Source of the DNA: Candidatus Dormibacteria bacterium
GTDB taxonomy: Bacteria > Chloroflexota > Dormibacteria > Aeolococcales > Aeolococcaceae
NCBI GenBank assembly: GCA_050734155.1
Contig: JBOHUD010000064.1
Location: 138,181 to 202,180, forward strand
Direction: 5' to 3'
Length of the DNA: 64,000 nucleotides
Under the pieces are notes generated by a model. That model was not told where the DNA came from, did not search any database, and saw only the letters and a program-made list of their open reading frames with translations. Made by a program: the position numbers and the translations under genes. Positions 1-64,000 of the stretch are shown here, piece after piece; positions within the stretch are counted from its first letter, which is position 1, and each line of letters starts with the position of its first letter.

Positions 1-507
1 TGTAGGGCCCGAAGTAGCGCGCTCCGTCGCGCGCGATCCGGCGCGTGTAGTAGGGCCTGGGGAACTCCGTGGCCAGCACGCCGCGCTCGCCGCGCGGGGC
101 GCGGACCTGCTCACGGGCTGTGCCCGGAGCCAGGGACGGCCCCGCTCCCGGCCGGGGAATCTTCAGGTAGAGATAGCTCTTGTCGTCCTTGAGGCGCACG
201 TTGTAGCGGGGCCGGTACTGCTTGATCAGGCTGTTCTCGAGGATCAGCGCCTCGCGCTCGTTGAGGCAGGGGATCACCTCGAAGTCGAAGATGCGGTCGA
301 CCAGGGTGCGGGTGCGTGGCGGCAGCGAGTCCACGCCGCTGAAGTAGGAACGCAGGCGGCTGCGCAGGCTGGCCGCCTTGCCGACATAGGCAACCCGACC
401 CTCGAGGTCGCGCATCACGTACACACCCGCCCCGGTCGGCGCCGCGCGCAGGCGGGCGCGGAGCAGGTCCGGGTTGTCGGAGAGCCGGGCGCGCCGCGAC
501 GCCGTCT
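1..507 (-). CDS. uvrC: Excinuclease ABC subunit C (UvrC), N-terminal GIY-YIG part; gene continues beyond window start
   Basis: Manual minus-strand translation of 1..507 gives VTTQTASRRARLSDNPDLLRARLRAAPTGAGVYVMRDLEGRVAYVGKAASLRSRLRSYF...SLIKQYRPRYNVRLKDDKSYLYLKI...RYFGPY, the UvrC GIY-YIG signature. Likely GTG start at 507..505. Not in supplied ORF track. Confidence 0.8.
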
Positions 508-553
508 GTGTGGTCACCTCTCCACTGTAGGGCGCTGTCCGCTCCGTCCCATC

Positions 554-4800
<4,247 letters not shown>

Positions 4801-4804
<4 letters not shown>

Positions 4805-5691
4805 GGGGATGTGGCGGTGGTGACCGCGCCCGACGGCTGCGGAGGTGGAATGACCACAGCATTGTAGGAGTCGGGGCGGCGATCCTCGAGCAGGTGGTTG
4901 CGCGGGGTTCGCCGCCTTGTCGCGGCCACGCTCTCGAGGTCGACGTCGGCGACGAGCAGCGTCTCCTCCTCGGGGCCGGCGGGACCCTGGAGCGGCCAGC
5001 CGTCGGGGCCGACGATGAGCGAGCAGCCCAGGAACCGCACCTCGCGCTCCACCCCGACGCGGTCGGCGCAGGCCATCACCACGCCGCTCTGCGCCGCGCT
5101 CGCCATGGCCACGATGTCCCCTGTGCAGTAGCCGGCCTGGTCGTAGACCTGGCGCCGGAAGGAGGCGACCCAGTTGGTGGGCACCGCGATCACCTCGGCT
5201 CCGGCGAGGGCCAGGGCACGCACCGCCTCGGGGAACCAGAGGTCGAAGCAGATGACCATGCCCACCTTGCCGAAGGGCAGCTCCACCACCGGCAGCTCGC
5301 CGCCCGGCTCGAACCACGACTTCTCATCGTTGAAGAGGTGGAGCTTGCGGTAGGTGGCGAGGTGGCCCCGGGGACCGATCAGCACCGCGCTGTTGTGGCG
5401 CACCGCGCCGTCGCGTTCGTTGATACCGACCGCGCAGTGCATGCCCGATCCCGCGCACACCTCGGTGAGCGCACGCACGATGTCGCCGTGCGCGGGGTCC
5501 TGCGCGCTGGCCGCGGCCTCCGCCTCGGAGGCGAAGACGTAGCCGCTCGACGCCAGCTCGGGCAGCACCAGCAGGTCGACCCGCTCCGCGGCAGCGCGGC
5601 GCGCCCAGCCCACCGCCGCGGACTGGTTGCCGGCCACGTCGCCGACCCGGGGGGCGTACTGCGCCACCGCGATCCTCACCATCCGGCTCAT
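4801..5691 (-). CDS. Carbon-nitrogen hydrolase (nitrilase superfamily) protein
   Basis: 296 aa. MVRIAVAQYAP..., glutamate in LVLPELASSGY, catalytic Cys context MVICFDLWFPE, typical CN-hydrolase fold order. Confidence 0.8.
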
Positions 5692-5692
5692 C

Positions 5693-6853
5693 TCACACTC
5701 CGCTCACGTTGACGGGGACGCGAGGCACCCGCGCCGACACCGCGCAGAGCACCTCATAGGAGATTGTGCCGATCCGGGCGGCGACGGCGGCGGCGTCGAC
5801 TCGGTGGCCGCCCTCCTCCCCGATCAGGGTGACGGCGTCGCCGGCGTGCACCTCGCCGGCGTCGCTGACGTCGACCGCCAGCTGGTCCATGCTGATGCGT
5901 CCGATCATCGGGCAGACCGCGCCGCCGGCGATCACCACCCCGCGGTTGCCGTTGCGCCGGTCGACGCCGTCGGCGTAGCCCGCCGCGATCGTCGCCACCC
6001 GGGTGCGACGGGGCGCGATCCACTCCCTCCCGTAGCCGACGCTGTCGCCGGGGCCGACCTCCTTGACCAGGCTGACCAGCGCGCGCACGCGCAGGGCGGG
6101 ACGGACCTCGACGACTCCCTCGCAGCAGCTCGGGGGGTACCCGTAGAGGGCGATGCCCGGCCTGACCATGTCGTGGTGGGTGCCGGGCAGGCGCAGGGCC
6201 GCGGCGCTGTTGGCGCAGTGCACCAGCGCGCCGCCGAAGTCCTCGCGCAGCGCTGACAGCGCGGCCACGAAGCGCTCGTGCTGCGCGAGCGTGAACTCGG
6301 TCGAGGCGTCGTCGGCGGAGGCGAAGTGGGTGCACAGGCCGGCCACCTCGACGTCGCCGCGGGCGGCAAGCAGCGCGTCGCGCATCGCGGCTGTCTCCTC
6401 GGGACGGCTGCCCAGGCGTCCCATGCCGGTGTCGAGCTTCCAGTGCACCCGCAGCGGCCTGCCCTCCCGGCGAGACGCCTGGCGCGCGGCCCCCACCTGA
6501 GCCGGCGCGAACACCGCGACGTCGACGCCGTGCACCGTCGCCGCCGCCATCTCCGACGGCATCGTCCAGCCGGTGTTGAGGATCCGAGCCGTGACCCCGG
6601 CGCGGCGCAGCTCCACCGCCTCGGTGACCGACGACACCCCCAGCCAGGTCGCGCCTCCCGCGAGCGCGGCGGTGGCCGCATGGAGCGCGCCGTGGCCGTA
6701 GCCGTTGGCCTTGACCATGGCCATGACCGCGCACCCTTCGCCGGCGAGGCGGCAAAGCGCCGCCGCGTTGTCGCGCAGCGCCGCCATGTCCACCTCTGCC
6801 CACTTGGTCCCCGCCGCCGCGGCGGGGGTGTCGCCACCGGCGTCCAGGCTCAT
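5693..6853 (-). CDS. alr: Alanine racemase
   Basis: 386 aa. PLP-lysine motif AMVKANGYGHG, full N-terminal barrel and C-terminal domain characteristic of Alr. Confidence 0.9.
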   Translation of the reverse strand: MSLDAGGDTPAAAAGTKWAEVDMAALRDNAAALCRLAGEGCAVMAMVKANGYGHGALHAATAALAGGATWLGVSSVTEAVELRRAGVTARILNTGWTMPSEMAAATVHGVDVAVFAPAQVGAARQASRREGRPLRVHWKLDTGMGRLGSRPEETAAMRDALLAARGDVEVAGLCTHFASADDASTEFTLAQHERFVAALSALREDFGGALVHCANSAAALRLPGTHHDMVRPGIALYGYPPSCCEGVVEVRPALRVRALVSLVKEVGPGDSVGYGREWIAPRRTRVATIAAGYADGVDRRNGNRGVVIAGGAVCPMIGRISMDQLAVDVSDAGEVHAGDAVTLIGEEGGHRVDAAAVAARIGTISYEVLCAVSARVPRVPVNVSGV

Positions 6854-6865
6854 CGCCGCCCTGAC

Positions 6866-7570
6866 CTACGGCGCAGGGCGCGGGCGCAGCAGCACGATCG
6901 GGGTCTGCTCCTCGCCCTGCCCGAGCGGATTGTCGAGCACCGCCAGGCGCACATCCGCCGCCGGGACGGGAACCCCGCGGCTGGCGCCGAGCACCTCGAC
7001 GTTGATGTTGTTGGCGTCGACGATCACGACCGGCCAGCCGGTGGCGTCCTCGATCGCCTGGGCGTCGCGGGGCGGGTCCTCGGGGCCCAGCATGGCGAAC
7101 TCGTTGAAGGGCCGGACGGTGTGCGGGTTGAATCCGTCGATCTCGGAGACGCGGTGGCCCGCCAGCCGATAGAAGTCTCCGTGCCGTCCCAGCAGCCGGG
7201 TGACCCCGCCGACCGACATGGCCATGGCCATGCGCGCCCAGCCCGCGCGCATGATCGCCACCTGCATCTTGGCGGGATCCGAGAAGCCGACGTCATCCTC
7301 GAGCTTGGTCACCCCCCTGACCAGCAGCCGGGCGAGCAGCCCCGGTCGCACCAGCGAGCGATGAATGACGCGGCCCTGGGTGATGGCCACGAACTTCTCG
7401 GAGAGGACGAGGAAGTCGCCGGGTTGGAAGTGCGGCGCGACGTAGGTCCGCAGCACCTCGACGAGCGGCTCCTTGACGTGGACCAGGTGGGTGCGCACCG
7501 CGGCGCGCTCGTAGGTGCGACCGCCCACCATCCTCGCCTCCTGCCATGCCACCGGCGCGTTCGCGGTCAT
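6866..7570 (-). CDS. CofE-like protein (F420-0:gamma-glutamyl ligase superfamily, PF01996-like), divergent
   Basis: Real start MTANAPVAW at 7570 (ATG), overlapping the asnB stop as ATGA. Motifs GDFLVLSEKFVAITQGR (cf. CofE DVLVVxSTxISKAEGR) and VVIVDANNINVE (cf. VIITDTNGR). The ORF-track ORF is extended upstream artefactually. Confidence 0.55.
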   Translation of the reverse strand: MTANAPVAWQEARMVGGRTYERAAVRTHLVHVKEPLVEVLRTYVAPHFQPGDFLVLSEKFVAITQGRVIHRSLVRPGLLARLLVRGVTKLEDDVGFSDPAKMQVAIMRAGWARMAMAMSVGGVTRLLGRHGDFYRLAGHRVSEIDGFNPHTVRPFNEFAMLGPEDPPRDAQAIEDATGWPVVIVDANNINVEVLGASRGVPVPAADVRLAVLDNPLGQGEEQTPIVLLRPRPAP

Positions 7571-9402
7571 GCGGCCAGCGCGACCGGCCGGTCCATGTAG
7601 CGCTGCATCCACAGCTCGGTGACCATGGTGCGCCAGAAGATCAGGGGGTCCCCCGGCGCCCCGGCCAGCCAGGCGTCGAAGTCCCTGACCAGGCGATCGT
7701 TGTCGTAGATGCCGCGGCCGCGGCACGCCGGCGAGTCGAAGATGGCTCGCATCTCGGGGGCCCGGCCCCGGATCCAGGTGACCTCGGGATTGGTGAAGCC
7801 GATCTTGCTCCGGCGCAGCCGGTTCTTCTCGGGAATGCGTCCCCGCATGGCGCGGCGGTACACGGCCCGGTTCCAGCCGCCATCGATCTTCTGGTCGATG
7901 GGCAGCCGGAAGATGAACTCCACCAGCTCGTGGTCCAGGAAGGGCACGCGAGCCTCGATGGAGAACGCCATCGAGTTCTTGTCCTCATAGCGCAGCAGGT
8001 TGGGCGTCGAGTAGGCGAGCACGTCGTTGGCCAGGCGGGCGTTGAGGTTGCGATCGGGGGTGAAGCTGACCGAGTCGAGGCTCCCGTCCTGGTCGGCCAG
8101 GAATGGCCGCATGCTCAGCAGGCCGCCCTGGCGCGGCAGTCGCGAGCGCATGGCCTCGGCGAAGAAGCCGCGATACAGGTCGAGACCTCTGAGCAGCTCG
8201 CGCGCCCCCGCCAACCAGTGGCGCTGGTCGCGGGCAGAGCTCAGGTAGGCCCTGAAGTAGGGTATGTACCCGGCCAGGAGTTCGTCGCCGCCGTTGCCCG
8301 AGAGCATCACCTTGACGTGCTCGTGGGCGACGCGGTACACGCAGTAGTACGCGTAGGGCGCGGAGGCGATCGTCGGCTCCTCCTGGAACCAGACCCAATC
8401 GGTCATCTCTGTCCAGAACTCGTCGAGGTCGGGGTATGCATAGTGAGGGACACTGTTGGTGCGGGTCTCGACCTCATGGATGTACTCGCTCTCGTCGATG
8501 CTCTGGCCGGGGAAGAGTGCCGAGAAGGTGTGCAGCCTGCCCTCGGTGTGCAGGTCGGCTCCGCGCTGCATGAGGTCGGCCATGGTGCACACCACCCCGC
8601 TGGAGTCGAGCCCTCCCGAGAGCGGCACCCCCACCGGCGCGTCGGAGAGCAGGTGCCGGGCCACCACCTTCTCGAACAGGGCGGCGAACTCGGCCGCGTG
8701 GTCGGCGTCACTGCGCCCGCTCGAGAACTCCAGGTTGATCTCTGGATTCCAGTAGCGCTCGATGCTGCTGATGCCGTCGGGACCGATCGTCATGGTGTGG
8801 GCGGGGCGGAGGCGCTTGATGCCGGCGAAGAAGGTGTCCTCAGTGGCGTCGTGGACCCGGAAGAGGAGGAACCGCTGCAGCACCGCCAGGTCCTCGCGGC
8901 GCGGGACGGCCGGGTCCTGCAGGATCGCCTTGATCTCCGAGGCGAAGATGACCCGGCTGCCCAGCTGCGCGTAGTAGAGAGGCTTGATGCCCAGCCGATC
9001 GCGGGCCAGGAACAGCTCGCCTCTGGTGGAGTCCCAGAGCGCAAACGCGAACATGCCGGTGAGGTGGGTGACCACACCATGCCCCCACTCCTCGTAGCCG
9101 CGAAGGATAACCTCGGTATCGGAGTGGTCGGTGGCGAACCGATGCCCCCTGGCCTCCAGCTCGACCTTCAACTCGGGGGCGTTGTAGATCTCGCCATTGC
9201 AGATCAGGGAGAGCCGGTGGTCGTCGGTGCGCAGCGGCTGGTTGCCGCCGTCGATGTCGACGATGGCGAGCCGCCGCACGCCCATGGAGACGCGCTCGTT
9301 GACCTCGACGCCGAATCCGTCGGGTCCGCGATGGACAATGGAGTCGAGCATCCGAGTGAGCAGCTCCCGATCGACACCGGTGAAGCCGGCGATGCCGCAC
9401 AT
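7567..9402 (-). CDS. asnB: Asparagine synthetase (glutamine-hydrolysing), AsnB family
   Basis: 611 aa. N-terminal class-II glutamine amidotransferase Cys2 (MCGIAGF), PP-loop synthetase domain (SGGLDSS). Confidence 0.88.
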   Translation of the reverse strand: MCGIAGFTGVDRELLTRMLDSIVHRGPDGFGVEVNERVSMGVRRLAIVDIDGGNQPLRTDDHRLSLICNGEIYNAPELKVELEARGHRFATDHSDTEVILRGYEEWGHGVVTHLTGMFAFALWDSTRGELFLARDRLGIKPLYYAQLGSRVIFASEIKAILQDPAVPRREDLAVLQRFLLFRVHDATEDTFFAGIKRLRPAHTMTIGPDGISSIERYWNPEINLEFSSGRSDADHAAEFAALFEKVVARHLLSDAPVGVPLSGGLDSSGVVCTMADLMQRGADLHTEGRLHTFSALFPGQSIDESEYIHEVETRTNSVPHYAYPDLDEFWTEMTDWVWFQEEPTIASAPYAYYCVYRVAHEHVKVMLSGNGGDELLAGYIPYFRAYLSSARDQRHWLAGARELLRGLDLYRGFFAEAMRSRLPRQGGLLSMRPFLADQDGSLDSVSFTPDRNLNARLANDVLAYSTPNLLRYEDKNSMAFSIEARVPFLDHELVEFIFRLPIDQKIDGGWNRAVYRRAMRGRIPEKNRLRRSKIGFTNPEVTWIRGRAPEMRAIFDSPACRGRGIYDNDRLVRDFDAWLAGAPGDPLIFWRTMVTELWMQRYMDRPVALAA

Positions 9403-9460
9403 GCGCTGGTCAGTCTAGGCGGGGCAGACGGGCTCGCGGCCCACCGGCGGCGCCGCCCGA

Positions 9461-11179
9461 CTAGAAGTCGAGGTCGTCGTCCATCCCCATGCCACCCATG
9501 CCACCCATGCCACCCATGCCGCCCATGCCACCCATGCCGCCGCCCATGCCACCCATGCCGCCGCCGTGGGCGTGGCCGTGGCCGGCAGCAGCCTCATCGT
9601 CCTCGGGCTCGGGGGCGTCGGCGATGAGCGCCTCGGTGGTGAGCATCATGGCGGCGATCGAGGCCGCGTGGGAGAGCGCGCTGACCACCACCTTGGTGGG
9701 ATCGATGACGCCGCGCTGGACGAGGTTGGCGTAGTCGCCGGTGCGCGCGTCGAAACCCTCGTCACCGCTCGCCTGGGCCACGCGATTGGCCACGGTGGGG
9801 CCGTCGTGGCCGCCGTTCTGGGCGATGATCCGCAGCGGCTCCTGGAGTGCTCTGCGCACGATCCGCGCCCCGGTGGCGGCGTCGTCGTGGAGCTCGAGGT
9901 CGTCGATGGAGTCCACGGCGCGCAGGAGCGCGACCCCGCCCCCGGCCACGTAGCCGTCCTCGAGCGCGGCCCGGACGGCGGCGAGGGCGTCCTCGACGCG
10001 GGACTTGCGCTCCTTCATCTCCACCTCGGTGGCGGCGCCGACCTTGACCACGGCGATGCCGCCGACCAGCCGCGCCAGCCGCTCCTGGAGCTTCTCGCGA
10101 TCCCATTCCGACTCGGTCTCCTCGATCTCGCGGCGGAGATCCTCGGCGCGCGCGTCGACGGCGCCGCGGTCGCCACCGCCCCTGAGGATGGTTGTGTCCT
10201 CTTTGGTGATCACGATCCGCTCGGCGCTGCCCAGCTGGTCGAGACGCACCCCATCGAGGCGCAGCCCAACCTTCTCGCTGATCAGCGTGGCACCGGTCAG
10301 CACCGCGATGTCGGCAAGGATGGCGGTGCGCCGATCGCCGAATGCGGGCGCCTTGACCGCGACCGCGGTGAAGGAGCCGCGGAGGCGGTTGACGACCAGG
10401 GTTGCCAGCGCCTCCGCCTGCACATCCTCGGCGACGATGAGCAGCGGCCGGCTCGAGCGCACCACCAGCTCGAGGGCGGGAAGCAGGTCGGCGACGGCGG
10501 TGATCTTGGCATCGGTGACCAGAACCGCCGCCTTCTCCAGGATCGCCTCCATCGTCTTCTGGTCGGTCACCAGGTAGGGCGACACGTAGCCGCGATCGAA
10601 CTGCATGCCCTCGACGACCTCGACCTCGGTCTCGATGCCGTTGCCCTCCTCGACGGTCACCACGCCCTCGCGTCCGACGCGCTCGAAGGCCTCGGCGATC
10701 ATGGTCCCGATGACCTCGTCACCCGAGCTGATGGTGGCGACGCGCTCCAGGTCCTCATTGCCGTCGACGGGGTGCGACCGGCTGCGCACCGCGGCCACCA
10801 CCGCCTCGGTGGCGGCGAGCATGCCGCGGCGCAGCTCGTTCGGGGACGCCCCGGCGGCGAGGTTGCGCAGCCCCTCGTTGATGAGCGCGCGGCCGAGGAC
10901 CGCGGCGGTGGTGGTGCCATCGCCGGCGATGTCGTTGGTCTTGACAGCGATCTCCTTGAGAAGCTGCGCACCCATGTTCTCGAAGTGGTCCTTGAACTCC
11001 AGGTCGCGGGCGATGGTGACGCCGTCGTTGCTGATCAGCGGAGACCCGAAGCGCTTGTCGATGACCACGTTGCGCCCTCTCGGGCCGAGCGTCACCGACA
11101 CCGCGTCGGCGACAGAGTCGACGCCGCGATGGAGCGCCTGGCGCGCCTCATTGCTGAAACGAAGTTGCTTGGCAGTCAT
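9461..11179 (-). CDS. groEL: Chaperonin GroEL (Cpn60) with C-terminal GGM repeat tail
   Basis: 572 aa. AAVLGRALINEGL, GDGTTTA, and C-terminus ...GGGMGGMGGGMGGMGGMGGMGGMGGMGMDDDLDF. Confidence 0.97.
   Translation of the reverse strand: MTAKQLRFSNEARQALHRGVDSVADAVSVTLGPRGRNVVIDKRFGSPLISNDGVTIARDLEFKDHFENMGAQLLKEIAVKTNDIAGDGTTTAAVLGRALINEGLRNLAAGASPNELRRGMLAATEAVVAAVRSRSHPVDGNEDLERVATISSGDEVIGTMIAEAFERVGREGVVTVEEGNGIETEVEVVEGMQFDRGYVSPYLVTDQKTMEAILEKAAVLVTDAKITAVADLLPALELVVRSSRPLLIVAEDVQAEALATLVVNRLRGSFTAVAVKAPAFGDRRTAILADIAVLTGATLISEKVGLRLDGVRLDQLGSAERIVITKEDTTILRGGGDRGAVDARAEDLRREIEETESEWDREKLQERLARLVGGIAVVKVGAATEVEMKERKSRVEDALAAVRAALEDGYVAGGGVALLRAVDSIDDLELHDDAATGARIVRRALQEPLRIIAQNGGHDGPTVANRVAQASGDEGFDARTGDYANLVQRGVIDPTKVVVSALSHAASIAAMMLTTEALIADAPEPEDDEAAAGHGHAHGGGMGGMGGGMGGMGGMGGMGGMGGMGMDDDLDF
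9484..9565. repeat. 9-bp tandem coding repeat (catgccacc-like) encoding the GroEL GGM tail
   Basis: Direct reading: ccatgccacccatgccacccatgccacccatgccgcccatgcc...; lies inside the groEL 3' end, not a CRISPR. Confidence 0.9.
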
Positions 11180-11252
11180 GCGGGTTCAGGGGCCTCCGGT
11201 GCAACGACGGACAGGGCTGCTGGCGCCGCCGGCGGCGACGAGTCCTGGGGGA

Positions 11253-11564
11253 TCAGTTGGAGCCGTTGCTGCCGACCACGGCGAGGATGTCCTTCTCACT
11301 GAGGATCAGGTACTCGACCTCGTCGATCTTGACCTCGCTGCCGGCGTACTTGGCGTACATCACTCGATCGCCAACCTTGACGTCGAGCTCGACTCGCTTG
11401 CCGGACTGCTCGTTGTAGCGACCGCTGCCGACCGCCTCGATGGTGCCCTCCTGGGGCTTCTCCTTGGCGGTGTCGGGGAGGACGATGCCGCTCTTGGTCA
11501 TCTCCTCACGCTCCAGGGGCTTGATGACGACGCGATCTGCCAGGGGGCGGAGCTTCAGGGCCAC
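11253..11564 (-). CDS. groES: Co-chaperonin GroES (Cpn10)
   Basis: 103 aa. [49 protein letters not shown]... Confidence 0.97.
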
Positions 11565-11592
11565 AGGGACCTCCCTTGTCGGTGAGATTTGG

Positions 11593-11619
11593 TTAGCACT
11601 CTCATCTTGAGACTGCTAA
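11593..11619. promoter_or_regulatory. CIRCE inverted repeat (HrcA operator) upstream of groES
   Basis: TTAGCACTC-tcatcttga-GACTGCTAA matches consensus TTAGCACTC-N9-GAGTGCTAA with one mismatch; lies 29-55 nt upstream of the groES start. Confidence 0.85.
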
Positions 11620-11670
11620 CACTGTACCCCAGCGAGTGCCAGCCTGGCAACTCCGCCGGCCCCGCCCGGC

Positions 11671-12510
11671 TCAGGCGCCGACCGCCTTGAGGAAGAGGTC
11701 GGTGCCGTAGCCGGCGAGGAAGCCGCAGAGCAGGCCGAGCATGCCCATGTGGTGGCTGCCGATCTTGCGGTTGACGTGCTGCAGCTCGCCGATCACGTAG
11801 ACGATGGCCCCGGCGGCGAGCCCGAGGAAGAGCACCGACACCGCCTGGCTGGCCAGCGAGGCGCCCACCGCGCGGGTGACGCCGTAGCCGATCAGCGTTC
11901 CCAGGAAGGTGGGCCCGCCGCCCACCACGCCGAGCAGCCCCAGGAACCTCCAGCTGGGCCGCCGGCCGAGCAGCGGCCCGCTGATGCCGAAACCCTCGGT
12001 GATGTTGTGCAGACCGAAACCGATCACCAGCACCAGGAAGAAGCGGTAGGCCCCCGCCGAGGCGGATTGGCCGATGGCGAGGCCCTCCGAGAAGTTGTGC
12101 AGCCCGATCCCGACAGCGATCAGGAGTGCGGTGCGCAGCGGCGCCGGCAGCGGCACTCGTGCCGGGGCCGTCGCCGCGCCGGCGGCCATGGCCCCCGGAC
12201 CGGCGGGCAGCGGGCGGCGCCGGGAGACGCGTTCGAAGCCCACCAGGACGAAGAGGCCAGTCGCCAGCCCGGCGGCGAGGATGAGGCCGAGCCCGGCGCC
12301 CTGTCCCGCCGACCCGCTCAGCCGGCTCTCCACCGCCTCGCTGGCGTTGCGGATGACGTCATAGAAGATGAAGAGGAGGATGCCCACGGACGCCGAGGTG
12401 AGCAGCGACATGACGCGCTGCCCGGGACGCCGCCAGCGGCAGATGGGCAGGCCGAGCAGGATGGTCAGGCCGGCGACCGCTCCCAGGGCGGCGGTCGCTG
12501 CGAAGCTCAT
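11671..12510 (-). CDS. ZIP-family divalent metal cation transporter (ZupT-like)
   Basis: 279 aa, multi-TM. Paired metal-binding motifs LHNFSEGLAIG and LHNITEGFGI typical of ZIP/ZupT. Confidence 0.85.
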   Translation of the reverse strand: MSFAATAALGAVAGLTILLGLPICRWRRPGQRVMSLLTSASVGILLFIFYDVIRNASEAVESRLSGSAGQGAGLGLILAAGLATGLFVLVGFERVSRRRPLPAGPGAMAAGAATAPARVPLPAPLRTALLIAVGIGLHNFSEGLAIGQSASAGAYRFFLVLVIGFGLHNITEGFGISGPLLGRRPSWRFLGLLGVVGGGPTFLGTLIGYGVTRAVGASLASQAVSVLFLGLAAGAIVYVIGELQHVNRKIGSHHMGMLGLLCGFLAGYGTDLFLKAVGA

Positions 12511-12514
12511 GGGC

Positions 12515-12533
12515 TTAGATTAGCCTAACCTAA
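12515..12533. promoter_or_regulatory. DtxR/IdeR-type 19-bp operator (iron box) immediately upstream of the ZIP transporter gene
   Basis: TTAGATTAGCCTAACCTAA vs consensus TTAGGTTAGCCTAACCTAA (18/19). Sits in the 33-nt gap between the regulator stop and the transporter start. Confidence 0.75.
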
Positions 12534-12543
12534 CCCACCCCGA

Positions 12544-13236
12544 TCAGTCCGGAGCCGATTCCACCCAGACGGCGGCCGCCACACCCTCGCTGAGCACCAC
12601 CGGATGCCCCTCGACGACGAGTCGGAGCTGGCCCTCACCCCGGTCGACGACGAGCAGAGACGCCTCCGGCACCACCCCGCCATCGTGGAGCACCGCGAGC
12701 AGGTGGGGAGCGTCGTGCTCGGCCACCTCCGAGATCCGGAAGACTCGCGACCCCACCCCGGTGGGCAGCTCGACCAGGCGCTGCATGGGGCGCCCGGCGG
12801 GCGCGCGCCGCCCCGGGATGACGTTGCCGTGCGGACAGGTGGACGGCCGCCCCAGGTGCTCGTCGAGCCGTTCCAGGACCACGTCGGACACGCCGTGCGA
12901 GAGGGCGGCCGCCTCGCGGTCGGCGGTCGCCCAGTCGAGCCCGAGGACGTCGGTCAGCCAGCGTTCGATGAGCCGGTGGCGGCGCACCACGGCGGCGGCG
13001 GCCACCCGCCCGGCGTCGGACAGGTGGACGCTGCGATCCTCGGCCACGGTCACCCAGCCGTCGCGGGCCAGGCGCTGCAGGCTGACCGTCACCGTGGGGG
13101 CGCTCACCCCCAGCCACTCGGCGATCCGTCCCGGGCGGGGCACGTCGCCCTCGTGCTCGATGTAGTAGATGGTCTCCAGGTAGCGGTCGGCCACCTCGGA
13201 CCGGGCGCCGGTCACAGCGGTCTGGCTCATCGCCAC
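12544..13236 (-). CDS. DtxR/IdeR/MntR-family metal-dependent transcriptional regulator with C-terminal SH3-like/FeoA domain
   Basis: 230 aa. N-terminal wHTH (YLETIYYIEHEG..RIAEWLGVSAPTVTVSLQRL), metal-site residues, dimerisation helix, SH3-like C-terminal domain. Confidence 0.88.
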   Translation of the reverse strand: MAMSQTAVTGARSEVADRYLETIYYIEHEGDVPRPGRIAEWLGVSAPTVTVSLQRLARDGWVTVAEDRSVHLSDAGRVAAAAVVRRHRLIERWLTDVLGLDWATADREAAALSHGVSDVVLERLDEHLGRPSTCPHGNVIPGRRAPAGRPMQRLVELPTGVGSRVFRISEVAEHDAPHLLAVLHDGGVVPEASLLVVDRGEGQLRLVVEGHPVVLSEGVAAAVWVESAPD

Positions 13237-13264
13237 GATGGTAGCCGCGCTCGGCTCCGGCCCC

Positions 13265-14281
13265 TCAGGCGTACGCGTCGAGAACGGGATCGACGGCGAT
13301 GCCGAGGGTGTCCGGTCCGTGGACCCGCAGCCGGTGCCAGCCGGCGGCCCCGATCATGACCGCGTTGTCGGTGCACAGCGGCAGCGGCGGGATGCTGACC
13401 GCGAGGCCGGAGAGCCGCTGCCGCACCGCAGTGCGAAGCGCCTGGTTGGCGGCCACGCCGCCGACCACCGCGATCCGTTCGGCGCCCACCCGGTCCGCGG
13501 TTGTGGTCAGGATGTGCAGCAACTGGTCGACCACGGCGCTCTGGAACGAGGCGGCGAGGTCGGCGACCACGGTGGCATCGCGGGGGGTGCCGTCGTGGCT
13601 CAACCGCTCGACGCCGAGGTCGCGGACGGTGTAGCGCAGCGCGGTCTTGAGACCGCTGAAGGAGAGCGCTCCCTCCAGCCTGGTGCGCGGCAGCGCAAAC
13701 CTGCCGGGGTCGCCTCCCGCCGCGGCACGCTCCACCGCCGGCCCCCCCGGGTAGCCGAGACCGAGCAGGCGTGCCGCCTTGTCGAACGCCTCGCCAGCGG
13801 CGTCGTCACGCGTCGACGCCAACCGGCGCGCGTCGCCATGTCCGCGCAGCTCCACCACCTCGCTGTGCCCCCCGCTCACCACCAGCGCCAGGTACGGCGG
13901 CTCCAGCTCGAGGTCGCTCACCCAGGCGCTGTACACGTGACCGGCCATGTGCGACACGCCCACGATCGGCAGCCCGCGCGCCACCGCGGCAGCCTGCGCG
14001 TAGAGCACCCCCACGAGCAGGCACCCGGCCAGCCCCGGGCCGCGGGTCACCGCCACGGCGTCGATGGCGTCCCAGCCGCCGTCCAGCCCGCCCAGCGCCT
14101 CCTCCACCACCGGGCCGATGGCCTCCAGGTGGGCGCGGGCGGCCAGGTCGGGAACCACCCCGCCGTGGGGCGCGTGGAGATCGATCTGCGAGGCGACGAC
14201 CCCGCTGATCACCTGCCTGCCCTCGCGCAGCACCGCGGCCGCGGTCTCGTCGCACGAGGTCTCCACCGCGAGCAGGTTCAG
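13265..14281 (-). CDS. tsaD: tRNA N6-adenosine threonylcarbamoyltransferase TsaD (Kae1/YgjD)
   Basis: LLAVETSCDETAAAV..., HxxGH metal site (HMAGHV), Kae1/TsaD family. Start ambiguous: CTG 14281 (CTGA overlap with the rimI stop) or GTG 14266. The ORF-track N-terminal extension is an artefact. Confidence 0.88.
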   Translation of the reverse strand: MNLLAVETSCDETAAAVLREGRQVISGVVASQIDLHAPHGGVVPDLAARAHLEAIGPVVEEALGGLDGGWDAIDAVAVTRGPGLAGCLLVGVLYAQAAAVARGLPIVGVSHMAGHVYSAWVSDLELEPPYLALVVSGGHSEVVELRGHGDARRLASTRDDAAGEAFDKAARLLGLGYPGGPAVERAAAGGDPGRFALPRTRLEGALSFSGLKTALRYTVRDLGVERLSHDGTPRDATVVADLAASFQSAVVDQLLHILTTTADRVGAERIAVVGGVAANQALRTAVRQRLSGLAVSIPPLPLCTDNAVMIGAAGWHRLRVHGPDTLGIAVDPVLDAYA

Positions 14282-14829
14282 AGGGGGTACTCCGCCGCCG
14301 GGGGGCCGCCTATGCCGGCGACGTCGATGCCGGCGAGGATGTCGAGGAAGCGGCGCTTGAACTGGGGCGCGTGGATGCTGTCGCTCCACATGATCACCGC
14401 GTCCTCGCCGTTGTCGGTGTAGTAGCCGCGACGCCGTCCGATCGACTTGAACCCGAACCACTCGTAGAGGCGGATGGCGTGGTCATTGCCGGCGCGCACC
14501 TCCAGGGTCATCCAGCGAGCTCCCCCCTCGTAGCTGCGCTGGATGAGCGCGGCGAAGAGCGTCTTGCCGTAGCCCTTGCCCTGGTCGCGGGCGCGCACCC
14601 CGATGGTGGTGACGTGGGCCTCGTGGACAACCCTCCACAGCCCCGCGTATCCAACCAGCGCGCCATCCTCGCGCAGGACGATGTACGACGCCTGCCGGTT
14701 CTGGGCCAGCTCGGTGGCGTACGCGTTGCGCGGCCAGGGCGACAGGAAGATCTCCCGCTCGATGACCTGGACGGCAGGGATGTCCTCGGGGCGCATGCGC
14801 TCGAGGGCGAGACGCGGAACGACCTGCAT
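14278..14829 (-). CDS. rimI: Ribosomal-protein-alanine N-acetyltransferase RimI (GNAT)
   Basis: 183 aa from ATG 14829. GNAT motifs (RDQGKGYGKTLF); position between tsaB and tsaD as in the conserved t6A cluster. Confidence 0.85.
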   Translation of the reverse strand: MQVVPRLALERMRPEDIPAVQVIEREIFLSPWPRNAYATELAQNRQASYIVLREDGALVGYAGLWRVVHEAHVTTIGVRARDQGKGYGKTLFAALIQRSYEGGARWMTLEVRAGNDHAIRLYEWFGFKSIGRRRGYYTDNGEDAVIMWSDSIHAPQFKRRFLDILAGIDVAGIGGPPAAEYPL

Positions 14830-14834
14830 GACAC

Positions 14835-15467
14835 TCACCGCGGACGGCTGATTGGAAAGCCAAGCGTAGCAGGGCCCAGGGGTTTGTCCCCAGCATGGAT
14901 GGCGCTGAGGCCGCCCATCTCCAGGGCCGGCGCCGCCAGCGCACGCGGCACGGCGGCGGCGAGGGCGCGCACCGCATCGATCAGCTCGGTGTCCAGGCCG
15001 GCGATGCTGGTGGTGGCGAACAGCGGCTGGCTGCGATCGATGCCCGTCGCGGTCACGCGCCACACCGGCGACACCTGCGCGACCTCCACGCCCCGGCGCT
15101 CGAAGCTGGCGACGTACACGCCGCCACGGCCGGCGTCGGCGACGGCCCTGAAGCGGGCGCCGGCAGCGCTGCCGGCGATGGCGGCCACCGCCGCGAGGTT
15201 GCCAAGCCCGTGCAGGGGAACCCGGCGCGCCTGGGCGAGTCCGAGCGCAGCCGCCATGCCGGCGCGCACCCCGCTGTAGGAGCCGGGGCCGGTGAGCACC
15301 ACCACCGCCTCCAGATCGGCGGCGAGGACCTCGGCGACCGCTCCCGGCAGGCAGCGATCCAGCTCGCCGCCGGGCAGCTCGCGGCGCTCGCCGACGGTGC
15401 CGTCTGCGGCGGCGCGCAGCACCCACGCGGAGGCACGCCTGGCGGTGTCGATGGCGATGACGCTCAC
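14835..15467 (-). CDS. tsaB: tRNA threonylcarbamoyladenosine biosynthesis protein TsaB (YeaZ)
   Basis: Starts VSVIAIDTA (GTG). VVVLTGPGSYSGVRAGMAAALGLA matches the TsaB GPGSFTGLRIG motif. ~211 aa. Confidence 0.85.
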   Translation of the reverse strand: MSVIAIDTARRASAWVLRAAADGTVGERRELPGGELDRCLPGAVAEVLAADLEAVVVLTGPGSYSGVRAGMAAALGLAQARRVPLHGLGNLAAVAAIAGSAAGARFRAVADAGRGGVYVASFERRGVEVAQVSPVWRVTATGIDRSQPLFATTSIAGLDTELIDAVRALAAAVPRALAAPALEMGGLSAIHAGDKPLGPATLGFPISRPR

Positions 15468-15958
15468 CGCGCCGTCACGCGCTCCTGCAGTGCGCTCCAC
15501 GCCGCGGCGATGTGCGCGGGCGCCGGCCCGACGAGACGCAGGCTGCGCTGATCGGGGCGGGCGTCGTCGCCTCCGGCCATCGACACCGTGCAGGGCTGGA
15601 GATGGCGGAGATCGGCGTACCCGCCCCACTCCAGGACCGCGGCGCCGTCGAGAAGAAGGGTGTCGAGGTCGAGCACCTCGACGGATGCCCCCGGGCCCAG
15701 ACGGTAGAGGTCGAGATGGTGCACGGTGAGGCGCGCGCCGCGGTGCGGCTGGTGGAGGACGAACGTGGGGCTGCGCACGGCGGCGGCGTCGCCGCCCGCC
15801 CCCTCGACGATGCCGCGCACCAGGCACGTCTTGCCGGCGCCGAGCGGACCGTCGAGCACCAGCACGTCCCCGCGCCGGAGAACGGCACCGAGCGCGGCGC
15901 CGTACATCTCGGTGGTGGCCGGTGCGTGGCTGTGCAGCACCGCGCTGTCCGTGCTCAC
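15464..15958 (-). CDS. tsaE: tRNA t6A biosynthesis ATPase TsaE (YjeE)
   Basis: GDVLVLDGPLGAGKTCLVRGIV Walker A, ~160 aa. GTG start at 15958 overlaps the thiL stop (GTGA); alternative ATG at 15907. Confidence 0.85.
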   Translation of the reverse strand: MSTDSAVLHSHAPATTEMYGAALGAVLRRGDVLVLDGPLGAGKTCLVRGIVEGAGGDAAAVRSPTFVLHQPHRGARLTVHHLDLYRLGPGASVEVLDLDTLLLDGAAVLEWGGYADLRHLQPCTVSMAGGDDARPDQRSLRLVGPAPAHIAAAWSALQERVTAR

Positions 15959-17001
15959 CGGTAGTGCTGCGCCGCGGTGGAGGGCAGGGTCATCTCCATG
16001 CCCGCGCGATGCTCCAGGAGTCGCACTCCCGTGCCCGCCCGGAGCACGCCCGCCTGGCGCAGGGGCGCCAGGTGGGGCGGCCATTCCGAGAGCAGGCGGC
16101 CGGCATCCGCAGCTGTCACCGCGGCCACGAGCTCGAAGTCCTCGCCGCCGCCGAGCGCAAGTTCGAGCCACCCTCGACCAAAACGGCCGGCCAGCTGGGT
16201 GTCCACGGGGAGGCTGTCGGCCCAGAGCTCGATCGCACAGCCGCAGGCGCGCGCCGTGCGGGCGGCGTCGAGAAGCAGCCCGTCGCTGATGTCGCCCCCG
16301 CAGCGGACACCGGCATCGAGGAGGTGGCGCCCCTCGGCCACGCGCATGGTGGGCTCGAGCTGGGCGGCGATCCACCGCTCCTCGACCGGGGTCGCCGGCG
16401 CCCGGCCGTCTCTCAGCAGGCGCAGACCCGCCGCGGCGCGGCCGAGCACGCCGGTCACCAGCAGCGCGTCGCCAGGCCGGCCCGCGGAGCGGCGCAGCGC
16501 CAGGCCGCAGGGGAGCGTGCCGGTGAGACAGACGTCGAGCACCAGGGGGCCGTCGATGGCGCTGACGTCACCCCCGGCCACCGCGCACCCCGCCGCGGCG
16601 GCCGCCTCGCAGAGGCCACGCTGGATCTCGAGGATGTCCTCGAGGTGCTCCGACCCGCGCGCACAGAGCGTGGCCAGGCAGTGCGTGGGCCGGGCACCCG
16701 TCCCGGCCATGTCGGAGACCGCCACCGCGAACGCCCGTCTGCCCAGCTGCCGCGGGGTGATCCAGCTGCGCCGGAAGTCGACGTCCTCGACCAGGCAGTC
16801 GATGCTGACCGCCAGGTCGCTGCCCTGGGGGGCAGCCCAGACGGCGGCATCGTCGCCATGCAGCCCGGCGAGCGCCGGACCGCCGGCGGCCGCGGCGATC
16901 TCCACCAGGCTCTCGAGGAGCGCGCTCTCCCCGACCTCAGCGAGCGTCGGTCCGCCGGCGCCGAAACGCCGCCGCGTTGGGGCCGGAGGGGTCTCGGACA
17001 T
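15955..17001 (-). CDS. thiL: Thiamine-monophosphate kinase ThiL
   Basis: 348 aa AIR-synthase-related fold. GDDAAVW...DLAVSIDCLVEDVDF, AVSDMAGTGARP. Confidence 0.88.
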   Translation of the reverse strand: MSETPPAPTRRRFGAGGPTLAEVGESALLESLVEIAAAAGGPALAGLHGDDAAVWAAPQGSDLAVSIDCLVEDVDFRRSWITPRQLGRRAFAVAVSDMAGTGARPTHCLATLCARGSEHLEDILEIQRGLCEAAAAAGCAVAGGDVSAIDGPLVLDVCLTGTLPCGLALRRSAGRPGDALLVTGVLGRAAAGLRLLRDGRAPATPVEERWIAAQLEPTMRVAEGRHLLDAGVRCGGDISDGLLLDAARTARACGCAIELWADSLPVDTQLAGRFGRGWLELALGGGEDFELVAAVTAADAGRLLSEWPPHLAPLRQAGVLRAGTGVRLLEHRAGMEMTLPSTAAQHYR

Positions 17002-17171
17002 CGCCGTCCTACTCTACGGATTGGCCGTCCGCCACCCGTGGCGAGCGTTTCCGCCAACTCCGTCCGCTGCCGCCCGAGCCTCGCAGCGATCGCCTCGGGA
17101 CGGCAGGGCTGAGCGGGCGCGGTCCCGCTCGGTTGCATTAGGTCCCTCCGAACCTCTATCGTGCCGCCGCG

Positions 17172-18317
17172 TTGCAGGGGCCCGCACCCCGCGCTCGCTT
17201 CATCGGATTCAGGACCTCGTCTACGGGGACCGGAGGGCACCTATTGCGGGGTACGCGAAAGCTTCTCTCGATCGCGGTCGGCTGTGGTGCCCTTCTCAGC
17301 ATCGGCATCACCGCCATCCCCACCGGACAGGCGAACACCACCAAGACCTCCGCCCTGGTGGCCCGACGGGCCCAGCTGCTGGCGCAGCTGGCGGCCCTCC
17401 AACCCGCCAAGAACAGCGCCACCTCAGCTCTGGCTGCGGCGGAGAACGCCTTCGCAGCGGCTCAGGCCAAGCTGCTGGCAGCGCAGACCCAGCTGGCCTC
17501 CCTGAACTCCCGCCTTCTGGCCCTCAATGGCCAGATCACCAGTGATGAGGCGACGATCGTCACGGCCAAGCAGGACCTGGCCACGCTCACCCGCCAGAGC
17601 TACGAGAGCACGACCACCGATTCATGGGTGGCGGCGGTGCTCAGCGCCCGCACCTTCGGCCAGGCGGTGGACCGGCTCGCGGGCACCTCGCACGTGGCGG
17701 AGCAGGTCGGCAAGCTGCAGACCAGCGTGCGCGCCAAGGAGGCCGCGATCATCAGCGAGAAGGCGGAGATCCAGAAGGACGCTGCCATGTCGACCGCCCT
17801 CGAGGGGCAGCTAGCCGCGGACAGCAACGCGCTGCTCATGCTGGTCGACGCCCGCAACGCCGCCCTCCAGGTGGCCAGCGCCCCGGCGCGTGCCATCGAG
17901 GAGCAGATCGCCGAGATCGACCAGGAGCTCGCCGCGGGCAATGCCCCGCCGCAGCGGGGCGGCGGTTCCTCCTGCGCCAACCACTTCGCCTATGGACAGT
18001 GCACCTGGTACGTCGCCAGCCGGCGCTGCATCCCCTGGGTGGGCAACGCCGACCAGTGGTATGGCAACGCCGCCAGGATGGGCTACCCCGAGGGCCACCA
18101 GCCGCAGGTCGGGGCGGTGGTCAGCTTCTGGCCCGGCGGCGACGGCGCCAGCAGCATCGGCCATGTCGGCTACGTCGAGGCGGTGGGGCCGGCGTCGGGC
18201 GTGCCCGCCGGGGAGTTCAAGTTCTCGGAGATGAACTACAACGGGTGGGACCGCGTCGACTATCGCGTTCTTCCCGACAACTCCTCGGGCATCCAGGGGT
18301 TCATCTACTCGAAGTAG
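17172..18317 (+). CDS. Secreted coiled-coil protein with C-terminal CHAP-domain peptidoglycan amidase/peptidase
   Basis: Signal-peptide-like RKLLSIAVGCGALLSIGITAIPTGQA. Long Ala/Gln-rich coiled coil. CHAP catalytic Cys (GQCTWYV) and His (SSIGHVGYVE). The true start may be downstream of 17172. Confidence 0.8.
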   Translation: MQGPAPRARFIGFRTSSTGTGGHLLRGTRKLLSIAVGCGALLSIGITAIPTGQANTTKTSALVARRAQLLAQLAALQPAKNSATSALAAAENAFAAAQAKLLAAQTQLASLNSRLLALNGQITSDEATIVTAKQDLATLTRQSYESTTTDSWVAAVLSARTFGQAVDRLAGTSHVAEQVGKLQTSVRAKEAAIISEKAEIQKDAAMSTALEGQLAADSNALLMLVDARNAALQVASAPARAIEEQIAEIDQELAAGNAPPQRGGGSSCANHFAYGQCTWYVASRRCIPWVGNADQWYGNAARMGYPEGHQPQVGAVVSFWPGGDGASSIGHVGYVEAVGPASGVPAGEFKFSEMNYNGWDRVDYRVLPDNSSGIQGFIYSK

Positions 18318-18335
18318 GCCGGCGAGCGCCCGCGC

Positions 18336-19253
18336 TCACCGGGAGCGCCGGCTCTCCAGGGCCCGACGCGTGCGCTCCTGGGCGGGAGGGAGCTCGTCGA
18401 GCAGATCGCGGGGCAGTACGCCCGCGCGGCCGAGCCGGTCCTGCACCGCCAGCGCCGCCTCGGCGTGGACGAACACGGCCGCCACCGCGGCATCGAACGG
18501 AGCCAGGCCCTGGGCCAGGAACGCCGCCAGCAGCCCGGAGAGCACGTCACCGGTGCCGCCAGTGGCCAGCGCGACCACGCGGAGGTCGCTGAGGTGCACC
18601 GTGCCCGCGGGATCGGCGACGACGGTGTTGCTGCCCTTGAGCACGACCACGGCCCCGCTGGTGGCGGCGTACTCCACGGCGAGCCGGCGGCGCCCGGCCT
18701 GCACCTCGGCGGTGCTGAGCCCGCAGAGGCGGCCCATCTCCGCGGGGTGGGGGGTGAGCACCGCGGGCCCGGAGCACGACCGCCAGTCGAAGTGCCGCGC
18801 CGCGGCGATGTTGAGGCCGTCGGCATCGACCACGACCGGGGCGCGGAGCCCAGGCAGAAGCTCGACGAGGAGCTGCTCGGTGCCCGGGGCGCGGCCCAGG
18901 CCGGGACCGACCACGATCGCCGAGGCGTCGGCCAGGTGCTGGTCGCGCAGCGGGCCCAGCGCCGCCGGGGCCAGCCCTCCGCCGGCGTCGGGCAGGGGGT
19001 GGGCCATGATCTCGAGGGTCTGGGCAGCGACCGCCGGGTGGATCGACGCGGGCACGCAGAGTCGCACCTTGCCCGCGCCCCCGCGCGCCGCCGCCATGGC
19101 GCTCATCAGCGGGGCTCCGCTGAACCCCAGCGCCCCGCCGACGACGGCCACGGTGCCGAAGGTGCCCTTGTGGGCGTCAGCGGGGCGATCTGCGAGACGC
19201 AGGCCGGCGGGCACCTCGGCGAACGTCCTGGGGATGCCGCTGGCGCCGCTCAC
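18336..19253 (-). CDS. nnrD: NAD(P)H-hydrate dehydratase (YjeF C-terminal domain, ADP-dependent)
   Basis: 305 aa. GTFGTVAVVGG, DADGLN, GGTGDVLSGLLAAFLAQG. Start ATG 19253 overlaps the glmS stop (ATGA). Confidence 0.85.
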   Translation of the reverse strand: MSGASGIPRTFAEVPAGLRLADRPADAHKGTFGTVAVVGGALGFSGAPLMSAMAAARGGAGKVRLCVPASIHPAVAAQTLEIMAHPLPDAGGGLAPAALGPLRDQHLADASAIVVGPGLGRAPGTEQLLVELLPGLRAPVVVDADGLNIAAARHFDWRSCSGPAVLTPHPAEMGRLCGLSTAEVQAGRRRLAVEYAATSGAVVVLKGSNTVVADPAGTVHLSDLRVVALATGGTGDVLSGLLAAFLAQGLAPFDAAVAAVFVHAEAALAVQDRLGRAGVLPRDLLDELPPAQERTRRALESRRSR

Positions 19254-21088
19254 TCCACCGTGACCGACTTGGCGAGGTTGCGGGGCTGGTCGACGTCACA
19301 GCCGCGCTCCACCGCCACGTGGTAGGCGAAGAGCTGCAGGGGAACAACGTTGACCAGCGGCGAGATCAGCTCCTCGGTGAGCGGCACCTCGACGAGATCG
19401 CGGACGAAGCCGGCATCGAAAGGATTCTCACCCTCACTGACCAGGGCGATCACCGGGGCGTCGCGCGAGCTGACCTCCTGGATGTTGCTGACCATCTTCG
19501 CCAGCGTGCCCGAGCGCGTGGCCATCGCCACCACCGGCACGTCGGGGTCGAGCAGGGCGATGGGGCCGTGCTTGAGCTCCCCGGCGGCGTACCCCTCGGC
19601 GTGGATGTAGGAGACCTCCTTGAGCTTCAGCGCGCCCTCGAGCGCCACCGGGAAATTGATCCCGCGACCGATGTACATGGCGTTGCGCGTGTGCGCGTAG
19701 CGCTGCGCCATCTCGGCGAGCTGCGGCTCCAGCTGGAGGGCGCGTTCGATCAGCGCCGGGGCCTCCATCATGGCGCTGGTGTGGCGGCGGTGCTCGTCGT
19801 CGGACAGCACCGAGCGGGCCTCCCCGAGGCGAAGGGCGAGGAGCATCCCGCAGGCCATCTGGGTGAGCATCGTCTTGGTGGCGGCGACACAGATCTCCGG
19901 CCCCGACTGCATGTAGACGACGCCTTCGGCCTCCATGGAGAGGGCGCTGCCGACGACGTTGGTGACGGCGACGACCCTGGCCCCCTGGCGCCGCGCCTCG
20001 CGCACCGCGGCGAGGGTGTCGGCGGTCTCTCCCGACTGTGAGAAGGCCACCACCAGGGTGTGCTCATCGAGGAGCGGGTCGCTGTAGCGGAACTCGCTGG
20101 CCGGCTCGACGTCGCAGCGCACCCGCGCCAGGCTCTCGATGGCGTACTTGGTCACCAGCCCCGCGATCCACGCGGAGCCGCACGCCACGATGGTGACCTG
20201 GTGGAGACTGCGCAGATGGGTGTCGTCGAGGAGGATGTCGGGAAGATCGACGAGCCCGCTGTCGTCGATGCGCCCGCGCAACGCGCTGCGCAGCGCCTCG
20301 GGCTGGTCGTGGATCTCCTTGAGCATGAAGTGGGGAAAGCCGTTCTTCTGAGCCTGTTCCGCCTCCCAGGTGACCGCGATGACGCGGGCCTCGACAGCCA
20401 TGCCGTCGAGGCTGGTGATGCTCACCCCGTCGGGTGACGCCGCGGCCAGCTCTCCCTCGCCGAGCAGGACGACACGCTTGGTGTAGGGGATCAGCGCGGT
20501 GATGTCACTGCTGATGAAGATCTCGCCGTCGCCGAGCCCCACCACCAGTGGCGCGTTGAATCGCGCCCCGACGATGCGACCGGGCTCGTCCGCGCTGATC
20601 GCCACCAGCGCGTAGGCGCCGCGGATGCGCTGCAGGGCGGCGCGGACCGCTGCTGCCAGGTCGCCCGTGTGGTTGTGCTCGATGAGGTGGGGCACCACCT
20701 CGGTGTCGGTGTCGCTGCTGAACTCGTGGCCCGCGGCGGCGAGCTCAGCACGCAGCTCGCGGTGGTTCTCGATGATCCCGTTGTGGATGATGTGGATCCG
20801 CCCCGTGCAATCCCGATGGGGATGCGCATTGACGACGGTGGGCCGGCCGTGGGTCGCCCAGCGAGTGTGCCCGATGCCGGTGTGCCCCCGGGGGACGCCG
20901 CTGCGCTCCAGCTGAGTGATGAGGTCGGCCACCTTGAGGTTGCTCTTGGCCACCGCGGTGGCGCCCCCGTCCTCGTCGAGCACCGCGATGCCCGCCGAGT
21001 CGTAGCCTCGGTACTCGAGGCGCTGCAGGCTGTCGAGGAGCACGGGGGCGGCCTGGCGCGGCCCCGAGTAGCCGATGATCCCGCACAT
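19250..21088 (-). CDS. glmS: Glutamine--fructose-6-phosphate aminotransferase (isomerising) GlmS
   Basis: 612 aa. MCGIIGY N-terminal nucleophile, two SIS domains, C-terminal ...KSVTVE. Confidence 0.96.
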   Translation of the reverse strand: MCGIIGYSGPRQAAPVLLDSLQRLEYRGYDSAGIAVLDEDGGATAVAKSNLKVADLITQLERSGVPRGHTGIGHTRWATHGRPTVVNAHPHRDCTGRIHIIHNGIIENHRELRAELAAAGHEFSSDTDTEVVPHLIEHNHTGDLAAAVRAALQRIRGAYALVAISADEPGRIVGARFNAPLVVGLGDGEIFISSDITALIPYTKRVVLLGEGELAAASPDGVSITSLDGMAVEARVIAVTWEAEQAQKNGFPHFMLKEIHDQPEALRSALRGRIDDSGLVDLPDILLDDTHLRSLHQVTIVACGSAWIAGLVTKYAIESLARVRCDVEPASEFRYSDPLLDEHTLVVAFSQSGETADTLAAVREARRQGARVVAVTNVVGSALSMEAEGVVYMQSGPEICVAATKTMLTQMACGMLLALRLGEARSVLSDDEHRRHTSAMMEAPALIERALQLEPQLAEMAQRYAHTRNAMYIGRGINFPVALEGALKLKEVSYIHAEGYAAGELKHGPIALLDPDVPVVAMATRSGTLAKMVSNIQEVSSRDAPVIALVSEGENPFDAGFVRDLVEVPLTEELISPLVNVVPLQLFAYHVAVERGCDVDQPRNLAKSVTVE

Positions 21089-21181
21089 GACAGAGCGTCA
21101 ACGCCTCCTGGAATTCGCTGGTTACTTACGTTTGGCGCGTTCGGCAGGCTCCGCGCGAATCGAGGCCGGCGCCGAACCGGG

Positions 21182-22186
21182 CTAGTGGGTTGGCGACGGT
21201 GTGGGTGACGTTGAGGGTGTGGGCGTCGCGCTCGTAGACGGCTGGGGGATGGCGTTGACGGTGACGCTGACCGTCACCGTGCCCGGGGTGGCGGTGACCC
21301 CGGCGGGCGAGACGATGTGGACAGTGAAGCTCACCGTCCCGGTGACCCCGTTGAGGCTGATGGTGTCGGTGGGGATCGAGTCCAGGGTGTTGAGCAGGTC
21401 CTGGGGCCCGTTGAGCACCACCGTGGGCGGGCTGACGCTCTCCGCTGCCAGGTAGTGCCCTGCCGGCGGCGACCCGGACACCCTGGGCAGCACCGCGCTG
21501 GCACGAGAGGTCAGGCTCGCCGCCACGTCGACGGTGACCAGGACCTCGCCCTGGGGATTGCCGGCCACGGTCAGGCCGAAGCTTCCCAGCGGCTGCCCGT
21601 TGGTGTCGACGAGCTGCACCCTCTGGTTGACCTGGAAGTTGGTCTTCTGGCTGCCCAGGTTGACGGTCACCCGAGCCTCCACGTTGGCGAGCTCGTGGCG
21701 CGGACCGATCACCGTGACGGTGCTCGGGCTGGTGGAGCTGCTCACCACCACGTAGCCCTGGGGCGGGTTGGTGGCGACGTTGACGGTCACCCCCACCTTG
21801 CGGGAATCGAGGCGGTCCACCTCGGCGACCACGCTGGTCGGAGGGCTGTCGAGGATGACGTCGCGATCGTTGTTGATCACCGACACGGCCAGGTTCTGGA
21901 CCCCGGCGTGGGTGATCGCCTTGTAGTCGACGGTCACCGCCAGGTCGGCGGGGTCGAAGGCGTTGAGATGCTCGCGGGTTCCGCTCACCCGGATCACCAG
22001 GGGGGCGATGGCATGAACCAGCACCCAGGGGGCGACCTCGGCATCGCTCTGGGGCACCTTGATGGTCACCGAGCGCGTGTCCGGCGGGTTGCTGGCATAG
22101 GCGACGCCGGCCCACAGCACCGTGGCAAGGGCCGCGGCCAGCCCCTTGAGACGCAGGTTGCGGGTGGCGAAGCCGGGCAGTCTCAT
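21182..22186 (-). CDS. cdaR: CdaR (YbbR-like domain protein, regulator of CdaA) with Ser/Thr/Pro-rich C-terminus
   Basis: 334 aa. N-terminal TM anchor, repeated beta-rich YbbR-like modules (VTVDYK..., VTVNVAT..., VTVNLGS...). Start overlaps the cdaA stop (ATGA at 22183-22186). Confidence 0.75.
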   Translation of the reverse strand: MRLPGFATRNLRLKGLAAALATVLWAGVAYASNPPDTRSVTIKVPQSDAEVAPWVLVHAIAPLVIRVSGTREHLNAFDPADLAVTVDYKAITHAGVQNLAVSVINNDRDVILDSPPTSVVAEVDRLDSRKVGVTVNVATNPPQGYVVVSSSTSPSTVTVIGPRHELANVEARVTVNLGSQKTNFQVNQRVQLVDTNGQPLGSFGLTVAGNPQGEVLVTVDVAASLTSRASAVLPRVSGSPPAGHYLAAESVSPPTVVLNGPQDLLNTLDSIPTDTISLNGVTGTVSFTVHIVSPAGVTATPGTVTVSVTVNAIPQPSTSATPTPSTSPTPSPTH

Positions 22187-23040
22187 ATGTGCGTCCGGCG
22201 CCGGATGGCGCGCAGCACCGCCGGCCGGGGCACGATCCCCTGGCGCTCGGAGGCGTCGACCCCGGTGAGGCTGATCATGGTGCTGCGCAACGACTTGGAG
22301 TCGAGGCCGCGGGTGATGCGTCCCTCGCGCGCCACGCTGATCAGCCCGGTCTCCTCGCTGACGATGAGCACCACCGCGTCACTCTGCAGCGTCAGGCCCA
22401 CGGCGGCCCGGTGTCGCGTGCCCATCCGGCCCACCCCGGGGATGGTCTCGGCGAGGGGGAGAACGCAGCCGGCGGCGATCAGCCGCGCGTTGCGGATGAT
22501 CACCGCCCCGTCGTGCAGCGAGGTGCCGGGCATGAAGATGGTGGCCAGCATCTCCGCCGTCACCTCGCCGTCGATGCGCACCCCGGTGGCGGCGATGTTC
22601 TCCAGTCCCGTCTCACGCTCGAACACCACCAGGGCCCCGGTCTTGCGCTCGCTCAGCGACGAGGCTGCGCGAATCACCTCGTCGACCGATCGCTGCGCGT
22701 CGACGCCGGCGTGCTGGCCGAGCAGCGAGCGCACCGGGCCGAGCCGTCCGACCTGGTCGAGGGCGCGGCGCAGCTCCGGCTGGAAGAGGATGACCGCCGC
22801 GATCACGATCGCCTGGCCGCCGTTGCGAAAGATGAACTGGAGGAGGCGCAGGTTGAGCGCCTCGGCGGCGAGGCCCACGGCGATGATCACGCCGAGGCCG
22901 ACCAGGAGCTGCACCGCCTGCGTGCCGCGGATCAGCTTGAGCAGCTGGTAGAGCAGGATGGCGACGAGGAGGACGTCGAGGACGTCGCGCCAGCCGACGC
23001 TCTGCAGGAAGATGAGCGCGTCGTGCCAGATCGCGCTCAT
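22183..23040 (-). CDS. cdaA: Diadenylate cyclase CdaA (membrane-anchored DisA_N/DAC domain)
   Basis: Real start MSAIWHDALIF at ATG 23040 (286 aa). Three N-terminal TM helices. DAC motifs DGAVIIRN and GTRHRAAVGLTLQSDAVVLIVSEETGLISVA. The ORF-track ORF is extended 94 codons upstream over argF. Confidence 0.9.
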   Translation of the reverse strand: MSAIWHDALIFLQSVGWRDVLDVLLVAILLYQLLKLIRGTQAVQLLVGLGVIIAVGLAAEALNLRLLQFIFRNGGQAIVIAAVILFQPELRRALDQVGRLGPVRSLLGQHAGVDAQRSVDEVIRAASSLSERKTGALVVFERETGLENIAATGVRIDGEVTAEMLATIFMPGTSLHDGAVIIRNARLIAAGCVLPLAETIPGVGRMGTRHRAAVGLTLQSDAVVLIVSEETGLISVAREGRITRGLDSKSLRSTMISLTGVDASERQGIVPRPAVLRAIRRRTHI

Positions 23041-24002
23041 GGCGCGGTCACGGCGGCGCGCGCGCTGGGCTCGGGGACTGCCTCGTACACCAGCGCCAGC
23101 AGGGCCATCTGCGCCCACAGCCGGTTCTCGGCCTGGTCGAACACCACCGACTGGGGGCCGTCGAGGACGGAGTCGGTGATCTCCTCGCCCCGATGGGCGG
23201 GCAGGCAGTGCATGACCCGCGCTCCCGAGGGGGCGAGCCCCAGCAACCTGTCGTTGACCTGGAGGTGGCCGAAGTCCTGGCGGCGGCGCTGCTGCTCCGC
23301 CTCCTGGCCCATGCTCGTCCACACATCGGTGTAGACGATGTCGGCGTCGCGCAGGGCCGGAGCCGGGTCATGTCCGACGCTCCAGCCGGTGCCGTTGCTG
23401 CGCAGTCGCGCCGCGGCGGTGAGCACGGCCTCGGCCGGCTCGTACCCCGGCGGGCAGACGATGCGCAGGTCGACGCCGCAGATGGCCGCGGCGTAGAGCC
23501 ACGATGCGCAGACGTTGTTGCCGTCGCCGATGTAGGCCACCCGCGCTCCCCCCAGCCGTCCGGTGGTCTCGAGCACGGTGAGGAGGTCGGCGAGGAGCTG
23601 GCAGGGATGCTCGGCGTCGGTCATGGCGCTGATCACCGGGCCCCTCACCGCAGCCGCGATGGCGACCAGGTCGCGCTGCGAGACGACGCGGGCGATGACC
23701 CCGTCGGCGTAGCGGTCGAGGATGCGGGCGATGTCCGTGGCCGTCTCGCGCTCACCGAGGCGGATCTCCTCGCCGAAGAGCGCGATGGGGTGGCCGCCGA
23801 GGCGGTTGATGGCCACCTCGAAGGAGACCCGCGTCCGGTTGCTGGGGCGCTGAAAGATGAGCGCCAGGTTGCGTCCCCGCAGCGGCGTGCCCAGGTCCGC
23901 TCCCCGCTTGGCTCGCCCGGCGAGGTCGAGAACGGTGGCGATCTCGTCCCGACCGAGATCGGCGATGCTGAGCAGGTCGCGACCGAGGAGCGCAGGGGAC
24001 AT
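23037..24002 (-). CDS. argF: Ornithine carbamoyltransferase-like transcarbamylase
   Basis: SNRTR (variant of STRTR), SFEVA, HPCQLLADLLT, DVWTSMGQE, HCLPAH motifs in OTC order. Probable start MSPALLG (ATG ~24002). Stop overlaps the cdaA start (ATGA). Confidence 0.8.
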   Translation of the reverse strand: MSPALLGRDLLSIADLGRDEIATVLDLAGRAKRGADLGTPLRGRNLALIFQRPSNRTRVSFEVAINRLGGHPIALFGEEIRLGERETATDIARILDRYADGVIARVVSQRDLVAIAAAVRGPVISAMTDAEHPCQLLADLLTVLETTGRLGGARVAYIGDGNNVCASWLYAAAICGVDLRIVCPPGYEPAEAVLTAAARLRSNGTGWSVGHDPAPALRDADIVYTDVWTSMGQEAEQQRRRQDFGHLQVNDRLLGLAPSGARVMHCLPAHRGEEITDSVLDGPQSVVFDQAENRLWAQMALLALVYEAVPEPSARAAVTAP

Positions 24003-24059
24003 GGGGCAAAAACCAGTATATGAGCGCAACCAGAATGCGCCTGAACTCAGCGACACGGG

Positions 24060-25073
24060 ATGCGCGTCCGTTCCCTGCCCGCTAGGGTTGGCACCGTGAA
24101 CATCGTCGTCGTCGTCGCCGGCGGGCTCACCGAGATGCTACAGGCTGCACCGCTCATCGCGGCCCTGCCCAGCGTCACCGGTGAGCCCCTGCTCGTGGTC
24201 GGGTCCAGCCGGGCTGCCGAGCTGTCCCCGGGCCTGAGCGGTGCCCACGAGTTCATCTCCGTCCCCGGGCTCGGCTCACGACCGGGGATGCTCAGCCTGG
24301 TCCGTCTGTGGTCGGAGTTGCGCGGGCGCCGCCTGGATGCTGCGGTGATCTGCAGCGAACGGGCGGCGGTGCGCGCGGCCGTGTACGAGGCCGGGGTGCC
24401 GCGCCGGATCGGCTGCGCGGGCGGGCTCAGCGATCGCCTGCTCACCGACCGCGTGCCCCGCGCGCCGGATGGCAACCGCGCTCGCTCCTGGCTGGCACTC
24501 GCCGGTCCGTTCCAGGCGCTCGCCGAGGCGACCGGCCGCGAGTTCCTGCCCAGCGAGGAGGCCACCAGGTCGGCGGAGCAGCTGCTCCTCAGCAACGGGG
24601 CCGGCGACGGACGCCTGCTGGTGGCGATCGCTCCCGGTCAGGGCTTCGCCCACCCCGAGGTGCCCGCCTGGGGAGCGGAGCGCTTCGCCCACCTCGCCAA
24701 CCGCCTGGCCACGCGCCATGGGGCCGGGGTCATCCTGATCGGTGACGAGCGCGACCGTGTCGCCGTGGAGGCGATGCGTCTCGACCTGGCGGCGGACCCG
24801 GTGGACCTCTGCGGCGAGCTCGACCTCGGCACGGTCGCCGCGGTGATGGCGCGCTGCGACCTGGTGATCGGCACCGACACCCCGCTCCTCCATCTCGCCG
24901 CTGCCGTGGGCACCGCCTCGGTGGGGCTGTTCGGCCCCTCCAGCGGCCGCGCCCGGGCACCGGCCGGGGGCGAGCACCGCGTGGTGCAGGCGCTGCCCAA
25001 CGGTCGGGGGCCCGCCAGCCTCGAGCGCATCCGCGTCGACGACGTCCTCGCCGGCATCGAGAGCGTGCTCTAG
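24060..25073 (+). CDS. Glycosyltransferase family 9 (ADP-heptose:LPS heptosyltransferase-like)
   Basis: 337 aa. GT9 C-terminal signature LVIGTDTPLLHLAAAVGTASVGLFGPSS (cf. TDSGPMHLAAALGTP..FGPT). Confidence 0.75.
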   Translation: MRVRSLPARVGTVNIVVVVAGGLTEMLQAAPLIAALPSVTGEPLLVVGSSRAAELSPGLSGAHEFISVPGLGSRPGMLSLVRLWSELRGRRLDAAVICSERAAVRAAVYEAGVPRRIGCAGGLSDRLLTDRVPRAPDGNRARSWLALAGPFQALAEATGREFLPSEEATRSAEQLLLSNGAGDGRLLVAIAPGQGFAHPEVPAWGAERFAHLANRLATRHGAGVILIGDERDRVAVEAMRLDLAADPVDLCGELDLGTVAAVMARCDLVIGTDTPLLHLAAAVGTASVGLFGPSSGRARAPAGGEHRVVQALPNGRGPASLERIRVDDVLAGIESVL

Positions 25074-25127
25074 CCAGAGGAGGCGCGCGACTGTCGCAAA
25101 CGCGGCGGCGGTCATGATGGCGCCCGC

Positions 25128-25773
25128 ATGCTCCCCCGACCACGCGCGCGCCGCGTTCTCCAGCTCTTCGCCGGGCTCGTGCTCTACGGGGTCAGCGACG
25201 GCATGCTGCTGCTCGGCGGCCTCGGCGTCGACCCCTGGGACGTGCTGCACCAGGGGCTCTCACGACGAACCGGGATCGCCGTGGGCACCTGGGCGATCGT
25301 GGTCGGCGTGGTGGTGCTGCTCCTCTGGATTCCGCTGCGACAGCGCCCCGGGCTGGGCACGCTGGCCAACGCCATGGTCATCGGCGTGGTCATCAACGTG
25401 GTGCTGGCGGTGGCTCCCACCCCGCGCGGAGTGCCCCTCCAGCTGGTGGTAATGCTCGGCGGCGTCGGCCTCAACGGGCTCGCCACCGGCGCGTACATCG
25501 GGGCCGGTCTCGGTCCGGGCCCGCGCGACGGGTTGATGACCGGGCTCGCATCGCGCGGCCACTCGCTGCCTGGTGCGCACCAGCATCGAGCTGAGCGTGC
25601 TGGTCGGCGGATGGCTCCTCGGCGGCACGGTCGGCCTGGGCACGGTGGTCTACGCGCTCGCGATCGGTCCCCTGGCGCAGATCTTCGTGCCCATGCTGGC
25701 GGTCGATCGCGCACAGAGACCGTCGCGGCCAGCGCCGCGATCGCTCATCGAGGGCACCCCGCGGGCCAACTGA
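25128..25773 (+). pseudogene. YczE/YitT-like integral membrane protein, apparently frameshifted near 25545-25565
   Basis: N-terminal part in the frame of 25128 (...GLGVDPWDVLHQGL...GLMTGLASRGH). The conserved continuation RCLVRTSIELSVLVGGWLLGGTVGLGTVVYALAIGPL is in the +1 frame (ORF 25573..25773). Frame 1 has a stop at 25537-25539, so a 1-nt indel is required. Confidence 0.6.
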
Positions 25774-26169
25774 CACCAGGGCGTCAGCCCGGGCGCCGCG
25801 GGCGTCCCGGCAGCCTAGGTCTAGGGACGCGGGCCGGGATGCGGGGATCGCTGTGCCCACCAGCGCGGCCTGCGCTCGCGGATCGGAGCCTTCTGCGGGA
25901 CGGCCTCAGGTTCCCCCTCGCCGAACAACCAGGAGAGCCGCCGCACCTCGCCCGGCGCCCTCTCCCACTCGATCCCCTCGAGGAGGTCGCCGTCTGCGCG
26001 TCTGCGTCTCATGCGTGGATTCCCTTCACGCGCCTGGTTGGGTCAACGTGGCATGCGTTGCTGCGTTGCCGTGATGCGTCGAGTTCACCTCGACTGTACC
26101 GTCGGCACCACGCCACTCGGTCACGGCCCGGCTACCCAACGCAACGGCGCCATGACAAGCGGACGCTGA

Positions 26170-27087
26170 TCAGTAGCCGCCCCTGACGATGTTGAGCAGC
26201 GTCTCGCCGGCGACGTACCGGCGCACCTGCGCTCCTGCGAAGCGCCAGGCGCGTTCGTACACCCGCTCCACTGCGCCGCCGATGTGGGGCGTGATCAGGG
26301 TGCCCGGTGCCGACCACAGGGCGTGACCGTCGGGGAGCGGCTCGGGATCGGTGACATCGAGGGCGCAGCGGACGTGCCCAGTGCGCAGCGCAGCCAGGAG
26401 AGCTTGTGTGTCGACGATCGCACCGCGCGCCGCGTTGACCAGCAGCGCGCCATCGTGCATCGCCGCCAGGAAACCGGCATCGACCATACCGTGTGTCTCG
26501 GCAGTGAGCGGCAGGAGGATGACCACGACGTCGGCGTCGCCGAGAAGGTTGGGGACATCATCGATGCCGTGCACGGCCTCACGGGCGCGGCGGGCCACCC
26601 GGACGACGCGGACCCCGAAGGGCTCGAGGCGCCGCTCCAGCGCGCGGCCGATCGATCCGTGGCCCAGGATCAGCACTGTCGTCCCCTCCAGGTCGGCGCC
26701 GCCCACGAACTGCCAGGCCGCGTTGCCCTGGGACACCACGCACTCCGGAAGATGCCGTCGCATCGCCAGCATCACCATCACGACCCATTCCGCCACGGAG
26801 GCGTCGTGCACGCCCGAGCCGTCGCAGAGGATGACGTCCGATGGGAGGTGATCGACCAGCGTGTCCACACCCGCACTGAGTGTCTGCACCACGCGCAGGT
26901 CGCGGAGCTGGGGAAGGATCTCGATGGTGCGCGCGGCATCGAAGCCGGCGATGAGGATGTCGGCGTGCTGCGGCGCATCGTCGATGTCACCGGCAGCCGG
27001 GACCCTGCGGACATCGACGTCCTCGGGGAGGAAGCGGCGGTACCGCGACGGCAGGGGCGCGGAGGTCCAGACGGTGGCAGCGGGCAC
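26170..27087 (-). CDS. D-isomer-specific 2-hydroxyacid dehydrogenase family protein (NAD-binding)
   Basis: 305 aa. Rossmann GHGSIGRALERRLEPFGVRV, catalytic-domain order typical of PGDH/GyaR-like enzymes. Confidence 0.8.
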   Translation of the reverse strand: MPAATVWTSAPLPSRYRRFLPEDVDVRRVPAAGDIDDAPQHADILIAGFDAARTIEILPQLRDLRVVQTLSAGVDTLVDHLPSDVILCDGSGVHDASVAEWVVMVMLAMRRHLPECVVSQGNAAWQFVGGADLEGTTVLILGHGSIGRALERRLEPFGVRVVRVARRAREAVHGIDDVPNLLGDADVVVILLPLTAETHGMVDAGFLAAMHDGALLVNAARGAIVDTQALLAALRTGHVRCALDVTDPEPLPDGHALWSAPGTLITPHIGGAVERVYERAWRFAGAQVRRYVAGETLLNIVRGGY

Positions 27088-27178
27088 CCGCAGAGACTAA
27101 CCGGACCGGGCGCCACCCAGGCCGGCATCGACCTGGACCCACTAATGTGCGGGCTGAACTTCAAGGAGGACAGGTGAC

Positions 27179-27586
27179 ATGGACATGAAACTCGAGCTGG
27201 TGCCAGTCCCGGTGTCTGATGTCGACCGCGCCAAGGCCTTCTACTCCGAGAAGGTCGGCTTCCGGCTGGACACGGACCAGCAGTTGAACGAGGCAATACG
27301 TTTCGTTCAGCTGACGCCTCCGGGATCAGCCTGCTCGATTGCCCTGGGCGAGGGCATCACCCAGCAGCAGCCGGGTTCCCTCGACGGCCTGCTGCTGGTG
27401 GTGAAGGACATCCGGGCCACGCATGCCGAGCTGACCCGGCGCGGTGTCCAGGTCAGTGAGCCCGCGATGCAACCGTGGGGCGCGACCCATGCCGACTTCA
27501 GTGACCCGGACGGCAATCGCTGGACGCTGCAACAGCCGGCGGTGCGCGATGCCCAGGGTGGACCAGAGCCGCTCCCCGGCCTGTGA
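27179..27586 (+). CDS. VOC-family (glyoxalase/bleomycin-resistance fold) protein
   Basis: 135 aa. MKLELVPVPVSDVDRAKAFY..., paired beta-alpha-beta-beta-beta modules. Confidence 0.75.
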   Translation: MDMKLELVPVPVSDVDRAKAFYSEKVGFRLDTDQQLNEAIRFVQLTPPGSACSIALGEGITQQQPGSLDGLLLVVKDIRATHAELTRRGVQVSEPAMQPWGATHADFSDPDGNRWTLQQPAVRDAQGGPEPLPGL

Positions 27587-27607
27587 GGGCGGCGGCCGAC
27601 CGTAGCC

Positions 27608-27961
27608 TCAGCGGATGAAGACGAGGCCCAGGTAGAGAAGGCCGATCGCCAGGGCGACCGAGCCGCAGACGATGCCGGTTATGGCCATGCCCTTTGCGGG
27701 CATGCCCGTCATCCGGTTGGCACGCTGCAGGCCCACGCCGCTGAGCGAGACGGCGATGACGCCGAGGATGACCCCGATGAACGGAAGCCAGAACAGTGCG
27801 ATGCCGACGATGCCGGTGACGCCGCCGGCGGTACCGATCCCATTGCCTGCGGCGGAGATCATGGAGGACGGCGGCGGCTGCGGGGCGTACGACAGTTGAG
27901 GAGAGGGTGGCGGCGGCGGCGGCGGCACGCCTGCGCCTCCGGCTGGAATCTGCGACATCAT
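27608..27961 (-). CDS. Small membrane protein, DUF4190-like, with poly-Pro N-terminus
   Basis: 117 aa. PPPPPPPSPQ-rich N-terminus followed by two hydrophobic helices (GIVGIALFWLPFIGVILGVIAV...GIVCGSVALAIGLLYLGLVF). Confidence 0.6.
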   Translation of the reverse strand: MMSQIPAGGAGVPPPPPPPSPQLSYAPQPPPSSMISAAGNGIGTAGGVTGIVGIALFWLPFIGVILGVIAVSLSGVGLQRANRMTGMPAKGMAITGIVCGSVALAIGLLYLGLVFIR

Positions 27962-28031
27962 CGGCTCCCCACTTGCGCTGAGGCCCGCAGCGATGGGTGC
28001 ACCGTACTCCGCCCCGAGTGGCCTGGCAAGC

Positions 28032-29000
28032 TCACCGTATGTACATGAAGTTGCGTTTCAGCACGTCCAGGTTGTCCACGGCGAGGGCGGTGCCGCGCAC
28101 CGTGCAGGCGTCGGGTTCGCTGGCCACCCTCGCGGAGGAGCCGGCCAGAGCCGCGACGTGACGCTCGAGCCCCTCCAGGCGGGCGCCCCCGCCGGTGAGG
28201 ATCAGCCCGCCTCCCCTGAGGTCACGGCGCAGGCTGGGAGGCGTGTCGGCGAGCACCGCTAACAGGGCGTCATCGAGAGGCCGGAGGTGCTCACCGACGA
28301 GGCTGGTCAGCTCGTGCGAGGAGAGCAGCACCCCGCCGATCTCTCCGGTGCGCTCCTCGTGCGACGCCGCCACCAGCAGGCGCGCCGCCGACTGCAGCTC
28401 GGCGTGGCCGAGAGCGACCCCGTGCACCGAATGCACGTGGGCAGCGAGTCGATCGAACATGTCGTCAGAGCCGGTGGACAGCGATCGGCTGGCCACCGTG
28501 CCCTCGAGTGAGAGGACGGCGATGTCCGTCTTGCCGGCGCCGATGTCCATGACCAGATGGGGACGCGGTGAGGTGACGGCCACGCCCGCTCCCATGGCGG
28601 CGGCGATGGCCGCGTCGATCAGGTAGACGGTGCGGGAGCCGGCCCGTGCGGCGGCCTCGAGCACCGCGCGGCGGTCGTCGCCGCTCATCCCGGAGCGGAC
28701 GGCGATGACCACGTCCGGCTTGAAGATGCGCTGCCTGCCCACGGCACGGTTGAGAGCGTGGTGCACCATGGCGGCGAGCGCGCGCCGATCGGCGATGTCG
28801 CCACCGCGCAGGGGGCGGCGGAGCTCGAGGCTGGGGTCCTCGGCGGCGGCCTGGAGCGCGGCTGCGCCGAACATGCTCATGGCCGGCTCACCCGCCCGGA
28901 TGGCCACCACCGACGGCTCGGCGACCAGGGTTGCCTCGCCGCGGGTGATGACCCTGATGGTGGCCGTGCCCAGGTCCACGCCGAGCTTCTTGCCGAGCAA
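28032..29000 (-). CDS. MreB/Mbl-family actin-like ATPase
   Basis: LGVDLGTATIRV phosphate-1 motif, DIGAGKTDIAV, LTGGGARL adenosine motif. Likely TTG start at ~29000; the ORF-track N-terminal extension overlaps murA. Confidence 0.78.
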   Translation of the reverse strand: MLGKKLGVDLGTATIRVITRGEATLVAEPSVVAIRAGEPAMSMFGAAALQAAAEDPSLELRRPLRGGDIADRRALAAMVHHALNRAVGRQRIFKPDVVIAVRSGMSGDDRRAVLEAAARAGSRTVYLIDAAIAAAMGAGVAVTSPRPHLVMDIGAGKTDIAVLSLEGTVASRSLSTGSDDMFDRLAAHVHSVHGVALGHAELQSAARLLVAASHEERTGEIGGVLLSSHELTSLVGEHLRPLDDALLAVLADTPPSLRRDLRGGGLILTGGGARLEGLERHVAALAGSSARVASEPDACTVRGTALAVDNLDVLKRNFMYIR

Positions 29001-29010
29001 CGCCGAGGCC

Positions 29011-30318
29011 TCAGTCCCCGACCACGCCGCTGAGGTCGCGCACCGCCGGCTCAGTTCCTCCCTCGATGGAGATCCGCTGCACATCGGCGCCGAGGCCGCG
29101 CAGCTTCTCATCGAGTGACTCGTAGCCGCGATCGAGGTGATAGACCGAGTCGAGATCGCTGGTGCCCTGTGCGCAGAGCGCCGCGATGACCAGCGCGGCG
29201 CCGGAGCGGATGTCCGGGATGGTGGCGCGGGTGGCGTGCAGCGCGACCGGCCCCTCGATGATCGCGCTGCGTCCCTCCACGCCGATCCTGGCCCCGAAAT
29301 CGAGAAGGGCCGGCAGGTGACGGAACCTGTTCTCGTACAGCGCCTCGCTGACGATGCTGACGCCCGTCGCCTGGGTCATGAGCGCGCAGTACTGTGGCTG
29401 CAGGTCGGTGGCGAAGCCCGGGTGCGGCCAGGTGGTGACGTCGACGGCGTGGAGCGGCGCGCCGCGCACGCGCACCTCGCTGGCGCCCTCGATCACCTCG
29501 GCGCCGGCGCTGCGCAGCTTGTTGATCAACCAGCGCACGTCGCTGGGACGCATCCTGTCGATCGTCACCTCCCCACCCGTGGCCGCCGCCGCCACCATGT
29601 AGGTCCCGGCCTCGATGTAATCGGTGGTGACGCTGTGGGTGGTGCCGTGCAGGAGACCGCTCTGGCCCTCGATGACGATCAGCTCGCTGCCGGCGCCGGC
29701 GATGTGCGCCCCCATGCCCACCAGGCAGCGCACCAGGTCGAACACGTGCGGCTCGCGGGCGGCGTTGGAGATGACGGTGATGCCGTCGGCGAGCACCGCC
29801 GCCATGATCAGGTTCTCCGTCCCGGTGACGGTGGGGATGTCGAGGTCGATGCGCGCCCCGCTCAGCCGGCGCGCCTGCGCGGCGTACATGTCGGCACGCT
29901 CCTCCACCGCCGCACCCATGAGGCGCAGACCTTCGAGGTGCTGCTCGACGCGGCGCATCCCGATGTCGTCGCCGCCCGGCTTGGCGATGGCGGCCTCGCC
30001 GGTGCGGGCGATCAGAGCTCCCAGGAGAAGGAACGAGCCCCGCATCCGGCGGGTGAGGTCGGCCCCCACCTCGACCGAGCGCACCGCCCCGGCATGGAGG
30101 CGCCACGACGAGGGCGAGAGACGATCGACGGTCACGCCCAGGTGGCGCAGCATGGCGGCCATCGCCTCGATGTCCTCGATGTCGGGCACGTTGCGCAGCT
30201 CGAGAGGCTCATCGGTGAGCAGGGCGGCGGCCATCACCGGGAGGGCGGCGTTCTTGCTCCCCGAGATCGAGACGGTGCCGTGCAGGGGTCGCGGCCCGGA
30301 GATGCGCAGGAGGTCCAT
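29011..30318 (-). CDS. murA: UDP-N-acetylglucosamine 1-carboxyvinyltransferase MurA
   Basis: Real start MDLLRISGPRPLHGTVSISGSKNAALPVMAAALL at ATG 30318 (436 aa); EPSP-synthase-fold repeats throughout. Confidence 0.92.
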   Translation of the reverse strand: MDLLRISGPRPLHGTVSISGSKNAALPVMAAALLTDEPLELRNVPDIEDIEAMAAMLRHLGVTVDRLSPSSWRLHAGAVRSVEVGADLTRRMRGSFLLLGALIARTGEAAIAKPGGDDIGMRRVEQHLEGLRLMGAAVEERADMYAAQARRLSGARIDLDIPTVTGTENLIMAAVLADGITVISNAAREPHVFDLVRCLVGMGAHIAGAGSELIVIEGQSGLLHGTTHSVTTDYIEAGTYMVAAAATGGEVTIDRMRPSDVRWLINKLRSAGAEVIEGASEVRVRGAPLHAVDVTTWPHPGFATDLQPQYCALMTQATGVSIVSEALYENRFRHLPALLDFGARIGVEGRSAIIEGPVALHATRATIPDIRSGAALVIAALCAQGTSDLDSVYHLDRGYESLDEKLRGLGADVQRISIEGGTEPAVRDLSGVVGD

Positions 30319-30431
30319 CAGCGCGGTAAACGTATCCCACAGGGGGTCGGATGTGCGGGCGCCGGGGCACATCTGAGCGCCGATCGGCGACACTGACACG
30401 ACTGATCGTCAGGAATCGGAGAGACCCCGCC

Positions 30432-31508
30432 ATGGCCACCGCGACCGCAACCTCCCTGGGCCGGATCGAGAGCCTGCTCGGCAGCGAGGCAAGCGCCCTG
30501 CTCGAGCACCGCTGCGAGACCGTGCCCACCCGGCTGCTCCATCTTCCCGGGCCGGACTTCGTCGACCGGGTGGTGGCGGCGAGCGATCGCAGCGTCCGCG
30601 TGCTGCGCAGCCTGGAGACGCTCTTCGACCACGGCCGCCTGGCCGGGACCGGGTACCTCTCGATCCTCCCCGTCGACCAGGGCATCGAGCACTCGGCGGG
30701 CGCCTCATTCGCGGCCAACCCCGCCTATTTCGATGGCGAGCGGATCGTCGAGCTGGCCGTCGAGGGGGGCTGCAACGCGGTCGCGTCCACCGTCGGCGTG
30801 CTGGGCTCGGTGGCGCGGCGCTGGGCGCATCGCATCCCGTTCATCGCCAAGCTCAACCACAACGAGCTGCTCACCTATCCCAACCGCTTCGACCAGGTGA
30901 TGTTCGGCAACGTGCAGCAGGCGTGGGAGATGGGCGCGGTGGCGGTCGGGGCCACCATCTACTTCGGCTCGGAGGAGGGGATGCGCCAGCTCCGGGAGGT
31001 CACCGAGGCGTTCCAGGAAGCGCACGAGCTGGGCATGGCGACCGTGCTCTGGTGCTACCTGCGCAACAACGCCTTCAAGAAGGACGGCGTCGACTACCAC
31101 ACCGCCGCCGACCTCACCGGCCAGGCCAACCACCTCGGCGTGACCATCCAGGCGGACATCATCAAGCAGAAGCTGCCCACCAACAATGGTGGGTTCACCG
31201 CGCTCGACTTCGGCAAGACCGCCGCGGCGGTGTACGACAGGCTGAGCAGCGACAACCCCATCGACCTGACCCGCTACCAGCTGCTCAACTGCTACTCGGG
31301 ACGATCGCCGCTCATCAACAGCGGCGGCGAGTCCAGGGGCGCCGGCGATCTCGCCGAGGCGGTGCGCACCGCGGTCATCAACAAGCGCGCCGGCGGGGCG
31401 GGGCTGATCACCGGGCGCAAGGCCTTCCAGCGTCCCACCGCGGAGGGGATCGAGCTGCTCAACGCGGTGCAGGACGTGTACCTGCACGACGGGGTGACCG
31501 TGGCATGA
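30432..31508 (+). CDS. fbaB: Class I fructose-bisphosphate aldolase, FbaB/DhnA type
   Basis: Near-collinear identity blocks with E. coli FbaB: [124 protein letters not shown] at 30432. Confidence 0.92.
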
Positions 31509-31888
31509 GCGATCTCGCCGGCTCCTCGGAGGGCGACAGCGAGCTGGCGGAGCCGGTCGGCGGGGCGCCCACCCCGGCGGCCGGCCCGGCGGCCGGCGAT
31601 GCGGAGGACGACGCCGCGGATCCAAGGGACGACCTGGCGGTGAGCACCAGGCATCGCCAGCGGCCCAACAAGGCGGTCCTCCTTCTCGGAGCGCTGGTGG
31701 TGGCGGTCATCGCCCAGGTGGTGATGACCTGGTTGGTGCTCGCCGCGACCACCCAGCTGCGTGATCAGTCCACCATCGCCAACGGGCTGCAGCGCTGCAT
31801 CATCCATGCCCAGCTCAACGTGAACAGCACCACCGACCCGTCGGGGAGCGCCTACAAGGCTGCCGTCCAGAGCTGCATCAACCGGTGA
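31505..31888 (+). CDS. Hypothetical small membrane-anchored protein, translationally coupled to fbaB
   Basis: ATG 31505 overlaps the fbaB stop (ATGA). 127 aa: acidic/Pro-rich N-terminus, single TM ([25 protein letters not shown]), C-terminal domain with two Cys. Confidence 0.5.
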
Positions 31889-31933
31889 CCGTGGCCTGAG
31901 CGCCGCTGCGGGTCCAGGGGTGCGGTGCCGACC

Positions 31934-33136
31934 TCACCTCCCGCGCAGCTCCCGGCGGGCGATCGACTGCAGGTGCACCTCGTCGGGGCCGTCGAGGATG
32001 CGCAGGGCGCGCGTCCACGCATACATCCGCGCCAGGGGGAGGTCATTGCTCATGCCCGCCCCACCATGCACCTGGATGGCGCGATCGACCACCGCGCAGG
32101 CCACCTGCGGGGCCGCCACCTTGATGGCCGCGATCTCGGTGCGCGCAGCCTTGGTGCCCTGCGTGTCCATCAGCCACGCCGCCCTGTGGCAGAGCAGCCG
32201 CACCTGCTCCAGCTCGACGCGTGAGCGGGCGATCGCCTGCTGCACAACGCCCTGCTCGGCGAGCAGCTTGCCGAACGCGGTCCTGGTGCGAGCGCGCTCG
32301 CACATCAGCGCCAGCGCCCGCTCGGCGGTGCCGATGACGCGCATGCAGTGGTGGATCCGCCCTGGCCCGAGCCGTGCCTGGGCGATGGCGAACGCACCGC
32401 CGCGCTCGCCGACGAGGTTGGCGGCGGGCACGCGCACCTCGTCGAACATCACCTCGCAGTGGCTCCCCGGGTCGTCGTAGCCGAAGACCTGGAGCTGGCG
32501 CACCACCTGGACCCCGGGTGCCTCCATGGGCACCAGGACGAAGGAGTGACGCCGGTGCGGCTCGGCGTCGGGATCGCTGAGACCCATGAGCAGCGAAACG
32601 CGCGCCCGGGGATGGGCGGCACCGCTGGTCCACCACTTGCGGCCGGTGACGACGAGCTCGTCGCCATCCTGCTCGATGCGACAGCTGATGTTGGTGGGAT
32701 CGCTGCTGGCCACGTCCGGCTCGGTCATGGCCACGCAGGATCGGATCTCCCCGGCAAGCAGCGGCCTCAGCCATGTCTCCTGCTGCTCCGGCGTGCCGAA
32801 GATCGCCAGCACCTCCATGTTGCCGGTGTCCGGGGCCGAGCAGTTGATCGCCTCCGGGGCGATCAGGCTGTGGCCGGTGATCTCGGCGAGGGGCGCGTAC
32901 TCCAGCGTGGTGAGACCGGCGCCGAATCGCCTGTCGGGCAGGAAGAGGTTCCACAGACCGCGCGAGCGTGCCTCGCTCTTGAGGTCCTCCATGACCGCGG
33001 GAATGTGGTGCGGCACCGTCGCCGCCGAGAACTCCGCGAAGTACCGCTCCTCGGCGGGCATCACGTGCGTGGTCATGAAATCCCAGAGCTGCTCACGCAG
33101 CTCGAGGACCCGGGGCGAGTGGGCGAAGTCCATCAT
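31934..33136 (-). CDS. Acyl-CoA dehydrogenase family protein
   Basis: 400 aa ACAD fold (N-terminal alpha, middle beta, C-terminal alpha domains; ...ARMYAWTRALRILDGPDEVH). Confidence 0.85.
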   Translation of the reverse strand: MMDFAHSPRVLELREQLWDFMTTHVMPAEERYFAEFSAATVPHHIPAVMEDLKSEARSRGLWNLFLPDRRFGAGLTTLEYAPLAEITGHSLIAPEAINCSAPDTGNMEVLAIFGTPEQQETWLRPLLAGEIRSCVAMTEPDVASSDPTNISCRIEQDGDELVVTGRKWWTSGAAHPRARVSLLMGLSDPDAEPHRRHSFVLVPMEAPGVQVVRQLQVFGYDDPGSHCEVMFDEVRVPAANLVGERGGAFAIAQARLGPGRIHHCMRVIGTAERALALMCERARTRTAFGKLLAEQGVVQQAIARSRVELEQVRLLCHRAAWLMDTQGTKAARTEIAAIKVAAPQVACAVVDRAIQVHGGAGMSNDLPLARMYAWTRALRILDGPDEVHLQSIARRELRGR

Positions 33137-34203
33137 GATCCTCCCGAGAGTCCGGCGAGCCCGGAGGCGCTCGCCCTGTCCAGCGCACGCTCGACGATGC
33201 GCGGCACCGCCGGGCCCATGGTCTCGAAGCCGTCACCGACTGTCATCCCCAGGAGGAAACGGGCGTTGATCCCCTCCGCGATGATGGCCAGCTTGTAGTG
33301 ACCGAGCGCGACGTACCACTCCAGGTTGCCCAGGTCGCGCCGGCTGCGCGTCGCGTAGAAGGCGATCATCTGCTCGCGCGAGGGGAACCCCTCGCCCAGG
33401 CTGACCCGGCCGCCGGGCAGGGCGGACGCCGCCGGGTCGGCCCTGTCGGTGACCCAGTACACCACCAGCAGGCCGAGGTCGCAGAGAGGATCGCCGACTG
33501 TGCTCATCTCCCAGTCGACCACCGCCGCGATCCGCCGGGGATCGCCGGGCGCGTAGATGACGTTGTCGAAGCGATAGTCGCCGTGCACGATCCCCGGCGC
33601 CGACTGCGCCGGCACGCCGGCGAGCAGGCGGCGGTGCAGCTCCTCGATGGCCGGCAGCTCGCGGGTCTTGGACGCCTCCCACTGCTGCCACCAGCGCCGC
33701 ACCTGGCGCTCGAGAAACCCCTGCGGGCGCCCGAAGCCCTCCAGTCCCACCTCGGCGGGGACCACCGAGTGGAGGTCGAGGAGGGTGTCGATGAGAGCAA
33801 TCGACATCGCCTCCGCCGTGACCGCCGTCGCCGGCCAGGCGGCGGGAAGCATCTCGCGGACCACGTGGCCGTCGACGAAATCCATGATGTAGAACGGCGC
33901 CCCGATGACGGCCAGGTCGGCGCAGAACAGCACCGCTCCCGGGACCGGGATGGCGGTGCTCTGAAGCGCGCTGATGACCCGCCACTCGCGCGCCATGTCG
34001 TGGGCGGTGGGCAGCACGTGGGCCAGCGGCGGACGCCGCACCACCCACTGCCGCCGGTCGTCGCTGACGGTGTAGGTCAGGTTGGAGCGGCCCCCCGCGA
34101 TCACCTCGGCGCGCAGCGGCCCGGCGATGTCCAGCCCGCCGGAGTCCATGAACGTGCCCAGCGCGCTGAGGTCGAGACCCGGCGGGCTGTCCATGGCGGC
34201 CAA
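33133..34203 (-). CDS. Phosphotransferase (APH/choline-kinase-like) family protein, coupled to the acyl-CoA dehydrogenase
   Basis: 356 aa. Brenner motif VHGDYRFDNVIY and DWEMSTVGDP. Stop overlaps the ACAD start by 4 nt. Confidence 0.8.
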   Translation of the reverse strand: MAAMDSPPGLDLSALGTFMDSGGLDIAGPLRAEVIAGGRSNLTYTVSDDRRQWVVRRPPLAHVLPTAHDMAREWRVISALQSTAIPVPGAVLFCADLAVIGAPFYIMDFVDGHVVREMLPAAWPATAVTAEAMSIALIDTLLDLHSVVPAEVGLEGFGRPQGFLERQVRRWWQQWEASKTRELPAIEELHRRLLAGVPAQSAPGIVHGDYRFDNVIYAPGDPRRIAAVVDWEMSTVGDPLCDLGLLVVYWVTDRADPAASALPGGRVSLGEGFPSREQMIAFYATRSRRDLGNLEWYVALGHYKLAIIAEGINARFLLGMTVGDGFETMGPAVPRIVERALDRASASGLAGLSGGS

Positions 34204-34260
34204 GCCTACCGGCTGGAGCGCCGGGTCAAGCGGGCCACCGGCGTGGATCAGGACCCCCGG

Positions 34261-34682
34261 TCACTCCGAGCGGCGGTCGCGGTGGTGGCCGCGCCGGATC
34301 TCGGCGACGCGAAGCCGGAAGATCGCCCGCTCCAGCCGGGCGGCGGCGTCGGCGTCGCCCTCGTCCTGGGCCAGCGCCTCCTGCGCGGATCTCCGGGCCT
34401 CCTGGGCGGCGGCCTCGTCGATGTCCTCGGCGCGCTCGGCGACGTCCGCCAGGATGACCACCCTGTCGGGCATGACCTCGAGGAAGCCGCCGGCCACGAA
34501 GAAGAAATCCTCGTGGCCATCGTTGCGGACCATGACCTCGCCGGTGCGCAGCGGCGTCAGCAGGGGGATGTGGCGGGGCAGCACGCCGAGGTCGCCCTCG
34601 ACACCGGGCGCGACCACGAAGTCCGCCTCCTGGCTGAGCACCCGGCGCTCGGCGGTGACCAGCTCGACCTGCAGCTTGGCCA

Positions 34683-34683
<1 letters not shown>
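34261..34683 (-). CDS. atpC: F1Fo ATP synthase subunit epsilon
   Basis: 140 aa. MAKLQVELVTAERRVLSQEADFVVAPGVEGDLGVLPRHIPLLTPL. GTG start at 34683 overlaps the atpD TAG by 1 nt. Confidence 0.9.
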
Positions 34684-38748
<4,065 letters not shown>

Positions 38749-38768
38749 GTGGTGTGGTTCCTCGGTGA

Positions 38769-39293
38769 TCAGACCAGCGCCGTCTGGAGCTGCTGCAGGC
38801 GGGTGCGCACGCTGTCGTCGATTACCCGGTCGCCGATGCGGATGACGAGGCCGCCGAGGATGCTGGGATCCTGGCGCACCCGGGTCTGCACGGCCGCACC
38901 GAGCTTGGTGCCCAGCACCTGGCCGATGCGGGCCCTGAGATCGTCGTCGACGGGGACGGCGGTGATCACCTCGGCGCGGATCACCCCGCTGTCGCGGTCG
39001 GTGAGGGCGTCGTAGGTCTCCACCAGGTCGCCGAGCACGCCGAGGCGATTGCGCTCGATGAGCATGCGCACCAGGTTGCGCGCCGGCTCGCCGACGCCCT
39101 CGAGCACCTGCAGCGCCAGGCGGGTGCGGTCGCTCAGCGACAGCCGGGGGTTGGCCAGCGCGTCCGCCACCTCAGGGCTGGACAGGGTCCGCACCGCACC
39201 CACCAGGTCCTCACGTCGGGGCGCGATCCCGCCCTCCTGGCGGGCCAGGTCGAAGTACGCCTGGGCGTAGCGGCGGCCGATCGACGAGGCCAC
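38769..39293 (-). CDS. atpH: F1Fo ATP synthase subunit delta (OSCP)
   Basis: 174 aa. [17 protein letters not shown]... Confidence 0.85.
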
Positions 39294-39821
39294 TCAGCCG
39301 GCTCCGCGACCGTTGCCGGCCTCCACCTGGGCAAGGGACTCCTCGATCAGCCGGGAATGGGCGCTGCGATCGATGGCCTGGCCGAGCACCCTGCCGGCGG
39401 CGGAGACCACCAGGGTGCCCACCTGGGCGCGGATCTCCTGGACGGCGCGGTCGCGTTCCGCAGCGATCTCGGCGCGGGCCCGCTGGAGCTGGGCCTCGGC
39501 GTCGCGCCGCCCCTTGCGGGCCAGCTCCTCGGTCTCCACCACCGCCGCCCTGTGGGCCCGGTCGACAATGTCGCGCGCCTGGGCGCGGGCATCCTCCAGC
39601 TCCCTGGTGACGTCGTCGCGGGCCCGCGCCGCATCCTGGCGGCTGCGCTCGGCCTCCTCGAGCGCCCTGGCGATCTGGTTCTGGCGCGCCTCGGCGGCGG
39701 CCATGATCCGGGGATACACCCAGCGCCGCAGGACGAGCAGCATGGCCACGAAGGCGATCACCTCGACCACGAAGGTGACGTTGATCTCCAGCAGGCTGGC
39801 GTCCGCGACCATCGCTCTCAT
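39294..39821 (-). CDS. atpF: F1Fo ATP synthase subunit b
   Basis: 175 aa. Single N-terminal TM then a long charged helix (EARQNQIARALEEAERSRQDAARARDD...). Confidence 0.85.
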   Translation of the reverse strand: MRAMVADASLLEINVTFVVEVIAFVAMLLVLRRWVYPRIMAAAEARQNQIARALEEAERSRQDAARARDDVTRELEDARAQARDIVDRAHRAAVVETEELARKGRRDAEAQLQRARAEIAAERDRAVQEIRAQVGTLVVSAAGRVLGQAIDRSAHSRLIEESLAQVEAGNGRGAG

Positions 39822-39828
39822 CAGGGAA

Positions 39829-40080
39829 TCAGCCGGCGATCTTGGCGTCGCCGATGAGGATGAAGACGAAGACTAGGTTGATGAAGTACATGGCCTCGAC
39901 CAGGCCGATGATCAGGAACATGGTGACCCGGAGCGCGCCCGCGGCCTCGGGCTGGCGGGCCTGTCCCTGGATGGCGGCGTTGCCGGCGAGCCCGTCTCCG
40001 ATGGCGGCGCCGATGGCGCCTCCGCCAAGTGCGATGCCGGCACCGATCAGGGCCCCGGCCAGGGCGATGGCGTGGTTCAT
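39829..40080 (-). CDS. atpE: F1Fo ATP synthase subunit c
   Basis: 83 aa hairpin with Gly-rich helix 1 and conserved carboxylate in helix 2 ([17 protein letters not shown]). Confidence 0.92.
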
Positions 40081-40919
40081 TGTGTCTCCCCAGTTGCTAG
40101 GCGTGGGGCCCCGGCCTGAGCGCCGTGGTGCCCCCCTTCTTCCAGTCCTTCTCGAGCCATCCCGAAGTAGATGACGGTGAGCAGCATGAAGATGAATGCC
40201 TGGATGCTGCCGATGAAGAGCACGTCGAACAGCTTCCAGACGGTCACCGGCACCCAGGCGAGGAAGATGGGCAGCTCGCTGAGCAGCTCGACCATCACCA
40301 GGCCGGCAAAGATGTTGCCGAACAGTCGCAGGGAGAGGGTGATCGGCTTGACCACCTCCTCGATGAGGTTGAGCGGGATGAACACCACGCGAACCGCCCA
40401 GTTGAACTCGAAGGGCTTGGTGAATCGGCGCAGATAGCCGCGCAGGCCCTGGACCTTGAGGCTGTACGCCTGCACCACGAGGACGACGACCACGGCCATC
40501 GCCAGGGTCTGGTTGAGGTCGGACGCCGCCGGCTCCAGCGGGCGGGCCAGGGGGAAGAAGGCGAGCCAGTTGGCCACCAGGATGTAGAAGCCGATGGTGG
40601 CCGCGATGGGGATGATGAAGTCGGCGCCCTCGCCGACAGAGTCGCGCACCAGGTCCTTCACGTAGCCGAGAAAGAACTCGAGGAGCATCTGGAGCTTGCC
40701 GGGGCGACCGGAGCGCAGCCGCCGGGCCACCAGGAAACCGATCAGCAGGGTCACCGCAATGGCCAGGGCGCTGCTGATCAGGGTGTCCTGGTTGAGGTCG
40801 CAGGCGGAGATGGGGATGGGGTTCTGGAGCAGTGGCTGGCCGCCGCAGATCGCGGTGGTCGGCTGGCTGACCGTCGGTCCGGCATCGGCGAGCAGCGCGC
40901 CGATCACCGCCGCACCGAC
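40077..40919 (-). CDS. atpB: F1Fo ATP synthase subunit a (start uncertain)
   Basis: C-terminal conserved region ([19 protein letters not shown]) with the essential Arg. The ORF-track ORF carries an artefactual N-terminal extension; plausible start near 40904-40919. Confidence 0.8.
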
Positions 40920-41266
40920 TCCACCACCGCGCTGCCCGCGAGGATGAGCTGGGCGACCGCGATGCCGGCGACGACAGGGACCGCCCGGTCGAAGCCGAAT
41001 CCCAGCCCGGCGACGAGCGCGACCAGGGTGAGCACCACGATGCGCAGCATGCTGGTGGCCAGGAAGGGCACCCCCACCTGGAGGAGGCGGTCGGCGGCGT
41101 AGCCGTTGCCCGCTCCCGCGGCCAGGCCCACCGCCAGCCCCAGCCCGAACGCGAGGTGGCCGAGGATGGTGCCGACCACAGCGCACCCCAGAGCGGCCGC
41201 CAGGCAGGCGATCGCCGCCGCCTGGACGACGTGCGCCGGCCGCGCGGAAACGCTTTTCGAGATCAC
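40904..41266 (-). CDS. AtpI-like small hydrophobic protein preceding atpB
   Basis: 120 aa, four predicted hydrophobic helices; position immediately upstream of atpB as in actinobacterial atp operons. Confidence 0.5.
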
Positions 41267-41433
41267 CAGTATCGCCTCAGCCTCAGGTATGCGATCGAGC
41301 CGGCCGCAACGATACCAAGGACGAGCCCGACGAGGACCCCGGCTGTCGAGGCGCCCGCGATTGCACCCAATTGCCAGCCCAACAGCAGCGGAATGGTCAC
41401 TGCGATGGCCATGTACAGACCGAGGCCGAGCAT
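41263..41433 (-). CDS. AtpZ-like (ATPase_gene1 family) small membrane protein
   Basis: Likely start MLGLGLYMAIAVTIPLLLGWQLGAIAG... (ATG ~41433); two TM helices. The ORF-track ORF is extended to 41577. Confidence 0.45.
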   Translation of the reverse strand: MLGLGLYMAIAVTIPLLLGWQLGAIAGASTAGVLVGLVLGIVAAGSIAYLRLRRYW

Positions 41434-41500
41434 CTCCGCATTGCTGACCTCGGCGCCCGGCGGGGGACGCTGATCGTGCCCCTGCCCGGACACCTGGGGC

Positions 41501-42634
41501 TCAGTCGGCCTCGCCGCCGCGACGCACCCGCGCGGGCAGGCTGCGACGGCCGCGCACCACCAGGAAGCCGTCGGCATCGAGCTGGGGGCGGCGCCGCCGG
41601 CTGCGCCACAGCAGCGCCACCAGGGCCACCACCAGGAGCGCCAGGGCGACGTCGAGGATGCGCCGATGGCCGAAGACGAAGAGCGCGACGCAGCCGAGGA
41701 TGGCGGTCATCAGGTAGAAGGCGAGCGCCGTCTCCAGGGGGGTCATGCCCGTGGCCAGCATGCGGTGGTGGAGATGCCCGGCGTCGGGCTGGGTGGGGCT
41801 GAGCCCGGCCCGGCGGCGGCGGACGATCGCGAAGGCGGTGTCGCCGATGGGCAGGCCGAGGGCGATCAGGGGCACGAAGAGGGCCAGCGCCACTGCGATC
41901 TTGGCCACGCCGAGGACGCTGAGCACGGCCAGGGCCACGCCCAGGAAGTGGCTGCCGGTGTCGCCCATGAAGACCCGGGCGGGAGGGAGGTTGAACAGCA
42001 GGAAGCCGGTGCAGCAGCCCATCAGCGCGCCGCTCATGACGATGACGCCGCTCTGCACCCCGCCCGGGCTCTGCACACGGTTGACCGCCGCCAGCAGCAG
42101 GACGCCGGCCACGATGGCGACGACCCCGGCCGCCACCCCGTCGGAGCCGTCGAGCAGGTTGATCGACACCTGCATGCCGAGCACGAACACGGCGGTGATC
42201 GGGGCCGCCAGCCAGCCGAGCTCCACCAGCGACGGTCCATGGCCGCCCGGGATGGCGAAGAAGTTGATGGTGATGCCCAGCCCCGCCGCCAGCGCCCCGG
42301 CGCCGAGCTCGATCGCCAGCTTGGCGTTCCAGGGCAGGTCGAGGATGTCGTCGACGAGCATGGCCGCGGTGATGGCCGCGGTGACGCCGACCACCTGCCA
42401 GCGGTCGGCCACCGGGCCGCCGAAGACGAGCAGCGCGACGGTGAACCCGCCGAAGAGCGCCAGGCCGCCGAGCCGGGGGGTGGGCTCGCGGTGGAGATGG
42501 CGCGAAGCGTCCGGCTCGGCGACGGCCCCGACGCGCCGCGCCACCAGGATGGTGGCGGGGATCAGGACGATGGTGACGACGCTGGCCAGCAGGAAGGGGG
42601 GCAGCGCCGGCAGCCAGGTGACGGCTGCGGTCAC
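41501..42634 (-). CDS. wecA: UDP-GlcNAc:undecaprenyl-phosphate GlcNAc-1-phosphate transferase (WecA/Rfe/TagO, GT4 MraY-like)
   Basis: Probable GTG start 42634 (overlaps the glyA stop, GTGA). Multi-TM, motifs NAKLAIELGAGALAAGLG, LLDGSDGVAAGV, FMGDTGSHFLG. The ORF-track ORF is extended far upstream over glyA. Confidence 0.85.
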   Translation of the reverse strand: MTAAVTWLPALPPFLLASVVTIVLIPATILVARRVGAVAEPDASRHLHREPTPRLGGLALFGGFTVALLVFGGPVADRWQVVGVTAAITAAMLVDDILDLPWNAKLAIELGAGALAAGLGITINFFAIPGGHGPSLVELGWLAAPITAVFVLGMQVSINLLDGSDGVAAGVVAIVAGVLLLAAVNRVQSPGGVQSGVIVMSGALMGCCTGFLLFNLPPARVFMGDTGSHFLGVALAVLSVLGVAKIAVALALFVPLIALGLPIGDTAFAIVRRRRAGLSPTQPDAGHLHHRMLATGMTPLETALAFYLMTAILGCVALFVFGHRRILDVALALLVVALVALLWRSRRRRPQLDADGFLVVRGRRSLPARVRRGGEAD

Positions 42635-43923
42635 CGGCGATAGGGCAGGGGAAAGCGTCGGCAGAGAGCCAGGCTGCGCTCCCGGACCCGGGCCCGGGTG
42701 GCGGGGTCGTCGCAGCTGCCGAGCATGGCCACCACCAGGTCGGCGATCTCGTCCATCTCCGCCTCCCCCATGCCGCGCGAGGTGACCGACGGCGTGCCCA
42801 GGCGGATGCCGTTGGGGTTGTAGGGCGTCGCCCCATGGCCGGGAAAGGCGTTGGCGTTGACGGTGATGCCGGCCTCGTCGAAGGCGTTCTGGGCGGCCCG
42901 GCCGCGCACCCCGAAGGGGCGCAGGTCGACGACCATCAGGTGGTTGTCGGTGCCGCCGGTGGTGAGGCTCACCCCGCGCTCGGTGAGCCCCCGGGCCAGC
43001 GCCGCGGCGTTGCCGACCACCTGCGCGGCGTAGGCGCGGAACTCGGGCTGCAGGCACTGCTCGAACATCACCGCCTTGGCGGCGATGGCGTGCAGGTGCG
43101 GGCCCCCCTGGATGCCCGGGCACACCGACCTGTCGATGGCCTCGGCATGAGCGGCGCGGCACATGATCACCCCGCCCCAGGGACCGCGCATCGTCTTGTG
43201 GGTGGTGAAGGTGACGAAGTCGGCATGGGGAACCGGCGAGGGGTGCGCACCTCCGGCCACCAGCCCGGCGAAGTGGGCCATGTCGACGAGCAGCAGGGCG
43301 CCGACGTCGAGGGCGATGTCGGCAAACGCCGCGAAGTCGAGGAGGCGGGGGTAGGAGCTGTACCCGGCCACGATCATCGCCGGTGCGACCTCATGGGCGC
43401 GGGCGCGCACCTCGTCGTAGTCGAGGCGGCCGTTGGCGTCGCTCACCGTGTACGCCTCGAAGTTGTAGAGGCGCCCGCTGAAGTTGACGGGCGAGCCGTG
43501 GGTGAGGTGGCCGCCCTGATCGAGCGCCATGCCCAGCACGGTGTCGCCGGGCTTGAGCACGCTGGCGTACACGGCCATGTTGGCCTGCGAGCCGGAGTGC
43601 GGCTGGACATTGGCATGCTCGGCGCCGAACAGCTGCCGGCAGCGGTCCCGGGCCAGGTTCTCCACCCTGTCGACCACCTGGCAGCCGCCGTAGTAGCGCT
43701 TCCCGGGGACGCCCTCGGCGTACTTGTTGTTGAGCCAAGACCCCAGCGCCTCGAGGACCGCGACCGAGGCGAGGTTCTCGGAGGGGATCAGCTCGAGGGT
43801 CTCCTCCTGGCGGGTGAGCTCCTCGTCCAGGAGGGCGGCCACCGCGGGGTCGGTGGCGCGCAGCTCCGGCATGGCGGTGAACCCGCTGCCGGCACCGGTG
43901 CCCGCCTGCTGCTGCACTGCCAT
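42631..43923 (-). CDS. glyA: Serine hydroxymethyltransferase GlyA
   Basis: 430 aa. SENLASVAVLEALGS, PLP-Lys region FVTFTTHKTMRGPWGG, TTGGTDNHLMVVDL. Confidence 0.93.
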   Translation of the reverse strand: MAVQQQAGTGAGSGFTAMPELRATDPAVAALLDEELTRQEETLELIPSENLASVAVLEALGSWLNNKYAEGVPGKRYYGGCQVVDRVENLARDRCRQLFGAEHANVQPHSGSQANMAVYASVLKPGDTVLGMALDQGGHLTHGSPVNFSGRLYNFEAYTVSDANGRLDYDEVRARAHEVAPAMIVAGYSSYPRLLDFAAFADIALDVGALLLVDMAHFAGLVAGGAHPSPVPHADFVTFTTHKTMRGPWGGVIMCRAAHAEAIDRSVCPGIQGGPHLHAIAAKAVMFEQCLQPEFRAYAAQVVGNAAALARGLTERGVSLTTGGTDNHLMVVDLRPFGVRGRAAQNAFDEAGITVNANAFPGHGATPYNPNGIRLGTPSVTSRGMGEAEMDEIADLVVAMLGSCDDPATRARVRERSLALCRRFPLPYRR

Positions 43924-43965
43924 CGTGGTCGACCTCCTCGCGCGGCGGAACGCCGTCCCCGGCCG

Positions 43966-44565
43966 TCAGCCCTGCACGAATTCCCGGAGCCTGCGGCTGT
44001 CGATCGGCCCGTCGCGCAGGATGCGCGCTGGGGTCACGCTGCAGTCGATGATAGTGGAGGCCACGCCGCCGGGGCGGCCGCCGCTCAGCACGACGGCGAC
44101 CTCGTCCCCGAAGGCGCGGCGGACGGCGGCGGCGCTGCCGGCCGGCGCGGCGCCGTGGCGGTTGGCGCTGGTGCTGGCCAGCGGACGGCTGCGCTGGAGC
44201 AGGTCACGGAGGCGGCCGTGGTCGGGGACGCGCACCGACAGGGTGGAGCCGTGGCGCGGGATGGCCAGGCTGCGCTCGCCCACGGGCAGCACCATGGAGA
44301 GGGGTCCGGGCCAGAAGGCGGCGGCCAGGCGGCGCGCCGCGGCGGTCCAGCGCACCACCTCCTCGAGGTCGCCGGCAGAGGCGGCGAGGAGGGTCAGCTC
44401 CAGGCCGGCGGGTCGGCGCTTGAGGGCGTAGACCCTGTCCACGGCGGCGGCGTCGGCGGGGTTGCAGACCAGCCCGTACACGGTGTCGGTGGCCACCGCC
44501 AGGACCTCGCCCCGGCGCAGCGCGGCCACGGCGGCCGTCAGCGGGTCGCGGGTGGAGCCGGGCAT
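43966..44565 (-). CDS. tsaC: L-threonylcarbamoyladenylate synthase (Sua5/YrdC/TsaC family, YrdC domain only)
   Basis: 199 aa from ATG 44565. GEVLAVATDTVYGLVCNP, SANRHG. The ORF-track ORF (to 45483) runs out of frame through prmC. Confidence 0.85.
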   Translation of the reverse strand: MPGSTRDPLTAAVAALRRGEVLAVATDTVYGLVCNPADAAAVDRVYALKRRPAGLELTLLAASAGDLEEVVRWTAAARRLAAAFWPGPLSMVLPVGERSLAIPRHGSTLSVRVPDHGRLRDLLQRSRPLASTSANRHGAAPAGSAAAVRRAFGDEVAVVLSGGRPGGVASTIIDCSVTPARILRDGPIDSRRLREFVQG

Positions 44566-45446
44566 GGTCGCGGTGGTGCGGGGTGCCCCGCGGGGCGCTC
44601 GAAGGACACCACCCGCGGCCGCCCGCCGAGGTCCTCGTGGACAGCGGTGATCAGGCCGTCGCCGGCCAGCGCCGCCACCTCGTCGGCGGCCCGGATGTCG
44701 ACCTCGAGCGCCGCCCACCCGGCCGGGGCAAGCAGGGTCGCCAGCGCGGGCACCAGAGCACGGTAGGCGTCGAGCCCGTCGCCACCCCCGTCGAGAGCCA
44801 GGGCGGGCTCGCGGTCGCGGACGTCGCGGGCCAGGCCCGCCAGTTCCGCCGAGGGGATGTACGGAGGGTTGGCGACCACGATGTCGAAGACGCGGCCGCG
44901 CAGCGGCTCGCCCCACGACCCGGCCCGCAGCTCGACCCGGTCGCCGACGTGATGGCGGGCCACGTTGGCGGCGGCCACCGCCAGCGCCGCCTCGCTGACG
45001 TCGGTGGCGGTCACCCGCGCCCCGGGCAGCTCGGCCGCCAGGCTGACCGCGATGCAGCCGCTGCCCGTGGCCACGTCGGCGATGCGCAGGGGGTCGCGCT
45101 CCACGGATCGCGCCCGGCGCACCGCCAGCTCGACCAGGGTCTCCGTCTCCGGCCGGGGGATGAGGACGTCGGCGGACACCGCGAAGGGGCGTGAGTAGAA
45201 CTCGCGCTCGCCTGTGATGTGCGCCACGGGCTCGCCCTCGCCACGGCGGCGCACCAGGTCGCGGACGGCGCCCAGCTGCGCCTCGTCGAGGGGTCTGTCG
45301 AACTGCAGGTAGAGGTCGAGGCGGCGCATCCGCAGAGCGGTGGCGGCGAGGAGCTCGGCATCGAGGCGGGGTGAGCTGCTCCCGTGGCTCTGGAGGTAGC
45401 CGGTGCTCAGCCGCACCACCTCCATGAGGGTGCGCTCCGCGCTCAT
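44538..45446 (-). CDS. prmC: Release factor glutamine methyltransferase PrmC (HemK)
   Basis: 302 aa. ADVATGSGCIAVSL SAM motif, NPPY motif (VVANPPYIP). Confidence 0.9.
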   Translation of the reverse strand: MSAERTLMEVVRLSTGYLQSHGSSSPRLDAELLAATALRMRRLDLYLQFDRPLDEAQLGAVRDLVRRRGEGEPVAHITGEREFYSRPFAVSADVLIPRPETETLVELAVRRARSVERDPLRIADVATGSGCIAVSLAAELPGARVTATDVSEAALAVAAANVARHHVGDRVELRAGSWGEPLRGRVFDIVVANPPYIPSAELAGLARDVRDREPALALDGGGDGLDAYRALVPALATLLAPAGWAALEVDIRAADEVAALAGDGLITAVHEDLGGRPRVVSFERPAGHPAPPRPCPAPPATR

Positions 45447-45479
45447 CGCAGTCCCGGGGCGTGGCGGCGAGCCGGGCGA

Positions 45480-46565
45480 TCACTCATCGCCGTCATCGTC
45501 GAGGAGCCGGCGCGCCTGGTCCTCCTGGGCCAGCGGTTCGATGAGCAGCTCGAGCTCGCCGTCCAGGACCTTGGGCAGCTGGAAGATGTCGAGGTGGATG
45601 CGGTGGTCGGTGATGCGCGCCTGCCCGTAGTTGTAGGTGCGGATCTTCTCGCTGCGATCGCCGCTGCCCACCGCCGACCGGCGGGTCGCCCTGAGCTCCG
45701 CGTCGCGATCGGCCTGGGCCAGGTCGTAGAGCCGGGCGCGGAGCACGCGCATCGCCTTGGCACGGTTCTTGATCTGCGACTTCTCATCCTGGCAGGTGAC
45801 CACGAGCCCGGTGGGCAGGTGGGTGATGCGCACCGCCGAGTCGGTGGTGTTGACGCTCTGCCCGCCCGGACAGGTGCTGCGGTAGACGTCGACCTTGATC
45901 TCGTTCTCGGCGATGTTGACCTCCACCTCGTCGGCCTCGGGGAGCACCACCACCGACGCCGCCGAGGTGTGGATGCGTCCCTGTGACTCGGTCTGCGGGA
46001 CGCGCTGGACGCGGTGCACGCCCGACTCGAACTTCAGCTTCGAGAAGGCGCCTCGGCCGTGCACCTCGAAGATCACCTCCCTGAAGCCGTGGGTGCCCGA
46101 CTCGCTGGCCAGGAGCAGCTCCAGCCGCCAGCGCTGCCGCTCCGCGTAGCGGCTGTACATGCGGAAGAGGTCGGCCGCGAAGATGGCGGCCTCGTCGCCC
46201 CCGCTGCCGGCCCGGATCTCCACCACCACGTCGCGCTCGTCGTTGGGGTCGGTGGGGACGAGCAGCGCACGGAGGCGGCGCTGCGCCGCTGCTTCGAGGG
46301 CGCGCTGGGCGGCCTCCTCCTCGGCGGCCATGGCCACGATGCCGGGGTCGGTCTCGCTGCGCTGCAACTCCGCGGCCTCGGCGGCCGCCTGGCGGGCGCT
46401 CCGCCAGGCGCGCCCCGTCTCCACCACCTCGCGCAGCCTGGCCTGCTCCCGGGAGAGGCGCTGCACCCGATCCAGGTCGCTGAACGCGTCCGGTTGAGCG
46501 AGCTGGGCGGCGATCTCGTCAAATCGTTCCTCGAGCGCGCGCAAACGATCGTCGAGGGCGGCCAT
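45480..46565 (-). CDS. prfA: Peptide chain release factor 1
   Basis: 361 aa from ATG 46565. PxT-region, GGQ motif ([24 protein letters not shown]). Confidence 0.95.
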
Positions 46566-46576
46566 GGAGCGGAAGG

Positions 46577-47476
46577 TTAGCCGCGCAGGGTGGCGCTGGC
46601 GTCGTGCAGCTCGCCGACCGCATCGTCGCCGCTGCGGGCCGCCGCCAGCGCGCTGATGGCCACCTCGATCTGGCGGTCGTCGGGCTCGCGGGTGGAGAGG
46701 CGCTGGGTGGCCAGCACCGGGACCAGCGCGATCCGCCCCGCGGTGGTGTGGCGAACCCTGGCGAGGCCGCGGATCGCCTCGTAGGAGATGGCCGCCACCA
46801 GCGGAACCAGGGCCACCTGCAGGGCGACGCGCACCGGGATCGGCAGCACGCCCAGGGGTGCGAAGACGATGACGCTGACCAGTGCCACCACCACCAGGAA
46901 ACCGGTGCCGCAGCGCGGGTGGAGGCGGCTGCTGAGGCGGACGTGGCCGACGTCCACGGCCGCGCCGGATTCCAGGCAGTTGATCGCCTTGTGCTCGGCG
47001 CCGTGGTACTCGAAGAGGCGGCGCACACTGCGCACCCGCCCGATCAATGCCAGGTAGCCGAGCAGGATGAGGGCGCGCAGACCGCCCTCGAGGAGCACCC
47101 CCACCACGCTGCGCTGCGAGCCGCGATGCAGGACCGAGGCGAGCAGCAGGGGCAGCCCGATGAAGAGGCCGAGCGCGACCACGATCGATATCCCGACGGT
47201 GACGCGCAGGGTGTTGGCGGTGAGCTCCGCCTCCTCGCCCAGCTGCACGTTCGCCGACCATTGCAGGGCGCGCATCCCCAGGGCCAGCATCTCGTAGAGG
47301 CCGGCCACGCCGCGCAGGAACGGCCGCGCCCAGATGGGGTTGGTGTAGACGCGCGAGGTGAGCAGCTCGGACCTGACGGTGATGCTCCCGTCCGGCCGGC
47401 GCGCGGCCACGGCGTAGTGGTGGCGGCCGCGCATCAGCACCCCCTCGATCACCGCCTGGCCGCCGTAGAAGAACAT
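46577..47476 (-). CDS. DUF1385-family membrane protein (commonly linked to prfA)
   Basis: Start [17 protein letters not shown] (ATG 47476), ~299 aa. Multiple TM helices, HGAEHK motif. Confidence 0.7.
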
Positions 47477-47609
47477 CTGCGGCGGGGCGGTGGCGGCGCT
47501 GAGCGCCGCGGTGAGCAGGATGTCGCGCACCCCGGGGCGCGGCCGCGGCGCGCTCACGCCGGGCGGGCGCCCGTGCCCGGCTCGGCGGGGTGGCCCAGCT
47601 CCGCGCCGC

Positions 47610-47840
47610 TCAGCTGGCGTCGGCGGGCTGCTTGCCGGTCTTGGCGGCGGCACGGCGTCGGAAGCGCTCCACCTGGCCCCCGGTGTCGATGATGCGCTGG
47701 GTGCCGGTGAAGAAGGGATGGCAGACGGAGCACACCTCTGTCTTCAGCTCGGCCAGCGTCGACCCGGTGGTGAAGGTGTTGCCGCAGAGGCAGGTCACGA
47801 CGGCGTCGGTGTGGTACTGGGGATGGATCTCGGTCTTCAT
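47610..47840 (-). CDS. rpmE: 50S ribosomal protein L31 (zinc-ribbon type)
   Basis: 76 aa. [28 protein letters not shown]...[11 protein letters not shown] with 4 Cys. Confidence 0.93.
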
Positions 47841-47910
47841 GGCACTCGGAAACAGACGGGTGGGGAACGGAGTTCAGCATAGCATGCGCCCGAAAACGGG
47901 CTGATCGCGG

Positions 47911-49149
47911 TCACCCCACCGTCACCGGCCGGGTGAAGTTGCCGTGCTCCACACCGGGCAGCAGCCGGCCCAGGCGACGGTGCGCGGCGCGCAGGCCGAT
48001 GCCGCGGCCGAGGGGAGGCAGGACATCGATCAGCCAGTCGTGATCGACGTTGAGCGAGCGCCACTGCACCTGGTCGACGTGCATCGCCAGGCAGGCGCGC
48101 ACGGTGGCGTCGATCTCCACGGCGACGTCGGTGATCCCCGGGAAGGTGAGCAGGTTGAGGCAGACCTGGCCACCGCGGTCGTGCACCAGGCGACCGCAGC
48201 GGAGCACATCGTCGAGGTCGTACCCCAGCGGTCGGTAGTAGGCGCGGAAGACGGCGTCGTTGAAGGAGATGGCGCTGATGCGCACGCTGTTGAGGCCGGC
48301 CTCGACGAGGCCCTCGAGGACGTGCGGCTTGCTCCCATTGGTGTTGATGTGGATGGTCGCGGTGGGGTGCAGGGCGCGGATCCTCCGGGTCGCCTCCACC
48401 AGGGCGTCGTCGCGAGTGAGGGCCTCGCCCTCGCAGCCCTGCCCGAAGGAGACGATGGCGGCCTCGTCGCCGCCCAGGTGCCAGTCGGCCAGGGCCACCA
48501 GCTCGTCGGCGGTGGGCGCGAAGCGCATCCGCTCCTGGGGGGCCGGGGCCTCGCCGTCGCTCTGCAGGGAGATGCAGCCCAGGCAGTCGGCATTGCACGC
48601 CGGGGAGGCGGGCAGCGCCCCCTCGTAGCGGCGGTGGAATGTGTTCTGGGCCGTGTAGCAGCGATTCTCCAGGGCACAGCGGGCGAGGTGGTCGACCAGG
48701 CGGTTGCCGGGAAGCGCCGCTTGCGCCGTCGCCACCGCGGCGGGGAGGTCGGCCCGGCCGTAGCGGGCCGGCTGCCACCAGTCGAAGCTGTCGGTGCGCA
48801 GGGCCGCGCACATGAGCTCCCCGTCGTGCTCGGCCACGGCGGTGTATCCGTAGAGGGGCAGGCGTCGCGCCCCAGGGAGGCGGCTGGTCGCCGGGAGCAG
48901 GGTGCGCAGGTGACCCACGGGGAGGACGGCGGCCACCGCCAGCCACTCCCCCACCACCTCGACGGCGCCGCCGTCGCTGTCCACCGCCAGCGGACGGCGG
49001 CCCGGCAGGTGGGTGAGCGTGGCCTCCTCCGGGAGCGGCACCAGCTCGGCGGCGGTCAGCTCCACCAGCTCGCGACCGCTCCGCCCGGCCGCGCGATAGC
49101 CCTCGAGAACCTCGATGGAGCCGTCGGGACCTCCGGCGATGACCTGCAT
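47911..49149 (-). CDS. Radical SAM superfamily protein with ~180-aa N-terminal domain and atypical CX3CXGC cluster
   Basis: 412 aa from ATG 49149. ...GALPASPACNADCLGCISLQ (CX3CX2C with Gly instead of the usual aromatic before Cys3), downstream SFGQGCEGEA (GGE-like) and HINTNGS. Confidence 0.6.
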   Translation of the reverse strand: MQVIAGGPDGSIEVLEGYRAAGRSGRELVELTAAELVPLPEEATLTHLPGRRPLAVDSDGGAVEVVGEWLAVAAVLPVGHLRTLLPATSRLPGARRLPLYGYTAVAEHDGELMCAALRTDSFDWWQPARYGRADLPAAVATAQAALPGNRLVDHLARCALENRCYTAQNTFHRRYEGALPASPACNADCLGCISLQSDGEAPAPQERMRFAPTADELVALADWHLGGDEAAIVSFGQGCEGEALTRDDALVEATRRIRALHPTATIHINTNGSKPHVLEGLVEAGLNSVRISAISFNDAVFRAYYRPLGYDLDDVLRCGRLVHDRGGQVCLNLLTFPGITDVAVEIDATVRACLAMHVDQVQWRSLNVDHDWLIDVLPPLGRGIGLRAAHRRLGRLLPGVEHGNFTRPVTVG

Positions 49150-49207
49150 CCCGGGATTATGGAGTGGCTTCGATCTGGGACCGACCGCCGGACGCTCCAG
49201 GCCGAGC

Positions 49208-50590
49208 TCAGGGGCCAGAGGGTTGCTCCGCACTGCGCCTGGCGGCGGCGTTGGCGAGGTTGCCCGCCACCACGACGATGGTGTGGTCGAGGTCGAAGGA
49301 TGCTCCGCCACCGCCGGCCCTGGGGGTGGCCGGTGCAACCGCTGCGCCGGCGACCCGGGCGGTGTCGCCCAGCCAGCCCATGCCCCGCGCCGCGACCTGC
49401 GCGACGCCGGTCGCCCGCACCGCGATGGGACGGCCGTCGCCGGTCTCGAAGCGGACCTCACCACGGCGGCGCGCCGCCCTGTCGGGGCCGGCGACGATCC
49501 GGAAGGCGCCCTCGTGGTGGCGATGGTGGTGGAAGCGGCAGAGGGAGAGGAGATTGTCGAGGTCGGTGCGACCCTGGTCGGGCCAGGCGACGAGGTGGTG
49601 CCCCTCGGTGTCGGCCGCGGGGACCCCGCAGCCCGGGTAGCGGCAGCCCCGGTCGCGGAGCTGGAGGAGGCGGCGCTGCCGCCCCGACACCACCCGCCGG
49701 GCCCGGCCCACATCCAGGGGAACGCCACCGCGCTCGAGCACCGCCAACACGCTGGCGTCGCAGCCGATCCGCCGGGCCGCGGCCACCGCGATCGCCGGCC
49801 CATCCTCGAGGTGACAGCGGCCCCCGGTGTCGGCACCGGTGAGGGTGTCGAGGTCGACGTGGACCACCAGCTCGGCGGGCGCGCTCCCCGGCGGCGCCGC
49901 CGCGCTGGCGGCGAGCCAGCCCCGGCAGATGCGCACCAGCGCGTCGGCGCGGCGCGCTCCCTGGGGGTGGTCGGCCTCGCCCTCGGCACAGGGGTCCTCG
50001 CCGGCCAGCTCGGCGACCGCCGCCGCCGGGCGGAGAACCGCGGACTCGATGGCGTTGAGCACCAGCCGGCCCTCCTCCGGGGGCAGGGTGGCGGAGAGGG
50101 CGAGCAGGCCGTCCTGGTCGAGCCACCAGCAGACCAGGCGGCGCCGGGCCCGCTGCAGAGCGGCCCGCTCGGGGTCGTCGACCGCGATGGAGCGGCGGTA
50201 CTCACGGCAGATCCGCGCCAGCTGCGCTCCCGAGGCCTCGCGGGCCAGCTGCAGCCAGATCGCCTCATCGTCGGCGGTGGCCACCAGGGTGAGCAGGCGC
50301 ACCTTGTCGAAGGACAGCGAGCCTGCCGCGAAGGCCTCGTGGAGGAGCGGCAGTCGGCGCAGCGCCCGGCCGGCGCGGAGGATCTCGCGCGCGTTCCACA
50401 GATCGATGCCGGTGTTGATGGTCAGCCAGTGGGCGCCGCTCCGCATGCCCATGCCCGACCAGCGCTCCGCCTCATCGAACTGCGCTGCCAGGTCGACGAA
50501 GCGCGCGGTGGCGGCGTGGAGATGCCCTGCCAGGGCAACGATCTGGTCCTCCGGCTGCGCCTTCACCACGCCTCTGATTGTACCAAACAT
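49208..50590 (-). CDS. DUF222 + HNH endonuclease domain protein (REP13E12-like)
   Basis: ~460 aa from ATG 50590. C-terminal HNH: GCRYPGCGVPAADTEGHHLVAWPDQGRTDLDNLLSLCRFHHHRHHEG. Confidence 0.8.
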   Translation of the reverse strand: MFGTIRGVVKAQPEDQIVALAGHLHAATARFVDLAAQFDEAERWSGMGMRSGAHWLTINTGIDLWNAREILRAGRALRRLPLLHEAFAAGSLSFDKVRLLTLVATADDEAIWLQLAREASGAQLARICREYRRSIAVDDPERAALQRARRRLVCWWLDQDGLLALSATLPPEEGRLVLNAIESAVLRPAAAVAELAGEDPCAEGEADHPQGARRADALVRICRGWLAASAAAPPGSAPAELVVHVDLDTLTGADTGGRCHLEDGPAIAVAAARRIGCDASVLAVLERGGVPLDVGRARRVVSGRQRRLLQLRDRGCRYPGCGVPAADTEGHHLVAWPDQGRTDLDNLLSLCRFHHHRHHEGAFRIVAGPDRAARRRGEVRFETGDGRPIAVRATGVAQVAARGMGWLGDTARVAGAAVAPATPRAGGGGASFDLDHTIVVVAGNLANAAARRSAEQPSGP

Positions 50591-51069
50591 ATGTTCGTGC
50601 GGCCATCGGTTTGGCGGACAGTGCGCGCCCAATGAGGCGGGCGTGGACTGGGGATGGCGGGGTCGGTGGGGCCGCTCGTCCACCCTCACGGCAGCACCGC
50701 CATCCAGCAGACGACGCCGACGTCGTCCTCGGTGATCGGGTCGACGAGCGGCGGCGCCTCCACCGGGCGAAGGCCAAAGCCGGCCACGACGCCGACGATC
50801 CGGGTCGCCGCATCATCTGGCGTCGTCCGGCCCGCAGCGACGTCGGATGCGATCTCCGACAGGGCGCGCCGCACCGTGCTGCTGCGCTCGTATGGAAGGG
50901 GTGGAGCGGGGCGCGAAGTGCCGGGCGCCTCATGGTGGTCACACAGACGAGTATATCCACTGTTCTGTGTGATCGCACTGACCCAACCTGGGGCGCTGAG
51001 CACGGACACCCCACCGGGCGACCAATCGGCCCGGCCCACGCCCCACGGCGCCACGCTGTCCCGCAGGTG

Positions 51070-52047
51070 TCAGGCGGCGCGCAGCTCCGCCGGGATCGCG
51101 GTGACGGTGCGCAGCTCACCGTCTCGAACCACGCGCAGCACCGCGAAGCGATCGAACACCTCGGCCATCATCAGCCGCTGCACATCGCCCGCCGTCTGGA
51201 CGGGGTGGGAGTCGAGCTCGACGATGACGTCGCCCGGCCTGAGCCCGGCGCCGTCGGCCGCGCTGCCGGGCACCACCTCGACGACCCGCAGCCCGCGGCC
51301 GCGCCCCAGCTCGGCGCTGAGCCGGGCCGAGAGCGGCTGGGAACGGCCCGCCACCCCGAGGAAGCCGCGCCGCACCCTGCCGTGCTGCATCAGGGCGGCG
51401 ATGATCGCCAGCGTGGTGGCGTTGATGGGCACGGCCAGCCCCAGCCCGTAGCCGGCCAGGGCGGTGTTGATGCCCACCACCCGGGCGCTCCCATCCGCCA
51501 GCGCCCCGCCGGAGTTGCCGGGATTGAGCGCGGCGTCGGTCTGGATCACGTTTTCGACCACCCGCATGTGGCCCCCGGAATGGGTGGGCAGCGACCGGCC
51601 CAGCGCGCTGATCACCCCCGCGGTCACCGACCCCGCCAGGCCGTGGGGGTTGCCGATGGCGACGACCAGCTCGCCGACCCGCAGCAGGTCGGCGTCGCCG
51701 AGCGCGGCCGGGGCCAGGTCGCCGGCGCCGGCCCGGACCACGGCGATGTCGGAGAGGACATCCTCGCCGACCACGTCGAAGGGCAGCTGGCGCCCGTCGG
51801 AGGCGTGCGCCGACCCGCCCACCCCGCCGTGGACCACGTGCGCGGAGGTGACCAGGTAGCCGTCCCCGGTCAGCACCCAGGCGGAGCCGCTCCCCGCCGG
51901 TCCGCGGCCACCCCGGGTGCGCTGTTCCACGACCAGGCTGAGCACCGACGGCGCCAGCTTCGCGGCCACGCCGCTGACCACCCGCGAGTAGGCGTCCAGG
52001 GGGGCCTCGCCCTCCCCATCCGCCGCCGGCGAACGCTCCGCAACCAT
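51070..52047 (-). CDS. Trypsin-like serine protease with PDZ domain (HtrA/DegP S1C family), catalytically intact
   Basis: 325 aa. TSAHVV (His), DIAVV (Asp), NPGNSGGAL (Ser), C-terminal PDZ (GFLGV...VPGSAADGAGLRPGDVIVELD). Confidence 0.88.
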   Translation of the reverse strand: MVAERSPAADGEGEAPLDAYSRVVSGVAAKLAPSVLSLVVEQRTRGGRGPAGSGSAWVLTGDGYLVTSAHVVHGGVGGSAHASDGRQLPFDVVGEDVLSDIAVVRAGAGDLAPAALGDADLLRVGELVVAIGNPHGLAGSVTAGVISALGRSLPTHSGGHMRVVENVIQTDAALNPGNSGGALADGSARVVGINTALAGYGLGLAVPINATTLAIIAALMQHGRVRRGFLGVAGRSQPLSARLSAELGRGRGLRVVEVVPGSAADGAGLRPGDVIVELDSHPVQTAGDVQRLMMAEVFDRFAVLRVVRDGELRTVTAIPAELRAA

Positions 52048-52048
52048 G

Positions 52049-52591
52049 TCAGCCGCCGCTCGGCCCCTGGCTGCGAACCTTCTCCACGGCGGTCAGCGCC
52101 TCGCGGAGGCTCTTGATCCATTCGTCCTGGTGGCGGCCGACGAGGCGGACGCACCAGGCCAGCGCCTCGCTGCGGCTGCGCGCCACCCCGGCATCGATGA
52201 GGGTGTCGAGGACCCCCCGATCACCCAGGCGGAGCCGGGTCATGACCGGCACTCCCAGGGTGGTGAAGTGCTCCTCGACCTCGCCGCAGCGCGCTCCCCA
52301 GGACACCTTGCGACCGAAGAGCCGCTCGGCCTCGGAGGCGACGCCGATGCGGCGCTCGCGGGTCTCCTCGCGGAACCTGGAGATGCGCGCGGCGCGGGCG
52401 GCGGTGCGCGCCGCCTCGTTGGCGTCGCCCGCCAGCTCGGGTTCGGGAATGGTCCCCACGATGAGGATCTCATCGCGGTCGCCGCTGATGGTCGGGGGTC
52501 CGGCGAAGAGGTCGTCGGGGATGCGCCCCGCGAACCAACCGGAGAGCTCGTCGTCGCTGTAGGTGGCCTGGGCCTCACGTTGGGTTTTCAT
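52049..52591 (-). CDS. Conserved hypothetical protein
   Basis: 180-aa ORF immediately upstream of (and nearly overlapping) the htrA-like gene; no recognised motif. Confidence 0.4.
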   Translation of the reverse strand: MKTQREAQATYSDDELSGWFAGRIPDDLFAGPPTISGDRDEILIVGTIPEPELAGDANEAARTAARAARISRFREETRERRIGVASEAERLFGRKVSWGARCGEVEEHFTTLGVPVMTRLRLGDRGVLDTLIDAGVARSRSEALAWCVRLVGRHQDEWIKSLREALTAVEKVRSQGPSGG

Positions 52592-52657
52592 GAATTACAT
52601 GATTACACAGAACGCCGGGCCATGCAACACCGGGCCTGCTGGAGCCGAGCGGGTCCG

Positions 52658-53668
52658 CTATCGGACCCGCCGCGCTCCCTCCGGGGGCAGGGCCATGTGG
52701 TGCTTGGTGAGGATCTCCCGGACGGTGCCGCTCTGGGCGCGCATCACCAGGCTGTGGGTCTCCGCCCACCAGTCGTGGTACTGCACACCGCGAAGGATCC
52801 CGCCCCCGCTGATGCCGGTGGCAGCGATGCTCACCTGCCGCCCGGGCACCAGCTGCTCCATGCTGATCGACTCCTCGGGGTCGAATCCGGCAGCGCGCAC
52901 CGCGGCCGCCTCCTCGTCGTGGCGGACCCAGGGCCGGCACTTCAGCTCCCCGCCCAGGCAGCGCATCGCGCACGCCGCCACGATGGCCTCCTGGGTGCCA
53001 CCCGATCCGATCATCACGTCGATGCCGCTTCCCGGCCAGGCGGCCATCATGGCCGCGCCCACGTCACCATCCGAGATGAGCGCCACCCGCGCCCCCAGGG
53101 AACGCACCCGCTCGAGCAGGGCCTGGTGGCGAGGACGGTCGAGCATGACCACGGTGAGGTCCTGGACCTGCACCTCCATGGCGAAGGCGATGCGGCGCAG
53201 GTTGTTCTCGGGTGTGTCGGCGATGTCCACCGCCCCCTTGGCGGCGGGTCCAACGGCGATCTTGTGCATGTACGCCACCGGGGGCGGCGAGAGGATCCCA
53301 CCGGGCTCGGCCGCGGCGGCGATGCTCAGCGCCTGGCTGAGGCCGCGCGCCACCAGGCTGACACCATCCACCGGGACGATGGCCAGGTCGATGCGCTCGC
53401 GACCGACGCCGATGCGCCGTCCCGGGGCGAGGTTGCTGTTGCCGCCCTCGGGGCCGATCACCACCCTCCCGTCGAAGGACATCCCGATGAGGGCCTCCTC
53501 CATCACGCCCTGGCCGGCGTCGCGGGCGCCCGACTTGTCGCCGCGACCCAGCCACCGTCCCACCGAGAGCGCCGCAGCCTCGGTGGCGCGGAGCAGCTCG
53601 AGGCCGCGGTGGCGATCACGGCCGACCCGCGCCGGCGGTGCGCGGTCAGGCACGGCGGTGTTGGCCAT
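52658..53668 (-). CDS. glpX: Fructose-1,6-bisphosphatase class II (GlpX)
   Basis: 336 aa. GlpX-like blocks including DLTVVMLDRPRHQALLERVRSLGARVALISDGDVGAAM and GSGGTQEAIVAACAMRCLGGE. Confidence 0.88.
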   Translation of the reverse strand: MANTAVPDRAPPARVGRDRHRGLELLRATEAAALSVGRWLGRGDKSGARDAGQGVMEEALIGMSFDGRVVIGPEGGNSNLAPGRRIGVGRERIDLAIVPVDGVSLVARGLSQALSIAAAAEPGGILSPPPVAYMHKIAVGPAAKGAVDIADTPENNLRRIAFAMEVQVQDLTVVMLDRPRHQALLERVRSLGARVALISDGDVGAAMMAAWPGSGIDVMIGSGGTQEAIVAACAMRCLGGELKCRPWVRHDEEAAAVRAAGFDPEESISMEQLVPGRQVSIAATGISGGGILRGVQYHDWWAETHSLVMRAQSGTVREILTKHHMALPPEGARRVR

Positions 53669-53698
53669 GGGCGCGATTATCGGCGGGGCGGAGGACCG

Positions 53699-55441
<1,743 letters not shown>

Positions 55442-56071
55442 TCAGGCCGCGCCCCGGGGCTCCAGGACGACCACGCGGGAGTCGTCCGAGCCCGTGATCG
55501 CACCGTTGAGGTTGAGCTTGGGAAGCGCCTGGTGGGCGTCCTCGGCCAGCCCCATCTCCCGGGTGAAGGTGTCGACCGGCTCGTACTCGCCGCTGCCGGG
55601 CGACGCCGGGGAGCGATAGCGAACGGGGATCACGATGGGTGGGCTGAGGGCGTTGACCAGCTTGGCCGCCGCCGGCGCGGCCAGGGCGTCGCCGCCGCCG
55701 ACCGGAGCGACGAGGACGTCGATGTGGCCGAGCGCATCGATCTCCTCCTCGGTGAGCTGGCGGTCGAGCCGGCCCACGCTGGCCACGCGGACGTCGTCGA
55801 TCTCCACGCGCATGATGGTGCGGCCGTTGCCGAGGTCGACGCCGCGCACGCTGACGCCGCGAACCTCGAACTCACCCGCCCCACTGACCTCCTGGCTCCG
55901 CCCATCCCGGGGGCGGAGCCGGTCGGCATCGGTGCGGCCCTCGGTGCGCACCACCAGGTCCGGGGTGGCCTTGCCCAGGCCGGGCAGCTGGCCGTCCTGG
56001 GGGTCGATCACCACCTGGGTGTCGCGGCCGCGGAGGCGCACACAGGACAGGCCGAGGTAGGTGATCTCCAT
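55442..56071 (-). CDS. MBL-fold metal-dependent hydrolase (UPF0173/Lactamase_B_3-like)
   Basis: 209 aa. MEITYLGLSCVRLRG... pattern of the UPF0173 family; no HxHxDH, consistent with this subfamily. Confidence 0.6.
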   Translation of the reverse strand: MEITYLGLSCVRLRGRDTQVVIDPQDGQLPGLGKATPDLVVRTEGRTDADRLRPRDGRSQEVSGAGEFEVRGVSVRGVDLGNGRTIMRVEIDDVRVASVGRLDRQLTEEEIDALGHIDVLVAPVGGGDALAAPAAAKLVNALSPPIVIPVRYRSPASPGSGEYEPVDTFTREMGLAEDAHQALPKLNLNGAITGSDDSRVVVLEPRGAA

Positions 56072-56122
56072 CTCGCGGCATGGTAGCCCCGGCGCGGAGA
56101 TCGCCGCTCCCGGACGCCGCCC

Positions 56123-57181
56123 TCAGGCGCCGGCCACAGTCAGCGTGACCGAGCGCGCCGCCCCGGTGGCACCGATGACCGCGAGGACCGCCCGGTCGCC
56201 CACCAGCAGGCCGAAGGCACCGGGCTGGAGGGCGCCCGCGGAGAGCAGGGTGGTGCCGTTGACCGAGGTGACCACGTCGCCGGGCTGGAGCAGCCCGACC
56301 GCAGCACCGGTGGGGCTGACCGAGCGGATCAGCGCGCCCTGGGACACCCCGGTGGCCGCGGACACCGCGGGGTCCACCAGGAAGCTGGTCACCCCGAAGG
56401 AGGCCGCCCCGGCCGGTGCGCCGCGCTGCACGCCGCTCACCAGCCGGGCGGCGTCCCGGCCCGAGGCCGCGGTCAGCCCCGACGCCGCGGGCACGGTGGT
56501 GACCACCCCGGTGACCGCCCCGGTGCCGTCGACCAGCGGTGCGCCGTCAGCCTGCGGGGCGGAGGTGGCGTCGACTGTGAGCAGGTCGGTGAGCTCCGCC
56601 TCGCCGTCGTTGGCGGTCATGGCCACGGCGTCGACCACCCCGCTGCGCGTCGTGGTTGTGCCCAGGGCCGGCCGGAACACCGCCACCGCCAGGTCGCCGA
56701 TGCGCGGGTCCTGGGCGGCGAAGCGCAGGGGTGTGAGTCCTGCCGCCCCGGCCGCGCGCAGCACCACGATGCCGTCGGCCACGTCGCTGGCCGCGATGGT
56801 GGCGTTGTAGCCGCGACCGTCAGCGGTGGCCACGCGCAGGCGGGTGGCGCCGCGCACGGCGTGGGCCGAGGTGACGATCAGGCCATCGCCGCTGACCGCG
56901 AACCCCTGGGTCAGCCCGGTCGCCGAGCCGGTGGCCAGCGCCCCCGGGGTGACCGCCGCGGTGCTGACCGTGACCAGCGAGGGCAGGACGGAGGTGGCGA
57001 TGTCGCCGACCGACACCGCCCCGCCGCCGGTCTTGGTCTGGGTGATGACCCGCTCCACCGGGCCGAAGTGGCTGTACACGCCCCAGGCGCCCAGCCCCCC
57101 GCCGACCACGCCGACGCAGGCGCTGAGCACCACGGCGGCGAGCAGGCGTGTTCCCGAGGCGCGAGCGCCCGCCGCCTTCAC
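56123..57181 (-). CDS. HtrA-like trypsin/PDZ protein with N-terminal TM anchor; catalytic Ser replaced by Asp (probable pseudoprotease)
   Basis: 352 aa. His context TSAHAV retained. The block aligning to NPGNSGGPLV reads SAPQADGAPLV (GNSGG->QADGA). PDZ-like C-terminus. Start overlaps the downstream MBL gene by 4 nt. Confidence 0.7.
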   Translation of the reverse strand: MKAAGARASGTRLLAAVVLSACVGVVGGGLGAWGVYSHFGPVERVITQTKTGGGAVSVGDIATSVLPSLVTVSTAAVTPGALATGSATGLTQGFAVSGDGLIVTSAHAVRGATRLRVATADGRGYNATIAASDVADGIVVLRAAGAAGLTPLRFAAQDPRIGDLAVAVFRPALGTTTTRSGVVDAVAMTANDGEAELTDLLTVDATSAPQADGAPLVDGTGAVTGVVTTVPAASGLTAASGRDAARLVSGVQRGAPAGAASFGVTSFLVDPAVSAATGVSQGALIRSVSPTGAAVGLLQPGDVVTSVNGTTLLSAGALQPGAFGLLVGDRAVLAVIGATGAARSVTLTVAGA

Positions 57182-58119
57182 TCCGCGACGGCGGGGGCTC
57201 GCGTCGACGCGTGCGTCGAGAGGTAGCGGACGATGCCGGCGGCGTTGCTGTGCACGCCGTTCAGCACCTCGAACTTCTCGCGCAGGGCGTCGGAGAGCCC
57301 CGCTGGAGCACCGGCGAACGCGTCGGCGAGGGCGGCCGCGACGTCGTCGACGCCGGCCTCCTCGCTCTCTCGCATGGTGCGCTCGGCGACCTCCACCCAG
57401 CGGTGCAGCAGCGCCTCGGCGTCGGCGAGCGTCTCCTCCGGCCCCTCGACCGGGCCGTAATGGGTGAGCACGAGGAGCTCGGGCCGCAGGGCGGCGAAGC
57501 GGCGCAGGCTGGCGGTCGCCTGTTCCAGGTCGAAGTCGGGCGGCGGCGTGGCCGGACGGAGGATGCCGATGTCGGGGAGCCTGACCCCCACGGCGTCCCC
57601 GACCAGGAGGGTGCCGGTGCGCTCGTCGAGAACGGCGTGGTGGTGCTTGGCGTGACCCGGGGAGTCGATCAGGGTGAGCAGGTGGCCGTCGCCGAGGTCG
57701 ACGCGATGGCCGTCGGCCGCGGCCACCAGGCGATGCTCGGGGACGGGCAGCATCCTGCCGTAGAGGGAGTCGAGGAGCGGCCCGTACACCCGGGCGGCGC
57801 TGTCGATGAGCCGGCTGGGATCGAGCAGGTGCCGGGCCCCCCGCTCGTGCACCACCACAGTGGCGTTGGGAAACGCGGCGGCCAGGTCGCCGACGCCGCC
57901 GGCGTGGTCCAGGTGGATGTGGGTGACGACGATCCAGCGCAGGTCGTCGGGGCCCAGGCCCGCCTCGCGGAGCGCGTCCGTGACCGCCGCCACGCTGCTC
58001 TGCGAGCCGGTCTCGACCAGGGCCGGCTGGGCGCCGTCGAAGAGGAACCCCGCGGTCATCCCATCCATGCCGCCCAGGAGGGTGTCGATCTGGCGGATGC
58101 CGGGAGCGATCAGGTCCAT
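57178..58119 (-). CDS. MBL-fold metallo-hydrolase (HxHxDH type)
   Basis: 313 aa from ATG 58119. VVTHIHLDHAGG, additional His/Asp ligands (DSPGHAKHH). The ORF-track ORF is extended upstream over UPF0182 out of frame. Confidence 0.8.
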   Translation of the reverse strand: MDLIAPGIRQIDTLLGGMDGMTAGFLFDGAQPALVETGSQSSVAAVTDALREAGLGPDDLRWIVVTHIHLDHAGGVGDLAAAFPNATVVVHERGARHLLDPSRLIDSAARVYGPLLDSLYGRMLPVPEHRLVAAADGHRVDLGDGHLLTLIDSPGHAKHHHAVLDERTGTLLVGDAVGVRLPDIGILRPATPPPDFDLEQATASLRRFAALRPELLVLTHYGPVEGPEETLADAEALLHRWVEVAERTMRESEEAGVDDVAAALADAFAGAPAGLSDALREKFEVLNGVHSNAAGIVRYLSTHASTRAPAVAE

Positions 58120-61100
58120 CAGGGGCTCGGGGTGGGCGTCGCGGCCGGGCTGGCTCTCGGTGAGGCGGAGGGCGAGGCCGGTGCGGTCTGCTGGAGCAGT
58201 GCTGCCAGCTGGGCGCTGTCGGCCTTGACCGCGTCCTCCTCCTTGCCGAAGGTGGTGAAGTCGCCCTTCTGCAGGGCCGCCTGCGCCGCCTGCTGGTGGT
58301 TGAGCAGGTCGTTGAGCAGCGTCAGCTCCTGGGAGGTGAAGTTGGCGGACCCGGGCGGGGGGTTGGTGGTCGTCGACGGAGACGTGGTCGGCGGCCCGCT
58401 CGGGTTGGCCAGACCGGGGATGGGCTGGGTGGTGTTGAGCAGGGTCTGCAGCGCCTGCGCGAACGACGACCCCTGGGCGACGGCGTTCTGGGTGCCCACG
58501 ATGACCTCGTGCAGCTGGGGGAACGCCGTGCCCCCGGCTCCGCCCGAGGCGAGCACGTAGAGCGGACGCACGTACAGGAAGGAGTCGTTGTTGAAGGGCA
58601 GCACGATGACGTTGCCGAGGATCACCGAGGAGCCGTGCTGAGCGAGCAGGCTGACCTCGGGGCTGATGATCGGGTCGGTGTTGATGTTGTTGTCGAACTG
58701 CAGCGGACCGAGGACGTTGACGGAGTTGTTGAGCGGGACCGCCACCAGCTTGGGGTGGTTGGTGCTGGTGTAGTCCGACTCCGCCGCCAGCCAAGCCGTC
58801 ATGTTGTTGGCGCCTCCCCCGCTCGAGCTCGCCGGCGAGAACGACTGGAAGAGGATGAAGCTGGGCTGGCTGTCCCCCGGCAGGGTCACCTCGATGTAGT
58901 ACGGCTGGGTGTCCTGCTGCTGGCCGTTGAGCTGCTGCTGGGCGATGCGGTAGCGGTCGCTGCCGTTGAAGAACACCGAGGCGTTGCTGACATGGACATT
59001 GGCGTACACCTGGGCCTGCGCGGAGAAGAGGTCCTCGGGATAGCGCAGGTGACTGCGCAGCGAGGCCGGCATGGTGCTGAGCGGCTGCATGAGACCGGGG
59101 TAGATGGCGTTCCACGCCGCGGTGATCGGCTCGTTGAGGTCGACCGCGTAGAGGGTGATGGCGCAGGTGCGGGCGTCGATCACCGCCTTGACGGCGTTGC
59201 GCATGTAGGACACCCCGTTCTGCACCGCCGACTCGGGGAAGCGATCGGTCTGCACATAGGTGTCGGCGATGTAGTCCAGGTGACCGGTGGCGTCGTCGAC
59301 GACCACGTACGGGTCAGAGTCGACATGGAGGAAGGGGGCGATGCTGGTGATGCGATCCTGGATGCGGCGGTGCACCAGCACCCTGCTGTTGGCGGTCAGC
59401 GAGTTGTTGAGGAAGAGGTCGAGGGTGCCGAACGAGTCCACCGAGACGGCCAGCCTGTCGAAGATGTTGCCCACCGCGATGCCCTGCATCTCATTGCCGG
59501 CGTGGAAGGTGGCGTCGCCGCCGCCGGCGGGATAATCGAACTCGTTCTGCAGGGTTCCGGTCACCACCGGTTGGGTGGTGGAGAGCCCGCAGTAGATGCG
59601 TGGGTCACCCGCCTTGCCATCGAAGCTGAGCCCGGGCGGCGCGTCCGGCGACACCTGCTTCATGGGCTGCTGCCCCACCAGCACCTGCGGCTTGCCCTCC
59701 GAGGCGACGGCGTTGACCGAGACCGCGGTGACCCCGTAGCCGTGCGTGTAGTTGAGGGCGCTGTTGATGAAGGAGGCGTTGGGGATGTCGTTCTCGGCGA
59801 TCTCGCGCGGACCGAGCATCACCTCGGTGTCGCCGGAGCCGTCGGCGGCGGGGTAGCGATCGACGGTGATGGTCGGGTACGTCTGGTAGCTGCGGCTGCG
59901 GTCGATCTGGGCGAACGTGTCGGGGAGCTGGGTGGTGTCCTGGATGCGCACGTTGCGCAGCGTCCCCGGGTCGGCGGCGAGATCGGACAGGGTGGGCGCC
60001 GCCACGCTGCCGAAATTGCGGACCTCGACGTCGGAGGGCTGCAGTGCCCAGGCGTATCGACTGGTGGCCAGGTAGTCGTTGATCGGCGGTGTCTGGGCCA
60101 CCTGGGCGTTGGGGTTGACCGACGCGCCCTGGTAGATGAGCGCGGGGACCCCCTGCACCACCCCGGCGAGGACCAGCCAGCCCACCAGCGTGCCCGCGAA
60201 CACAGCCGCGCTGGAGCCGGCTCCGCGATTGCGGCGCAGCAGCACCAGCGCCACGGTGACCACCGCCAGCGCCAGCGCCACCCACTGGAGCACGCCCAGG
60301 ACCGGCCGGGTGACGTTGCGCTGGGTGGCGTCGAGGCCGACGAAGTTGTCGTGCTGCGCGGTGGCCAGGTGGTAGACGCCGAAATGTGCGCCCAGGGCTG
60401 CCATCACGAACACCCCGGCGAGCGCGATGCCGGCGTGGGTGACCGCGGCGCTGAAGCCGTCCTCGAAGCGCCTCCCCTCGGGAGGCTTCACCGGCAGGGT
60501 CACCTCCGCCGGCGCGTTGGCCAGGGAGAACGAGAAGGCCGCCAGCCCGATCGCGCCGATCAGCCCGATGAGCACGACCGCCCAGAGCAACCCCTGGAAG
60601 GCATCGAGGACGGGAAGGGTGAAGACGAAGAACGAGTAGTCCTGGTGGAAGACCGGGTCCACCGCCCCGAAGTGCTGACCGTGGAGCCAGAGCAGGACGT
60701 CCTGCCACCCCCCGGCCAGGACCGCCCCGCCTCCGATGGCGGCGATCACCGCCACGGCGATGCCGGCCCAGAGCGCGATGCGCCCGCCGCGCGTGTCGAG
60801 ATGGCGCGCCGCCCTCACCCACCCGACGACGCTGAGGCCGACGCCGCCGCCGGTGATCGCCGCTCCGACGAGGAACAGCACCACCTGGGCCAGGAATGGC
60901 GTCCAGAAGACATTGGTGTGGTTGAGGCTGGCGTAGTACAGGTAGCTGGCGCGCAGCCCGAGGAGCCAGCGGCCGAGCACCACCAGCAGCACGATCGCCA
61001 CCGCCACGATGGCCAGCACCCGCCGGCCGCGATGCCGCTCCGGTGGGCCGCCCGAGCGCACCACGCGCGGACCGCGCCGCCGCCGGAGGATCTCCTCGGG

Positions 61101-61121
61101 ATCGAAGCCGAATGCGCTCAC
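58119..61121 (-). CDS. UPF0182-family large membrane protein (~1000 aa)
   Basis: N-terminal basic cytoplasmic stretch (RRRRGPR), seven hydrophobic helices (YLYYASLNHTNVFWTPFLAQVV...), very large extracytoplasmic domain, Ala/Pro/Ser-rich C-terminus; matches the actinobacterial UPF0182 architecture. Confidence 0.8.
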   Translation of the reverse strand: MSAFGFDPEEILRRRRGPRVVRSGGPPERHRGRRVLAIVAVAIVLLVVLGRWLLGLRASYLYYASLNHTNVFWTPFLAQVVLFLVGAAITGGGVGLSVVGWVRAARHLDTRGGRIALWAGIAVAVIAAIGGGAVLAGGWQDVLLWLHGQHFGAVDPVFHQDYSFFVFTLPVLDAFQGLLWAVVLIGLIGAIGLAAFSFSLANAPAEVTLPVKPPEGRRFEDGFSAAVTHAGIALAGVFVMAALGAHFGVYHLATAQHDNFVGLDATQRNVTRPVLGVLQWVALALAVVTVALVLLRRNRGAGSSAAVFAGTLVGWLVLAGVVQGVPALIYQGASVNPNAQVAQTPPINDYLATSRYAWALQPSDVEVRNFGSVAAPTLSDLAADPGTLRNVRIQDTTQLPDTFAQIDRSRSYQTYPTITVDRYPAADGSGDTEVMLGPREIAENDIPNASFINSALNYTHGYGVTAVSVNAVASEGKPQVLVGQQPMKQVSPDAPPGLSFDGKAGDPRIYCGLSTTQPVVTGTLQNEFDYPAGGGDATFHAGNEMQGIAVGNIFDRLAVSVDSFGTLDLFLNNSLTANSRVLVHRRIQDRITSIAPFLHVDSDPYVVVDDATGHLDYIADTYVQTDRFPESAVQNGVSYMRNAVKAVIDARTCAITLYAVDLNEPITAAWNAIYPGLMQPLSTMPASLRSHLRYPEDLFSAQAQVYANVHVSNASVFFNGSDRYRIAQQQLNGQQQDTQPYYIEVTLPGDSQPSFILFQSFSPASSSGGGANNMTAWLAAESDYTSTNHPKLVAVPLNNSVNVLGPLQFDNNINTDPIISPEVSLLAQHGSSVILGNVIVLPFNNDSFLYVRPLYVLASGGAGGTAFPQLHEVIVGTQNAVAQGSSFAQALQTLLNTTQPIPGLANPSGPPTTSPSTTTNPPPGSANFTSQELTLLNDLLNHQQAAQAALQKGDFTTFGKEEDAVKADSAQLAALLQQTAPASPSASPRASPAATPTPSP

Positions 61122-61173
61122 TTGGCGCGGAGTGTAGCCCGAGGCGGGTTGCCGCCCACCGTCACCGGAGCGC

Positions 61174-61494
61174 TCAGCGCCGTTGCAGGAGCAGCCGAAC
61201 GTCGAACGGGTCGCGGCGGCGGCGCACCCGGCGGGTGACCTCGGGACGCACCTGGATCATGTAGGGCTCCTGCTGGCGGAGCACCTCCTCGATGGCCTCG
61301 GCGATGACCATCCCCTCGCGAATGGTGGGCACGCGCTCGCTCAGGGCATCGACCATGGCGGCCGTCACCGTGGTGTGGTCGAGCTCGTGAGCCTGCTCGA
61401 GGATGGTGAGGCAATCGTCGAGACGGCGCAGGCGAACGCGCCGCTCCTCTCCCCCGCTGTCCAGCTGGACCATGACACGTGCAAGGTACTCCAT
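61174..61494 (-). CDS. Hypothetical small protein
   Basis: 106-aa ORF with Arg-rich C-terminus between UPF0182 and uvrA; no recognised motif. Confidence 0.35.
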   Translation of the reverse strand: MEYLARVMVQLDSGGEERRVRLRRLDDCLTILEQAHELDHTTVTAAMVDALSERVPTIREGMVIAEAIEEVLRQQEPYMIQVRPEVTRRVRRRRDPFDVRLLLQRR

Positions 61495-61529
61495 GCGCGC
61501 GTTTGGCGCGAGTCACCGTTTGGCGCCGC

Positions 61530-64000
<2,471 letters not shown>

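What the first reader, a model, noticed from the sequence alone, without database searches (positions are those of the whole stretch)
6866..9402. An AsnB-type amidotransferase is translationally coupled (ATGA) to a divergent CofE-like F420-ligase-superfamily protein
The asnB stop and the CofE-like start share ATGA at 7567-7570, implying co-translation.

CofE-family enzymes add gamma-glutamyl residues to a carboxylate. AsnB-family enzymes adenylate a carboxylate and amidate it using glutamine.

The pair could form a two-step ligate-then-amidate tailoring module for a metabolite or peptide. This is a hypothesis, not a described system. The CofE-like protein is divergent: its middle (NAGIDASN-region) motif is not recognisable and only a VIVDANN block aligns to the CofE C-terminal ITDTNGR block.
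Basis: partly seen in the sequence, partly recalled or inferred. Interest (0 to 1): 0.6.

Follow-up and report, generated by a model that had tools for sequence, protein, structure and literature searches.

The report
Conserved AsnB plus CofE-like enzyme pair
Two overlapping genes, one for a glutamine-using amidotransferase and one for a distant relative of the F420 glutamate ligase CofE, form an uncharacterised enzyme pair that several bacterial phyla keep together, sometimes fused, and that probably tailors a carboxylate on a peptide-like, possibly cell-wall, molecule rather than making asparagine or coenzyme F420.

Summary
On the minus strand, an AsnB-family gene (7567-9402) ends in an ATGA that starts a 234-aa gene (6866-7570).

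- **Conservation of the pair.** In 67 of 80 related genomic loci (Dormibacterota, Chloroflexota, Actinomycetota, Patescibacteria) the asnB orthologue lies directly upstream, usually with the same 4-nt overlap. Full-length AsnB-CofE-like fusion proteins also exist.
- **The AsnB partner.** It keeps the catalytic Cys, the glutamine site and the PP-loop, but lacks the aspartate-recognition residues (E348 to N, D384 to N, no TTIR arginine). NAGGN AsnO and dapdiamide DdaH show similar changes, and both act after a ligase.
- **Not F420.** No F420 genes lie nearby.
- **Target.** More distant family members are fused to MurF or to a CwlD-like amidase. A paralogue occurs in cyanobacteria and in non-angiosperm green plants and algae. 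This hints at peptidoglycan.

Best reading: a ligase-plus-amidotransferase tailoring module with an unknown substrate. I found no description of it, so it counts as a new variant of known enzyme kinds.

The parts
7567..9402 (-). asnB-like gene, 611 aa: class-II (Ntn) glutamine amidotransferase domain plus PP-loop ATP-pyrophosphatase (Asn_synthase) domain
   Evidence: Pfam GATase_7 1.8e-45 and Asn_synthase 4.2e-67. TIGR01536 scores 426.8 bits against a cutoff of 267, but the AsnB equivalog NF006949 scores 254.6 against 499. Orthologues 54-93% identical lie upstream of the CofE-like gene in 67 of 80 loci.
6866..7570 (-). CofE-like gene, 234 aa: CofE (COG1478/PF01996) superfamily member of an uncharacterised subfamily
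7567..7570 (-). ATGA stop/start overlap joining the two genes (translational coupling)
   Evidence: Read directly. The same (A/G)TGA junction is present in at least 43 of 70 related loci.
9397..9399 (-). Codon for Cys2, the N-terminal nucleophile of the glutaminase domain (MCGI)
   Evidence: Translation. Invariant in 42 partner orthologues.
8599..8619 (-). PP-loop SGGLDSS (residues 262-268) of the AsnB-like synthetase domain
   Evidence: Aligns with E. coli AsnB S234-S240. Invariant in partner orthologues.
8281..8301 (-). SGNGGDE motif (residues 368-374). Asn370 replaces the Glu (E. coli E348, human E364) needed for aspartate-dependent activity.
   Evidence: Alignments to 1ct9 and 6gq3. SGNGGDE is at least 95% conserved in 42 orthologues. 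E364A and E364Q human ASNS are inactive (PMC6748925). The position holds Q or D in AsnO, DdaH and EPS-type paralogues.
7370..7420 (-). CofE-like N-terminal block GDFLVLSEKFVAITQGR (residues 51-67), which aligns with CofE GDVLVVCSTVISKAEGR
   Evidence: PDB profile search, 2phn E 1.5e-5; hhalign.
7127..7150 (-). VSEIDGFN (residues 141-148), which aligns with CofE NAGIDASN. Asp145 aligns with CofE Asp109.
   Evidence: hhalign. D145 is at least 90% conserved across the 70-sequence family alignment A2.
7007..7027 (-). VIVDANN (residues 182-188), which aligns with CofE IITDTNG. Asp185 aligns with CofE Asp150. The GRxxRxG segment that follows in CofE is absent.
   Evidence: hmmsearch and hhalign. D185 and N187 are at least 90% conserved.
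6884..6934 (-). C-terminal block DNPLGQGEEQTPIVLLR (residues 213-229), which aligns with CofE NLLMGEGGDGIPAVVVR
   Evidence: hhalign. N214, P215, T223 and P224 are invariant in A2.
5693..6853 (-). alr (alanine racemase), 12 nt downstream on the same strand. Probably co-transcribed; membership of the module is not established.
   Evidence: Pfam and TIGR00492. This synteny is seen only in Dormibacterota-type loci and is part of the tsaE-tsaD-groES-groEL-alr block.
9461..11179 (-). groEL, 58 nt upstream on the same strand (context only)
   Evidence: Pfam Cpn60_TCP1. No terminator-like site was found on the minus strand between groEL and asnB.

Best explanation
The two genes encode a dedicated two-enzyme module that works on one carboxylate-bearing substrate.

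**The small protein.** It is a cytoplasmic CofE-fold enzyme. By analogy with CofE and FolC2, it uses a nucleoside triphosphate and divalent metal to activate a carboxylate as an acyl phosphate, then joins an amine (an amino acid) to it.

**The large protein.** It is an active AsnB-family amidotransferase. It hydrolyses glutamine at Cys2, adenylates a carboxylate at its PP-loop site and converts it to an amide. Its acceptor pocket is not built for free aspartate. The acceptor is therefore something else, most simply the product (or the substrate) of the CofE-like ligase. NAGGN synthesis (Ngg then AsnO) and dapdiamide synthesis (DdaG then DdaH) work this way.

**Coupling.** The two proteins are made in coupled fashion and probably form a complex.

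**Target.** The module has nothing to do with coenzyme F420 or asparagine supply. The favoured target is a peptide carboxylate of a cell-envelope precursor, namely a peptidoglycan stem peptide.

**Shown:** gene structure, folds, homology, conserved catalytic residues, conservation of the pair, fusions.
**Inferred:** ligase chemistry, order of steps, complex formation, nature of the substrate.
For: **Pairing**
- An asnB orthologue lies directly upstream on the same strand in 67 of 80 loci from Dormibacterota, Chloroflexota, Actinomycetota and Patescibacteria. Overlapping stop/start codons are conserved.
- Seven full-length AsnB-CofE-like fusion proteins, plus five with partial AsnB parts, occur among the 150 best family representatives.

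**CofE-like enzyme**
- Homology: hhalign Prob 98.9.
- The aspartates aligned with CofE D109 and D150 are at least 90% conserved in the family.
- The CofE mechanism goes through an acyl phosphate (PMC8498797; PMC10861534).

**AsnB partner**
- MCGI, the glutamine-site residues, SGGLDSS and the RRSKIGF lysine are all conserved.
- E348 is replaced by N, D384 by N, and the TTIR arginine is missing. These residues bind the alpha-amino group of aspartyl-AMP in human ASNS.
- The same position holds Q in NAGGN AsnO and D in DdaH, both of which follow a ligase.

**Not F420**
- No cofC, cofD, cofH, npdG or fbiB in 1.37 Mb of loci plus the window.
- All curated CofE and FolC2 models score below cutoff.

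**Envelope hints**
- MurF-CofE-like fusion (321.6 bits against a cutoff of 288.6). CwlD-like amidase-CofE-like fusion (a 25-member cluster seen on many contigs) next to a SpoVB-like flippase.
- A Glycos_transf_4 gene, a polysaccharide deacetylase or a LysM protein nearby in Patescibacteria loci.
- A paralogue in cyanobacteria lies near YceG. It also occurs in bryophytes, lycophytes, ferns, a conifer and streptophyte algae, with no angiosperm among the 120 best hits. Most angiosperms lack the full plastid peptidoglycan gene set (PMC10784329).
Against: - No substrate, product or activity is known for any member.
- The envelope hints come mostly from paralogous branches (about 30-40% identity), not from the AsnB-coupled branch itself.
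- The MurF fusion is a single 2.9-kb metagenomic contig and could be a gene-calling merge.
- Other fusion partners are heterogeneous: PlsY, CDP-alcohol phosphatidyltransferase, adenylate kinase, HD, TPR, a PepV-like dipeptidase.
- The alr adjacency is lineage-specific and part of an older syntenic block.
- Around the pair, neighbours differ between phyla and are mostly housekeeping genes.
- The CofE segment that follows D150 (GRxxRxG) and the hairpin after it are missing, and a family-specific insert of roughly 40 residues (about 90-140) replaces part of the site. The second substrate need not be glutamate, and ligase activity itself is an assumption.
- Eight Patescibacteria loci carry the CofE-like gene with no asnB within 10 kb.
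- Some fused AsnB domains have lost Cys1 and the PP-loop, so the CofE-like protein can work without amidation.
Confidence: 0.45

Rival explanations
1. Split amidotransferase, like MurT/GatD. The CofE-like protein activates the substrate carboxylate as an acyl phosphate. The AsnB-like protein serves mainly as glutaminase and ammonia channel. The pair therefore makes a single amide, and no amino acid is added.
For: - CofE chemistry is mechanistically parallel to Mur ligases, and MurT is a Mur-ligase homologue paired with a glutaminase (abstract of PMC5871853).
- Tight coupling and fusions fit a complex.
- The AsnB acceptor pocket is altered.
- The glutamate-side segment of CofE (GRxxRxG) is missing.
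Against: - The PP-loop SGGLDSS, D373/E374 and the ATP-site lysine are invariant in the partner AsnB. That would be unnecessary if it only delivered ammonia.
- An N, Q or D at the E348 position also occurs in AsnO and DdaH, which are annotated as working amidotransferases that adenylate their own substrates.
Confidence: 0.15
2. Synthesis of a small soluble peptide amide (a compatible solute or signal), analogous to the NAGGN trio. The CofE-like ligase makes a dipeptide and AsnB amidates its free carboxylate. No cell-wall link.
For: - Full-length similarity of the AsnB partner to the NAGGN amidotransferase model TIGR03104 (340 bits, positions 1-601).
- The E348 position holds an amide residue as in AsnO.
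- Family members pair with a GNAT protein in cyanobacteria and are fused to a PepV-like dipeptidase. This echoes the NAGGN set of GNAT-ligase, amidotransferase and peptidase (the composition of that set is from my own knowledge).
Against: - TIGR03104 scores far below its cutoff (340 against 570).
- No Ngg-type GNAT/ATP-grasp gene lies next to the pair in the contexts I annotated with Pfam.
- The pair sits in housekeeping regions and is 53-68% identical between phyla, including small-genome Patescibacteria. That is unusual for an accessory osmolyte pathway.
- The MurF and amidase fusions and the plant distribution are unexplained.
Confidence: 0.17
3. The public annotation is right. The small protein is coenzyme F420-0:L-glutamate ligase (CofE), or a FolC2-type folate glutamyl ligase. 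The AsnB is an ordinary asparagine synthetase, and the adjacency is incidental.
For: - Some database records call close homologues 'coenzyme F420-0:L-glutamate ligase' (P0030, P0095).
- CofE fold and homology.
- TIGR01536 passes its cutoff.
- CofE-family FolC2 replaces FolC in Chlamydia (PMC1971073).
Against: - PF01996 scores below its gathering score. TIGR01916 and NF009809 are not reported, and TIGR04132 scores 17 bits against 350.
- The CofE segment that holds G153-C155, which faces the F420 ring, has no counterpart.
- No F420 genes in 80 loci plus the window.
- The family is frequent in Patescibacteria and present in plants. I know of no F420 synthesis in either group; this rests on my own knowledge.
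- The AsnB lacks the aspartate-recognition residues.
- Adjacency, overlap and fusions are conserved across phyla.
Confidence: 0.04
4. The CofE-like protein is not a ligase. It is a non-catalytic or differently catalytic partner (substrate-binding or regulatory subunit, or a hydrolase) of the AsnB enzyme.
For: - About a third of the CofE core after D150 is deleted or replaced.
- In other branches the domain is fused after an Amidase_3 domain or after an N-terminal membrane anchor. One member is annotated 'exported'. If those domains lie outside the cell, they cannot use NTPs.
Against: - More than 60 invariant positions in the AsnB-coupled branch, including many polar residues and both aspartates aligned with CofE D109 and D150, point to a working active site.
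- The window protein has no signal peptide or membrane segment.
Confidence: 0.12

Closest known systems
CofE / FbiB N-terminal domain (F420-0:L-glutamate ligase, PF01996, COG1478; PDB 2PHN, 7ULD)
   Same: - Profile-level homology over residues 28-231.
- Shared blocks: GD..V.S.K..(A/S)..(Q/E)GR, IDxxN, L.P.DP, (T/V)D(T/A)N, G(Q/E)G...P.V..R.
- The aspartates aligned with D109 and D150 are conserved.
   Different: - About 17-22% identity.
- Below the curated cutoffs.
- Lacks GRxxRxG and the following hairpin.
- Has a family-specific helical insert, roughly residues 90-140.
- No F420 genes nearby.
- Occurs in Patescibacteria and plants.
- Obligate AsnB partner.
FolC2 (Chlamydia CT611, TIGR04132), the CofE-family folylpolyglutamate/dihydrofolate synthase
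   Same: A COG1478 member recruited to a non-F420 carboxylate in an organism without F420 (PMC1971073).
   Different: TIGR04132 matches only residues 24-73 at 17 bits against a cutoff of 350. The neighbours I annotated include no folate gene. No AsnB partner is mentioned for FolC2 in the passages I read.
NAGGN pathway: Ngg (GNAT + ATP-grasp ligase) followed by AsnO (TIGR03104)
   Same: Logic of ligase, then AsnB-family amidation of the new peptide's carboxylate. AsnO also has an amide residue (Q) at the E348 position. Full-length similarity to the AsnB partner.
   Different: The ligase has a different fold (ATP-grasp, not CofE). TIGR03104 is below cutoff (340 against 570). About 31% identity to the Streptomyces AsnO.
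Dapdiamide DdaG/DdaH (Pantoea agglomerans)
   Same: An AsnB homologue encoded directly after a ligase gene. It amidates the ligase product (fumaroyl-DAP to fumaramoyl-DAP; this step is from my own knowledge). It has a non-Glu residue (D) at the E348 position.
   Different: DdaG is annotated as a fumarate-diaminopropanoate ligase and is not a CofE-family protein (my own knowledge). It belongs to an antibiotic gene cluster on a plasmid, not a pan-phylum housekeeping pair. About 30% identity.
Peptidoglycan amidotransferases: AsnB/LtsA (mDAP epsilon-carboxyl) and MurT/GatD (D-iGlu alpha-carboxyl)
   Same: AsnB-family enzymes that lack Asp-binding residues and amidate stem-peptide carboxylates in Gram-positive bacteria (PMC8554201). 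MurT/GatD is a two-protein complex of a carboxylate-activating ligase homologue and a glutaminase.
   Different: I found no description of LtsA/AsnB acting with a CofE-like partner. MurT and GatD have unrelated folds. No muropeptide data exist for any organism that carries this pair.

Membership tests
CofE (F420-0:L-glutamate ligase, PF01996 / TIGR01916 / NF009809) | CofE fold (intertwined alpha/beta 'butterfly' protomer) | tested here: met
   [not shown]
CofE (F420-0:L-glutamate ligase, PF01996 / TIGR01916 / NF009809) | Score above the curated family cutoffs | tested here: not met
   PF01996 scores 23.6 bits against a gathering score of 25, covering residues 25-104 only. No NCBIfam CofE model is reported at E up to 0.1.
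CofE (F420-0:L-glutamate ligase, PF01996 / TIGR01916 / NF009809) | Conserved active-site aspartates (AfCofE D109 and D150; their role as Mn ligands is from my memory of Nocek et al. 2007) | tested here: met
   hhalign maps D145 to D109 and D185 to D150. Both are at least 90% conserved in the 70-sequence family alignment.
CofE (F420-0:L-glutamate ligase, PF01996 / TIGR01916 / NF009809) | Segment after D150 (T151, GRxxRxG, G153-C155 facing the F420 ring) and the following hairpin | tested here: not met
   TDTNGRCFRRG aligns with VDANNI----N. About 20 further residues of CofE have no counterpart. The role of G153-C155 is from PMC10861534.
CofE (F420-0:L-glutamate ligase, PF01996 / TIGR01916 / NF009809) | [quoted passage not shown] | tested here: not met
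   tblastn with cofC, cofD, cofH, npdG and fbiB found nothing in 80 loci plus the window (1.37 Mb). True cofE genes fetched for comparison sit next to npdG, cofC, cofD or cofH in four of six cases, and one more next to an F420-dependent oxidoreductase.
CofE (F420-0:L-glutamate ligase, PF01996 / TIGR01916 / NF009809) | GTP-dependent addition of L-glutamate to F420-0 | not testable with these tools
   Needs an enzyme assay.
FolC2 (TIGR04132) | Score above the family cutoff; clustering with folate genes | tested here: not met
   17.4 bits against 350. The neighbours annotated with Pfam include no folate gene; the other loci were not searched for one.
Asparagine synthetase B (glutamine-hydrolysing; TIGR01536 / NF006949) | N-terminal Cys nucleophile and glutamine-binding residues (R, N-G-E, D) | tested here: met
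   MCGI; R43/R44, N69-G70-E71 and D95 are conserved in 42 orthologues. Residue roles are from PMC6748925.
Asparagine synthetase B (glutamine-hydrolysing; TIGR01536 / NF006949) | PP-loop SGGxDS and the ATP-site lysine | tested here: met
   SGGLDSS (262-268) aligns with E. coli 234-240. RRSKIGF is conserved.
Asparagine synthetase B (glutamine-hydrolysing; TIGR01536 / NF006949) | Family model cutoffs | tested here: inconclusive
   The broad model TIGR01536 passes (426.8 against 267.1). The AsnB equivalog NF006949 fails (254.6 against 499).
Asparagine synthetase B (glutamine-hydrolysing; TIGR01536 / NF006949) | Aspartate / beta-aspartyl-AMP recognition residues (E. coli E348, D351, D384, R387 and the TTIR arginine; human E364, D367, D400, R403) | tested here: not met
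   E348 is replaced by N370 (invariant), D384 by N468 (variable), and no Arg or Lys occurs in EEPTIASAPYAYY. D373 and R471 are kept. E364A and E364Q human ASNS are inactive.
mDAP-amidating AsnB / LtsA | Lacks the Asp-binding D and R and carries an extra loop in the substrate region (as described in PMC8554201) | tested here: inconclusive
   The D is lost and the R is retained. An insertion of about 60-65 residues relative to E. coli lies between residues ~385 and ~467. No LtsA or B. subtilis AsnB sequence was available for comparison.
mDAP-amidating AsnB / LtsA | Amidation of stem-peptide mDAP | not testable with these tools
   Needs muropeptide analysis.
NAGGN amidotransferase AsnO (TIGR03104) | Score above cutoff and an adjacent Ngg ligase | tested here: not met
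   340.2 bits against 570.1. The neighbour is a CofE-like gene, not a GNAT/ATP-grasp gene.
Known anti-phage defence systems (PADLOC) | Any model match | tested here: not met
   No hit for either protein at E up to 0.01.

The most novel reading that the evidence does not exclude
The CofE-like family is an ancient, unrecognised class of peptide-carboxylate ligases of the bacterial cell envelope. With its dedicated AsnB partner it installs an 'amino acid plus amide' substituent on peptidoglycan precursors in Dormibacterota, Chloroflexota, Actinomycetota and Patescibacteria. Glycine amide or D-alanine amide on the D-Glu alpha-carboxyl are examples of such substituents; they have been known chemically for decades, and I know of no enzyme assigned to them. 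A paralogue survives in cyanobacteria and in the plastids of plants that still build peptidoglycan. The F420 and folate ligases CofE and FolC2 would then be later offshoots of this family.
Probability: 0.2. Interest if true: 0.8.

Novelty: new variant of a known kind. Interest (0 to 1): 0.6.

Why it matters
- **Annotation.** Public annotation calls these proteins 'F420-0:gamma-glutamyl ligase' and 'asparagine synthase'. Both names are probably wrong for this pair, and the error spreads through many metagenome-assembled genomes.
- **Conservation.** The pair is highly conserved (53-68% identity between phyla). It is present in small-genome Patescibacteria and is sometimes fused, so it likely performs a core function that has no name yet.
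- **If the target is peptidoglycan.** It would add a new enzyme class to cell-wall tailoring, a process that affects lysozyme and antibiotic susceptibility. It would also give a new marker for plastid peptidoglycan in plants.
- **CofE origins.** The result widens the known range of the CofE fold. A recent review calls the evolutionary origin of CofE unclear (PMC8498797).

Tried and rejected
1. **First AF2 model.** It used 26 close homologues and was poor in the middle (pLDDT 71.6). I replaced it with a 70-sequence alignment (pLDDT 95.1).
2. **PDB sequence search with the narrow profile.** It found nothing relevant. The broader profile reached CofE.
3. **One of the three large homology searches was wasted.** I used a 60-aa CofE fragment and it returned only three short proteins. 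I obtained CofE references from plasmid records instead. The Natrinema copy was frameshifted and I dropped it.
4. **afdb50 fold library** was unavailable.
5. **My own crude ORF caller on high-GC loci** produced antisense shadow ORFs. Clustering of neighbours found no third gene conserved beyond the pair.
6. **The alr neighbour as functional evidence.** I down-weighted it because it belongs to the tsaE-tsaD-groES-groEL-alr block.
7. **E348 to N as a sign of a dead synthetase domain.** I rejected this because AsnO, DdaH and EPS-type paralogues carry Q or D there.
8. **Defence system.** No PADLOC match.
9. **Promoter and terminator scan.** Uninformative in this high-GC DNA.
10. **Literature searches.** Searches for CofE homologues combined with asparagine synthetase, peptidoglycan, CPR or Marchantia found no description of this pair.

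Full report
**Observation**

On the minus strand, a 611-aa ORF (7567-9402) ends with TGA at 7569-7567. A 234-aa ORF begins with ATG at 7570-7568 and ends at 6866, so the four bases ATGA are shared. The mechanical ORF extends to a GTG at 7726. Homologues begin at the position of the ATG.

The window has about 72% G+C. The closest relatives of both proteins (85-93% identity) come from Candidatus Dormibacterota metagenome-assembled genomes, so the window very probably comes from that phylum.

Gene order on the minus strand is thiL-like, tsaE, GNAT/rimI-like, tsaD, dtxR-like, ZIP, groES, groEL, asnB-like, CofE-like, alr, CN-hydrolase, pcrA/uvrD, ligA.

**What the two proteins are: the large protein**

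- It has GATase_7 and Asn_synthase domains (E 1.8e-45 and 4.2e-67).
- It passes the broad NCBIfam model TIGR01536 (426.8 bits against 267.1). It fails the AsnB equivalog NF006949 (254.6 against 499), the NAGGN amidotransferase model (340 against 570) and the EPS-type model (366 against 817).
- Its best solved relative is the hydroxyamidotransferase TsnB9 (7ylz, 1e-56), followed by E. coli AsnB (1ct9, 3.9e-38).

**What the two proteins are: the small protein**

- It matches PF01996 only over its first third and below threshold (23.6 against 25 bits).
- A profile of 70 family members reaches CofE structures by sequence (2phn, E 1.5e-5).
- A local profile-profile comparison with an alignment of eight CofE/FbiB-type sequences gives probability 98.9%, E 1.5e-17, over residues 28-231. 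Six of the eight are cofE or fbiB genes, five of them next to F420-related genes.
- With that 70-sequence alignment AlphaFold gives a confident model (pLDDT 95.1, pTM 0.90).

**Residue map of the small protein against CofE**

AfCofE numbering is read.

| Window protein | AfCofE |
|---|---|
| GD51-52 ... SEK57-59 ... QGR65-67 | GD33-34 ... CST39-41 (ASK in the eight-sequence reference alignment A3) ... EGR47-49 |
| VSEIDGFN 141-148 | NAGIDASN 105-112 (D145 = D109) |
| LGPEDP | LLPPLDP |
| VIVDANN 182-188 | IITDTNG 147-153 (D185 = D150) |
| LGQGEEQTPIVLLR | MGEGGDGIPAVVVR |

- D52, D145, D185 and N187 are at least 90% conserved across the whole family.
- The GRxxRxG stretch after D150 and the following hairpin have no counterpart.
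- A family-specific helical insert, roughly residues 90-140, carries its own invariant residues (K101, M102, Q103, R113, R129, G131, F133, R135).
- My recollection that D109 and D150 are Mn ligands comes from Nocek et al. 2007 and was not checked here.

**Conservation of the pair**

- A scan of one genome per species returned 162 relatives, of which 80 loci were kept.
- tblastn shows an asnB orthologue (54-93% identical to the window's) on the same strand directly upstream in 67 loci, and within 2 kb in two more. Two loci are cut at a contig end. One more has a gap in the asnB match.
- Eight loci, all Patescibacteria-type, have no asnB within 10 kb.
- The taxa are Dormibacterota, Chloroflexota, Acidimicrobiia and other Actinomycetota (including the cultured Phycicoccus elongatus Lp2), and several Patescibacteria lineages.
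- The junction is an (A/G)TGA overlap in at least 43 of 70 loci. It is an 8-nt or 1-nt overlap in several others, and a short gap in most low-GC Patescibacteria loci.
- Outside Dormibacterota the flanking genes differ and are mostly housekeeping: rpsB-tsf-pyrH-frr-uppS-cdsA, ileS-lspA-rluD...dnaE, gatCAB. No third gene is conserved with the pair.
- An exhaustive profile search found 1145 cluster representatives. Among the best 150, twelve carry AsnB sequence fused upstream of the CofE-like domain, seven of them full length.
- All AsnB homologues on plasmids are at most 35% identical to the window's protein, so the partner is a distinct AsnB subfamily.

**Is the AsnB partner an asparagine synthetase?**

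- In 42 orthologues these are invariant: the Cys nucleophile, the glutamine-site residues, the PP-loop SGGLDSS, D373/E374 and the RRSKIGF lysine.
- The glutamate of SGEGSDE (E. coli E348, human E364) is an invariant Asn (SGNGGDE). In fused relatives it is Gln.
- The aspartate equivalent to E. coli D384 / human D400 is a variable Asn.
- The TTIR arginine region reads EEPTIASAPYAYY, with no basic residue.
- mDAP-amidating AsnB enzymes are also described as lacking the Asp-binding D and R (PMC8554201).
- A small panel shows what the E348 position holds in other enzymes:

| Residue at E348 position | Enzymes |
|---|---|
| Q | NAGGN amidotransferase AsnO; an EPS-linked paralogue |
| D | dapdiamide enzyme DdaH (encoded right after the ligase gene ddaG); an AsnB homologue from an Isosphaeraceae plasmid flanked by glycosyltransferase genes |
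| E | E. coli AsnB, B. cereus and Subdoligranulum AsnB homologues, TsnB9 |

The substitution therefore marks amidotransferases with acceptors other than free aspartate. It does not mark dead enzymes.

**Not F420, not folate**

- No cofC, cofD, cofH, npdG or fbiB homologue lies in the 80 loci or the window.
- True cofE genes fetched for comparison sit beside such genes in four of six cases, and one more sits beside an F420-dependent oxidoreductase.
- The family is common in Patescibacteria and is present in plants.
- The FolC2 model matches at 17 bits against 350.

**Clues to the target**

- Among more distant family members (about 30-40% identity), the domain is fused to several partners:
  - MurF (321.6 bits against 288.6; one contig);
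  - a CwlD-like Amidase_3 domain (six representatives, one of them a 25-member cluster on many contigs, next to a SpoVB-like flippase gene);
  - a PepV/Sapep dipeptidase;
  - PlsY, a CDP-alcohol phosphatidyltransferase, TPR repeats, an HD domain and adenylate kinase;
  - in 13 representatives, an unknown domain of about 110-235 aa that begins with a membrane helix in the bacterial members I read.
- That last architecture is the cyanobacterial form. It is followed in two distant cyanobacteria by a 400-460-aa GNAT protein, RuvX, DUF1292 and YceG.
- It also occurs with transit-peptide-like N-termini in liverworts, mosses, a lycophyte, ferns, the conifer Cryptomeria, streptophyte algae and Tetraselmis. 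No angiosperm appears among the 120 best hits.
- Most angiosperms lack the complete plastid peptidoglycan gene set, which bryophytes and gymnosperms keep (PMC10784329).
- In Patescibacteria loci without asnB, the gene is followed by ksgA, a small membrane protein, a Glycos_transf_4 gene, PEGA and DUF4012, or by a polysaccharide deacetylase.
- These hints lean towards the cell envelope and peptidoglycan. They are indirect and come mostly from paralogous branches.
- The alr gene downstream in the window is weak evidence. Its proximity to tsaE/tsaD/groESL recalls the alr-tsaE-tsaB-rimI-tsaD-groES-groEL1 block of mycobacteria (my own knowledge; window order).

**Mechanism**

- The best-supported reading is a two-enzyme module acting on one substrate.
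- The first enzyme is a CofE-type NTP-dependent ligase. The acyl-phosphate chemistry of CofE is described.
- The second is an AsnB-type amidotransferase that amidates a non-aspartate carboxylate. NAGGN (Ngg then AsnO) and dapdiamide (DdaG then DdaH) are precedents.
- Tight translational coupling and fusions suggest a complex.
- Some fused AsnB domains have lost Cys1 and the PP-loop. This argues for a structural interaction and shows that the ligase can act without amidation.
- The main rival is a MurT/GatD-like split amidotransferase, in which the AsnB protein only supplies ammonia. The strictly conserved PP-loop argues against it.
- I cannot decide between a peptidoglycan precursor and a soluble peptide amide as the target.

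**Novelty**

- Searches of the paper library found descriptions of CofE, of FolC2 and of AsnB/LtsA in peptidoglycan amidation. None describes this pair or this CofE-like subfamily.
- Both proteins belong to known superfamilies, so this is a new variant of known kinds, not a new category.
- It is of moderate to high interest because it is widespread, strongly conserved and probably misannotated (some records name it an F420 ligase), and because it may touch cell-wall chemistry and the origin of CofE.

Noticed in passing
L089 6001-7170, L091 6001-7200; proteins P0244, P0256, P0293-P0323: A paralogous branch carries an N-terminal membrane helix, an unknown domain of about 150 aa and the CofE-like domain. 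It occurs in cyanobacteria and, with transit-peptide-like N-termini, in liverworts, mosses, a lycophyte, ferns, Cryptomeria, streptophyte algae and Tetraselmis. No angiosperm appears among the 120 best hits. This resembles the distribution of complete plastid peptidoglycan gene sets.
   Followed up: partly
L089 7216-8427; L091 7357-8751: In two distant cyanobacteria the CofE-like gene is followed by a 400-460-aa protein with a GNAT domain (only a weak RimI-like match in NCBIfam), then RuvX, DUF1292 and YceG. On the other side lie divergently oriented Caroten_synth and Glycos_transf_2 genes. The partner here is a GNAT protein, not AsnB.
   Followed up: partly
L096 7001-8620 (P0278) and 8859-10469: A recurrent 539-aa protein from Bacillota-type contigs fuses a CwlD-like N-acetylmuramoyl-L-alanine amidase domain to the CofE-like domain. 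It sits next to a SpoVB-like flippase gene. If the amidase part lies outside the cell, an NTP-dependent role for the fused domain would be hard to explain.
   Followed up: partly
proteins P0175, P0210, P0211, P0222: In several AsnB-CofE-like fusion proteins the AsnB part has lost the Cys nucleophile (MSGI, MGGI) and the PP-loop. It looks like a pseudoenzyme domain kept for structural reasons.
   Followed up: partly
L093 5196-10798: In a Patescibacteria-type contig (its gene order matches the Roizmanbacteria locus L024) the asnB/CofE-like pair lies directly upstream of gatC-gatA-gatB, the tRNA-dependent amidotransferase, followed by dnaE. dnaE also lies a few genes downstream of the pair in actinobacterial loci (L022, L094).
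   Followed up: no
L086 2968-3771: Bacillus thuringiensis plasmids carry a gene annotated as coenzyme F420-0:L-glutamate ligase. It lies between a shikimate dehydrogenase, a TIM-barrel protein and a UDP-glucose/GDP-mannose dehydrogenase, with no F420 gene in the 6 kb shown. This looks like another CofE-family member with a non-F420 role.
   Followed up: no
L100 1-1974: The Pantoea agglomerans plasmid hit is the dapdiamide cluster. ddaG (fumarate-diaminopropanoate ligase) is followed directly by an asnB homologue, a ready precedent for 'ligase then AsnB-type amidation'.
   Followed up: partly
window 4801-5691 and 5693-6853: A carbon-nitrogen hydrolase (nitrilase-superfamily) gene follows alr after a single base, and pcrA/uvrD follows closely. 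The groEL-asnB-CofE-like-alr-CN-hydrolase order is kept across most Dormibacterota loci. Whether the hydrolase relates to the pair is unknown.
   Followed up: no
window 7546-9627 (+) and 6278-7600 (+): Long ORFs of 693 and 440 aa lie antisense to the two genes. They are the usual shadow ORFs of high-GC DNA. The domain matches are all on the minus strand.
   Followed up: partly
window 9461-9570: The GroEL C-terminus carries an extended run of Gly-Gly-Met / Gly-Met repeats.
   Followed up: no
L070, L076, L078: ORFs in these Patescibacteria/Peribacteria loci are heavily fragmented under translation table 11, including the CofE-like gene. This fits TGA being read as a sense codon (code 25).
   Followed up: no

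What the first reader, a model, noticed from the sequence alone, without database searches (positions are those of the whole stretch)
11671..13236. A metal-regulated insertion (DtxR-family regulator plus ZIP transporter with near-consensus iron box) splits the conserved tsaD-groES junction
In Actinobacteria, tsaE-tsaB-rimI-tsaD is normally followed directly by groES-groEL. Here a DtxR/IdeR-like regulator and a ZupT-like ZIP transporter are inserted between them.

The 33-nt gap upstream of the transporter holds TTAGATTAGCCTAACCTAA (12515-12533), an 18/19 match to the IdeR/DtxR operator. This predicts direct metal-dependent repression of the transporter.

The regulator has no intergenic space of its own: the tsaD stop lies 28 nt upstream. 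It is likely read through from the t6A cluster.
Basis: partly seen in the sequence, partly recalled or inferred. Interest (0 to 1): 0.55.

Follow-up and report, generated by a model that had tools for sequence, protein, structure and literature searches.

The report
Metal repressor, operator and ZIP importer
Between the tsaD and groES genes of an uncultured soil bacterium (Candidatus Dormibacterota) sits an ordinary kind of metal-uptake switch, a DtxR-family repressor, its 19-bp operator and a ZIP metal importer, that is conserved across the phylum and uses an unusual version of the sensor protein.

Summary
On the minus strand the order is tsaE-tsaB-rimI-tsaD, a DtxR-family regulator (12544-13236), a ZIP transporter (11671-12510), then groES-groEL. 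The 33-nt gap holds a 19-bp palindrome (12515-12533) one base from the IdeR/DtxR consensus, with none expected by chance.

- The organism is Candidatus Dormibacterota, not an actinobacterium.
- The "insertion" is not local. Of 80 related genome loci, 62 have tsaD directly upstream of the regulator and 58 have groES downstream.
- The box is kept in 65 loci. It sits in front of a variable importer: FTR1/EfeU-like, ferric FbpABC-like, or ZIP. This points to iron as the signal.
- The regulator family lacks the IdeR primary metal site (Met10 is Arg; Cys102 and Glu105 are non-ligands). It keeps the ancillary site and a Cys-Pro-His motif.
- Regulator and ZIP each have a TAnnnT -10-like hexamer 6-7 nt before the start codon. 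The ZIP one lies inside the box. This suggests leaderless transcripts and repression by promoter occlusion, not dependence on read-through from tsaD.

Verdict: a new variant of a known kind, of moderate interest.

The parts
12544..13230 (-). DtxR-family metalloregulator. It is 228 aa from the ATG at 13230; the ORF can be extended to the GTG at 13236 (230 aa). It has a winged-HTH, a dimerisation/metal domain and an SH3-like C-terminal domain.
   Evidence: Pfam PF01325 and PF02742 pass; FeoA is weak. It aligns to M. tuberculosis IdeR 1fx7 over residues 15-226, E 8.7e-35. It is 100% identical to an NCBI Dormibacteria protein of 228 aa.
13238..13243 (-). -10-like hexamer TACCAT, 7 nt upstream of the regulator ATG (13230). 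Proposed promoter of a leaderless regulator mRNA.
   Evidence: GCTACCAT is conserved in 12 of 14 ZIP-clade sequences inside an otherwise variable spacer, followed 6-7 nt later by an A/GTG start where the frame is intact. TAnnnT lies 5-8 nt before an in-frame start in most other loci. Inference only: no transcript data.
12515..12533 (.). 19-bp IdeR/DtxR-type operator: TTAGGTTAGGCTAATCTAA on the gene strand, made of four nCTAA repeats.
   Evidence: 1 mismatch to consensus with 0 expected by chance. Scores 39.5 of 40.3 bits on the family matrix. Conserved in 65 of 80 related loci.
12517..12522 (-). -10-like hexamer TAATCT inside the operator, at -12 to -7 relative to the A of the ZIP ATG. Proposed promoter of a leaderless ZIP mRNA.
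   Evidence: Box plus 4 nt plus ATG/GTG in 13 of 14 ZIP-clade sequences, with no Shine-Dalgarno possible. The same box-plus-4-to-6-nt geometry occurs before FTR1 (L037, L043), FbpA (L024 type) and a distant ZIP (L083). Inference only.
11671..12510 (-). ZIP-family metal importer, 279 aa, ZupT-like, with HNFSEG and HNITEG motifs in the two metal-site helices.
   Evidence: Pfam Zip 61.6 bits. ZupT model 68.5 bits, below the 252 cut-off. Aligns to BbZIP 5tsa across the HNLPEG/QDVPEG region. NCBI calls the same 279-aa protein.
13265..14281 (-). tsaD, the last gene of the tsaE-tsaB-rimI-tsaD cluster. Its stop is at 13265-13267; its start is not resolved (CTG at 14281 overlapping the rimI stop, or GTG at 14266).
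   Evidence: Pfam TsaD 4.9e-81. Sequence at the rimI/tsaD junction.
11593..11650 (-). groES control region: sigma-70-like promoter TTGCCA-18-TACAGT (11650..11621) followed by a CIRCE-like inverted repeat (11593-11619). It bounds the module on the downstream side.
   Evidence: Promoter scan. CIRCE consensus with 1 mismatch and 0 expected by chance.
11253..11564 (-). groES, the downstream neighbour and a separate transcription unit.
   Evidence: Pfam Cpn10 1.1e-35.

Best explanation
This is a self-contained metal-uptake control module of Candidatus Dormibacterota.

Proposed mechanism:
1. A DtxR-family repressor (12544-13230) is made, probably constitutively, from its own leaderless promoter.
2. 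When its metal co-repressor is abundant (most likely Fe2+), two dimers bind the 19-bp operator at 12515-12533.
3. The operator contains the -10 hexamer (TAATCT, 12522-12517) of a leaderless promoter whose transcript starts at the A of the ZIP ATG (12510). Bound repressor therefore blocks RNA polymerase and shuts off the ZIP importer.
4. When the metal is scarce, the repressor falls off and the importer is made.

The sensor differs from IdeR/DtxR. The classical primary site is absent. Sensing must rest on the conserved inter-domain site: His87, Glu91 and Asp106 (dimerisation domain), Cys134 and His136 (linker), and Glu170 and Glu173 (SH3-like domain).

Shown here: gene identities, the operator and its statistics, and its conservation and position across the phylum. 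Also shown: the replacement of ZIP by iron importers behind the same operator, and the residue patterns in the regulator.

Inferred: actual binding, the identity of the metal, the transcription start sites, and the sensing mechanism.
For: Cognate pair:
- The box lies at the 3' end of the regulator gene in 59 of 65 box-bearing loci: the regulator stop codon is inside the box in 47, the box starts 1-20 nt after it in 10, and it lies 21-120 nt after it in 2.
- The box stays with regulator homologues found outside the tsaD-groES context (L017, L037, L040, L043, L056, L058, L060, L061).
- 16 of its 19 positions are at least 96% conserved in a 71% G+C genome.
- DNA-contact residues Ser37, Pro39 and Thr40 of IdeR are kept in 119-120 of 120 homologues.
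- Gln43 hydrogen-bonds the first C of each CCTAA repeat in IdeR (PMC10317159). Here it is Val in 115 of 120 homologues. Exactly that base (box positions 5, 10 and 15) is the only variable one.

Metal:
- The same regulator (sensor residues invariant in 120 of 120) and the same box precede three importer types.
- These are an FTR1 permease (Pfam 1.5e-43; NCBIfam EfeU 228.6 bits) in about 40 loci, and a ferric-binding-protein ABC system (HitA/FbpA, E 1.8e-73) in about 14.
- ZIP follows in about 18.

Promoter occlusion and leaderless transcripts:
- Spacing is fixed at box plus 4 nt plus start codon in 13 of 14 ZIP-clade sequences.
- The same geometry recurs with FTR1, FbpA and a distant ZIP.
- TAnnnT 5-8 nt before an in-frame start occurs at 7 coding frames in the window, against 1.25 expected.

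Sensor:
- Positions equivalent to IdeR Met10, Cys102 and Glu105 are Arg, Ala and Ser here. They are Arg (119 of 120), A/Q/M/T and S/T/A in homologues, and His106 is sometimes Pro.
- His79, Glu83, Asp at position 98, Glu172 and Glu at position 175 are invariant.
- Cys134 and His136 are invariant.
- In MtsR the equivalent His76/Glu80/Cys123/His125/Glu160 site is the primary sensing site (PMC6698748).
Against: - There are no experimental data of any kind for this phylum.
- The metal assignment rests on guilt by replacement. ZIP transporters are broad (Zn, Fe, Mn, Co; PMC9334652), and the only characterised DtxR-family/ZIP pair is manganese-responsive (C. glutamicum MntR-mntT).
- The Met/Cys versus Asp/Glu rule used to tell iron from manganese sensors cannot be applied, because the site is missing.
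- No -35 element is visible and no transcription start is known. A leaderless start is inferred from geometry alone.
- Loci were retrieved through the regulator, so the share of Dormibacterota that lack the module is unknown. At least one lineage has tsaD-ZIP-groES without the regulator (L081).
- I could not check whether these genomes also encode a canonical IdeR or Fur.
Confidence: 0.72

Rival explanations
1. Same architecture, but the regulator is a manganese sensor (MntR-like) and the ZIP is a manganese importer, as in Corynebacterium glutamicum MntR-mntT.
For: The only characterised DtxR-family regulator of a ZIP gene is Mn-responsive (Baumgart and Frunzke 2015, cited in PMC11933003). The conserved site is rich in carboxylates (Glu91, Asp106, Glu170, Glu173). 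The analogous MtsR site 1 senses Mn. JGI names homologues 'Mn-dependent', but that is a generic orthology label.
Against: The same regulator and box control FbpA/HitA-type ferric-binding ABC systems and EfeU/FTR1 permeases in most of the phylum. The Asp/Asn at position 10 and Glu at position 102 that mark MntR proteins (PMC10317159) are absent. NCBIfam MntR models score far below their cut-offs (110 against 350, 75 against 153).
Confidence: 0.17
2. The box is the target of a different, canonical IdeR/DtxR encoded elsewhere in the genome. The adjacent atypical regulator has another target or is metal-independent.
For: The box is a near-perfect actinobacterial IdeR box, while the adjacent protein lacks the primary metal site that IdeR needs. 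In L084 an intact box precedes ZIP with no adjacent regulator.
Against: Box and regulator are physically coupled: the stop codon is inside the box in 47 of 65 loci, including outside the tsaD-groES context. The Gln43-to-Val change matches the relaxed first base of the repeats. The one lineage that lost the adjacent regulator has a decayed box (L081, -0.6 bits).
Confidence: 0.07
3. Zinc-responsive control of a zinc importer, taking the ZupT-like annotation of the ZIP at face value.
For: ZIP proteins are annotated as zinc transporters. A Cys/His-containing site (Cys134, His136, His87) could bind Zn2+.
Against: The alternative cargos behind the same box are iron-specific systems. Per the IdeR review, Zn2+ can occupy IdeR sites in vitro but its role in vivo remains an open question.
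Confidence: 0.03
4. The palindrome acts as an RNA or DNA hairpin (a terminator for the regulator gene) rather than as a protein-binding site.
For: It is a near-perfect inverted repeat placed right after a stop codon.
Against: The RNA fold of the region is no better than shuffles (z = -0.72), and the optimal fold pairs only four bases within the palindrome rather than folding it as a full hairpin. No T-run or terminator-like site was found there. Positions 5 and 15, which would pair, are non-complementary in most loci (G/G in 22 of 65). In some loci the box faces the opposite direction, in front of an inverted operon.
Confidence: 0.01

Closest known systems
IdeR/DtxR iron-dependent repressors and their 19-bp iron boxes (Mycobacterium, Corynebacterium, Streptomyces, Saccharopolyspora)
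   Same: Same three-domain fold family, with full-length alignment to IdeR at E about 1e-35. Same operator, TTAGGTTAGSCTAACCTAA, made of four CCTAA-type repeats. Same DNA-contact residues Ser37, Pro39 and Thr40. Same logic of an operator overlapping the promoter of a metal-uptake gene. The ancillary-site residues are kept.
   Different: The primary site (Met10, Cys102, Glu105) is absent and unconstrained. Gln43 is Val, and the first base of each repeat is free. The protein scores 129 bits against a 290-bit equivalog cut-off. The host is Dormibacterota, not Actinobacteria.
Corynebacterium glutamicum MntR and the ZIP gene mntT (cg1623)
   Same: A DtxR-family repressor directly controlling a ZIP-family importer gene.
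   Different: That regulator is Mn-responsive and, like other MntR proteins, keeps a carboxylate version of the primary site. Here the site is missing and the sister loci carry iron importers. I did not compare the two sequences directly.
Streptococcal MtsR / ScaR / SloR metalloregulators
   Same: In MtsR the main sensing site is His76/Glu80/Cys123/His125/Glu160, at the junction of the dimerisation domain, the linker and the FeoA/SH3-like domain. The window protein has His87/Glu91/Cys134/His136/Glu170 with identical spacing (+4, +43, +2).
   Different: Those proteins sense Mn, bind different operators and oligomerise through their FeoA domains. The correspondence here rests on spacing and motif (RxHRxxE, CPHG), not on an alignment I could obtain.
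Mycobacterium tuberculosis alr-tsaE-tsaB-rimI-tsaD-groES-groEL1 operon
   Same: Same gene order for tsaE-tsaB-rimI-tsaD followed by groES-groEL.
   Different: In Dormibacterota a regulator and an importer lie between tsaD and groES, thiL rather than alr precedes tsaE, and groES has its own promoter plus a CIRCE element.

Membership tests
DtxR family (broad) | N-terminal winged-HTH DNA-binding domain (PF01325) | tested here: met
   55.5 bits against a cut-off of 26.
DtxR family (broad) | Helical dimerisation/metal-binding domain (PF02742) | tested here: met
   87.1 bits against a cut-off of 27.
DtxR family (broad) | C-terminal SH3-like (FeoA) domain | tested here: inconclusive
   Pfam FeoA scores 21.8 bits, just under the 23-bit cut-off. 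However, the IdeR alignment runs to residue 226, and most homologues carry a precomputed PF04023 hit.
IdeR/DtxR iron sensors (equivalog) | Primary metal site: Met10, Cys102, Glu105, His106 | tested here: not met
   Arg18, Ala110, Ser113 and His114 in the window protein. In 120 homologues these positions are Arg 119, A/Q/M/T, S/T/A, and His 116 with Pro 4. The nearest 50%-identity clusters show the same loss.
IdeR/DtxR iron sensors (equivalog) | Ancillary site: His79, Glu83, His98, Glu172, Gln175 | tested here: met
   His87, Glu91, Asp106, Glu170 and Glu173. All five columns are invariant in 120 homologues; two are conservative ligand changes.
IdeR/DtxR iron sensors (equivalog) | Curated whole-protein score (NCBIfam NF053665) | tested here: not met
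   129.4 bits against a cut-off of 290.
IdeR/DtxR iron sensors (equivalog) | 19-bp operator TTAGGTTAGSCTAACCTAA next to a regulated promoter | tested here: met
   18 of 19 match, unique in the window, conserved in 65 of 80 loci.
IdeR/DtxR iron sensors (equivalog) | Base-contacting residues Ser37, Pro39, Thr40, Gln43 | tested here: inconclusive
   Ser, Pro and Thr are kept. Gln43 is Val in 115 of 120 homologues, matched by a relaxed first base in each repeat.
IdeR/DtxR iron sensors (equivalog) | Metal-dependent DNA binding | not testable with these tools
   Needs EMSA or footprinting with purified protein.
MntR (DtxR-type manganese sensors) | Asp/Asn at position 10 and Glu at position 102 of the primary site; curated NCBIfam scores | tested here: not met
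   Arg and Ala at those positions. NF047407 scores 110 against 350, NF008273 75 against 153, NF003025 41 against 138.
MtsR/ScaR/SloR-type site 1 | His-Glu on helix 4, plus Cys-x-His in the linker, plus an acidic residue from the FeoA domain | tested here: inconclusive
   The residues are present with identical spacing and are invariant in the family. No direct alignment to MtsR was obtained.
ZIP family transporters | Pfam PF02535 and the paired H-N-x-x-E-G metal motifs in the two core helices | tested here: met
   61.6 bits against a cut-off of 35.1. HNFSEG and HNITEG align to BbZIP HNLPEG and QDVPEG.
ZupT (equivalog) | Curated whole-protein score NF003243 | tested here: not met
   68.5 bits against a cut-off of 252.
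Leaderless mRNA | -10 hexamer ending about 6-8 nt before the start codon, with no room for a Shine-Dalgarno sequence | tested here: met
   TAATCT at -12 to -7 for ZIP and TACCAT at -13 to -8 for the regulator. The spacing is conserved.
Leaderless mRNA | Transcript 5' end at the start codon | not testable with these tools
   Needs 5' end mapping or metatranscriptome data.

The most novel reading that the evidence does not exclude
The Dormibacterota regulators are a naturally single-site branch of the DtxR family. The IdeR primary site has been replaced by non-ligand residues, with Arg18 sitting where Met10 would bind the metal. All metal sensing would then be done by the inter-domain His/Glu/Asp-Cys/His-Glu/Glu site that docks the SH3-like domain. 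Such a protein would separate the two steps of IdeR activation: ancillary-site docking and dimerisation, and primary-site ordering of the DNA-binding domain. [quoted passage not shown] A secondary novel reading is that the 19-bp box marks a fixed genomic slot, where importer cassettes (ZIP, FTR1, FbpABC in either orientation) are repeatedly exchanged.
Probability: 0.3. Interest if true: 0.6.

Novelty: new variant of a known kind. Interest (0 to 1): 0.4.

Why it matters
- It gives the first concrete, testable model of metal (probably iron) homeostasis control in Candidatus Dormibacterota. This is an abundant, uncultured soil and permafrost phylum.
- It defines a high-information operator motif (TTAGnTTAGsCTAAnCTAA) that can be used to predict the regulon in complete genomes.
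- For DtxR-family specialists, it offers a natural variant that lacks the primary metal site yet keeps an IdeR-type operator. It also shows a matched change between a base-contacting residue (Gln43 to Val) and the operator base it reads.
- It is a clear case of a conserved regulator and operator in front of interchangeable importers.
- It indicates that leaderless transcription is used in this phylum.
- It does not reveal a new kind of regulatory system.

Tried and rejected
- **RNA hairpin or terminator reading of the palindrome.** Rejected: the fold is no better than shuffles, there is no terminator-like site, and positions 5 and 15 are not complementary.
- **Recent horizontal insertion.** No G+C or skew anomaly across 11.6-13.3 kb, and the arrangement is phylum-wide.
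- **Additional boxes.** None elsewhere in the 64-kb window or in about 1.1 Mb of related loci, apart from overlapping registers of the same site. The regulon beyond this locus could not be explored.
- **Autoregulation.** No box upstream of the regulator.
- **Canonical IdeR or MntR assignment.** Rejected on residues and curated cut-offs.
- **Direct alignment to MtsR/ScaR.** A PDB search with a more distant homologue still ranked IdeR structures first and printed no MtsR alignment. The site-1 correspondence therefore rests on spacing only.
- **Literature on Dormibacterota and iron.** Nothing relevant found.
- **Not run.** I did not run structure prediction, because side-chain geometry cannot be inspected with these tools. 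I also did not run a metagenome-wide box scan, because actinobacterial IdeR boxes would dominate the hits.
- **Caveat on reference sequences.** Only the IdeR mapping is backed by a tool alignment.
Full report
**1. What is in the sequence**

All relevant genes are on the minus strand. Read 5' to 3' on that strand, the order is:
- a ThiL-like gene (15955-17001);
- tsaE, a tsaB-like gene, and a GNAT acetyltransferase in the rimI position;
- tsaD (stop at 13265-13267);
- a DtxR-family regulator (12544-13236);
- a ZIP transporter (11671-12510);
- groES (11253-11564) and groEL (9461-11179);
- an asparagine synthase.

The 33-nt spacer between the regulator stop and the ZIP ATG holds the 19-bp palindrome at 12515-12533. 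On the gene strand it reads TTAGGTTAGGCTAATCTAA, one mismatch from the IdeR box. It is the only site with 3 or fewer mismatches in 64 kb, and none appeared in 100 shuffles.

**2. Whose genome**

The regulator and the ZIP are 100% identical to NCBI proteins from a Candidatus Dormibacteria metagenome-assembled genome, on a 209,899-bp contig.

In M. tuberculosis, alr-tsaE-tsaB-rimI-tsaD-groES-groEL1 is one operon (PMC5335608).

**3. Not a local insertion**

A profile of the regulator family retrieved 80 species-level genome loci, nearly all labelled Dormibacterota.
- tsaD lies directly upstream of the regulator in 62 loci.
- groES lies downstream on the same strand in 58.
- Both hold in 56.

Regulator identity to the window protein ranges from 91% down to 57%. 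G+C content and skew across the module match the neighbours. The regulator therefore sits between tsaD and groES as an old, phylum-level feature.

These loci were found through the regulator, so the frequency of genomes lacking it is unknown. One lineage found through ZIP has tsaD-ZIP-groES with no regulator (L081/L082).

**4. The box is conserved and travels with the cargo**

A box with 3 or fewer mismatches is present in 65 of 80 loci. Of all 85 fetched loci, which include five retrieved through ZIP, 61 match TTAGNTTAGNCTAANCTAA exactly.

Sixteen of the 19 positions are at least 96% conserved in a 71% G+C background. Only positions 5, 10 and 15 vary.

Position of the box relative to the regulator gene:
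- the regulator's stop codon (the TAG of TTAG) lies inside the box in 47 of 65 loci;
- the box starts 1-20 nt after the stop in 10;
- it lies 21-120 nt after the stop in 2;
- it is more than 120 nt away in 6.

The gene following the box differs between lineages:

| Cargo after the box | Evidence | Loci (one search count) |
|---|---|---|
| FTR1/EfeU-like permease | Pfam FTR1 1.5e-43; NCBIfam EfeU 228.6 bits | about 40 |
| Ferric-binding-protein ABC system | binding protein matches HitA/FbpA/SfuA structures at E 1.8e-73; permease and ATPase follow | about 14 |
| ZIP | Pfam Zip | about 18 |

The ferric ABC system occurs in direct or inverted orientation. When the operon is inverted, the box sits at its far end, again just before the first gene.

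On a neighbour-joining tree of the regulators, inverted FbpABC loci are interleaved with FTR1 loci. This implies repeated exchange of the cargo.

Two further loci bear on the pairing. In L084 an intact box precedes ZIP although the regulator is not adjacent. In L081, which lost the adjacent regulator, the box has decayed to -0.6 bits.

**5. The regulator is in the DtxR family but is not an IdeR, DtxR or MntR**

It aligns over residues 15-226 with M. tuberculosis IdeR, without gaps through the metal-binding helices (E 8.7e-35). From that alignment:

| IdeR residue | Site | Window protein |
|---|---|---|
| Met10 | primary | Arg18 |
| Cys102 | primary | Ala110 |
| Glu105 | primary | Ser113 |
| His106 | primary | His114 |
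| His79 | ancillary | His87 |
| Glu83 | ancillary | Glu91 |
| His98 | ancillary | Asp106 |
| Glu172 | ancillary | Glu170 |
| Gln175 | ancillary | Glu173 |

In 120 homologues (61-100% identity), the five ancillary columns are invariant. The primary-site columns drift: Arg in 119; A/Q/M/T/V/G; S/T/A; and His in 116 with Pro in 4.

An exhaustive search of 50%-identity representatives shows that the nearest clusters share this pattern. The rest of the family keeps a ligand set of the type E/D/M/N ... C/H/D/E-E-H.

NCBIfam equivalog models for DtxR and MntR are all far below their cut-offs.

The rule that sulfur ligands (Met10, Cys102) favour iron, and Asp/Asn plus Glu favour manganese (PMC10317159), cannot be applied here because the site is gone.

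Cys134 and His136 (the TCPHGN motif) are invariant. Together with His87, Glu91 and Glu170 they reproduce the spacing (+4, +43, +2) of MtsR site 1. That site (His76, Glu80, Cys123, His125, Glu160) is the primary sensing site of MtsR (PMC6698748). I could not obtain a direct alignment to MtsR, so this correspondence is an inference.

**6. Evidence that the adjacent regulator reads the box**

Beyond physical coupling, there is a matched protein-DNA change.
- In IdeR, the only direct base hydrogen bond is from Gln43 to the first C of each CCTAA repeat.
- Ser37 and Pro39 contact the T at repeat position 3.
- Thr40 excludes a T at position 2 (PMC10317159).

In this family Ser, Pro and Thr are kept, but Gln43 is Val in 115 of 120 homologues. 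The first base of each repeat is the only unconserved operator position, while C at position 2 and T at position 3 are 96-99% conserved. A canonical IdeR acting in trans would not predict this.

**7. Promoter architecture (inferred)**

In 13 of 14 ZIP-clade sequences the box is followed by exactly 4 nt and then ATG/GTG-AGC-TTC (one has 5 nt). No Shine-Dalgarno sequence fits.

The right half of the box always contains TAAnCT, a TAnnnT hexamer. In the window it is TAATCT at 12522-12517, which is -12 to -7 relative to the A of the ATG. This is the geometry of a leaderless transcript whose -10 lies inside the operator.

The same box-plus-4-to-6-nt arrangement occurs in front of FTR1 (L037, L043), inverted FbpA (L024 type) and a 64%-identical ZIP (L083). 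In the main FTR1 clade and the direct Fbp clade the start codon is 40-80 nt further on, with purine-rich stretches before it.

The regulator shows the same pattern. GCTACCAT is conserved in 12 of 14 ZIP-clade sequences inside an otherwise variable spacer, followed 6-7 nt later by the start where the frame is intact. Other clades have TAGATT or TAGTGT (built on the tsaD stop codon), TAAGAT or TAGGAT, 6-8 nt before the start.

In the window, TACCAT is at 13243-13238, 7 nt before the ATG at 13230. That supports the ATG rather than the GTG at 13236 as the start, in agreement with the NCBI call.

Across the window, 7 coding frames have TAnnnT 5-8 nt before an in-frame start, against 1.25 expected. 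The organism therefore appears to use leaderless genes.

groES has its own promoter-like site (TTGCCA-18-TACAGT) followed by a CIRCE element with one mismatch.

The module thus looks like two small transcription units set between the t6A cluster and an independently heat-shock-regulated groESL. Read-through from tsaD is possible but not required. A read-through transcript would present the ZIP start with no ribosome-binding site.

**8. Mechanism and confidence**

Most likely, the metal-loaded repressor binds the box as two dimers and occludes the -10 of the ZIP promoter. Metal scarcity relieves this repression.

My estimates for each step:

| Claim | Probability |
|---|---|
| Cognate repressor-operator-importer reading | about 0.85 |
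| Iron as the effector (the same sensor and box govern ferric ABC and EfeU-like systems) | about 0.6 |
| Leaderless promoter details | about 0.6 |
| Single-site sensing model | about 0.3-0.4 |

What the ZIP carries cannot be told from sequence. ZIPs move Zn, Fe, Mn and Co (PMC9334652). The family name itself includes the plant iron-regulated transporter IRT (established knowledge).

**9. Comparison and novelty**

The system works like IdeR/DtxR iron-box repression. A DtxR-family regulator controlling a ZIP gene has a precedent in C. glutamicum MntR-mntT.

It is a member of the DtxR family at domain level. It fails the defining primary-site test for IdeR/DtxR and for MntR.

I rate it a new variant of a known kind. 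The logic is ordinary. The unusual points are:
- the sensor, which lacks the primary site;
- the operator, which doubles as the regulator's stop codon and the cargo's -10;
- the interchangeable cargo;
- the uncultured host phylum.

Interest is moderate.

Noticed in passing
window 11593-11650 (- strand): groES is preceded by a sigma-70-like promoter (TTGCCA-18-TACAGT, 11650..11621) and a CIRCE-type inverted repeat, TTAGCACTC-N9-GACTGCTAA (11593-11619, 1 mismatch, 0 expected by chance). This suggests HrcA-type heat-shock control independent of the upstream genes.
   Followed up: partly
window starts at 24096 (+), 56071 (-), 50569 (-), 34194 (-), 27087 (-): Five further coding frames have a TAnnnT hexamer 5-8 nt upstream of an in-frame start codon, for example gcTACCATgccgcgagATG at 56071. 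Including the regulator and ZIP that makes 7, against 1.25 expected. Leaderless mRNAs seem common in this organism.
   Followed up: partly
L001-L080, junction of regulator and box: In 47 of 65 box-bearing loci the regulator's stop codon (TAG) is part of the operator (TTAG...). The operator therefore overlaps the coding end of its own regulator gene. In the window the stop (TGA) lies 10 nt before the box.
   Followed up: yes
L081/L082 3900-3925; L084 1350-1368: One Dormibacterota lineage has tsaD-ZIP-groES with no regulator in between and only a decayed box (TTAAGGTAGCCTAATTTCG, -0.6 bits). Another has an intact box and a 50-nt leader before ZIP, but with an unrelated gene upstream instead of the regulator.
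   Followed up: partly
L024, L025, L033, L049, L052, L019 (about 7700-11400): A 3.7-kb ferric ABC operon (FbpA plus a fused FbpB-FbpC of 880 aa) is inserted in inverted orientation between the regulator and groES, with the box 5-6 nt before the fbpA start in five of the six (none was found in L019). These loci are interleaved with FTR1-carrying loci on the regulator tree, implying repeated cargo exchange.
   Followed up: partly
L064, L066, L067, L069, L072, L073, L076, L078: Regulator homologues of 57-59% identity, in contigs labelled Chloroflexota or Actinomycetota, have no box and no importer nearby. They still show a TAAGAT, TACCAT or TAGGAT hexamer 6-7 nt before their ATG.
   Followed up: no
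window 14264-14281 (- strand): The tsaD start is unclear. The codon overlapping the rimI stop (TGA, 14280-14278) is CTG, and the next canonical start is a GTG at 14266, just before the conserved ETSCDET motif.
   Followed up: partly
window 9461-9600 (- strand), GroEL C-terminus: The GroEL tail combines a short His-rich stretch (GHGHAHG) with a long run of GGM repeats. On the opposite strand this produces spurious proline- and cysteine-rich ORFs.
   Followed up: no
window 6866-7726 (- strand); L083 8008-8834: Downstream of groEL, the asparagine-synthase gene is followed by, and overlaps, an ORF at 6866-7726 that I did not scan. In L083 the equivalent product is called as one 888-aa protein with GATase, Asn_synthase and F420_ligase domains.
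   Followed up: no

What the first reader, a model, noticed from the sequence alone, without database searches (positions are those of the whole stretch)
18336..24002. A c-di-AMP module (cdaA-cdaR) is wired to a transcarbamylase, glmS and an NAD(P)HX dehydratase by overlapping codons
On the minus strand, an argF-like gene, cdaA, cdaR, glmS and an nnrD-like gene are co-directional. The stop/start codons overlap as ATGA at argF/cdaA (23037-23040), cdaA/cdaR (22183-22186) and glmS/nnrD (19250-19253), with a 93-nt gap between cdaR and glmS.

The canonical arrangement is cdaA-cdaR-glmM(-glmS) in Firmicutes. Here glmS directly follows cdaR and no glmM is present.

An ornithine-transcarbamylase-like gene is translationally coupled upstream of the cyclase, which I do not know as a described arrangement.

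Surrounding synteny (tsaEBD-groESL, rpmE-prfA-hemK-sua5-glyA-wecA-atp, DUF222/HNH, UPF0182) is actinobacterial, where c-di-AMP is usually made by DisA rather than membrane CdaA. This points to a deep-branching high-GC lineage or an unusual c-di-AMP wiring.
Basis: partly seen in the sequence, partly recalled or inferred. Interest (0 to 1): 0.75.

Follow-up and report, generated by a model that had tools for sequence, protein, structure and literature searches.

The report
Dormibacteria cdaA–cdaR–glmS cluster lacking glmM
This is an ordinary c-di-AMP synthase operon (cdaA-cdaR) sitting in its ancient, widely conserved neighbourhood in a Candidatus Dormibacteria genome (not an actinobacterium); it differs from the textbook version only by lacking glmM and by having the arginine-pathway gene argF coupled in front.

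Summary
The five genes, their order and the junctions are real, with one correction: the glmS/nnrD overlap is GTGA, not ATGA. All five pass curated family thresholds.

The genome is Candidatus Dormibacteria (phylum Dormiibacterota, allied to Chloroflexota), not Actinobacteria. A membrane CdaA is therefore not out of place.

Comparative synteny explains the cluster. Chloroflexota of the Limnocylindria keep the full ancestral block, rplM-rpsI-TPR-cdaA-cdaR-glmM-glmS-acpS-nnrD-alr…tsaE-tsaB-rimI-tsaD. The window is a slice of that block.

Two features are lineage-specific:
- glmM is missing between cdaR and glmS in all 18 Dormibacteria loci with downstream sequence. Among 80 cdaA loci from other genomes it is missing only in the two nearest relatives.
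- argF sits directly upstream with a conserved 4-nt overlap in nearly all core Dormibacteria. One locus clearly lacks it. argF is also near cdaA in 6 of 11 informative Chloroflexota, against 1 of 43 Bacillota.

Four-nt overlaps are common here (10 of 51 co-directional pairs, including unrelated genes), so they show tight packing rather than functional wiring. No glmS ribozyme, c-di-AMP riboswitch, glmM or disA occurs in the window. The location of glmM in Dormibacteria was not found.

Verdict: a new variant of a known operon, of modest interest.

The parts
23037..24002 (-). argF, ornithine carbamoyltransferase (321 aa); first gene of the co-directional block
   Evidence: OTCace_N plus OTCace. 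TIGR00658 scores 343.7 bits against a cutoff of 280.85, whereas the putrescine, N-acetylornithine and aspartate transcarbamylase models fall below their cutoffs. Catalytic motifs are present in the translation. The public gene call is the same.
22183..23040 (-). cdaA, membrane diadenylate cyclase (285 aa); start ATG overlaps the argF stop (ATGA 23040-23037)
   Evidence: TIGR00159 scores 225 bits against a cutoff of 188.8. CdaA_N and DAC domains are present. The HDGA and GTRHRAA motifs are present. The junction was read. The overlap is kept as A/GTGA in L002, L003, L005 and L090-L104.
21182..22186 (-). cdaR, YbbR-domain regulator of CdaA (334 aa; N-terminal hydrophobic segment, Pro/Thr/Ser-rich tail); start overlaps the cdaA stop (ATGA 22186-22183)
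   Evidence: Pfam YbbR at 76.6 bits with two stretches. Translation. Junction. cdaR follows cdaA in every Dormibacteria locus.
21089..21181 (-). 93-nt cdaR-glmS spacer: the position where glmM sits in other lineages
   Evidence: Sequence. No Rfam family is found, so no glmS ribozyme. It folds no better than shuffled sequences (z = +1.69). No terminator-like or sigma-70-like site is found. Its length varies among relatives (36, 39, 110 nt) with no clearly conserved element.
19250..21088 (-). glmS, glutamine-fructose-6-phosphate aminotransferase (612 aa; starts Met-Cys)
   Evidence: TIGR01135 at 778.5 bits, with GATase_6/7 and two SIS domains. It is directly downstream of cdaR in 18 of 18 Dormibacteria loci that include downstream sequence.
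18336..19253 (-). nnrD, ADP-dependent NAD(P)HX dehydratase (305 aa); GTG start overlaps the glmS stop (GTGA 19253-19250)
   Evidence: Carb_kinase at 192 bits and TIGR00196 at 201.7 bits. Junction. It aligns to residues 109-410 of the acpS~nnrD fusion found in relatives.
24003..24059 (-). 57-nt divergent intergenic region between GT9 (plus strand) and argF, holding a -10-like TATACT (24020-24015) 12 nt before the argF ATG. This is a putative operon promoter with a very short leader (inferred).
   Evidence: Sequence. The core 'GCGnCCATA(T/G)(A/G)' is conserved in L002, L003 and L005. It was NOT detected by the consensus promoter scan, so the evidence is weak.

Best explanation
The block argF-cdaA-cdaR-glmS-nnrD is a housekeeping gene cluster of a Candidatus Dormibacteria genome.

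Its core, cdaA-cdaR, is the canonical membrane-bound c-di-AMP synthase with its YbbR-domain regulator.

It sits where it does because of descent. The cluster is a slice of an old, conserved Bacillati ('Terrabacteria') gene-order block: r-proteins-rpoA-rplQ-truA-rplM-rpsI-(TPR)-cdaA-cdaR-glmM-glmS-acpS-nnrD-alr-…-tsaE-tsaB-rimI-tsaD(-groESL). This block is still intact in Limnocylindria (Chloroflexota).

Changes on the Dormibacteria lineage:
- glmM was lost or relocated from between cdaR and glmS. This left cdaR followed directly by glmS across a variable 36-110-nt spacer.
- In the window's clade, the cdaA-cdaR-glmS part is no longer attached to the ribosomal-protein cluster.
- In the same clade, argF lies immediately upstream, overlapping cdaA by 4 nt.

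How it most likely works (inferred, not shown):
- argF, cdaA and cdaR are probably co-transcribed from a promoter in the 57-nt region upstream of argF.
- They are probably translationally coupled through the two start/stop overlaps.
- glmS-nnrD may read through from that transcript or start in the spacer.
- CdaA makes c-di-AMP from two ATP, and CdaR modulates it from the outer face of the membrane.
- GlmS supplies GlcN-6-P for cell-wall precursors.
- The known Firmicute control of CdaA by GlmM, if it exists here, must come from a glmM encoded elsewhere.
For: Identities.

Organism.

The same order, GT9(-)|argF-cdaA-cdaR-glmS-(acpS~)nnrD|CHAP(-)|thiL-tsaE-tsaB-rimI-tsaD, occurs in Dormibacteria contigs at 70-81% CdaA identity and in 17 metagenome loci at 67-93% identity.

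Intact ancestral block with glmM: Limnocylindria loci L088 and L089, and L021, L071, L073, L028 and L085.

Intermediate state, rplM-rpsI-cdaA-cdaR-glmS-acpS~nnrD-alr, with neither argF nor glmM: L008 and L107.

In an 80-locus sample across phyla:
- glmM lies downstream of cdaA in 33 loci.
- cdaR is followed by glmS without glmM only in L008 and L009, the two nearest relatives of the window's clade.

In a core-like Dormibacteria contig, rplM-rpsI is followed by unrelated genes, consistent with a rearrangement.

Literature: the conserved three- or four-gene cdaA-cdaR-glmM(-glmS) operon of Firmicutes and GlmM inhibition of CdaA (PMC6368335; PMC10636490).

The 4-nt overlaps at argF/cdaA and cdaA/cdaR are conserved across relatives.
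Against: - Co-transcription is not shown. No transcript data exist, the consensus scan found no promoter, and the -10-like element rests on four aligned sequences.
- The location of glmM, and hence 'relocated' versus 'replaced', was not established. It is absent from the window, from +/-10 kb of cdaA in all Dormibacteria loci, and from downstream of rpsI in L108.
- The recurrence of argF next to cdaA in several Chloroflexota with different downstream genes (L012, L017, L074) is more than pure drift of gene order would predict. A functional reason for that pair is therefore not excluded.
- The order of evolutionary events is inferred without a species tree.
Confidence: 0.8

Rival explanations
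1. Functional argF-cdaA module. In Chloroflexota and Dormibacteria, ornithine carbamoyltransferase is deliberately co-expressed with the c-di-AMP synthase, or interacts with it. This would tie c-di-AMP production to arginine and nitrogen (glutamine/glutamate) status. With glmM gone from the operon, ArgF and/or GlmS would take over the metabolic input that GlmM gives in Firmicutes.
For: - argF lies within 5 kb upstream of cdaA on the same strand in 6 of 11 informative Chloroflexota loci, against 1 of 43 Bacillota and none of the other phyla sampled.
- The pair persists with different downstream partners: der in L012 and L017, glmM-glmS in L073 and L028, glmS in Dormibacteria.
- The 4-nt overlap is kept in essentially all core Dormibacteria loci.
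- GlmS appeared among DacA co-purifying proteins in S. mutans (PMC13289029).
- Glutamine and glutamate levels are reported to affect c-di-AMP levels in Firmicutes (discussion in PMC6368335).
Against: - L101 (82% CdaA identity) has GT9(-)|cdaA-cdaR-glmS-nnrD with no argF.
- L008 and L107, and the Limnocylindria, lack argF at the locus.
- In Chloroflexia a TPR gene separates argF from cdaA, and in L045 a 759-aa gene does.
- 4-nt overlaps also join unrelated genes in this window.
- No paper linking OTC to CdaA was found.
- The ArgF is a fully canonical OTC with no extra domain.
Confidence: 0.12
2. One reading: an actinobacterial (DisA-type) genome that has acquired or retained an unusual membrane CdaA, newly wired to a transcarbamylase, glmS and nnrD.
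For: - The surrounding genes (tsaEBD-groESL, prfA-prmC-sua5-glyA-wecA-atp, DUF222, UPF0182) and about 72% G+C resemble Actinobacteria.
- No glmM is present in the window.
Against: - The CdaA is identical to a Candidatus Dormibacteria MAG protein, and its 120 nearest homologues (66% identity or more), where named, are all Dormibacteria.
- The next nearest are Chloroflexota and Dormiibacterota at 53%.
- The same 'actinobacterial' synteny, with cdaA-cdaR-glmM in it, is present in Limnocylindria.
- The cluster shows no compositional anomaly.
Confidence: 0.02
3. Adjacency without an operon. The five genes are packed tightly only because the genome is compact. Each functional unit (argF; cdaA-cdaR; glmS; nnrD) has its own promoter and regulation.
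For: - Overlaps are common in the window (10 of 51 pairs).
- A 93-nt spacer of variable length precedes glmS.
- The glmS-nnrD junction is not conserved as an overlap in relatives: gaps of 4-29 nt in L002, L005 and L007.
Against: - Start and stop codons that overlap leave no room for an intergenic promoter or terminator between argF, cdaA and cdaR.
- No terminator-like site occurs in 17000-25500.
- The order and the overlaps are conserved down to 67% CdaA identity.
Confidence: 0.06

Closest known systems
Firmicute cdaA(dacA)-cdaR(ybbR)-glmM(-glmS) operon (B. subtilis, S. aureus, L. monocytogenes)
   Same: - Same CdaA family (TIGR00159) with an N-terminal membrane domain.
- The same YbbR-domain CdaR follows immediately, with overlapping codons.
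- glmS is downstream on the same strand.
- The link to cell-wall amino-sugar synthesis is shared.
Sources; PMC6368335; PMC10636490.
   Different: - glmM, the gene whose product inhibits CdaA in Firmicutes, is absent from the cluster. cdaR is followed directly by glmS (18 of 18 Dormibacteria loci).
- No glmS ribozyme precedes glmS.
- argF is coupled upstream.
- nnrD is coupled downstream.
Chloroflexota (Limnocylindria) block rplM-rpsI-TPR-cdaA-cdaR-glmM-glmS-acpS-nnrD-alr…tsaE-tsaB-rimI-tsaD (loci L088, L089 found here)
   Same: Same genes in the same order and orientation from cdaA to tsaD. This is the nearest intact form of the window's neighbourhood.
   Different: Relative to that block, the window:
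- lacks glmM, the acpS domain or gene, and the TPR gene;
- has alr displaced (5693-6853);
- is detached from the ribosomal-protein cluster;
- has argF upstream and a CHAP hydrolase plus thiL inserted before tsaE.
Cyanobacterial lysA-cdaA-uppS operon
   Same: It is a precedent for a phylum-specific operon in which an amino-acid-pathway gene sits directly upstream of cdaA and is co-transcribed with it (PMC5986932).
   Different: The partner genes differ (lysA and uppS versus argF, cdaR and glmS). Cyanobacterial cdaA lacks an adjacent cdaR. lysA has a direct peptidoglycan (DAP) connection, which argF lacks.
Actinobacterial rplM-rpsI-glmM … glmS … nnr-alr-tsaE-tsaB-rimI-tsaD-groES-groEL neighbourhood (e.g. 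M. tuberculosis Rv3443c-Rv3417c; from my own knowledge, not tested here)
   Same: glmS, nnr, alr, tsaEBD and groESL are co-directional and close together.
   Different: Actinobacteria of that type have no cdaA-cdaR there and make c-di-AMP with DisA. glmM is retained next to rpsI, whereas it is absent there in the Dormibacteria-like contig L108.

Membership tests
CdaA-type diadenylate cyclase (TIGR00159 / DAC, PF02457) | A DAC catalytic domain scoring above the curated equivalog threshold, with the DGA and RHR motifs | tested here: met
   TIGR00159 at 225.2 bits against a cutoff of 188.8. CdaS, CdaM and DisA models fall below their cutoffs. PF02457 E = 5.4e-40. HDGA and GTRHRAA are present in the translation.
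CdaA-type diadenylate cyclase (TIGR00159 / DAC, PF02457) | N-terminal transmembrane domain (CdaA_N) | tested here: met
   PF19293 CdaA_N E = 6.2e-10, above the gathering score.
CdaA-type diadenylate cyclase (TIGR00159 / DAC, PF02457) | Synthesis of c-di-AMP from ATP | not testable with these tools
   This needs an enzyme assay or nucleotide measurement.
cdaA-cdaR-glmM(-glmS) operon as defined in Firmicutes | cdaR (a YbbR-domain protein) immediately downstream of cdaA | tested here: met
   YbbR at 76.6 bits. ATGA overlap at 22186-22183.
cdaA-cdaR-glmM(-glmS) operon as defined in Firmicutes | glmM (phosphoglucosamine mutase, PGM_PMM I-IV) downstream of cdaR | tested here: not met
   - No PGM_PMM domain or signature motif occurs anywhere in the window.
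- tblastn with Bacillus GlmM finds none in any Dormibacteria locus, while it finds glmM in 33 of 80 other cdaA loci.
cdaA-cdaR-glmM(-glmS) operon as defined in Firmicutes | glmS as the optional fourth gene downstream | tested here: met
   TIGR01135 at 778 bits, 93 nt after cdaR.
cdaA-cdaR-glmM(-glmS) operon as defined in Firmicutes | Co-transcription from one upstream promoter | not testable with these tools
   Only indirect evidence is available: overlapping codons, no terminator-like site, and a conserved -10-like element upstream of argF.
Anabolic ornithine carbamoyltransferase (ArgF, TIGR00658) | Score above the equivalog cutoff and below the cutoffs of sister transcarbamylases, with carbamoyl-phosphate and ornithine-binding motifs | tested here: met
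   - 343.7 bits against a cutoff of 280.85.
- The putrescine model scores 258 against 500, N-acetylornithine 153 against 288, and aspartate 143 against 237.
- SNRTR, HPCQ, DVWTSMG and HCLPAHRGEE are present.
NAD(P)HX dehydratase (NnrD, YjeF C-terminal domain, TIGR00196) | Carb_kinase/YjeF_C domain above the curated cutoff | tested here: met
   201.7 bits against a cutoff of 129.85. There is no epimerase (YjeF_N) domain and no ACPS domain in this copy.
glmS ribozyme-controlled glmS (Rfam RF00234) | A ribozyme in the glmS 5' leader | tested here: not met
   No Rfam family reaches its gathering score anywhere in the window. The spacer is 93 nt and unstructured.

The most novel reading that the evidence does not exclude
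In Dormibacteria, and patchily across Chloroflexota, the metabolic input to the essential c-di-AMP synthase has been rewired. With glmM removed from the operon, CdaA would instead be stoichiometrically co-produced with, and regulated by, ornithine carbamoyltransferase and/or GlmS. These are two enzymes that sense glutamine-derived nitrogen flux. c-di-AMP output would then track arginine and amino-sugar nitrogen status rather than GlmM state.
Probability: 0.1. Interest if true: 0.6.

Novelty: new variant of a known kind. Interest (0 to 1): 0.3.

Why it matters
For annotation and for the scan, the result removes an apparent anomaly. A membrane CdaA in an 'actinobacterial-looking' genome is simply the normal state of Dormibacteria and Chloroflexota. 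The neighbourhood is an old Bacillati gene-order block, not new wiring.

Two points are of modest biological interest.

- Dormibacteria are a natural case in which cdaA-cdaR has been uncoupled from glmM. GlmM is the only well-characterised protein inhibitor of CdaA. This lineage could therefore show how CdaA is controlled without operon-encoded GlmM.

- The argF-cdaA pairing recurs across Chloroflexota and is translationally coupled in Dormibacteria. I found no description of it in the literature I could search. It gives a concrete, testable hypothesis for a nitrogen or arginine input into c-di-AMP signalling.

Neither point is established as functional here.

Tried and rejected
- glmS ribozyme or c-di-AMP (ydaO) riboswitch: an Rfam scan of the whole window gave no hit. 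The spacer folds worse than shuffled sequences. Rejected.

- Conserved regulatory motif in the cdaR-glmS spacer: an apparent 'ACGTAAC' in several relatives largely coincides with the cdaR stop codon and its context, and the spacer length varies. Not pursued.

- Consensus promoter and terminator scan of 17000-25500: nothing found.

- Locating glmM of Dormibacteria, which failed by four routes:
  (a) a motif regex over six frames of the window gave only a spurious antisense hit;
  (b) Pfam on all window genes found none;
  (c) a homology search with the Limnocylindria GlmM of L021 returned only Limnocylindrales and Chloroflexota proteins;
  (d) on the guess that glmM follows rplM-rpsI as in Actinobacteria, the RplM search and look-ups showed rpsI followed by cdaA (L107) or by NTP-transferase/WecG genes (L108), never by glmM.

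It gave a broad but arbitrary sample rather than all Dormibacteria. Class-level conservation was therefore taken from the look-up of encoding contigs and the metagenome scan instead.

- The review papers by Galperin (2023) and Commichau (2019) on DAC distribution are not held in the library.

- The ARG-box (ArgR operator) upstream of argF was inspected by eye only. No convincing palindrome was seen and no claim is made.

Full report
**1. The observation**

ORF listing, a GC3-based gene caller and direct reading of the junctions confirm five co-directional minus-strand genes.

| Gene | Coordinates |
|---|---|
| nnrD | 18336-19253 |
| glmS | 19250-21088 |
| cdaR | 21182-22186 |
| cdaA | 22183-23040 |
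| argF | 23037-24002 |

The public gene calls of the source assembly give the same boundaries.

- CdaA: TIGR00159 at 225 bits against 188.8.
- ArgF: TIGR00658 at 344 bits against 281.
- GlmS: TIGR01135 at 778 bits.
- NnrD: TIGR00196 at 202 bits against 130.
- CdaR: YbbR at 77 bits.

Catalytic motifs are intact. CdaA has HDGA and GTRHRAA. ArgF has SxRTR, HPxQ, DxxxSMG and HCLP. GlmS starts Met-Cys.

The argF/cdaA and cdaA/cdaR junctions are ATGA overlaps as stated. The glmS/nnrD junction is GTGA, not ATGA. The cdaR-glmS gap is 93 nt.

**2. Is the overlap pattern special?**

In this window, 10 of 51 co-directional neighbour pairs overlap by exactly 4 nt. These include pairs with no functional relation: thiL/tsaE, glyA/GT4, and APH/acyl-CoA dehydrogenase.

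Three overlaps in four junctions is above the background of 7 in 47 (P about 0.01, my arithmetic). This argues for a tight transcription unit, but not by itself for functional 'wiring'.

**3. Whose genome is it?**

The CdaA is 100% identical to a protein of an NCBI MAG labelled Candidatus Dormibacteria. The 120 best database hits (66-100% identity) are, wherever named, Dormibacteria, Dormibacteraeota or Candidatus Aeolococcus.

NCBI taxonomy places the class in phylum Candidatus Dormiibacterota, kingdom Bacillati. The next nearest CdaA sequences, at about 53% identity, come from a 'Chloroflexi bacterium' and a 'Dormiibacterota bacterium'.

The actinobacterial premise, and with it the 'CdaA where DisA is expected' surprise, therefore falls away.

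**4. The rest of the window**

Pfam on essentially all genes gives the following:

- uvrA, UPF0182, two metallo-beta-lactamase-fold genes, pyrG, glpX, an HtrA-like protease, DUF222;
- a radical-SAM gene, DUF1385, prfA, prmC, sua5, glyA, a GT4 gene, the atp operon;
- APH, acyl-CoA dehydrogenase, DeoC, murA-like EPSP-fold gene, mreB, a 2-hydroxyacid dehydrogenase, YczE-like gene, GT9(+);
- the cluster itself;
- CHAP(+), thiL, tsaE, tsaB, rimI, tsaD, ideR, ZIP, groES, groEL, asnB, alr, CN-hydrolase, uvrD-like helicase, ligA.

There is no glmM, disA or c-di-AMP phosphodiesterase. There is no tRNA and no Rfam family.

**5. Conservation inside Dormibacteria**

Four independent contigs at 70-81% CdaA identity show the same arrangement: GT9(-)|argF-cdaA-cdaR-glmS-(acpS~)nnrD|CHAP(-)|thiL-tsaE-tsaB-rimI-tsaD. 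Seventeen metagenome loci at 67-93% identity agree wherever sequence is available.

- cdaR is followed by glmS with no glmM in 18 of 18 loci.
- The A/GTGA overlaps at argF/cdaA and cdaA/cdaR are kept in the loci where the junctions could be read.
- The cdaR-glmS spacer varies (36, 39, 93, 110 nt). It is unstructured and carries no clearly conserved element.
- One locus, L101, has GT9(-) directly before cdaA with no argF.
- One short contig, L098, also lacks argF, but its upstream region is unclear.

**6. Outside Dormibacteria**

A scan of species-representative genomes with a CdaA alignment returned 80 loci: 13 Chloroflexota, 1 Dormiibacterota, 49 Bacillota and others. I ran tblastn against them with the window's proteins and a Bacillus GlmM.

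- glmM lies downstream of cdaA in 33 of 80 loci. Five of these are Chloroflexota with cdaA-cdaR-glmM-glmS(-nnrD).
- cdaR followed by glmS without glmM occurs only in L008 and L009, the two closest relatives of the window's clade.
- argF lies within 5 kb upstream on the same strand in 6 of 11 informative Chloroflexota, 1 of 43 Bacillota and none of the other phyla.
  - It is adjacent in L012, L017 and L074.
  - It is separated by a TPR gene in the Chloroflexia L073 and L028.
  - It is separated by one large gene in L045.

Limnocylindria contigs display the whole block: adk-map-infA-rpmJ-rpsM-rpsK-rpsD-rpoA-rplQ-truA-rplM-rpsI-TPR-cdaA-cdaR-glmM-glmS-acpS-nnrD-alr-(3 genes)-tsaE-tsaB-rimI-tsaD.

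L008 and the NCBI 'Dormibacteraeota' MAG locus L107 show an intermediate: …rplM-rpsI-cdaA-cdaR-glmS-acpS~nnrD-alr, without argF or glmM. In a 1-Mb Dormibacteria-like contig, rplM-rpsI is followed by unrelated sugar-nucleotide genes.

**7. Interpretation**

The cdaA-glmS and glmS-nnrD links, and the downstream tsaEBD-groESL genes, are inherited neighbourhood from an old block shared with Chloroflexota and, in part, Firmicutes and Actinobacteria. The Firmicute operon is described as cdaA-cdaR-glmM(-glmS) in PMC6368335 and PMC10636490. The actinobacterial order is from my own knowledge.

What is specific to the Dormibacteria lineage is the absence of glmM from the block. What is specific to the window's clade is detachment from the ribosomal cluster, with argF overlapping cdaA.

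Lineage-specific cdaA operons headed by an amino-acid-pathway gene have a precedent in cyanobacteria, where lysA-cdaA-uppS is co-transcribed (PMC5986932).

The mechanism I commit to is as follows.
- argF-cdaA-cdaR form one translationally coupled transcription unit.
- That unit is driven from the 57-nt region upstream of argF, where a -10-like TATACT lies 12 nt before the ATG within a short core conserved in three relatives.
- glmS-nnrD either read through or start in the spacer.
- CdaA/CdaR function as in Firmicutes, and any GlmM control is supplied in trans.

Gene identities and synteny are shown. Transcription, coupling and regulation are inferred.

**8. The open residue**

The argF-cdaA pair recurs in Chloroflexota with different downstream genes, which hints at selection. 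GlmS co-purified with DacA in S. mutans (PMC13289029). Nitrogen status is reported to influence c-di-AMP in Firmicutes (PMC6368335).

Against a required partnership:
- argF is missing in L101, in L008 and L107, and in the Limnocylindria.
- It is separated from cdaA by another gene in Chloroflexia.
- The ArgF is an unremarkable OTC.
- No paper was found linking OTC with CdaA.

I give the functional-module reading about 0.1.

**9. Not resolved**

- The location of glmM in Dormibacteria.
- Whether a second argF exists.
- Transcript structure.

**10. Verdict**

The feature is a lineage-specific variant of a known, conserved c-di-AMP operon neighbourhood. Interest is modest (0.3).

Noticed in passing
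window 18336-19253 (nnrD); compare L002 13745-14977, L003 13773-15020, L107 14764-15990, L088 13207-14759: In most Dormibacteria relatives the gene after glmS is a 408-415-aa fusion of holo-ACP synthase (ACPS) with NnrD. In Limnocylindria, acpS and nnrD are separate adjacent genes. In this window the ACPS part is precisely missing: nnrD aligns from residue 109 of the fusion. No ACPS-like sequence exists anywhere in the 64 kb. L091 (89% CdaA identity) shares the loss. The location of the essential acpS is unknown.
   Followed up: partly
L101 1-1000 (metagenome contig JAABUX010002303.1): A Dormibacteria relative (82% CdaA identity) has the divergent GT9 gene directly upstream of cdaA, with a 193-nt spacer and no argF. 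This is a natural 'argF-less' version of the cluster.
   Followed up: partly
window 17244-18317 (+): A CHAP-domain, PcsB-like peptidoglycan hydrolase is encoded on the opposite strand between nnrD and thiL. It is conserved at this position in all core Dormibacteria loci (L002, L003, L005, L007) but absent from the Limnocylindria block.
   Followed up: no
window 11671-13236 (-): An IdeR/DtxR-family metal repressor and a ZIP metal transporter are inserted between tsaD and groES. In L007, groES follows tsaD directly.
   Followed up: no
L008 5584-9911; L107 1-10859; L088/L089 1-6700: In the nearest outgroups, cdaA follows the rpsM-rpsK-rpsD-rpoA-rplQ-truA-rplM-rpsI cluster directly or after a small TPR gene. 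The c-di-AMP synthase is thus part of the conserved ribosomal-protein/rpoA super-operon neighbourhood in these lineages. In L108, rpsI is instead followed by NTP_transferase-WecG-GT2 genes.
   Followed up: partly
L012 8948-13639; L017 9040-14090: In two other Chloroflexota MAGs the arrangement is argF-cdaA-cdaR-der (the EngA GTPase), with neither glmM nor glmS within 10 kb. This is a third context for the argF-cdaA pair.
   Followed up: partly
window 49208-50590 (-): A DUF222 protein (typically associated with HNH endonucleases and common in Actinobacteria) is flanked by unusually long non-coding gaps (479 nt on one side). It may be a mobile insertion.
   Followed up: no
window 56123-57181 (-): A 352-aa ORF fills a 1.1-kb stretch that the GC3-based caller left empty, so its codon-position G+C signal is weaker than its neighbours'. 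It has not been annotated.
   Followed up: no
window 1-64000: There is no tRNA gene and no Rfam family at gathering threshold in 64 kb. Almost all genes are on the minus strand, and cumulative GC skew rises steadily across the window.
   Followed up: no

What the first reader, a model, noticed from the sequence alone, without database searches (positions are those of the whole stretch)
55442..61121. A catalytically degenerate HtrA-like PDZ protein sits between two MBL-fold hydrolases and a UPF0182 giant membrane protein
The 56123-57181 product has a TM anchor, a trypsin fold with the His context (TSAHAV) intact, and a PDZ-like C-terminus. The segment aligning to the catalytic GNSGGP reads QADGAP (Ser to Asp, oxyanion Gly/Asn lost). 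It is therefore probably a non-catalytic pseudoprotease.

Its start overlaps the stop of the MBL hydrolase (57178-57181). The MBL start in turn overlaps the UPF0182 stop (TGATG at 58119).

The order UPF0182 - MBL - pseudo-HtrA - MBL is tightly coupled. This suggests a membrane-associated module where a PDZ/trypsin-like scaffold partners with metallo-hydrolases and the uncharacterised UPF0182 protein. An intact HtrA paralogue (51070-52047) lies 4 kb away for comparison.
Basis: partly seen in the sequence, partly recalled or inferred. Interest (0 to 1): 0.65.

Follow-up and report, generated by a model that had tools for sequence, protein, structure and literature searches.

The report
Dead HtrA-like protease in conserved operon
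This gene encodes a membrane-anchored protein that keeps the shape of an HtrA quality-control protease but has lost its cutting residues. It is kept next to the same neighbours in nearly all sampled genomes of the uncultured soil bacteria Dormibacteria, so it very likely has a non-cutting job, perhaps with the poorly understood membrane protein UPF0182.

Summary
The 56123-57181 (-) product has an N-terminal transmembrane helix, an HtrA/DegP-type fold and one PDZ domain. In the catalytic triad columns it reads His107 / Gly137 / Asp212, so two of three residues are lost, not one.

It is not a decaying copy. It belongs to an orthologous family found almost only in Candidatus Dormibacteria (about 25 clusters at 50% identity; 355 hits in species genomes). 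No aligned member has the His-Asp-Ser triad. dN/dS is about 0.2.

The order small orphan - UPF0182 - MBL hydrolase - pseudo-HtrA - Lactamase_B_3 holds in nearly all 80 species loci. The MBL stop and pseudo-HtrA start overlap by 4 bp in 60 of 67.

- The downstream "MBL hydrolase" is itself a pseudoenzyme with no metal ligands.
- Both MBL proteins are cytoplasmic while the pseudo-HtrA domains lie outside the membrane, so a direct scaffold role is unlikely.
- The UPF0182/MBL overlap is specific to this lineage, and one lineage lacks UPF0182 in the block.

Best reading, inferred only: a non-catalytic, PDZ-bearing client-binding or regulatory partner in envelope and membrane protein quality control, probably with UPF0182. 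Three chromosomal actinomycete UPF0182 genes are preceded by an analogous TM-anchored PDZ-Lon protease, immediately in Nonomuraea and across a short gap or one gene in Nocardia and Tsukamurella. This is a new variant of a known kind, of moderate interest.

The parts
56123..57181 (-). Pseudo-HtrA (352 aa). N-in transmembrane helix at about residues 10-39, S1C/trypsin-like domain at about 58-250 with triad columns H107/G137/D212, and one PDZ domain at about 260-350.
   Evidence: Pfam Trypsin_2 1.9e-15 plus PDZ. NCBIfam degP_htrA_DO scores 84 bits against a cut-off of 416. Alignments to DegP and to the paralogue. AF2 pLDDT 85 and Foldseek hits to DegP/DegQ/DegS. Family-wide loss of the triad. dN/dS 0.17-0.30.
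57178..58119 (-). MBL-fold metallo-hydrolase (313 aa), cytoplasmic, with an intact HxHxDH motif and the other ligands. Translationally coupled to the pseudo-HtrA.
   Evidence: Pfam Lactamase_B 1.8e-25. Best PDB relatives are ST1585 and PqsE. THIHLDH, SPGHAKHH, GDAVG and THYG are conserved in 76 orthologues. The 4-bp ATGA/GTGA overlap with the next gene is present in 60 of 67 loci. No transmembrane segment.
55442..56071 (-). Pseudo-MBL (209 aa, Lactamase_B_3 fold), cytoplasmic, with all metal-binding His residues replaced.
   Evidence: Pfam PF13483 5.5e-22. Alignment to TM0207 (1vjn): the HxHxDH motif reads E-G-R-T-D-A, and the other His residues are L, R and R. The same loss occurs in all 81 orthologues, consensus RTEGATDPAKL. 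dN/dS 0.12-0.27.
58119..61121 (-). UPF0182 membrane protein (1000 aa): seven N-terminal hydrophobic segments followed by a 670-residue C-terminal domain predicted to lie outside the membrane.
   Evidence: Pfam PF03699 8.5e-175. Hydropathy and charge distribution. Directly upstream of the MBL gene in almost all loci.
61174..61494 (-). Small orphan protein, 106 aa as an ORF. Homologues are mostly 96-100 aa, so the real start is probably Met8 at 61473. It has an Arg-rich conserved C-terminus and is the first gene of the conserved block.
   Evidence: No Pfam or NCBIfam hit. 227 homologues, nearly all unnamed or 'hypothetical protein' and Dormibacteria-type where a source gives a name. Present upstream of UPF0182 in the loci. 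It stays with MBL - pseudo-HtrA - pseudo-MBL in L086, where UPF0182 is absent.
51070..52047 (-). Intact HtrA paralogue (325 aa, H-D-S triad, PDZ), used here as a comparator. It is not part of the block and has no membrane anchor.
   Evidence: Pfam Trypsin_2 9.6e-26 and PDZ_2 1e-11. degP_htrA_DO 227 bits. GNSGG, SDIAV and TSAHV motifs. No N-terminal hydrophobic segment.

Best explanation
The 56123-57181 gene encodes a membrane-anchored, extracytoplasmic HtrA-family pseudoprotease. It has the DegP-like fold plus one PDZ domain but no catalytic Asp and no Ser nucleophile.

It is the Dormibacteria-wide orthologue of a dedicated family kept under purifying selection. It is expressed from a conserved block (small orphan - UPF0182 - active MBL hydrolase - pseudo-HtrA - pseudo-MBL) and is translationally coupled to the MBL gene.

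Proposed mechanism (inferred):
- The PDZ domain has an intact (F/L)-G-(V/A) carboxylate-binding loop. Together with the dead protease cleft it binds C-termini or unfolded stretches of exported or membrane proteins without cutting them.
- The unusually conserved transmembrane helix (G24xxxG28xxxA32, W33, Y36, G40-P41) docks the protein onto a membrane partner. The most likely partner is UPF0182, whose 670-residue domain lies on the same side of the membrane.
- The pair would then act in envelope and membrane protein quality control as a client recognition, holding or regulatory module.

The two MBL-fold proteins are cytoplasmic. They are more likely co-regulated, perhaps as an active/inactive pair, than direct ligands of the trypsin and PDZ domains.

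Shown: homology, fold, loss of the triad, family conservation, selection and synteny. Inferred: topology, partner and function.
For: Fold and homology.

Loss of the triad in the window protein and across the family:
- H/G/D in the window.
- All 118 homologues whose Ser column is covered lack Ser there (two more are truncated).
- In a profile search of 1.84 billion representatives, about 25 family representatives (195-525 bits) all lack Ser and all have Gly in the Asp column. The generic HtrAs just below them are H-D-S.
- 208 aligned sequences, none with the triad.

Functional constraint:
- dN/dS 0.17-0.30, similar to UPF0182 and the MBL proteins.
- PDZ loop G263 is kept in 206 of 208 and the GDVV..NG motif is conserved.
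- The transmembrane and juxtamembrane segment is the best-conserved part: 0.79 mean top-residue frequency, against 0.65 for the protease domain and 0.62 for the PDZ domain.

Synteny:
- The block is present in nearly all 80 species loci.
- It persists when the flanks change: L088 has insertions on both sides and L087 has a different downstream context.
- The 4-bp MBL/pseudo-HtrA overlap is present in 60 of 67 loci.

Same-side topology of UPF0182 and the pseudo-HtrA.

Independent parallel: in three chromosomal actinomycete loci, a PDZ + Lon_C (S16) protease gene lies just upstream of UPF0182 on the same strand. It is immediately adjacent in Nonomuraea and separated by a short gap or one gene in Nocardia and Tsukamurella; an N-terminal TM anchor was seen in the two sequences translated.

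Literature: UPF0182 is phenotypically linked to FtsH and YccA and to membrane-protein homeostasis in Actinobacteria, with a predicted periplasmic dome (bioRxiv 10.1101/2025.11.14.688347). MamO is a precedent for a retained, non-catalytic HtrA-like protein (PMC4794232).
Against: - There is no direct evidence of any physical interaction, and co-folding could not be run.
- The conserved order also includes unrelated housekeeping genes (UvrA, PyrG, GlpX), so part of the synteny is simply inherited.
- UPF0182 is missing from the block in L086 and is separated by 1.7 kb in L072.
- UPF0182 copies in Proteobacteria, Haloarchaea, Clostridia and on actinobacterial plasmids have no PDZ or MBL neighbour.
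- The pseudo-HtrA is the fastest-evolving gene of the block, at 42-50% identity where the MBL is about 75%.
- The function of the tightly coupled MBL is unexplained by this model.
- Topology rests on hydropathy and the positive-inside rule only.
Confidence: 0.55

Rival explanations
1. Inherited synteny only. The pseudo-HtrA is a real non-catalytic protein, for example a general extracytoplasmic holdase or a regulator of active HtrA proteases encoded elsewhere. It has no specific functional tie to UPF0182 or the MBL proteins, and the block is conserved because Dormibacteria genomes are syntenic here.
For: The conserved order extends to UvrA, PyrG and GlpX. UPF0182 is absent from the block in L086 and separated in L072. 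UPF0182 has no such neighbours in five other loci. MamO shows that a dead HtrA can act by activating an active HtrA.
Against: The block survives rearrangement of both flanks (L087, L088). The 4-bp overlap with the MBL gene is kept in 60 of 67 species at 42-85% protein identity. There is an actinomycete parallel of UPF0182 with a PDZ protease. The only active HtrA seen nearby has no membrane anchor, so it is not an obvious hetero-oligomer partner.
Confidence: 0.25
2. A repurposed ligand- or metal-binding site. The former active site has become a binding site for a cation or small ligand. The site reads H107-H136-D212 in most family members and H107-D136-D212 in the window clade. This would resemble MamO, where an HtrA-like domain binds transition metals.
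For: The acidic residue at the Ser column is conserved: D or E in about 92% of 208 sequences. His107 pairs with Asp212 in 156 of 156 cases. When His is lost it is replaced mostly by R, K or Q, and then residue 212 is Glu. This is as expected if a cationic side chain substitutes for a bound cation or for the His-Asp pair. The majority state is H-H-G-D in 110 of 208. MamO is the precedent. The neighbouring genes are of the metal-dependent MBL fold.
Against: The covariation may simply reflect a buried His-Asp or Arg-Glu pair that stabilises a dead cleft, and it is confounded by phylogeny. Residue 136 is one position off the catalytic Asp and may point away. Several members have I, V, T, A or G at position 212. 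MamO's metal site lies elsewhere on the fold, and the MamO model scores only 38 bits against a cut-off of 800.
Confidence: 0.12
3. It is still an enzyme. The protein hydrolyses peptides or another substrate by a non-canonical mechanism, for example a His/Asp pair activating water.
For: His107 and an acidic residue at 212 co-occur in 75% of the family. The cleft-forming loops keep their length, with the DGAPL motif invariant at G213 and P215.
Against: The His is replaced by R, Q, A, K, E, N, T, D or S in many orthologues under the same selection regime. The catalytic Asp is always Gly. The oxyanion-hole GN(S)GG is lost. No trypsin-fold peptidase with an Asp or Glu nucleophile is known to me (own knowledge).
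Confidence: 0.05

Closest known systems
HtrA/DegP/DegS family (MEROPS S1C), especially the single-PDZ, N-terminally anchored HtrAs of monoderm bacteria such as M. tuberculosis PepD/HtrA
   Same: The same architecture (TM anchor, trypsin-like domain, one PDZ), the same fold (Foldseek E about 1e-19 to 1e-21 to DegP, DegS, Rv0983 and Rv1223) and a conserved PDZ carboxylate-binding loop.
   Different: The triad is H/G/D instead of H/D/S, and the oxyanion loop is QADGAP instead of GNSGGP. It scores far below the family cut-offs (84 against 416 bits). It forms its own clade confined to Dormibacteria.
MamO / LimO, the HtrA-like pseudoproteases of magnetotactic bacteria (PMC4794232)
   Same: A retained, catalytically dead HtrA-family domain with a non-catalytic role, evolved alongside active paralogues.
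   Different: There is no TauE transporter domain and no magnetosome island. The lesion differs (Thr nucleophile in MamO, Asp/Glu plus loss of the Asp here). The lineages are unrelated: the MamO model scores 38 bits against a cut-off of 800. The di-His metal site of MamO was not identified here.
Actinobacterial pair UPF0182 + PDZ/Lon_C (S16) protease. The Rv3193c/Rv3194c type is named from memory. Tested here on Nocardia, Nonomuraea and Tsukamurella.
   Same: UPF0182 lies next to a gene for a protein of about 350-365 aa with a PDZ and a serine-protease-type domain; an N-terminal TM anchor is seen in the two sequences translated. UPF0182 is linked to FtsH/YccA membrane-protein homeostasis.
   Different: The protease domains are not homologous (S16 Lon-like against S1C trypsin-like). 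The actinobacterial one keeps the GPSAG motif containing its Ser and is reported as a serine protease. The gene lies upstream rather than downstream, and there are no MBL genes.
TM0207 (PDB 1vjn) and the UPF0173/Lactamase_B_3 metal-dependent hydrolases, for the 209-aa neighbour
   Same: The same MBL subfamily and fold (Pfam 5.5e-22; phmmer 1.5e-12 to 1vjn).
   Different: Every metal-ligand His is replaced in the Dormibacteria family.

Membership tests
HtrA/DegP serine endopeptidases (S1C) | Trypsin-like (chymotrypsin) fold of the protease domain | tested here: met
   Pfam Trypsin_2 1.9e-15. The AF2 model (pLDDT 85) matches DegP, DegQ, DegS and Mtb HtrA.
HtrA/DegP serine endopeptidases (S1C) | At least one C-terminal PDZ domain | tested here: met
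   Pfam PDZ scores 23.9 bits against a cut-off of 23.2. Orthologues hit PDZ_2 and PDZ_6. The structural alignment spans PDZ1. The (F/L)-G-(V/A) loop is conserved.
HtrA/DegP serine endopeptidases (S1C) | His-Asp-Ser catalytic triad and GNSGG oxyanion loop | tested here: not met
   H107 / G137 / D212, with QADGAP in place of GNSGGP. None of 208 family sequences has the triad.
HtrA/DegP serine endopeptidases (S1C) | Score above the curated family cut-off (NCBIfam TIGR02037 degP_htrA_DO) | tested here: not met
   84.3 bits against a cut-off of 416.2.
MamO-type pseudoprotease | Degenerate triad on an HtrA-like domain | tested here: met
MamO-type pseudoprotease | Fused TauE transporter domain, magnetosome-island context and a score above the NF040961 cut-off | tested here: not met
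   352 aa with a single TM helix. The neighbours are UPF0182, MBL genes and PyrG. 37.8 bits against a cut-off of 800.
MamO-type pseudoprotease | Surface di-His transition-metal site | not testable with these tools
Only the sequence pattern H107/H136/D212 was seen.
Metallo-beta-lactamase-fold hydrolases (209-aa protein, 55442-56071) | MBL fold (Lactamase_B_3) | tested here: met
   PF13483 5.5e-22. 1vjn 1.5e-12.
Metallo-beta-lactamase-fold hydrolases (209-aa protein, 55442-56071) | HxHxDH motif and distal His ligands | tested here: not met
   The motif reads E-G-R-T-D-A, and the other His residues are L, R and R, against TM0207. The loss occurs in all 81 orthologues.
Metallo-beta-lactamase-fold hydrolases (313-aa protein, 57178-58119) | MBL fold with HxHxDH and distal His/Asp ligands | tested here: met
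   PF00753 1.8e-25. THIHLDH, GHAKHH, GDA and THY are conserved in 76 orthologues.
UPF0182 | Full-length match to PF03699, with a multi-TM N-terminus and a large C-terminal domain | tested here: met
   8.5e-175 over 2-770 of 770 profile positions. Seven hydrophobic segments followed by 670 residues.
UPF0182 + PDZ-protease gene pair (actinomycete type) | UPF0182 adjacent to a TM-anchored PDZ protein with a serine-protease-type domain | tested here: inconclusive
   The analogy holds, although one gene (the MBL) intervenes and the protease folds are not homologous. A physical or functional link is untested.

The most novel reading that the evidence does not exclude
UPF0182 membrane proteins may work with a dedicated, membrane-anchored PDZ 'protease-fold' partner. 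That partner has been recruited independently from two unrelated serine-protease families: the active S16 Lon-like protein in actinomycetes and the dead S1C HtrA-like protein in Dormibacteria.

The Dormibacteria partner has been catalytically dead across the whole class. The conserved role of the partner would therefore be client recognition or gating for UPF0182, not proteolysis.

In addition, its former active site (His107-Asp212, or Arg/Lys107-Glu212) may have become a cation or ligand-sensing site. The operon's active-MBL and dead-MBL pair may form the cytoplasmic half of the same trans-membrane module.
Probability: 0.2. Interest if true: 0.7.

Novelty: new variant of a known kind. Interest (0 to 1): 0.45.

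Why it matters
UPF0182 is a large, widespread membrane protein that is conserved throughout Actinobacteria according to the preprint cited. Its function has long been unknown and has only recently been tied, by phenotype, to FtsH-dependent membrane-protein homeostasis.

A class-wide linkage of UPF0182 to a PDZ-bearing but catalytically dead HtrA, with a parallel active PDZ-Lon neighbour in actinomycetes, gives a concrete and testable partner hypothesis. It also suggests that binding rather than cleavage is the shared requirement.

The block is a compact natural example of two pseudoenzymes, a dead protease and a dead MBL, retained under purifying selection next to an active enzyme. That is useful for studying how pseudoenzymes are kept.

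Practically, current annotation as 'S1C family serine protease' and 'MBL fold metallo-hydrolase' over-states the enzymology of Dormibacteria genomes.

Tried and rejected
1. Lipoprotein instead of a TM anchor. The window has LSAC at residues 19-22, which fits a lipobox. Cys22 is present in only 124 of 208 sequences (Val in 66), and the conserved residues lie after it. Rejected.
2. A decaying pseudogene. Rejected: intact ORFs in about 80 species and dN/dS about 0.2.
3. Misalignment hiding a Ser. Rejected: BLASTP to the paralogue, phmmer to DegP, MAFFT and profile alignments all place D212 under the Ser.
4. Promoter and terminator scans to delimit the operon gave nothing above shuffled expectation.
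5. The small upstream protein (s106) has no family or structural lead, only Dormibacteria hypotheticals.
6. A general UPF0182-MBL or UPF0182-PDZ linkage outside Dormibacteria and actinomycete chromosomes was not found in Paraburkholderia, Haloferax, Peptoclostridium, Rhodococcus pRB98 or Miltoncostaea.
7. A literature search for Dormibacteraeota plus HtrA returned nothing.
8. The WalJ (MBL) - HtrC/YyxA adjacency in Bacillus was recalled from memory as a possible parallel. The NCBIfam hits of the 313-aa MBL gave no support, so it is not used as evidence.
9. Co-folding of the pseudo-HtrA with UPF0182 was not possible with the tools (single chain, length limit).

Full report
**What is in the window**

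The region is high-GC (about 72%) and every real gene lies on the minus strand:

| Gene | Coordinates | Evidence |
|---|---|---|
| UvrA | 61530-63989 | called in related loci |
| small orphan, s106 | 61174-61494 | no family hit |
| UPF0182 | 58119-61121 | PF03699, E=8.5e-175 |
| Lactamase_B protein, MBL313 | 57178-58119 | E=1.8e-25 |
| HtrA-like protein | 56123-57181 | Trypsin_2 1.9e-15, PDZ just above threshold |
| Lactamase_B_3 protein, MBL209 | 55442-56071 | 5.5e-22 |
| PyrG | 53699-55369 | CTP synthase domains in related loci |
| GlpX | 52658-53668 | PF03320, E=9.2e-101 |
| AbmR-like gene | 52049-52591 | NF058631, 1.9e-74 |
| intact HtrA | 51070-52047 | Trypsin_2 9.6e-26 |

The MBL313 ATG shares a base with the UPF0182 stop (TGATG). 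The HtrA-like GTG overlaps the MBL313 stop (GTGA). The exact protein is on record from a Candidatus Dormibacteria MAG.

**Is the HtrA-like protein catalytically degenerate?**

BLASTP against the intact paralogue and phmmer against E. coli DegP agree on three points:
- His107 is retained (TSAHAV).
- The catalytic Asp column is Gly137, with an Asp one residue earlier.
- The Ser nucleophile column is Asp212 (PQADGAP against PGNSGGA).

An AlphaFold2 model built on 50 homologues has mean pLDDT 85. It shows a helix at 10-39, a disordered linker, a beta-rich protease domain and a PDZ domain. Foldseek finds DegP, DegQ, DegS, MucD and the M. tuberculosis HtrAs over about 310 columns. The fold and architecture are those of HtrA, but the chemistry is not.

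**Is this a one-off decay or a family?**

It is a family.
- All 118 of the 120 best homologues (46-100% identity, named Dormibacteria wherever a name exists) whose Ser column is covered lack Ser there; two are truncated.
- A profile search of 1.84 billion cluster representatives gives about 25 family representatives (195-525 bits). All have Gly in the Asp column and D, E, I, V, T or A in the Ser column. Immediately below them come ordinary two-PDZ HtrAs with H-D-S.
- In 208 non-redundant sequences the commonest state is H107-H136-G137-D212 (110). The window clade is H-D-G-D (34).
- The His is replaced by R, Q, A, K and others in roughly a quarter of sequences.
- His107 always pairs with Asp212 (156 of 156). 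Non-His residues at 107 mostly pair with Glu212. This suggests the two side chains still touch, although phylogeny confounds the count.
- dN/dS against close relatives is 0.17-0.30. That is the highest in the block but clearly purifying.
- The PDZ carboxylate-binding loop (G263 in 206 of 208) and the GDVV..NG motif are conserved.
- The best-conserved part of the whole protein is the transmembrane and juxtamembrane segment (G24xxxG28xxxA32, W33, Y36, G40-P41). Its mean top-residue frequency is 0.79, against 0.65 for the protease domain and 0.62 for the PDZ domain. That is unusual for a passive anchor and points to helix-helix packing in the membrane.

**Neighbourhood**

A scan of one genome per species found 355 relatives. 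The best 80 are almost all Dormibacteria. A few records carry other names but have the identical block.

- tblastn with the window's proteins shows UvrA - s106 - UPF0182 - MBL313 - pseudo-HtrA - MBL209 - PyrG in nearly all of them.
- The pseudo-HtrA is the fastest-diverging member, at 42-50% identity where MBL313 is about 75%.
- The MBL313 stop and pseudo-HtrA start overlap by 4 bp (ATGA or GTGA) in 60 of 67 loci.
- The UPF0182/MBL313 overlap seen in the window is not general.
- Deep lineages with GC of 51-67% keep the block even when the flanks change. L088 has insertions on both sides. L087 has another context downstream and an unrelated gene inserted before MBL209. L084 has full synteny.
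- One lineage (L086) has s106 - MBL313 - pseudo-HtrA - MBL209 - PyrG with no UPF0182.
- The most stable core is therefore MBL313 -> pseudo-HtrA (-> MBL209), with s106 and UPF0182 usually attached.

**The two MBL proteins**

- MBL313 keeps HxHxDH and the distal ligands in all 76 orthologues. Its nearest solved relatives are ST1585 and PqsE.
- MBL209 aligns to TM0207 (1vjn), but every metal-ligand His is replaced and HxHxDH reads E-G-R-T-D-A. This holds in all 81 orthologues. It is a second pseudoenzyme under purifying selection.
- Neither MBL protein, nor s106, has a hydrophobic segment.

**Topology**

UPF0182 has a positively charged N-terminus and seven hydrophobic segments, then a 670-residue domain that should lie outside the membrane. 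The pseudo-HtrA has a positively charged 12-residue N-tail and one TM helix, then its globular domains, also outside. The MBL proteins are inside. A partnership with UPF0182 is topologically possible.

**UPF0182 elsewhere**

A 2026 preprint links UPF0182 to FtsH and YccA and to membrane-protein homeostasis across Actinobacteria. It predicts a tetrameric periplasmic dome.

I fetched UPF0182 loci from records in the plasmid collection. Some of these are evidently chromosomes by their size.
- In the three chromosomal actinomycete loci (Nocardia farcinica, Nonomuraea gerenzanensis, Tsukamurella tyrosinosolvens) a PDZ + Lon_C (S16) protease gene of about 350-365 aa lies just upstream on the same strand. 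It abuts UPF0182 in Nonomuraea; a short gap or one opposite-strand gene intervenes in the other two. The Nocardia and Nonomuraea products have an N-terminal TM anchor and an intact GPSAG motif.
- Five other copies have no such neighbour: Paraburkholderia, Haloferax, Peptoclostridium, Rhodococcus pRB98 and Miltoncostaea.
- So a membrane-anchored PDZ protein with a serine-protease fold recurs next to UPF0182 in two lineages. The protease domains are not homologous, and the Dormibacteria one is dead.

**Interpretation**

Identity as a conserved HtrA-family pseudoprotease is secure, at about 0.9. The functional model is inferred, at about 0.35: a non-catalytic client-binding or regulatory partner, docked by its TM helix, acting with UPF0182 in envelope and membrane protein quality control.

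The rivals are:
- independent function with merely inherited synteny;
- a MamO-like repurposing of the old active site for metal or ligand binding (PMC4794232);
- residual non-canonical catalysis, which is unlikely because the His is dispensable in many orthologues.

The role of the translationally coupled active MBL and of the pseudo-MBL remains unexplained. An active/inactive MBL pair is a speculation.

**Novelty and score**

Dead HtrA homologues are known, with MamO and LimO as examples, so the kind is not new. This particular family does not appear in the literature searched. It is distinguished by its class-wide conservation, its acidic replacement of the nucleophile, its conserved TM helix, and its fixed operon with UPF0182, an active MBL and a dead MBL. 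I rate it a new variant of a known kind, interest 0.45.

Noticed in passing
window 55442-56071 (-): The downstream Lactamase_B_3 protein has lost every metal-binding His. HxHxDH reads E-G-R-T-D-A, in the window and in all 81 orthologues. It is a second conserved pseudoenzyme in the same operon.
   Followed up: yes
window 61174-61494 (-): A small orphan protein restricted to Dormibacteria. Homologues are mostly 96-100 aa, so the start is probably Met8 at 61473. It has a highly conserved Arg-rich C-terminus (RRVRRRRDPFDVRLLLQRR) and no family hit. It is always the first gene of the block and stays with MBL - pseudo-HtrA - pseudo-MBL where UPF0182 is missing (L086).
   Followed up: partly
window 51070-52591 (-): The intact HtrA paralogue has no signal peptide or TM segment. 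It starts 1 nt after the stop of an AbmR-like ATP-binding transcription factor gene (NF058631, 1.9e-74). This looks like an apparently cytoplasmic HtrA coupled to a regulator. The pair is present in the window's subclade and in some other loci, and was not detected within the flanks held for most of the more distant loci.
   Followed up: partly
pseudo-HtrA residues 107 and 212 (window about 56861-56863 and 56546-56548): The His and Ser columns co-vary across the family. His pairs with Asp in 156 of 156 cases. Arg, Lys, Gln or Ala mostly pair with Glu. The number of independent switches was not determined.
   Followed up: partly
L092 3395-4486, L093 2669-3769, L097 1829-2872: In chromosomal actinomycete loci, UPF0182 is preceded by a PDZ + Lon_C (S16) protease gene (TM-anchored in the two sequences translated). 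In Nocardia and Tsukamurella a Zincin_2 metalloprotease gene also lies on the opposite strand.
   Followed up: partly
L021, L023, L029, L041, L050, L052, L071: MAG records titled Binatia, Acidiferrales, Saccharimonadales, Angelobacter or Actinomycetes carry the same Dormibacteria gene block, at identities similar to those of many of the Dormibacteria-named loci. These are probably taxonomic mislabels or mis-binned contigs.
   Followed up: no
L087 3913-4971: In one deep lineage an unrelated 352-aa gene with no Pfam hit is inserted between the pseudo-HtrA and the pseudo-MBL. L067 has a gap of about 1.8 kb at the same junction.
   Followed up: no
L069 about 8001-9702: In this locus the MBL209 match is on the opposite strand and the MBL313 reading frame runs on into the pseudo-HtrA region. 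This may be a local inversion or an assembly error.
   Followed up: no
window 49208-50689 (-): This ORF carries an HNH-like motif (CRYPGCG...HH...CRFHHHRHH) resembling the DUF222/HNH endonucleases common in actinobacteria. It overlaps a long ORF at 47911-50268 that carries a Cys-rich CxxxCxxC motif of the kind seen in radical-SAM enzymes (recalled, not tested). Gene calls here are uncertain.
   Followed up: no
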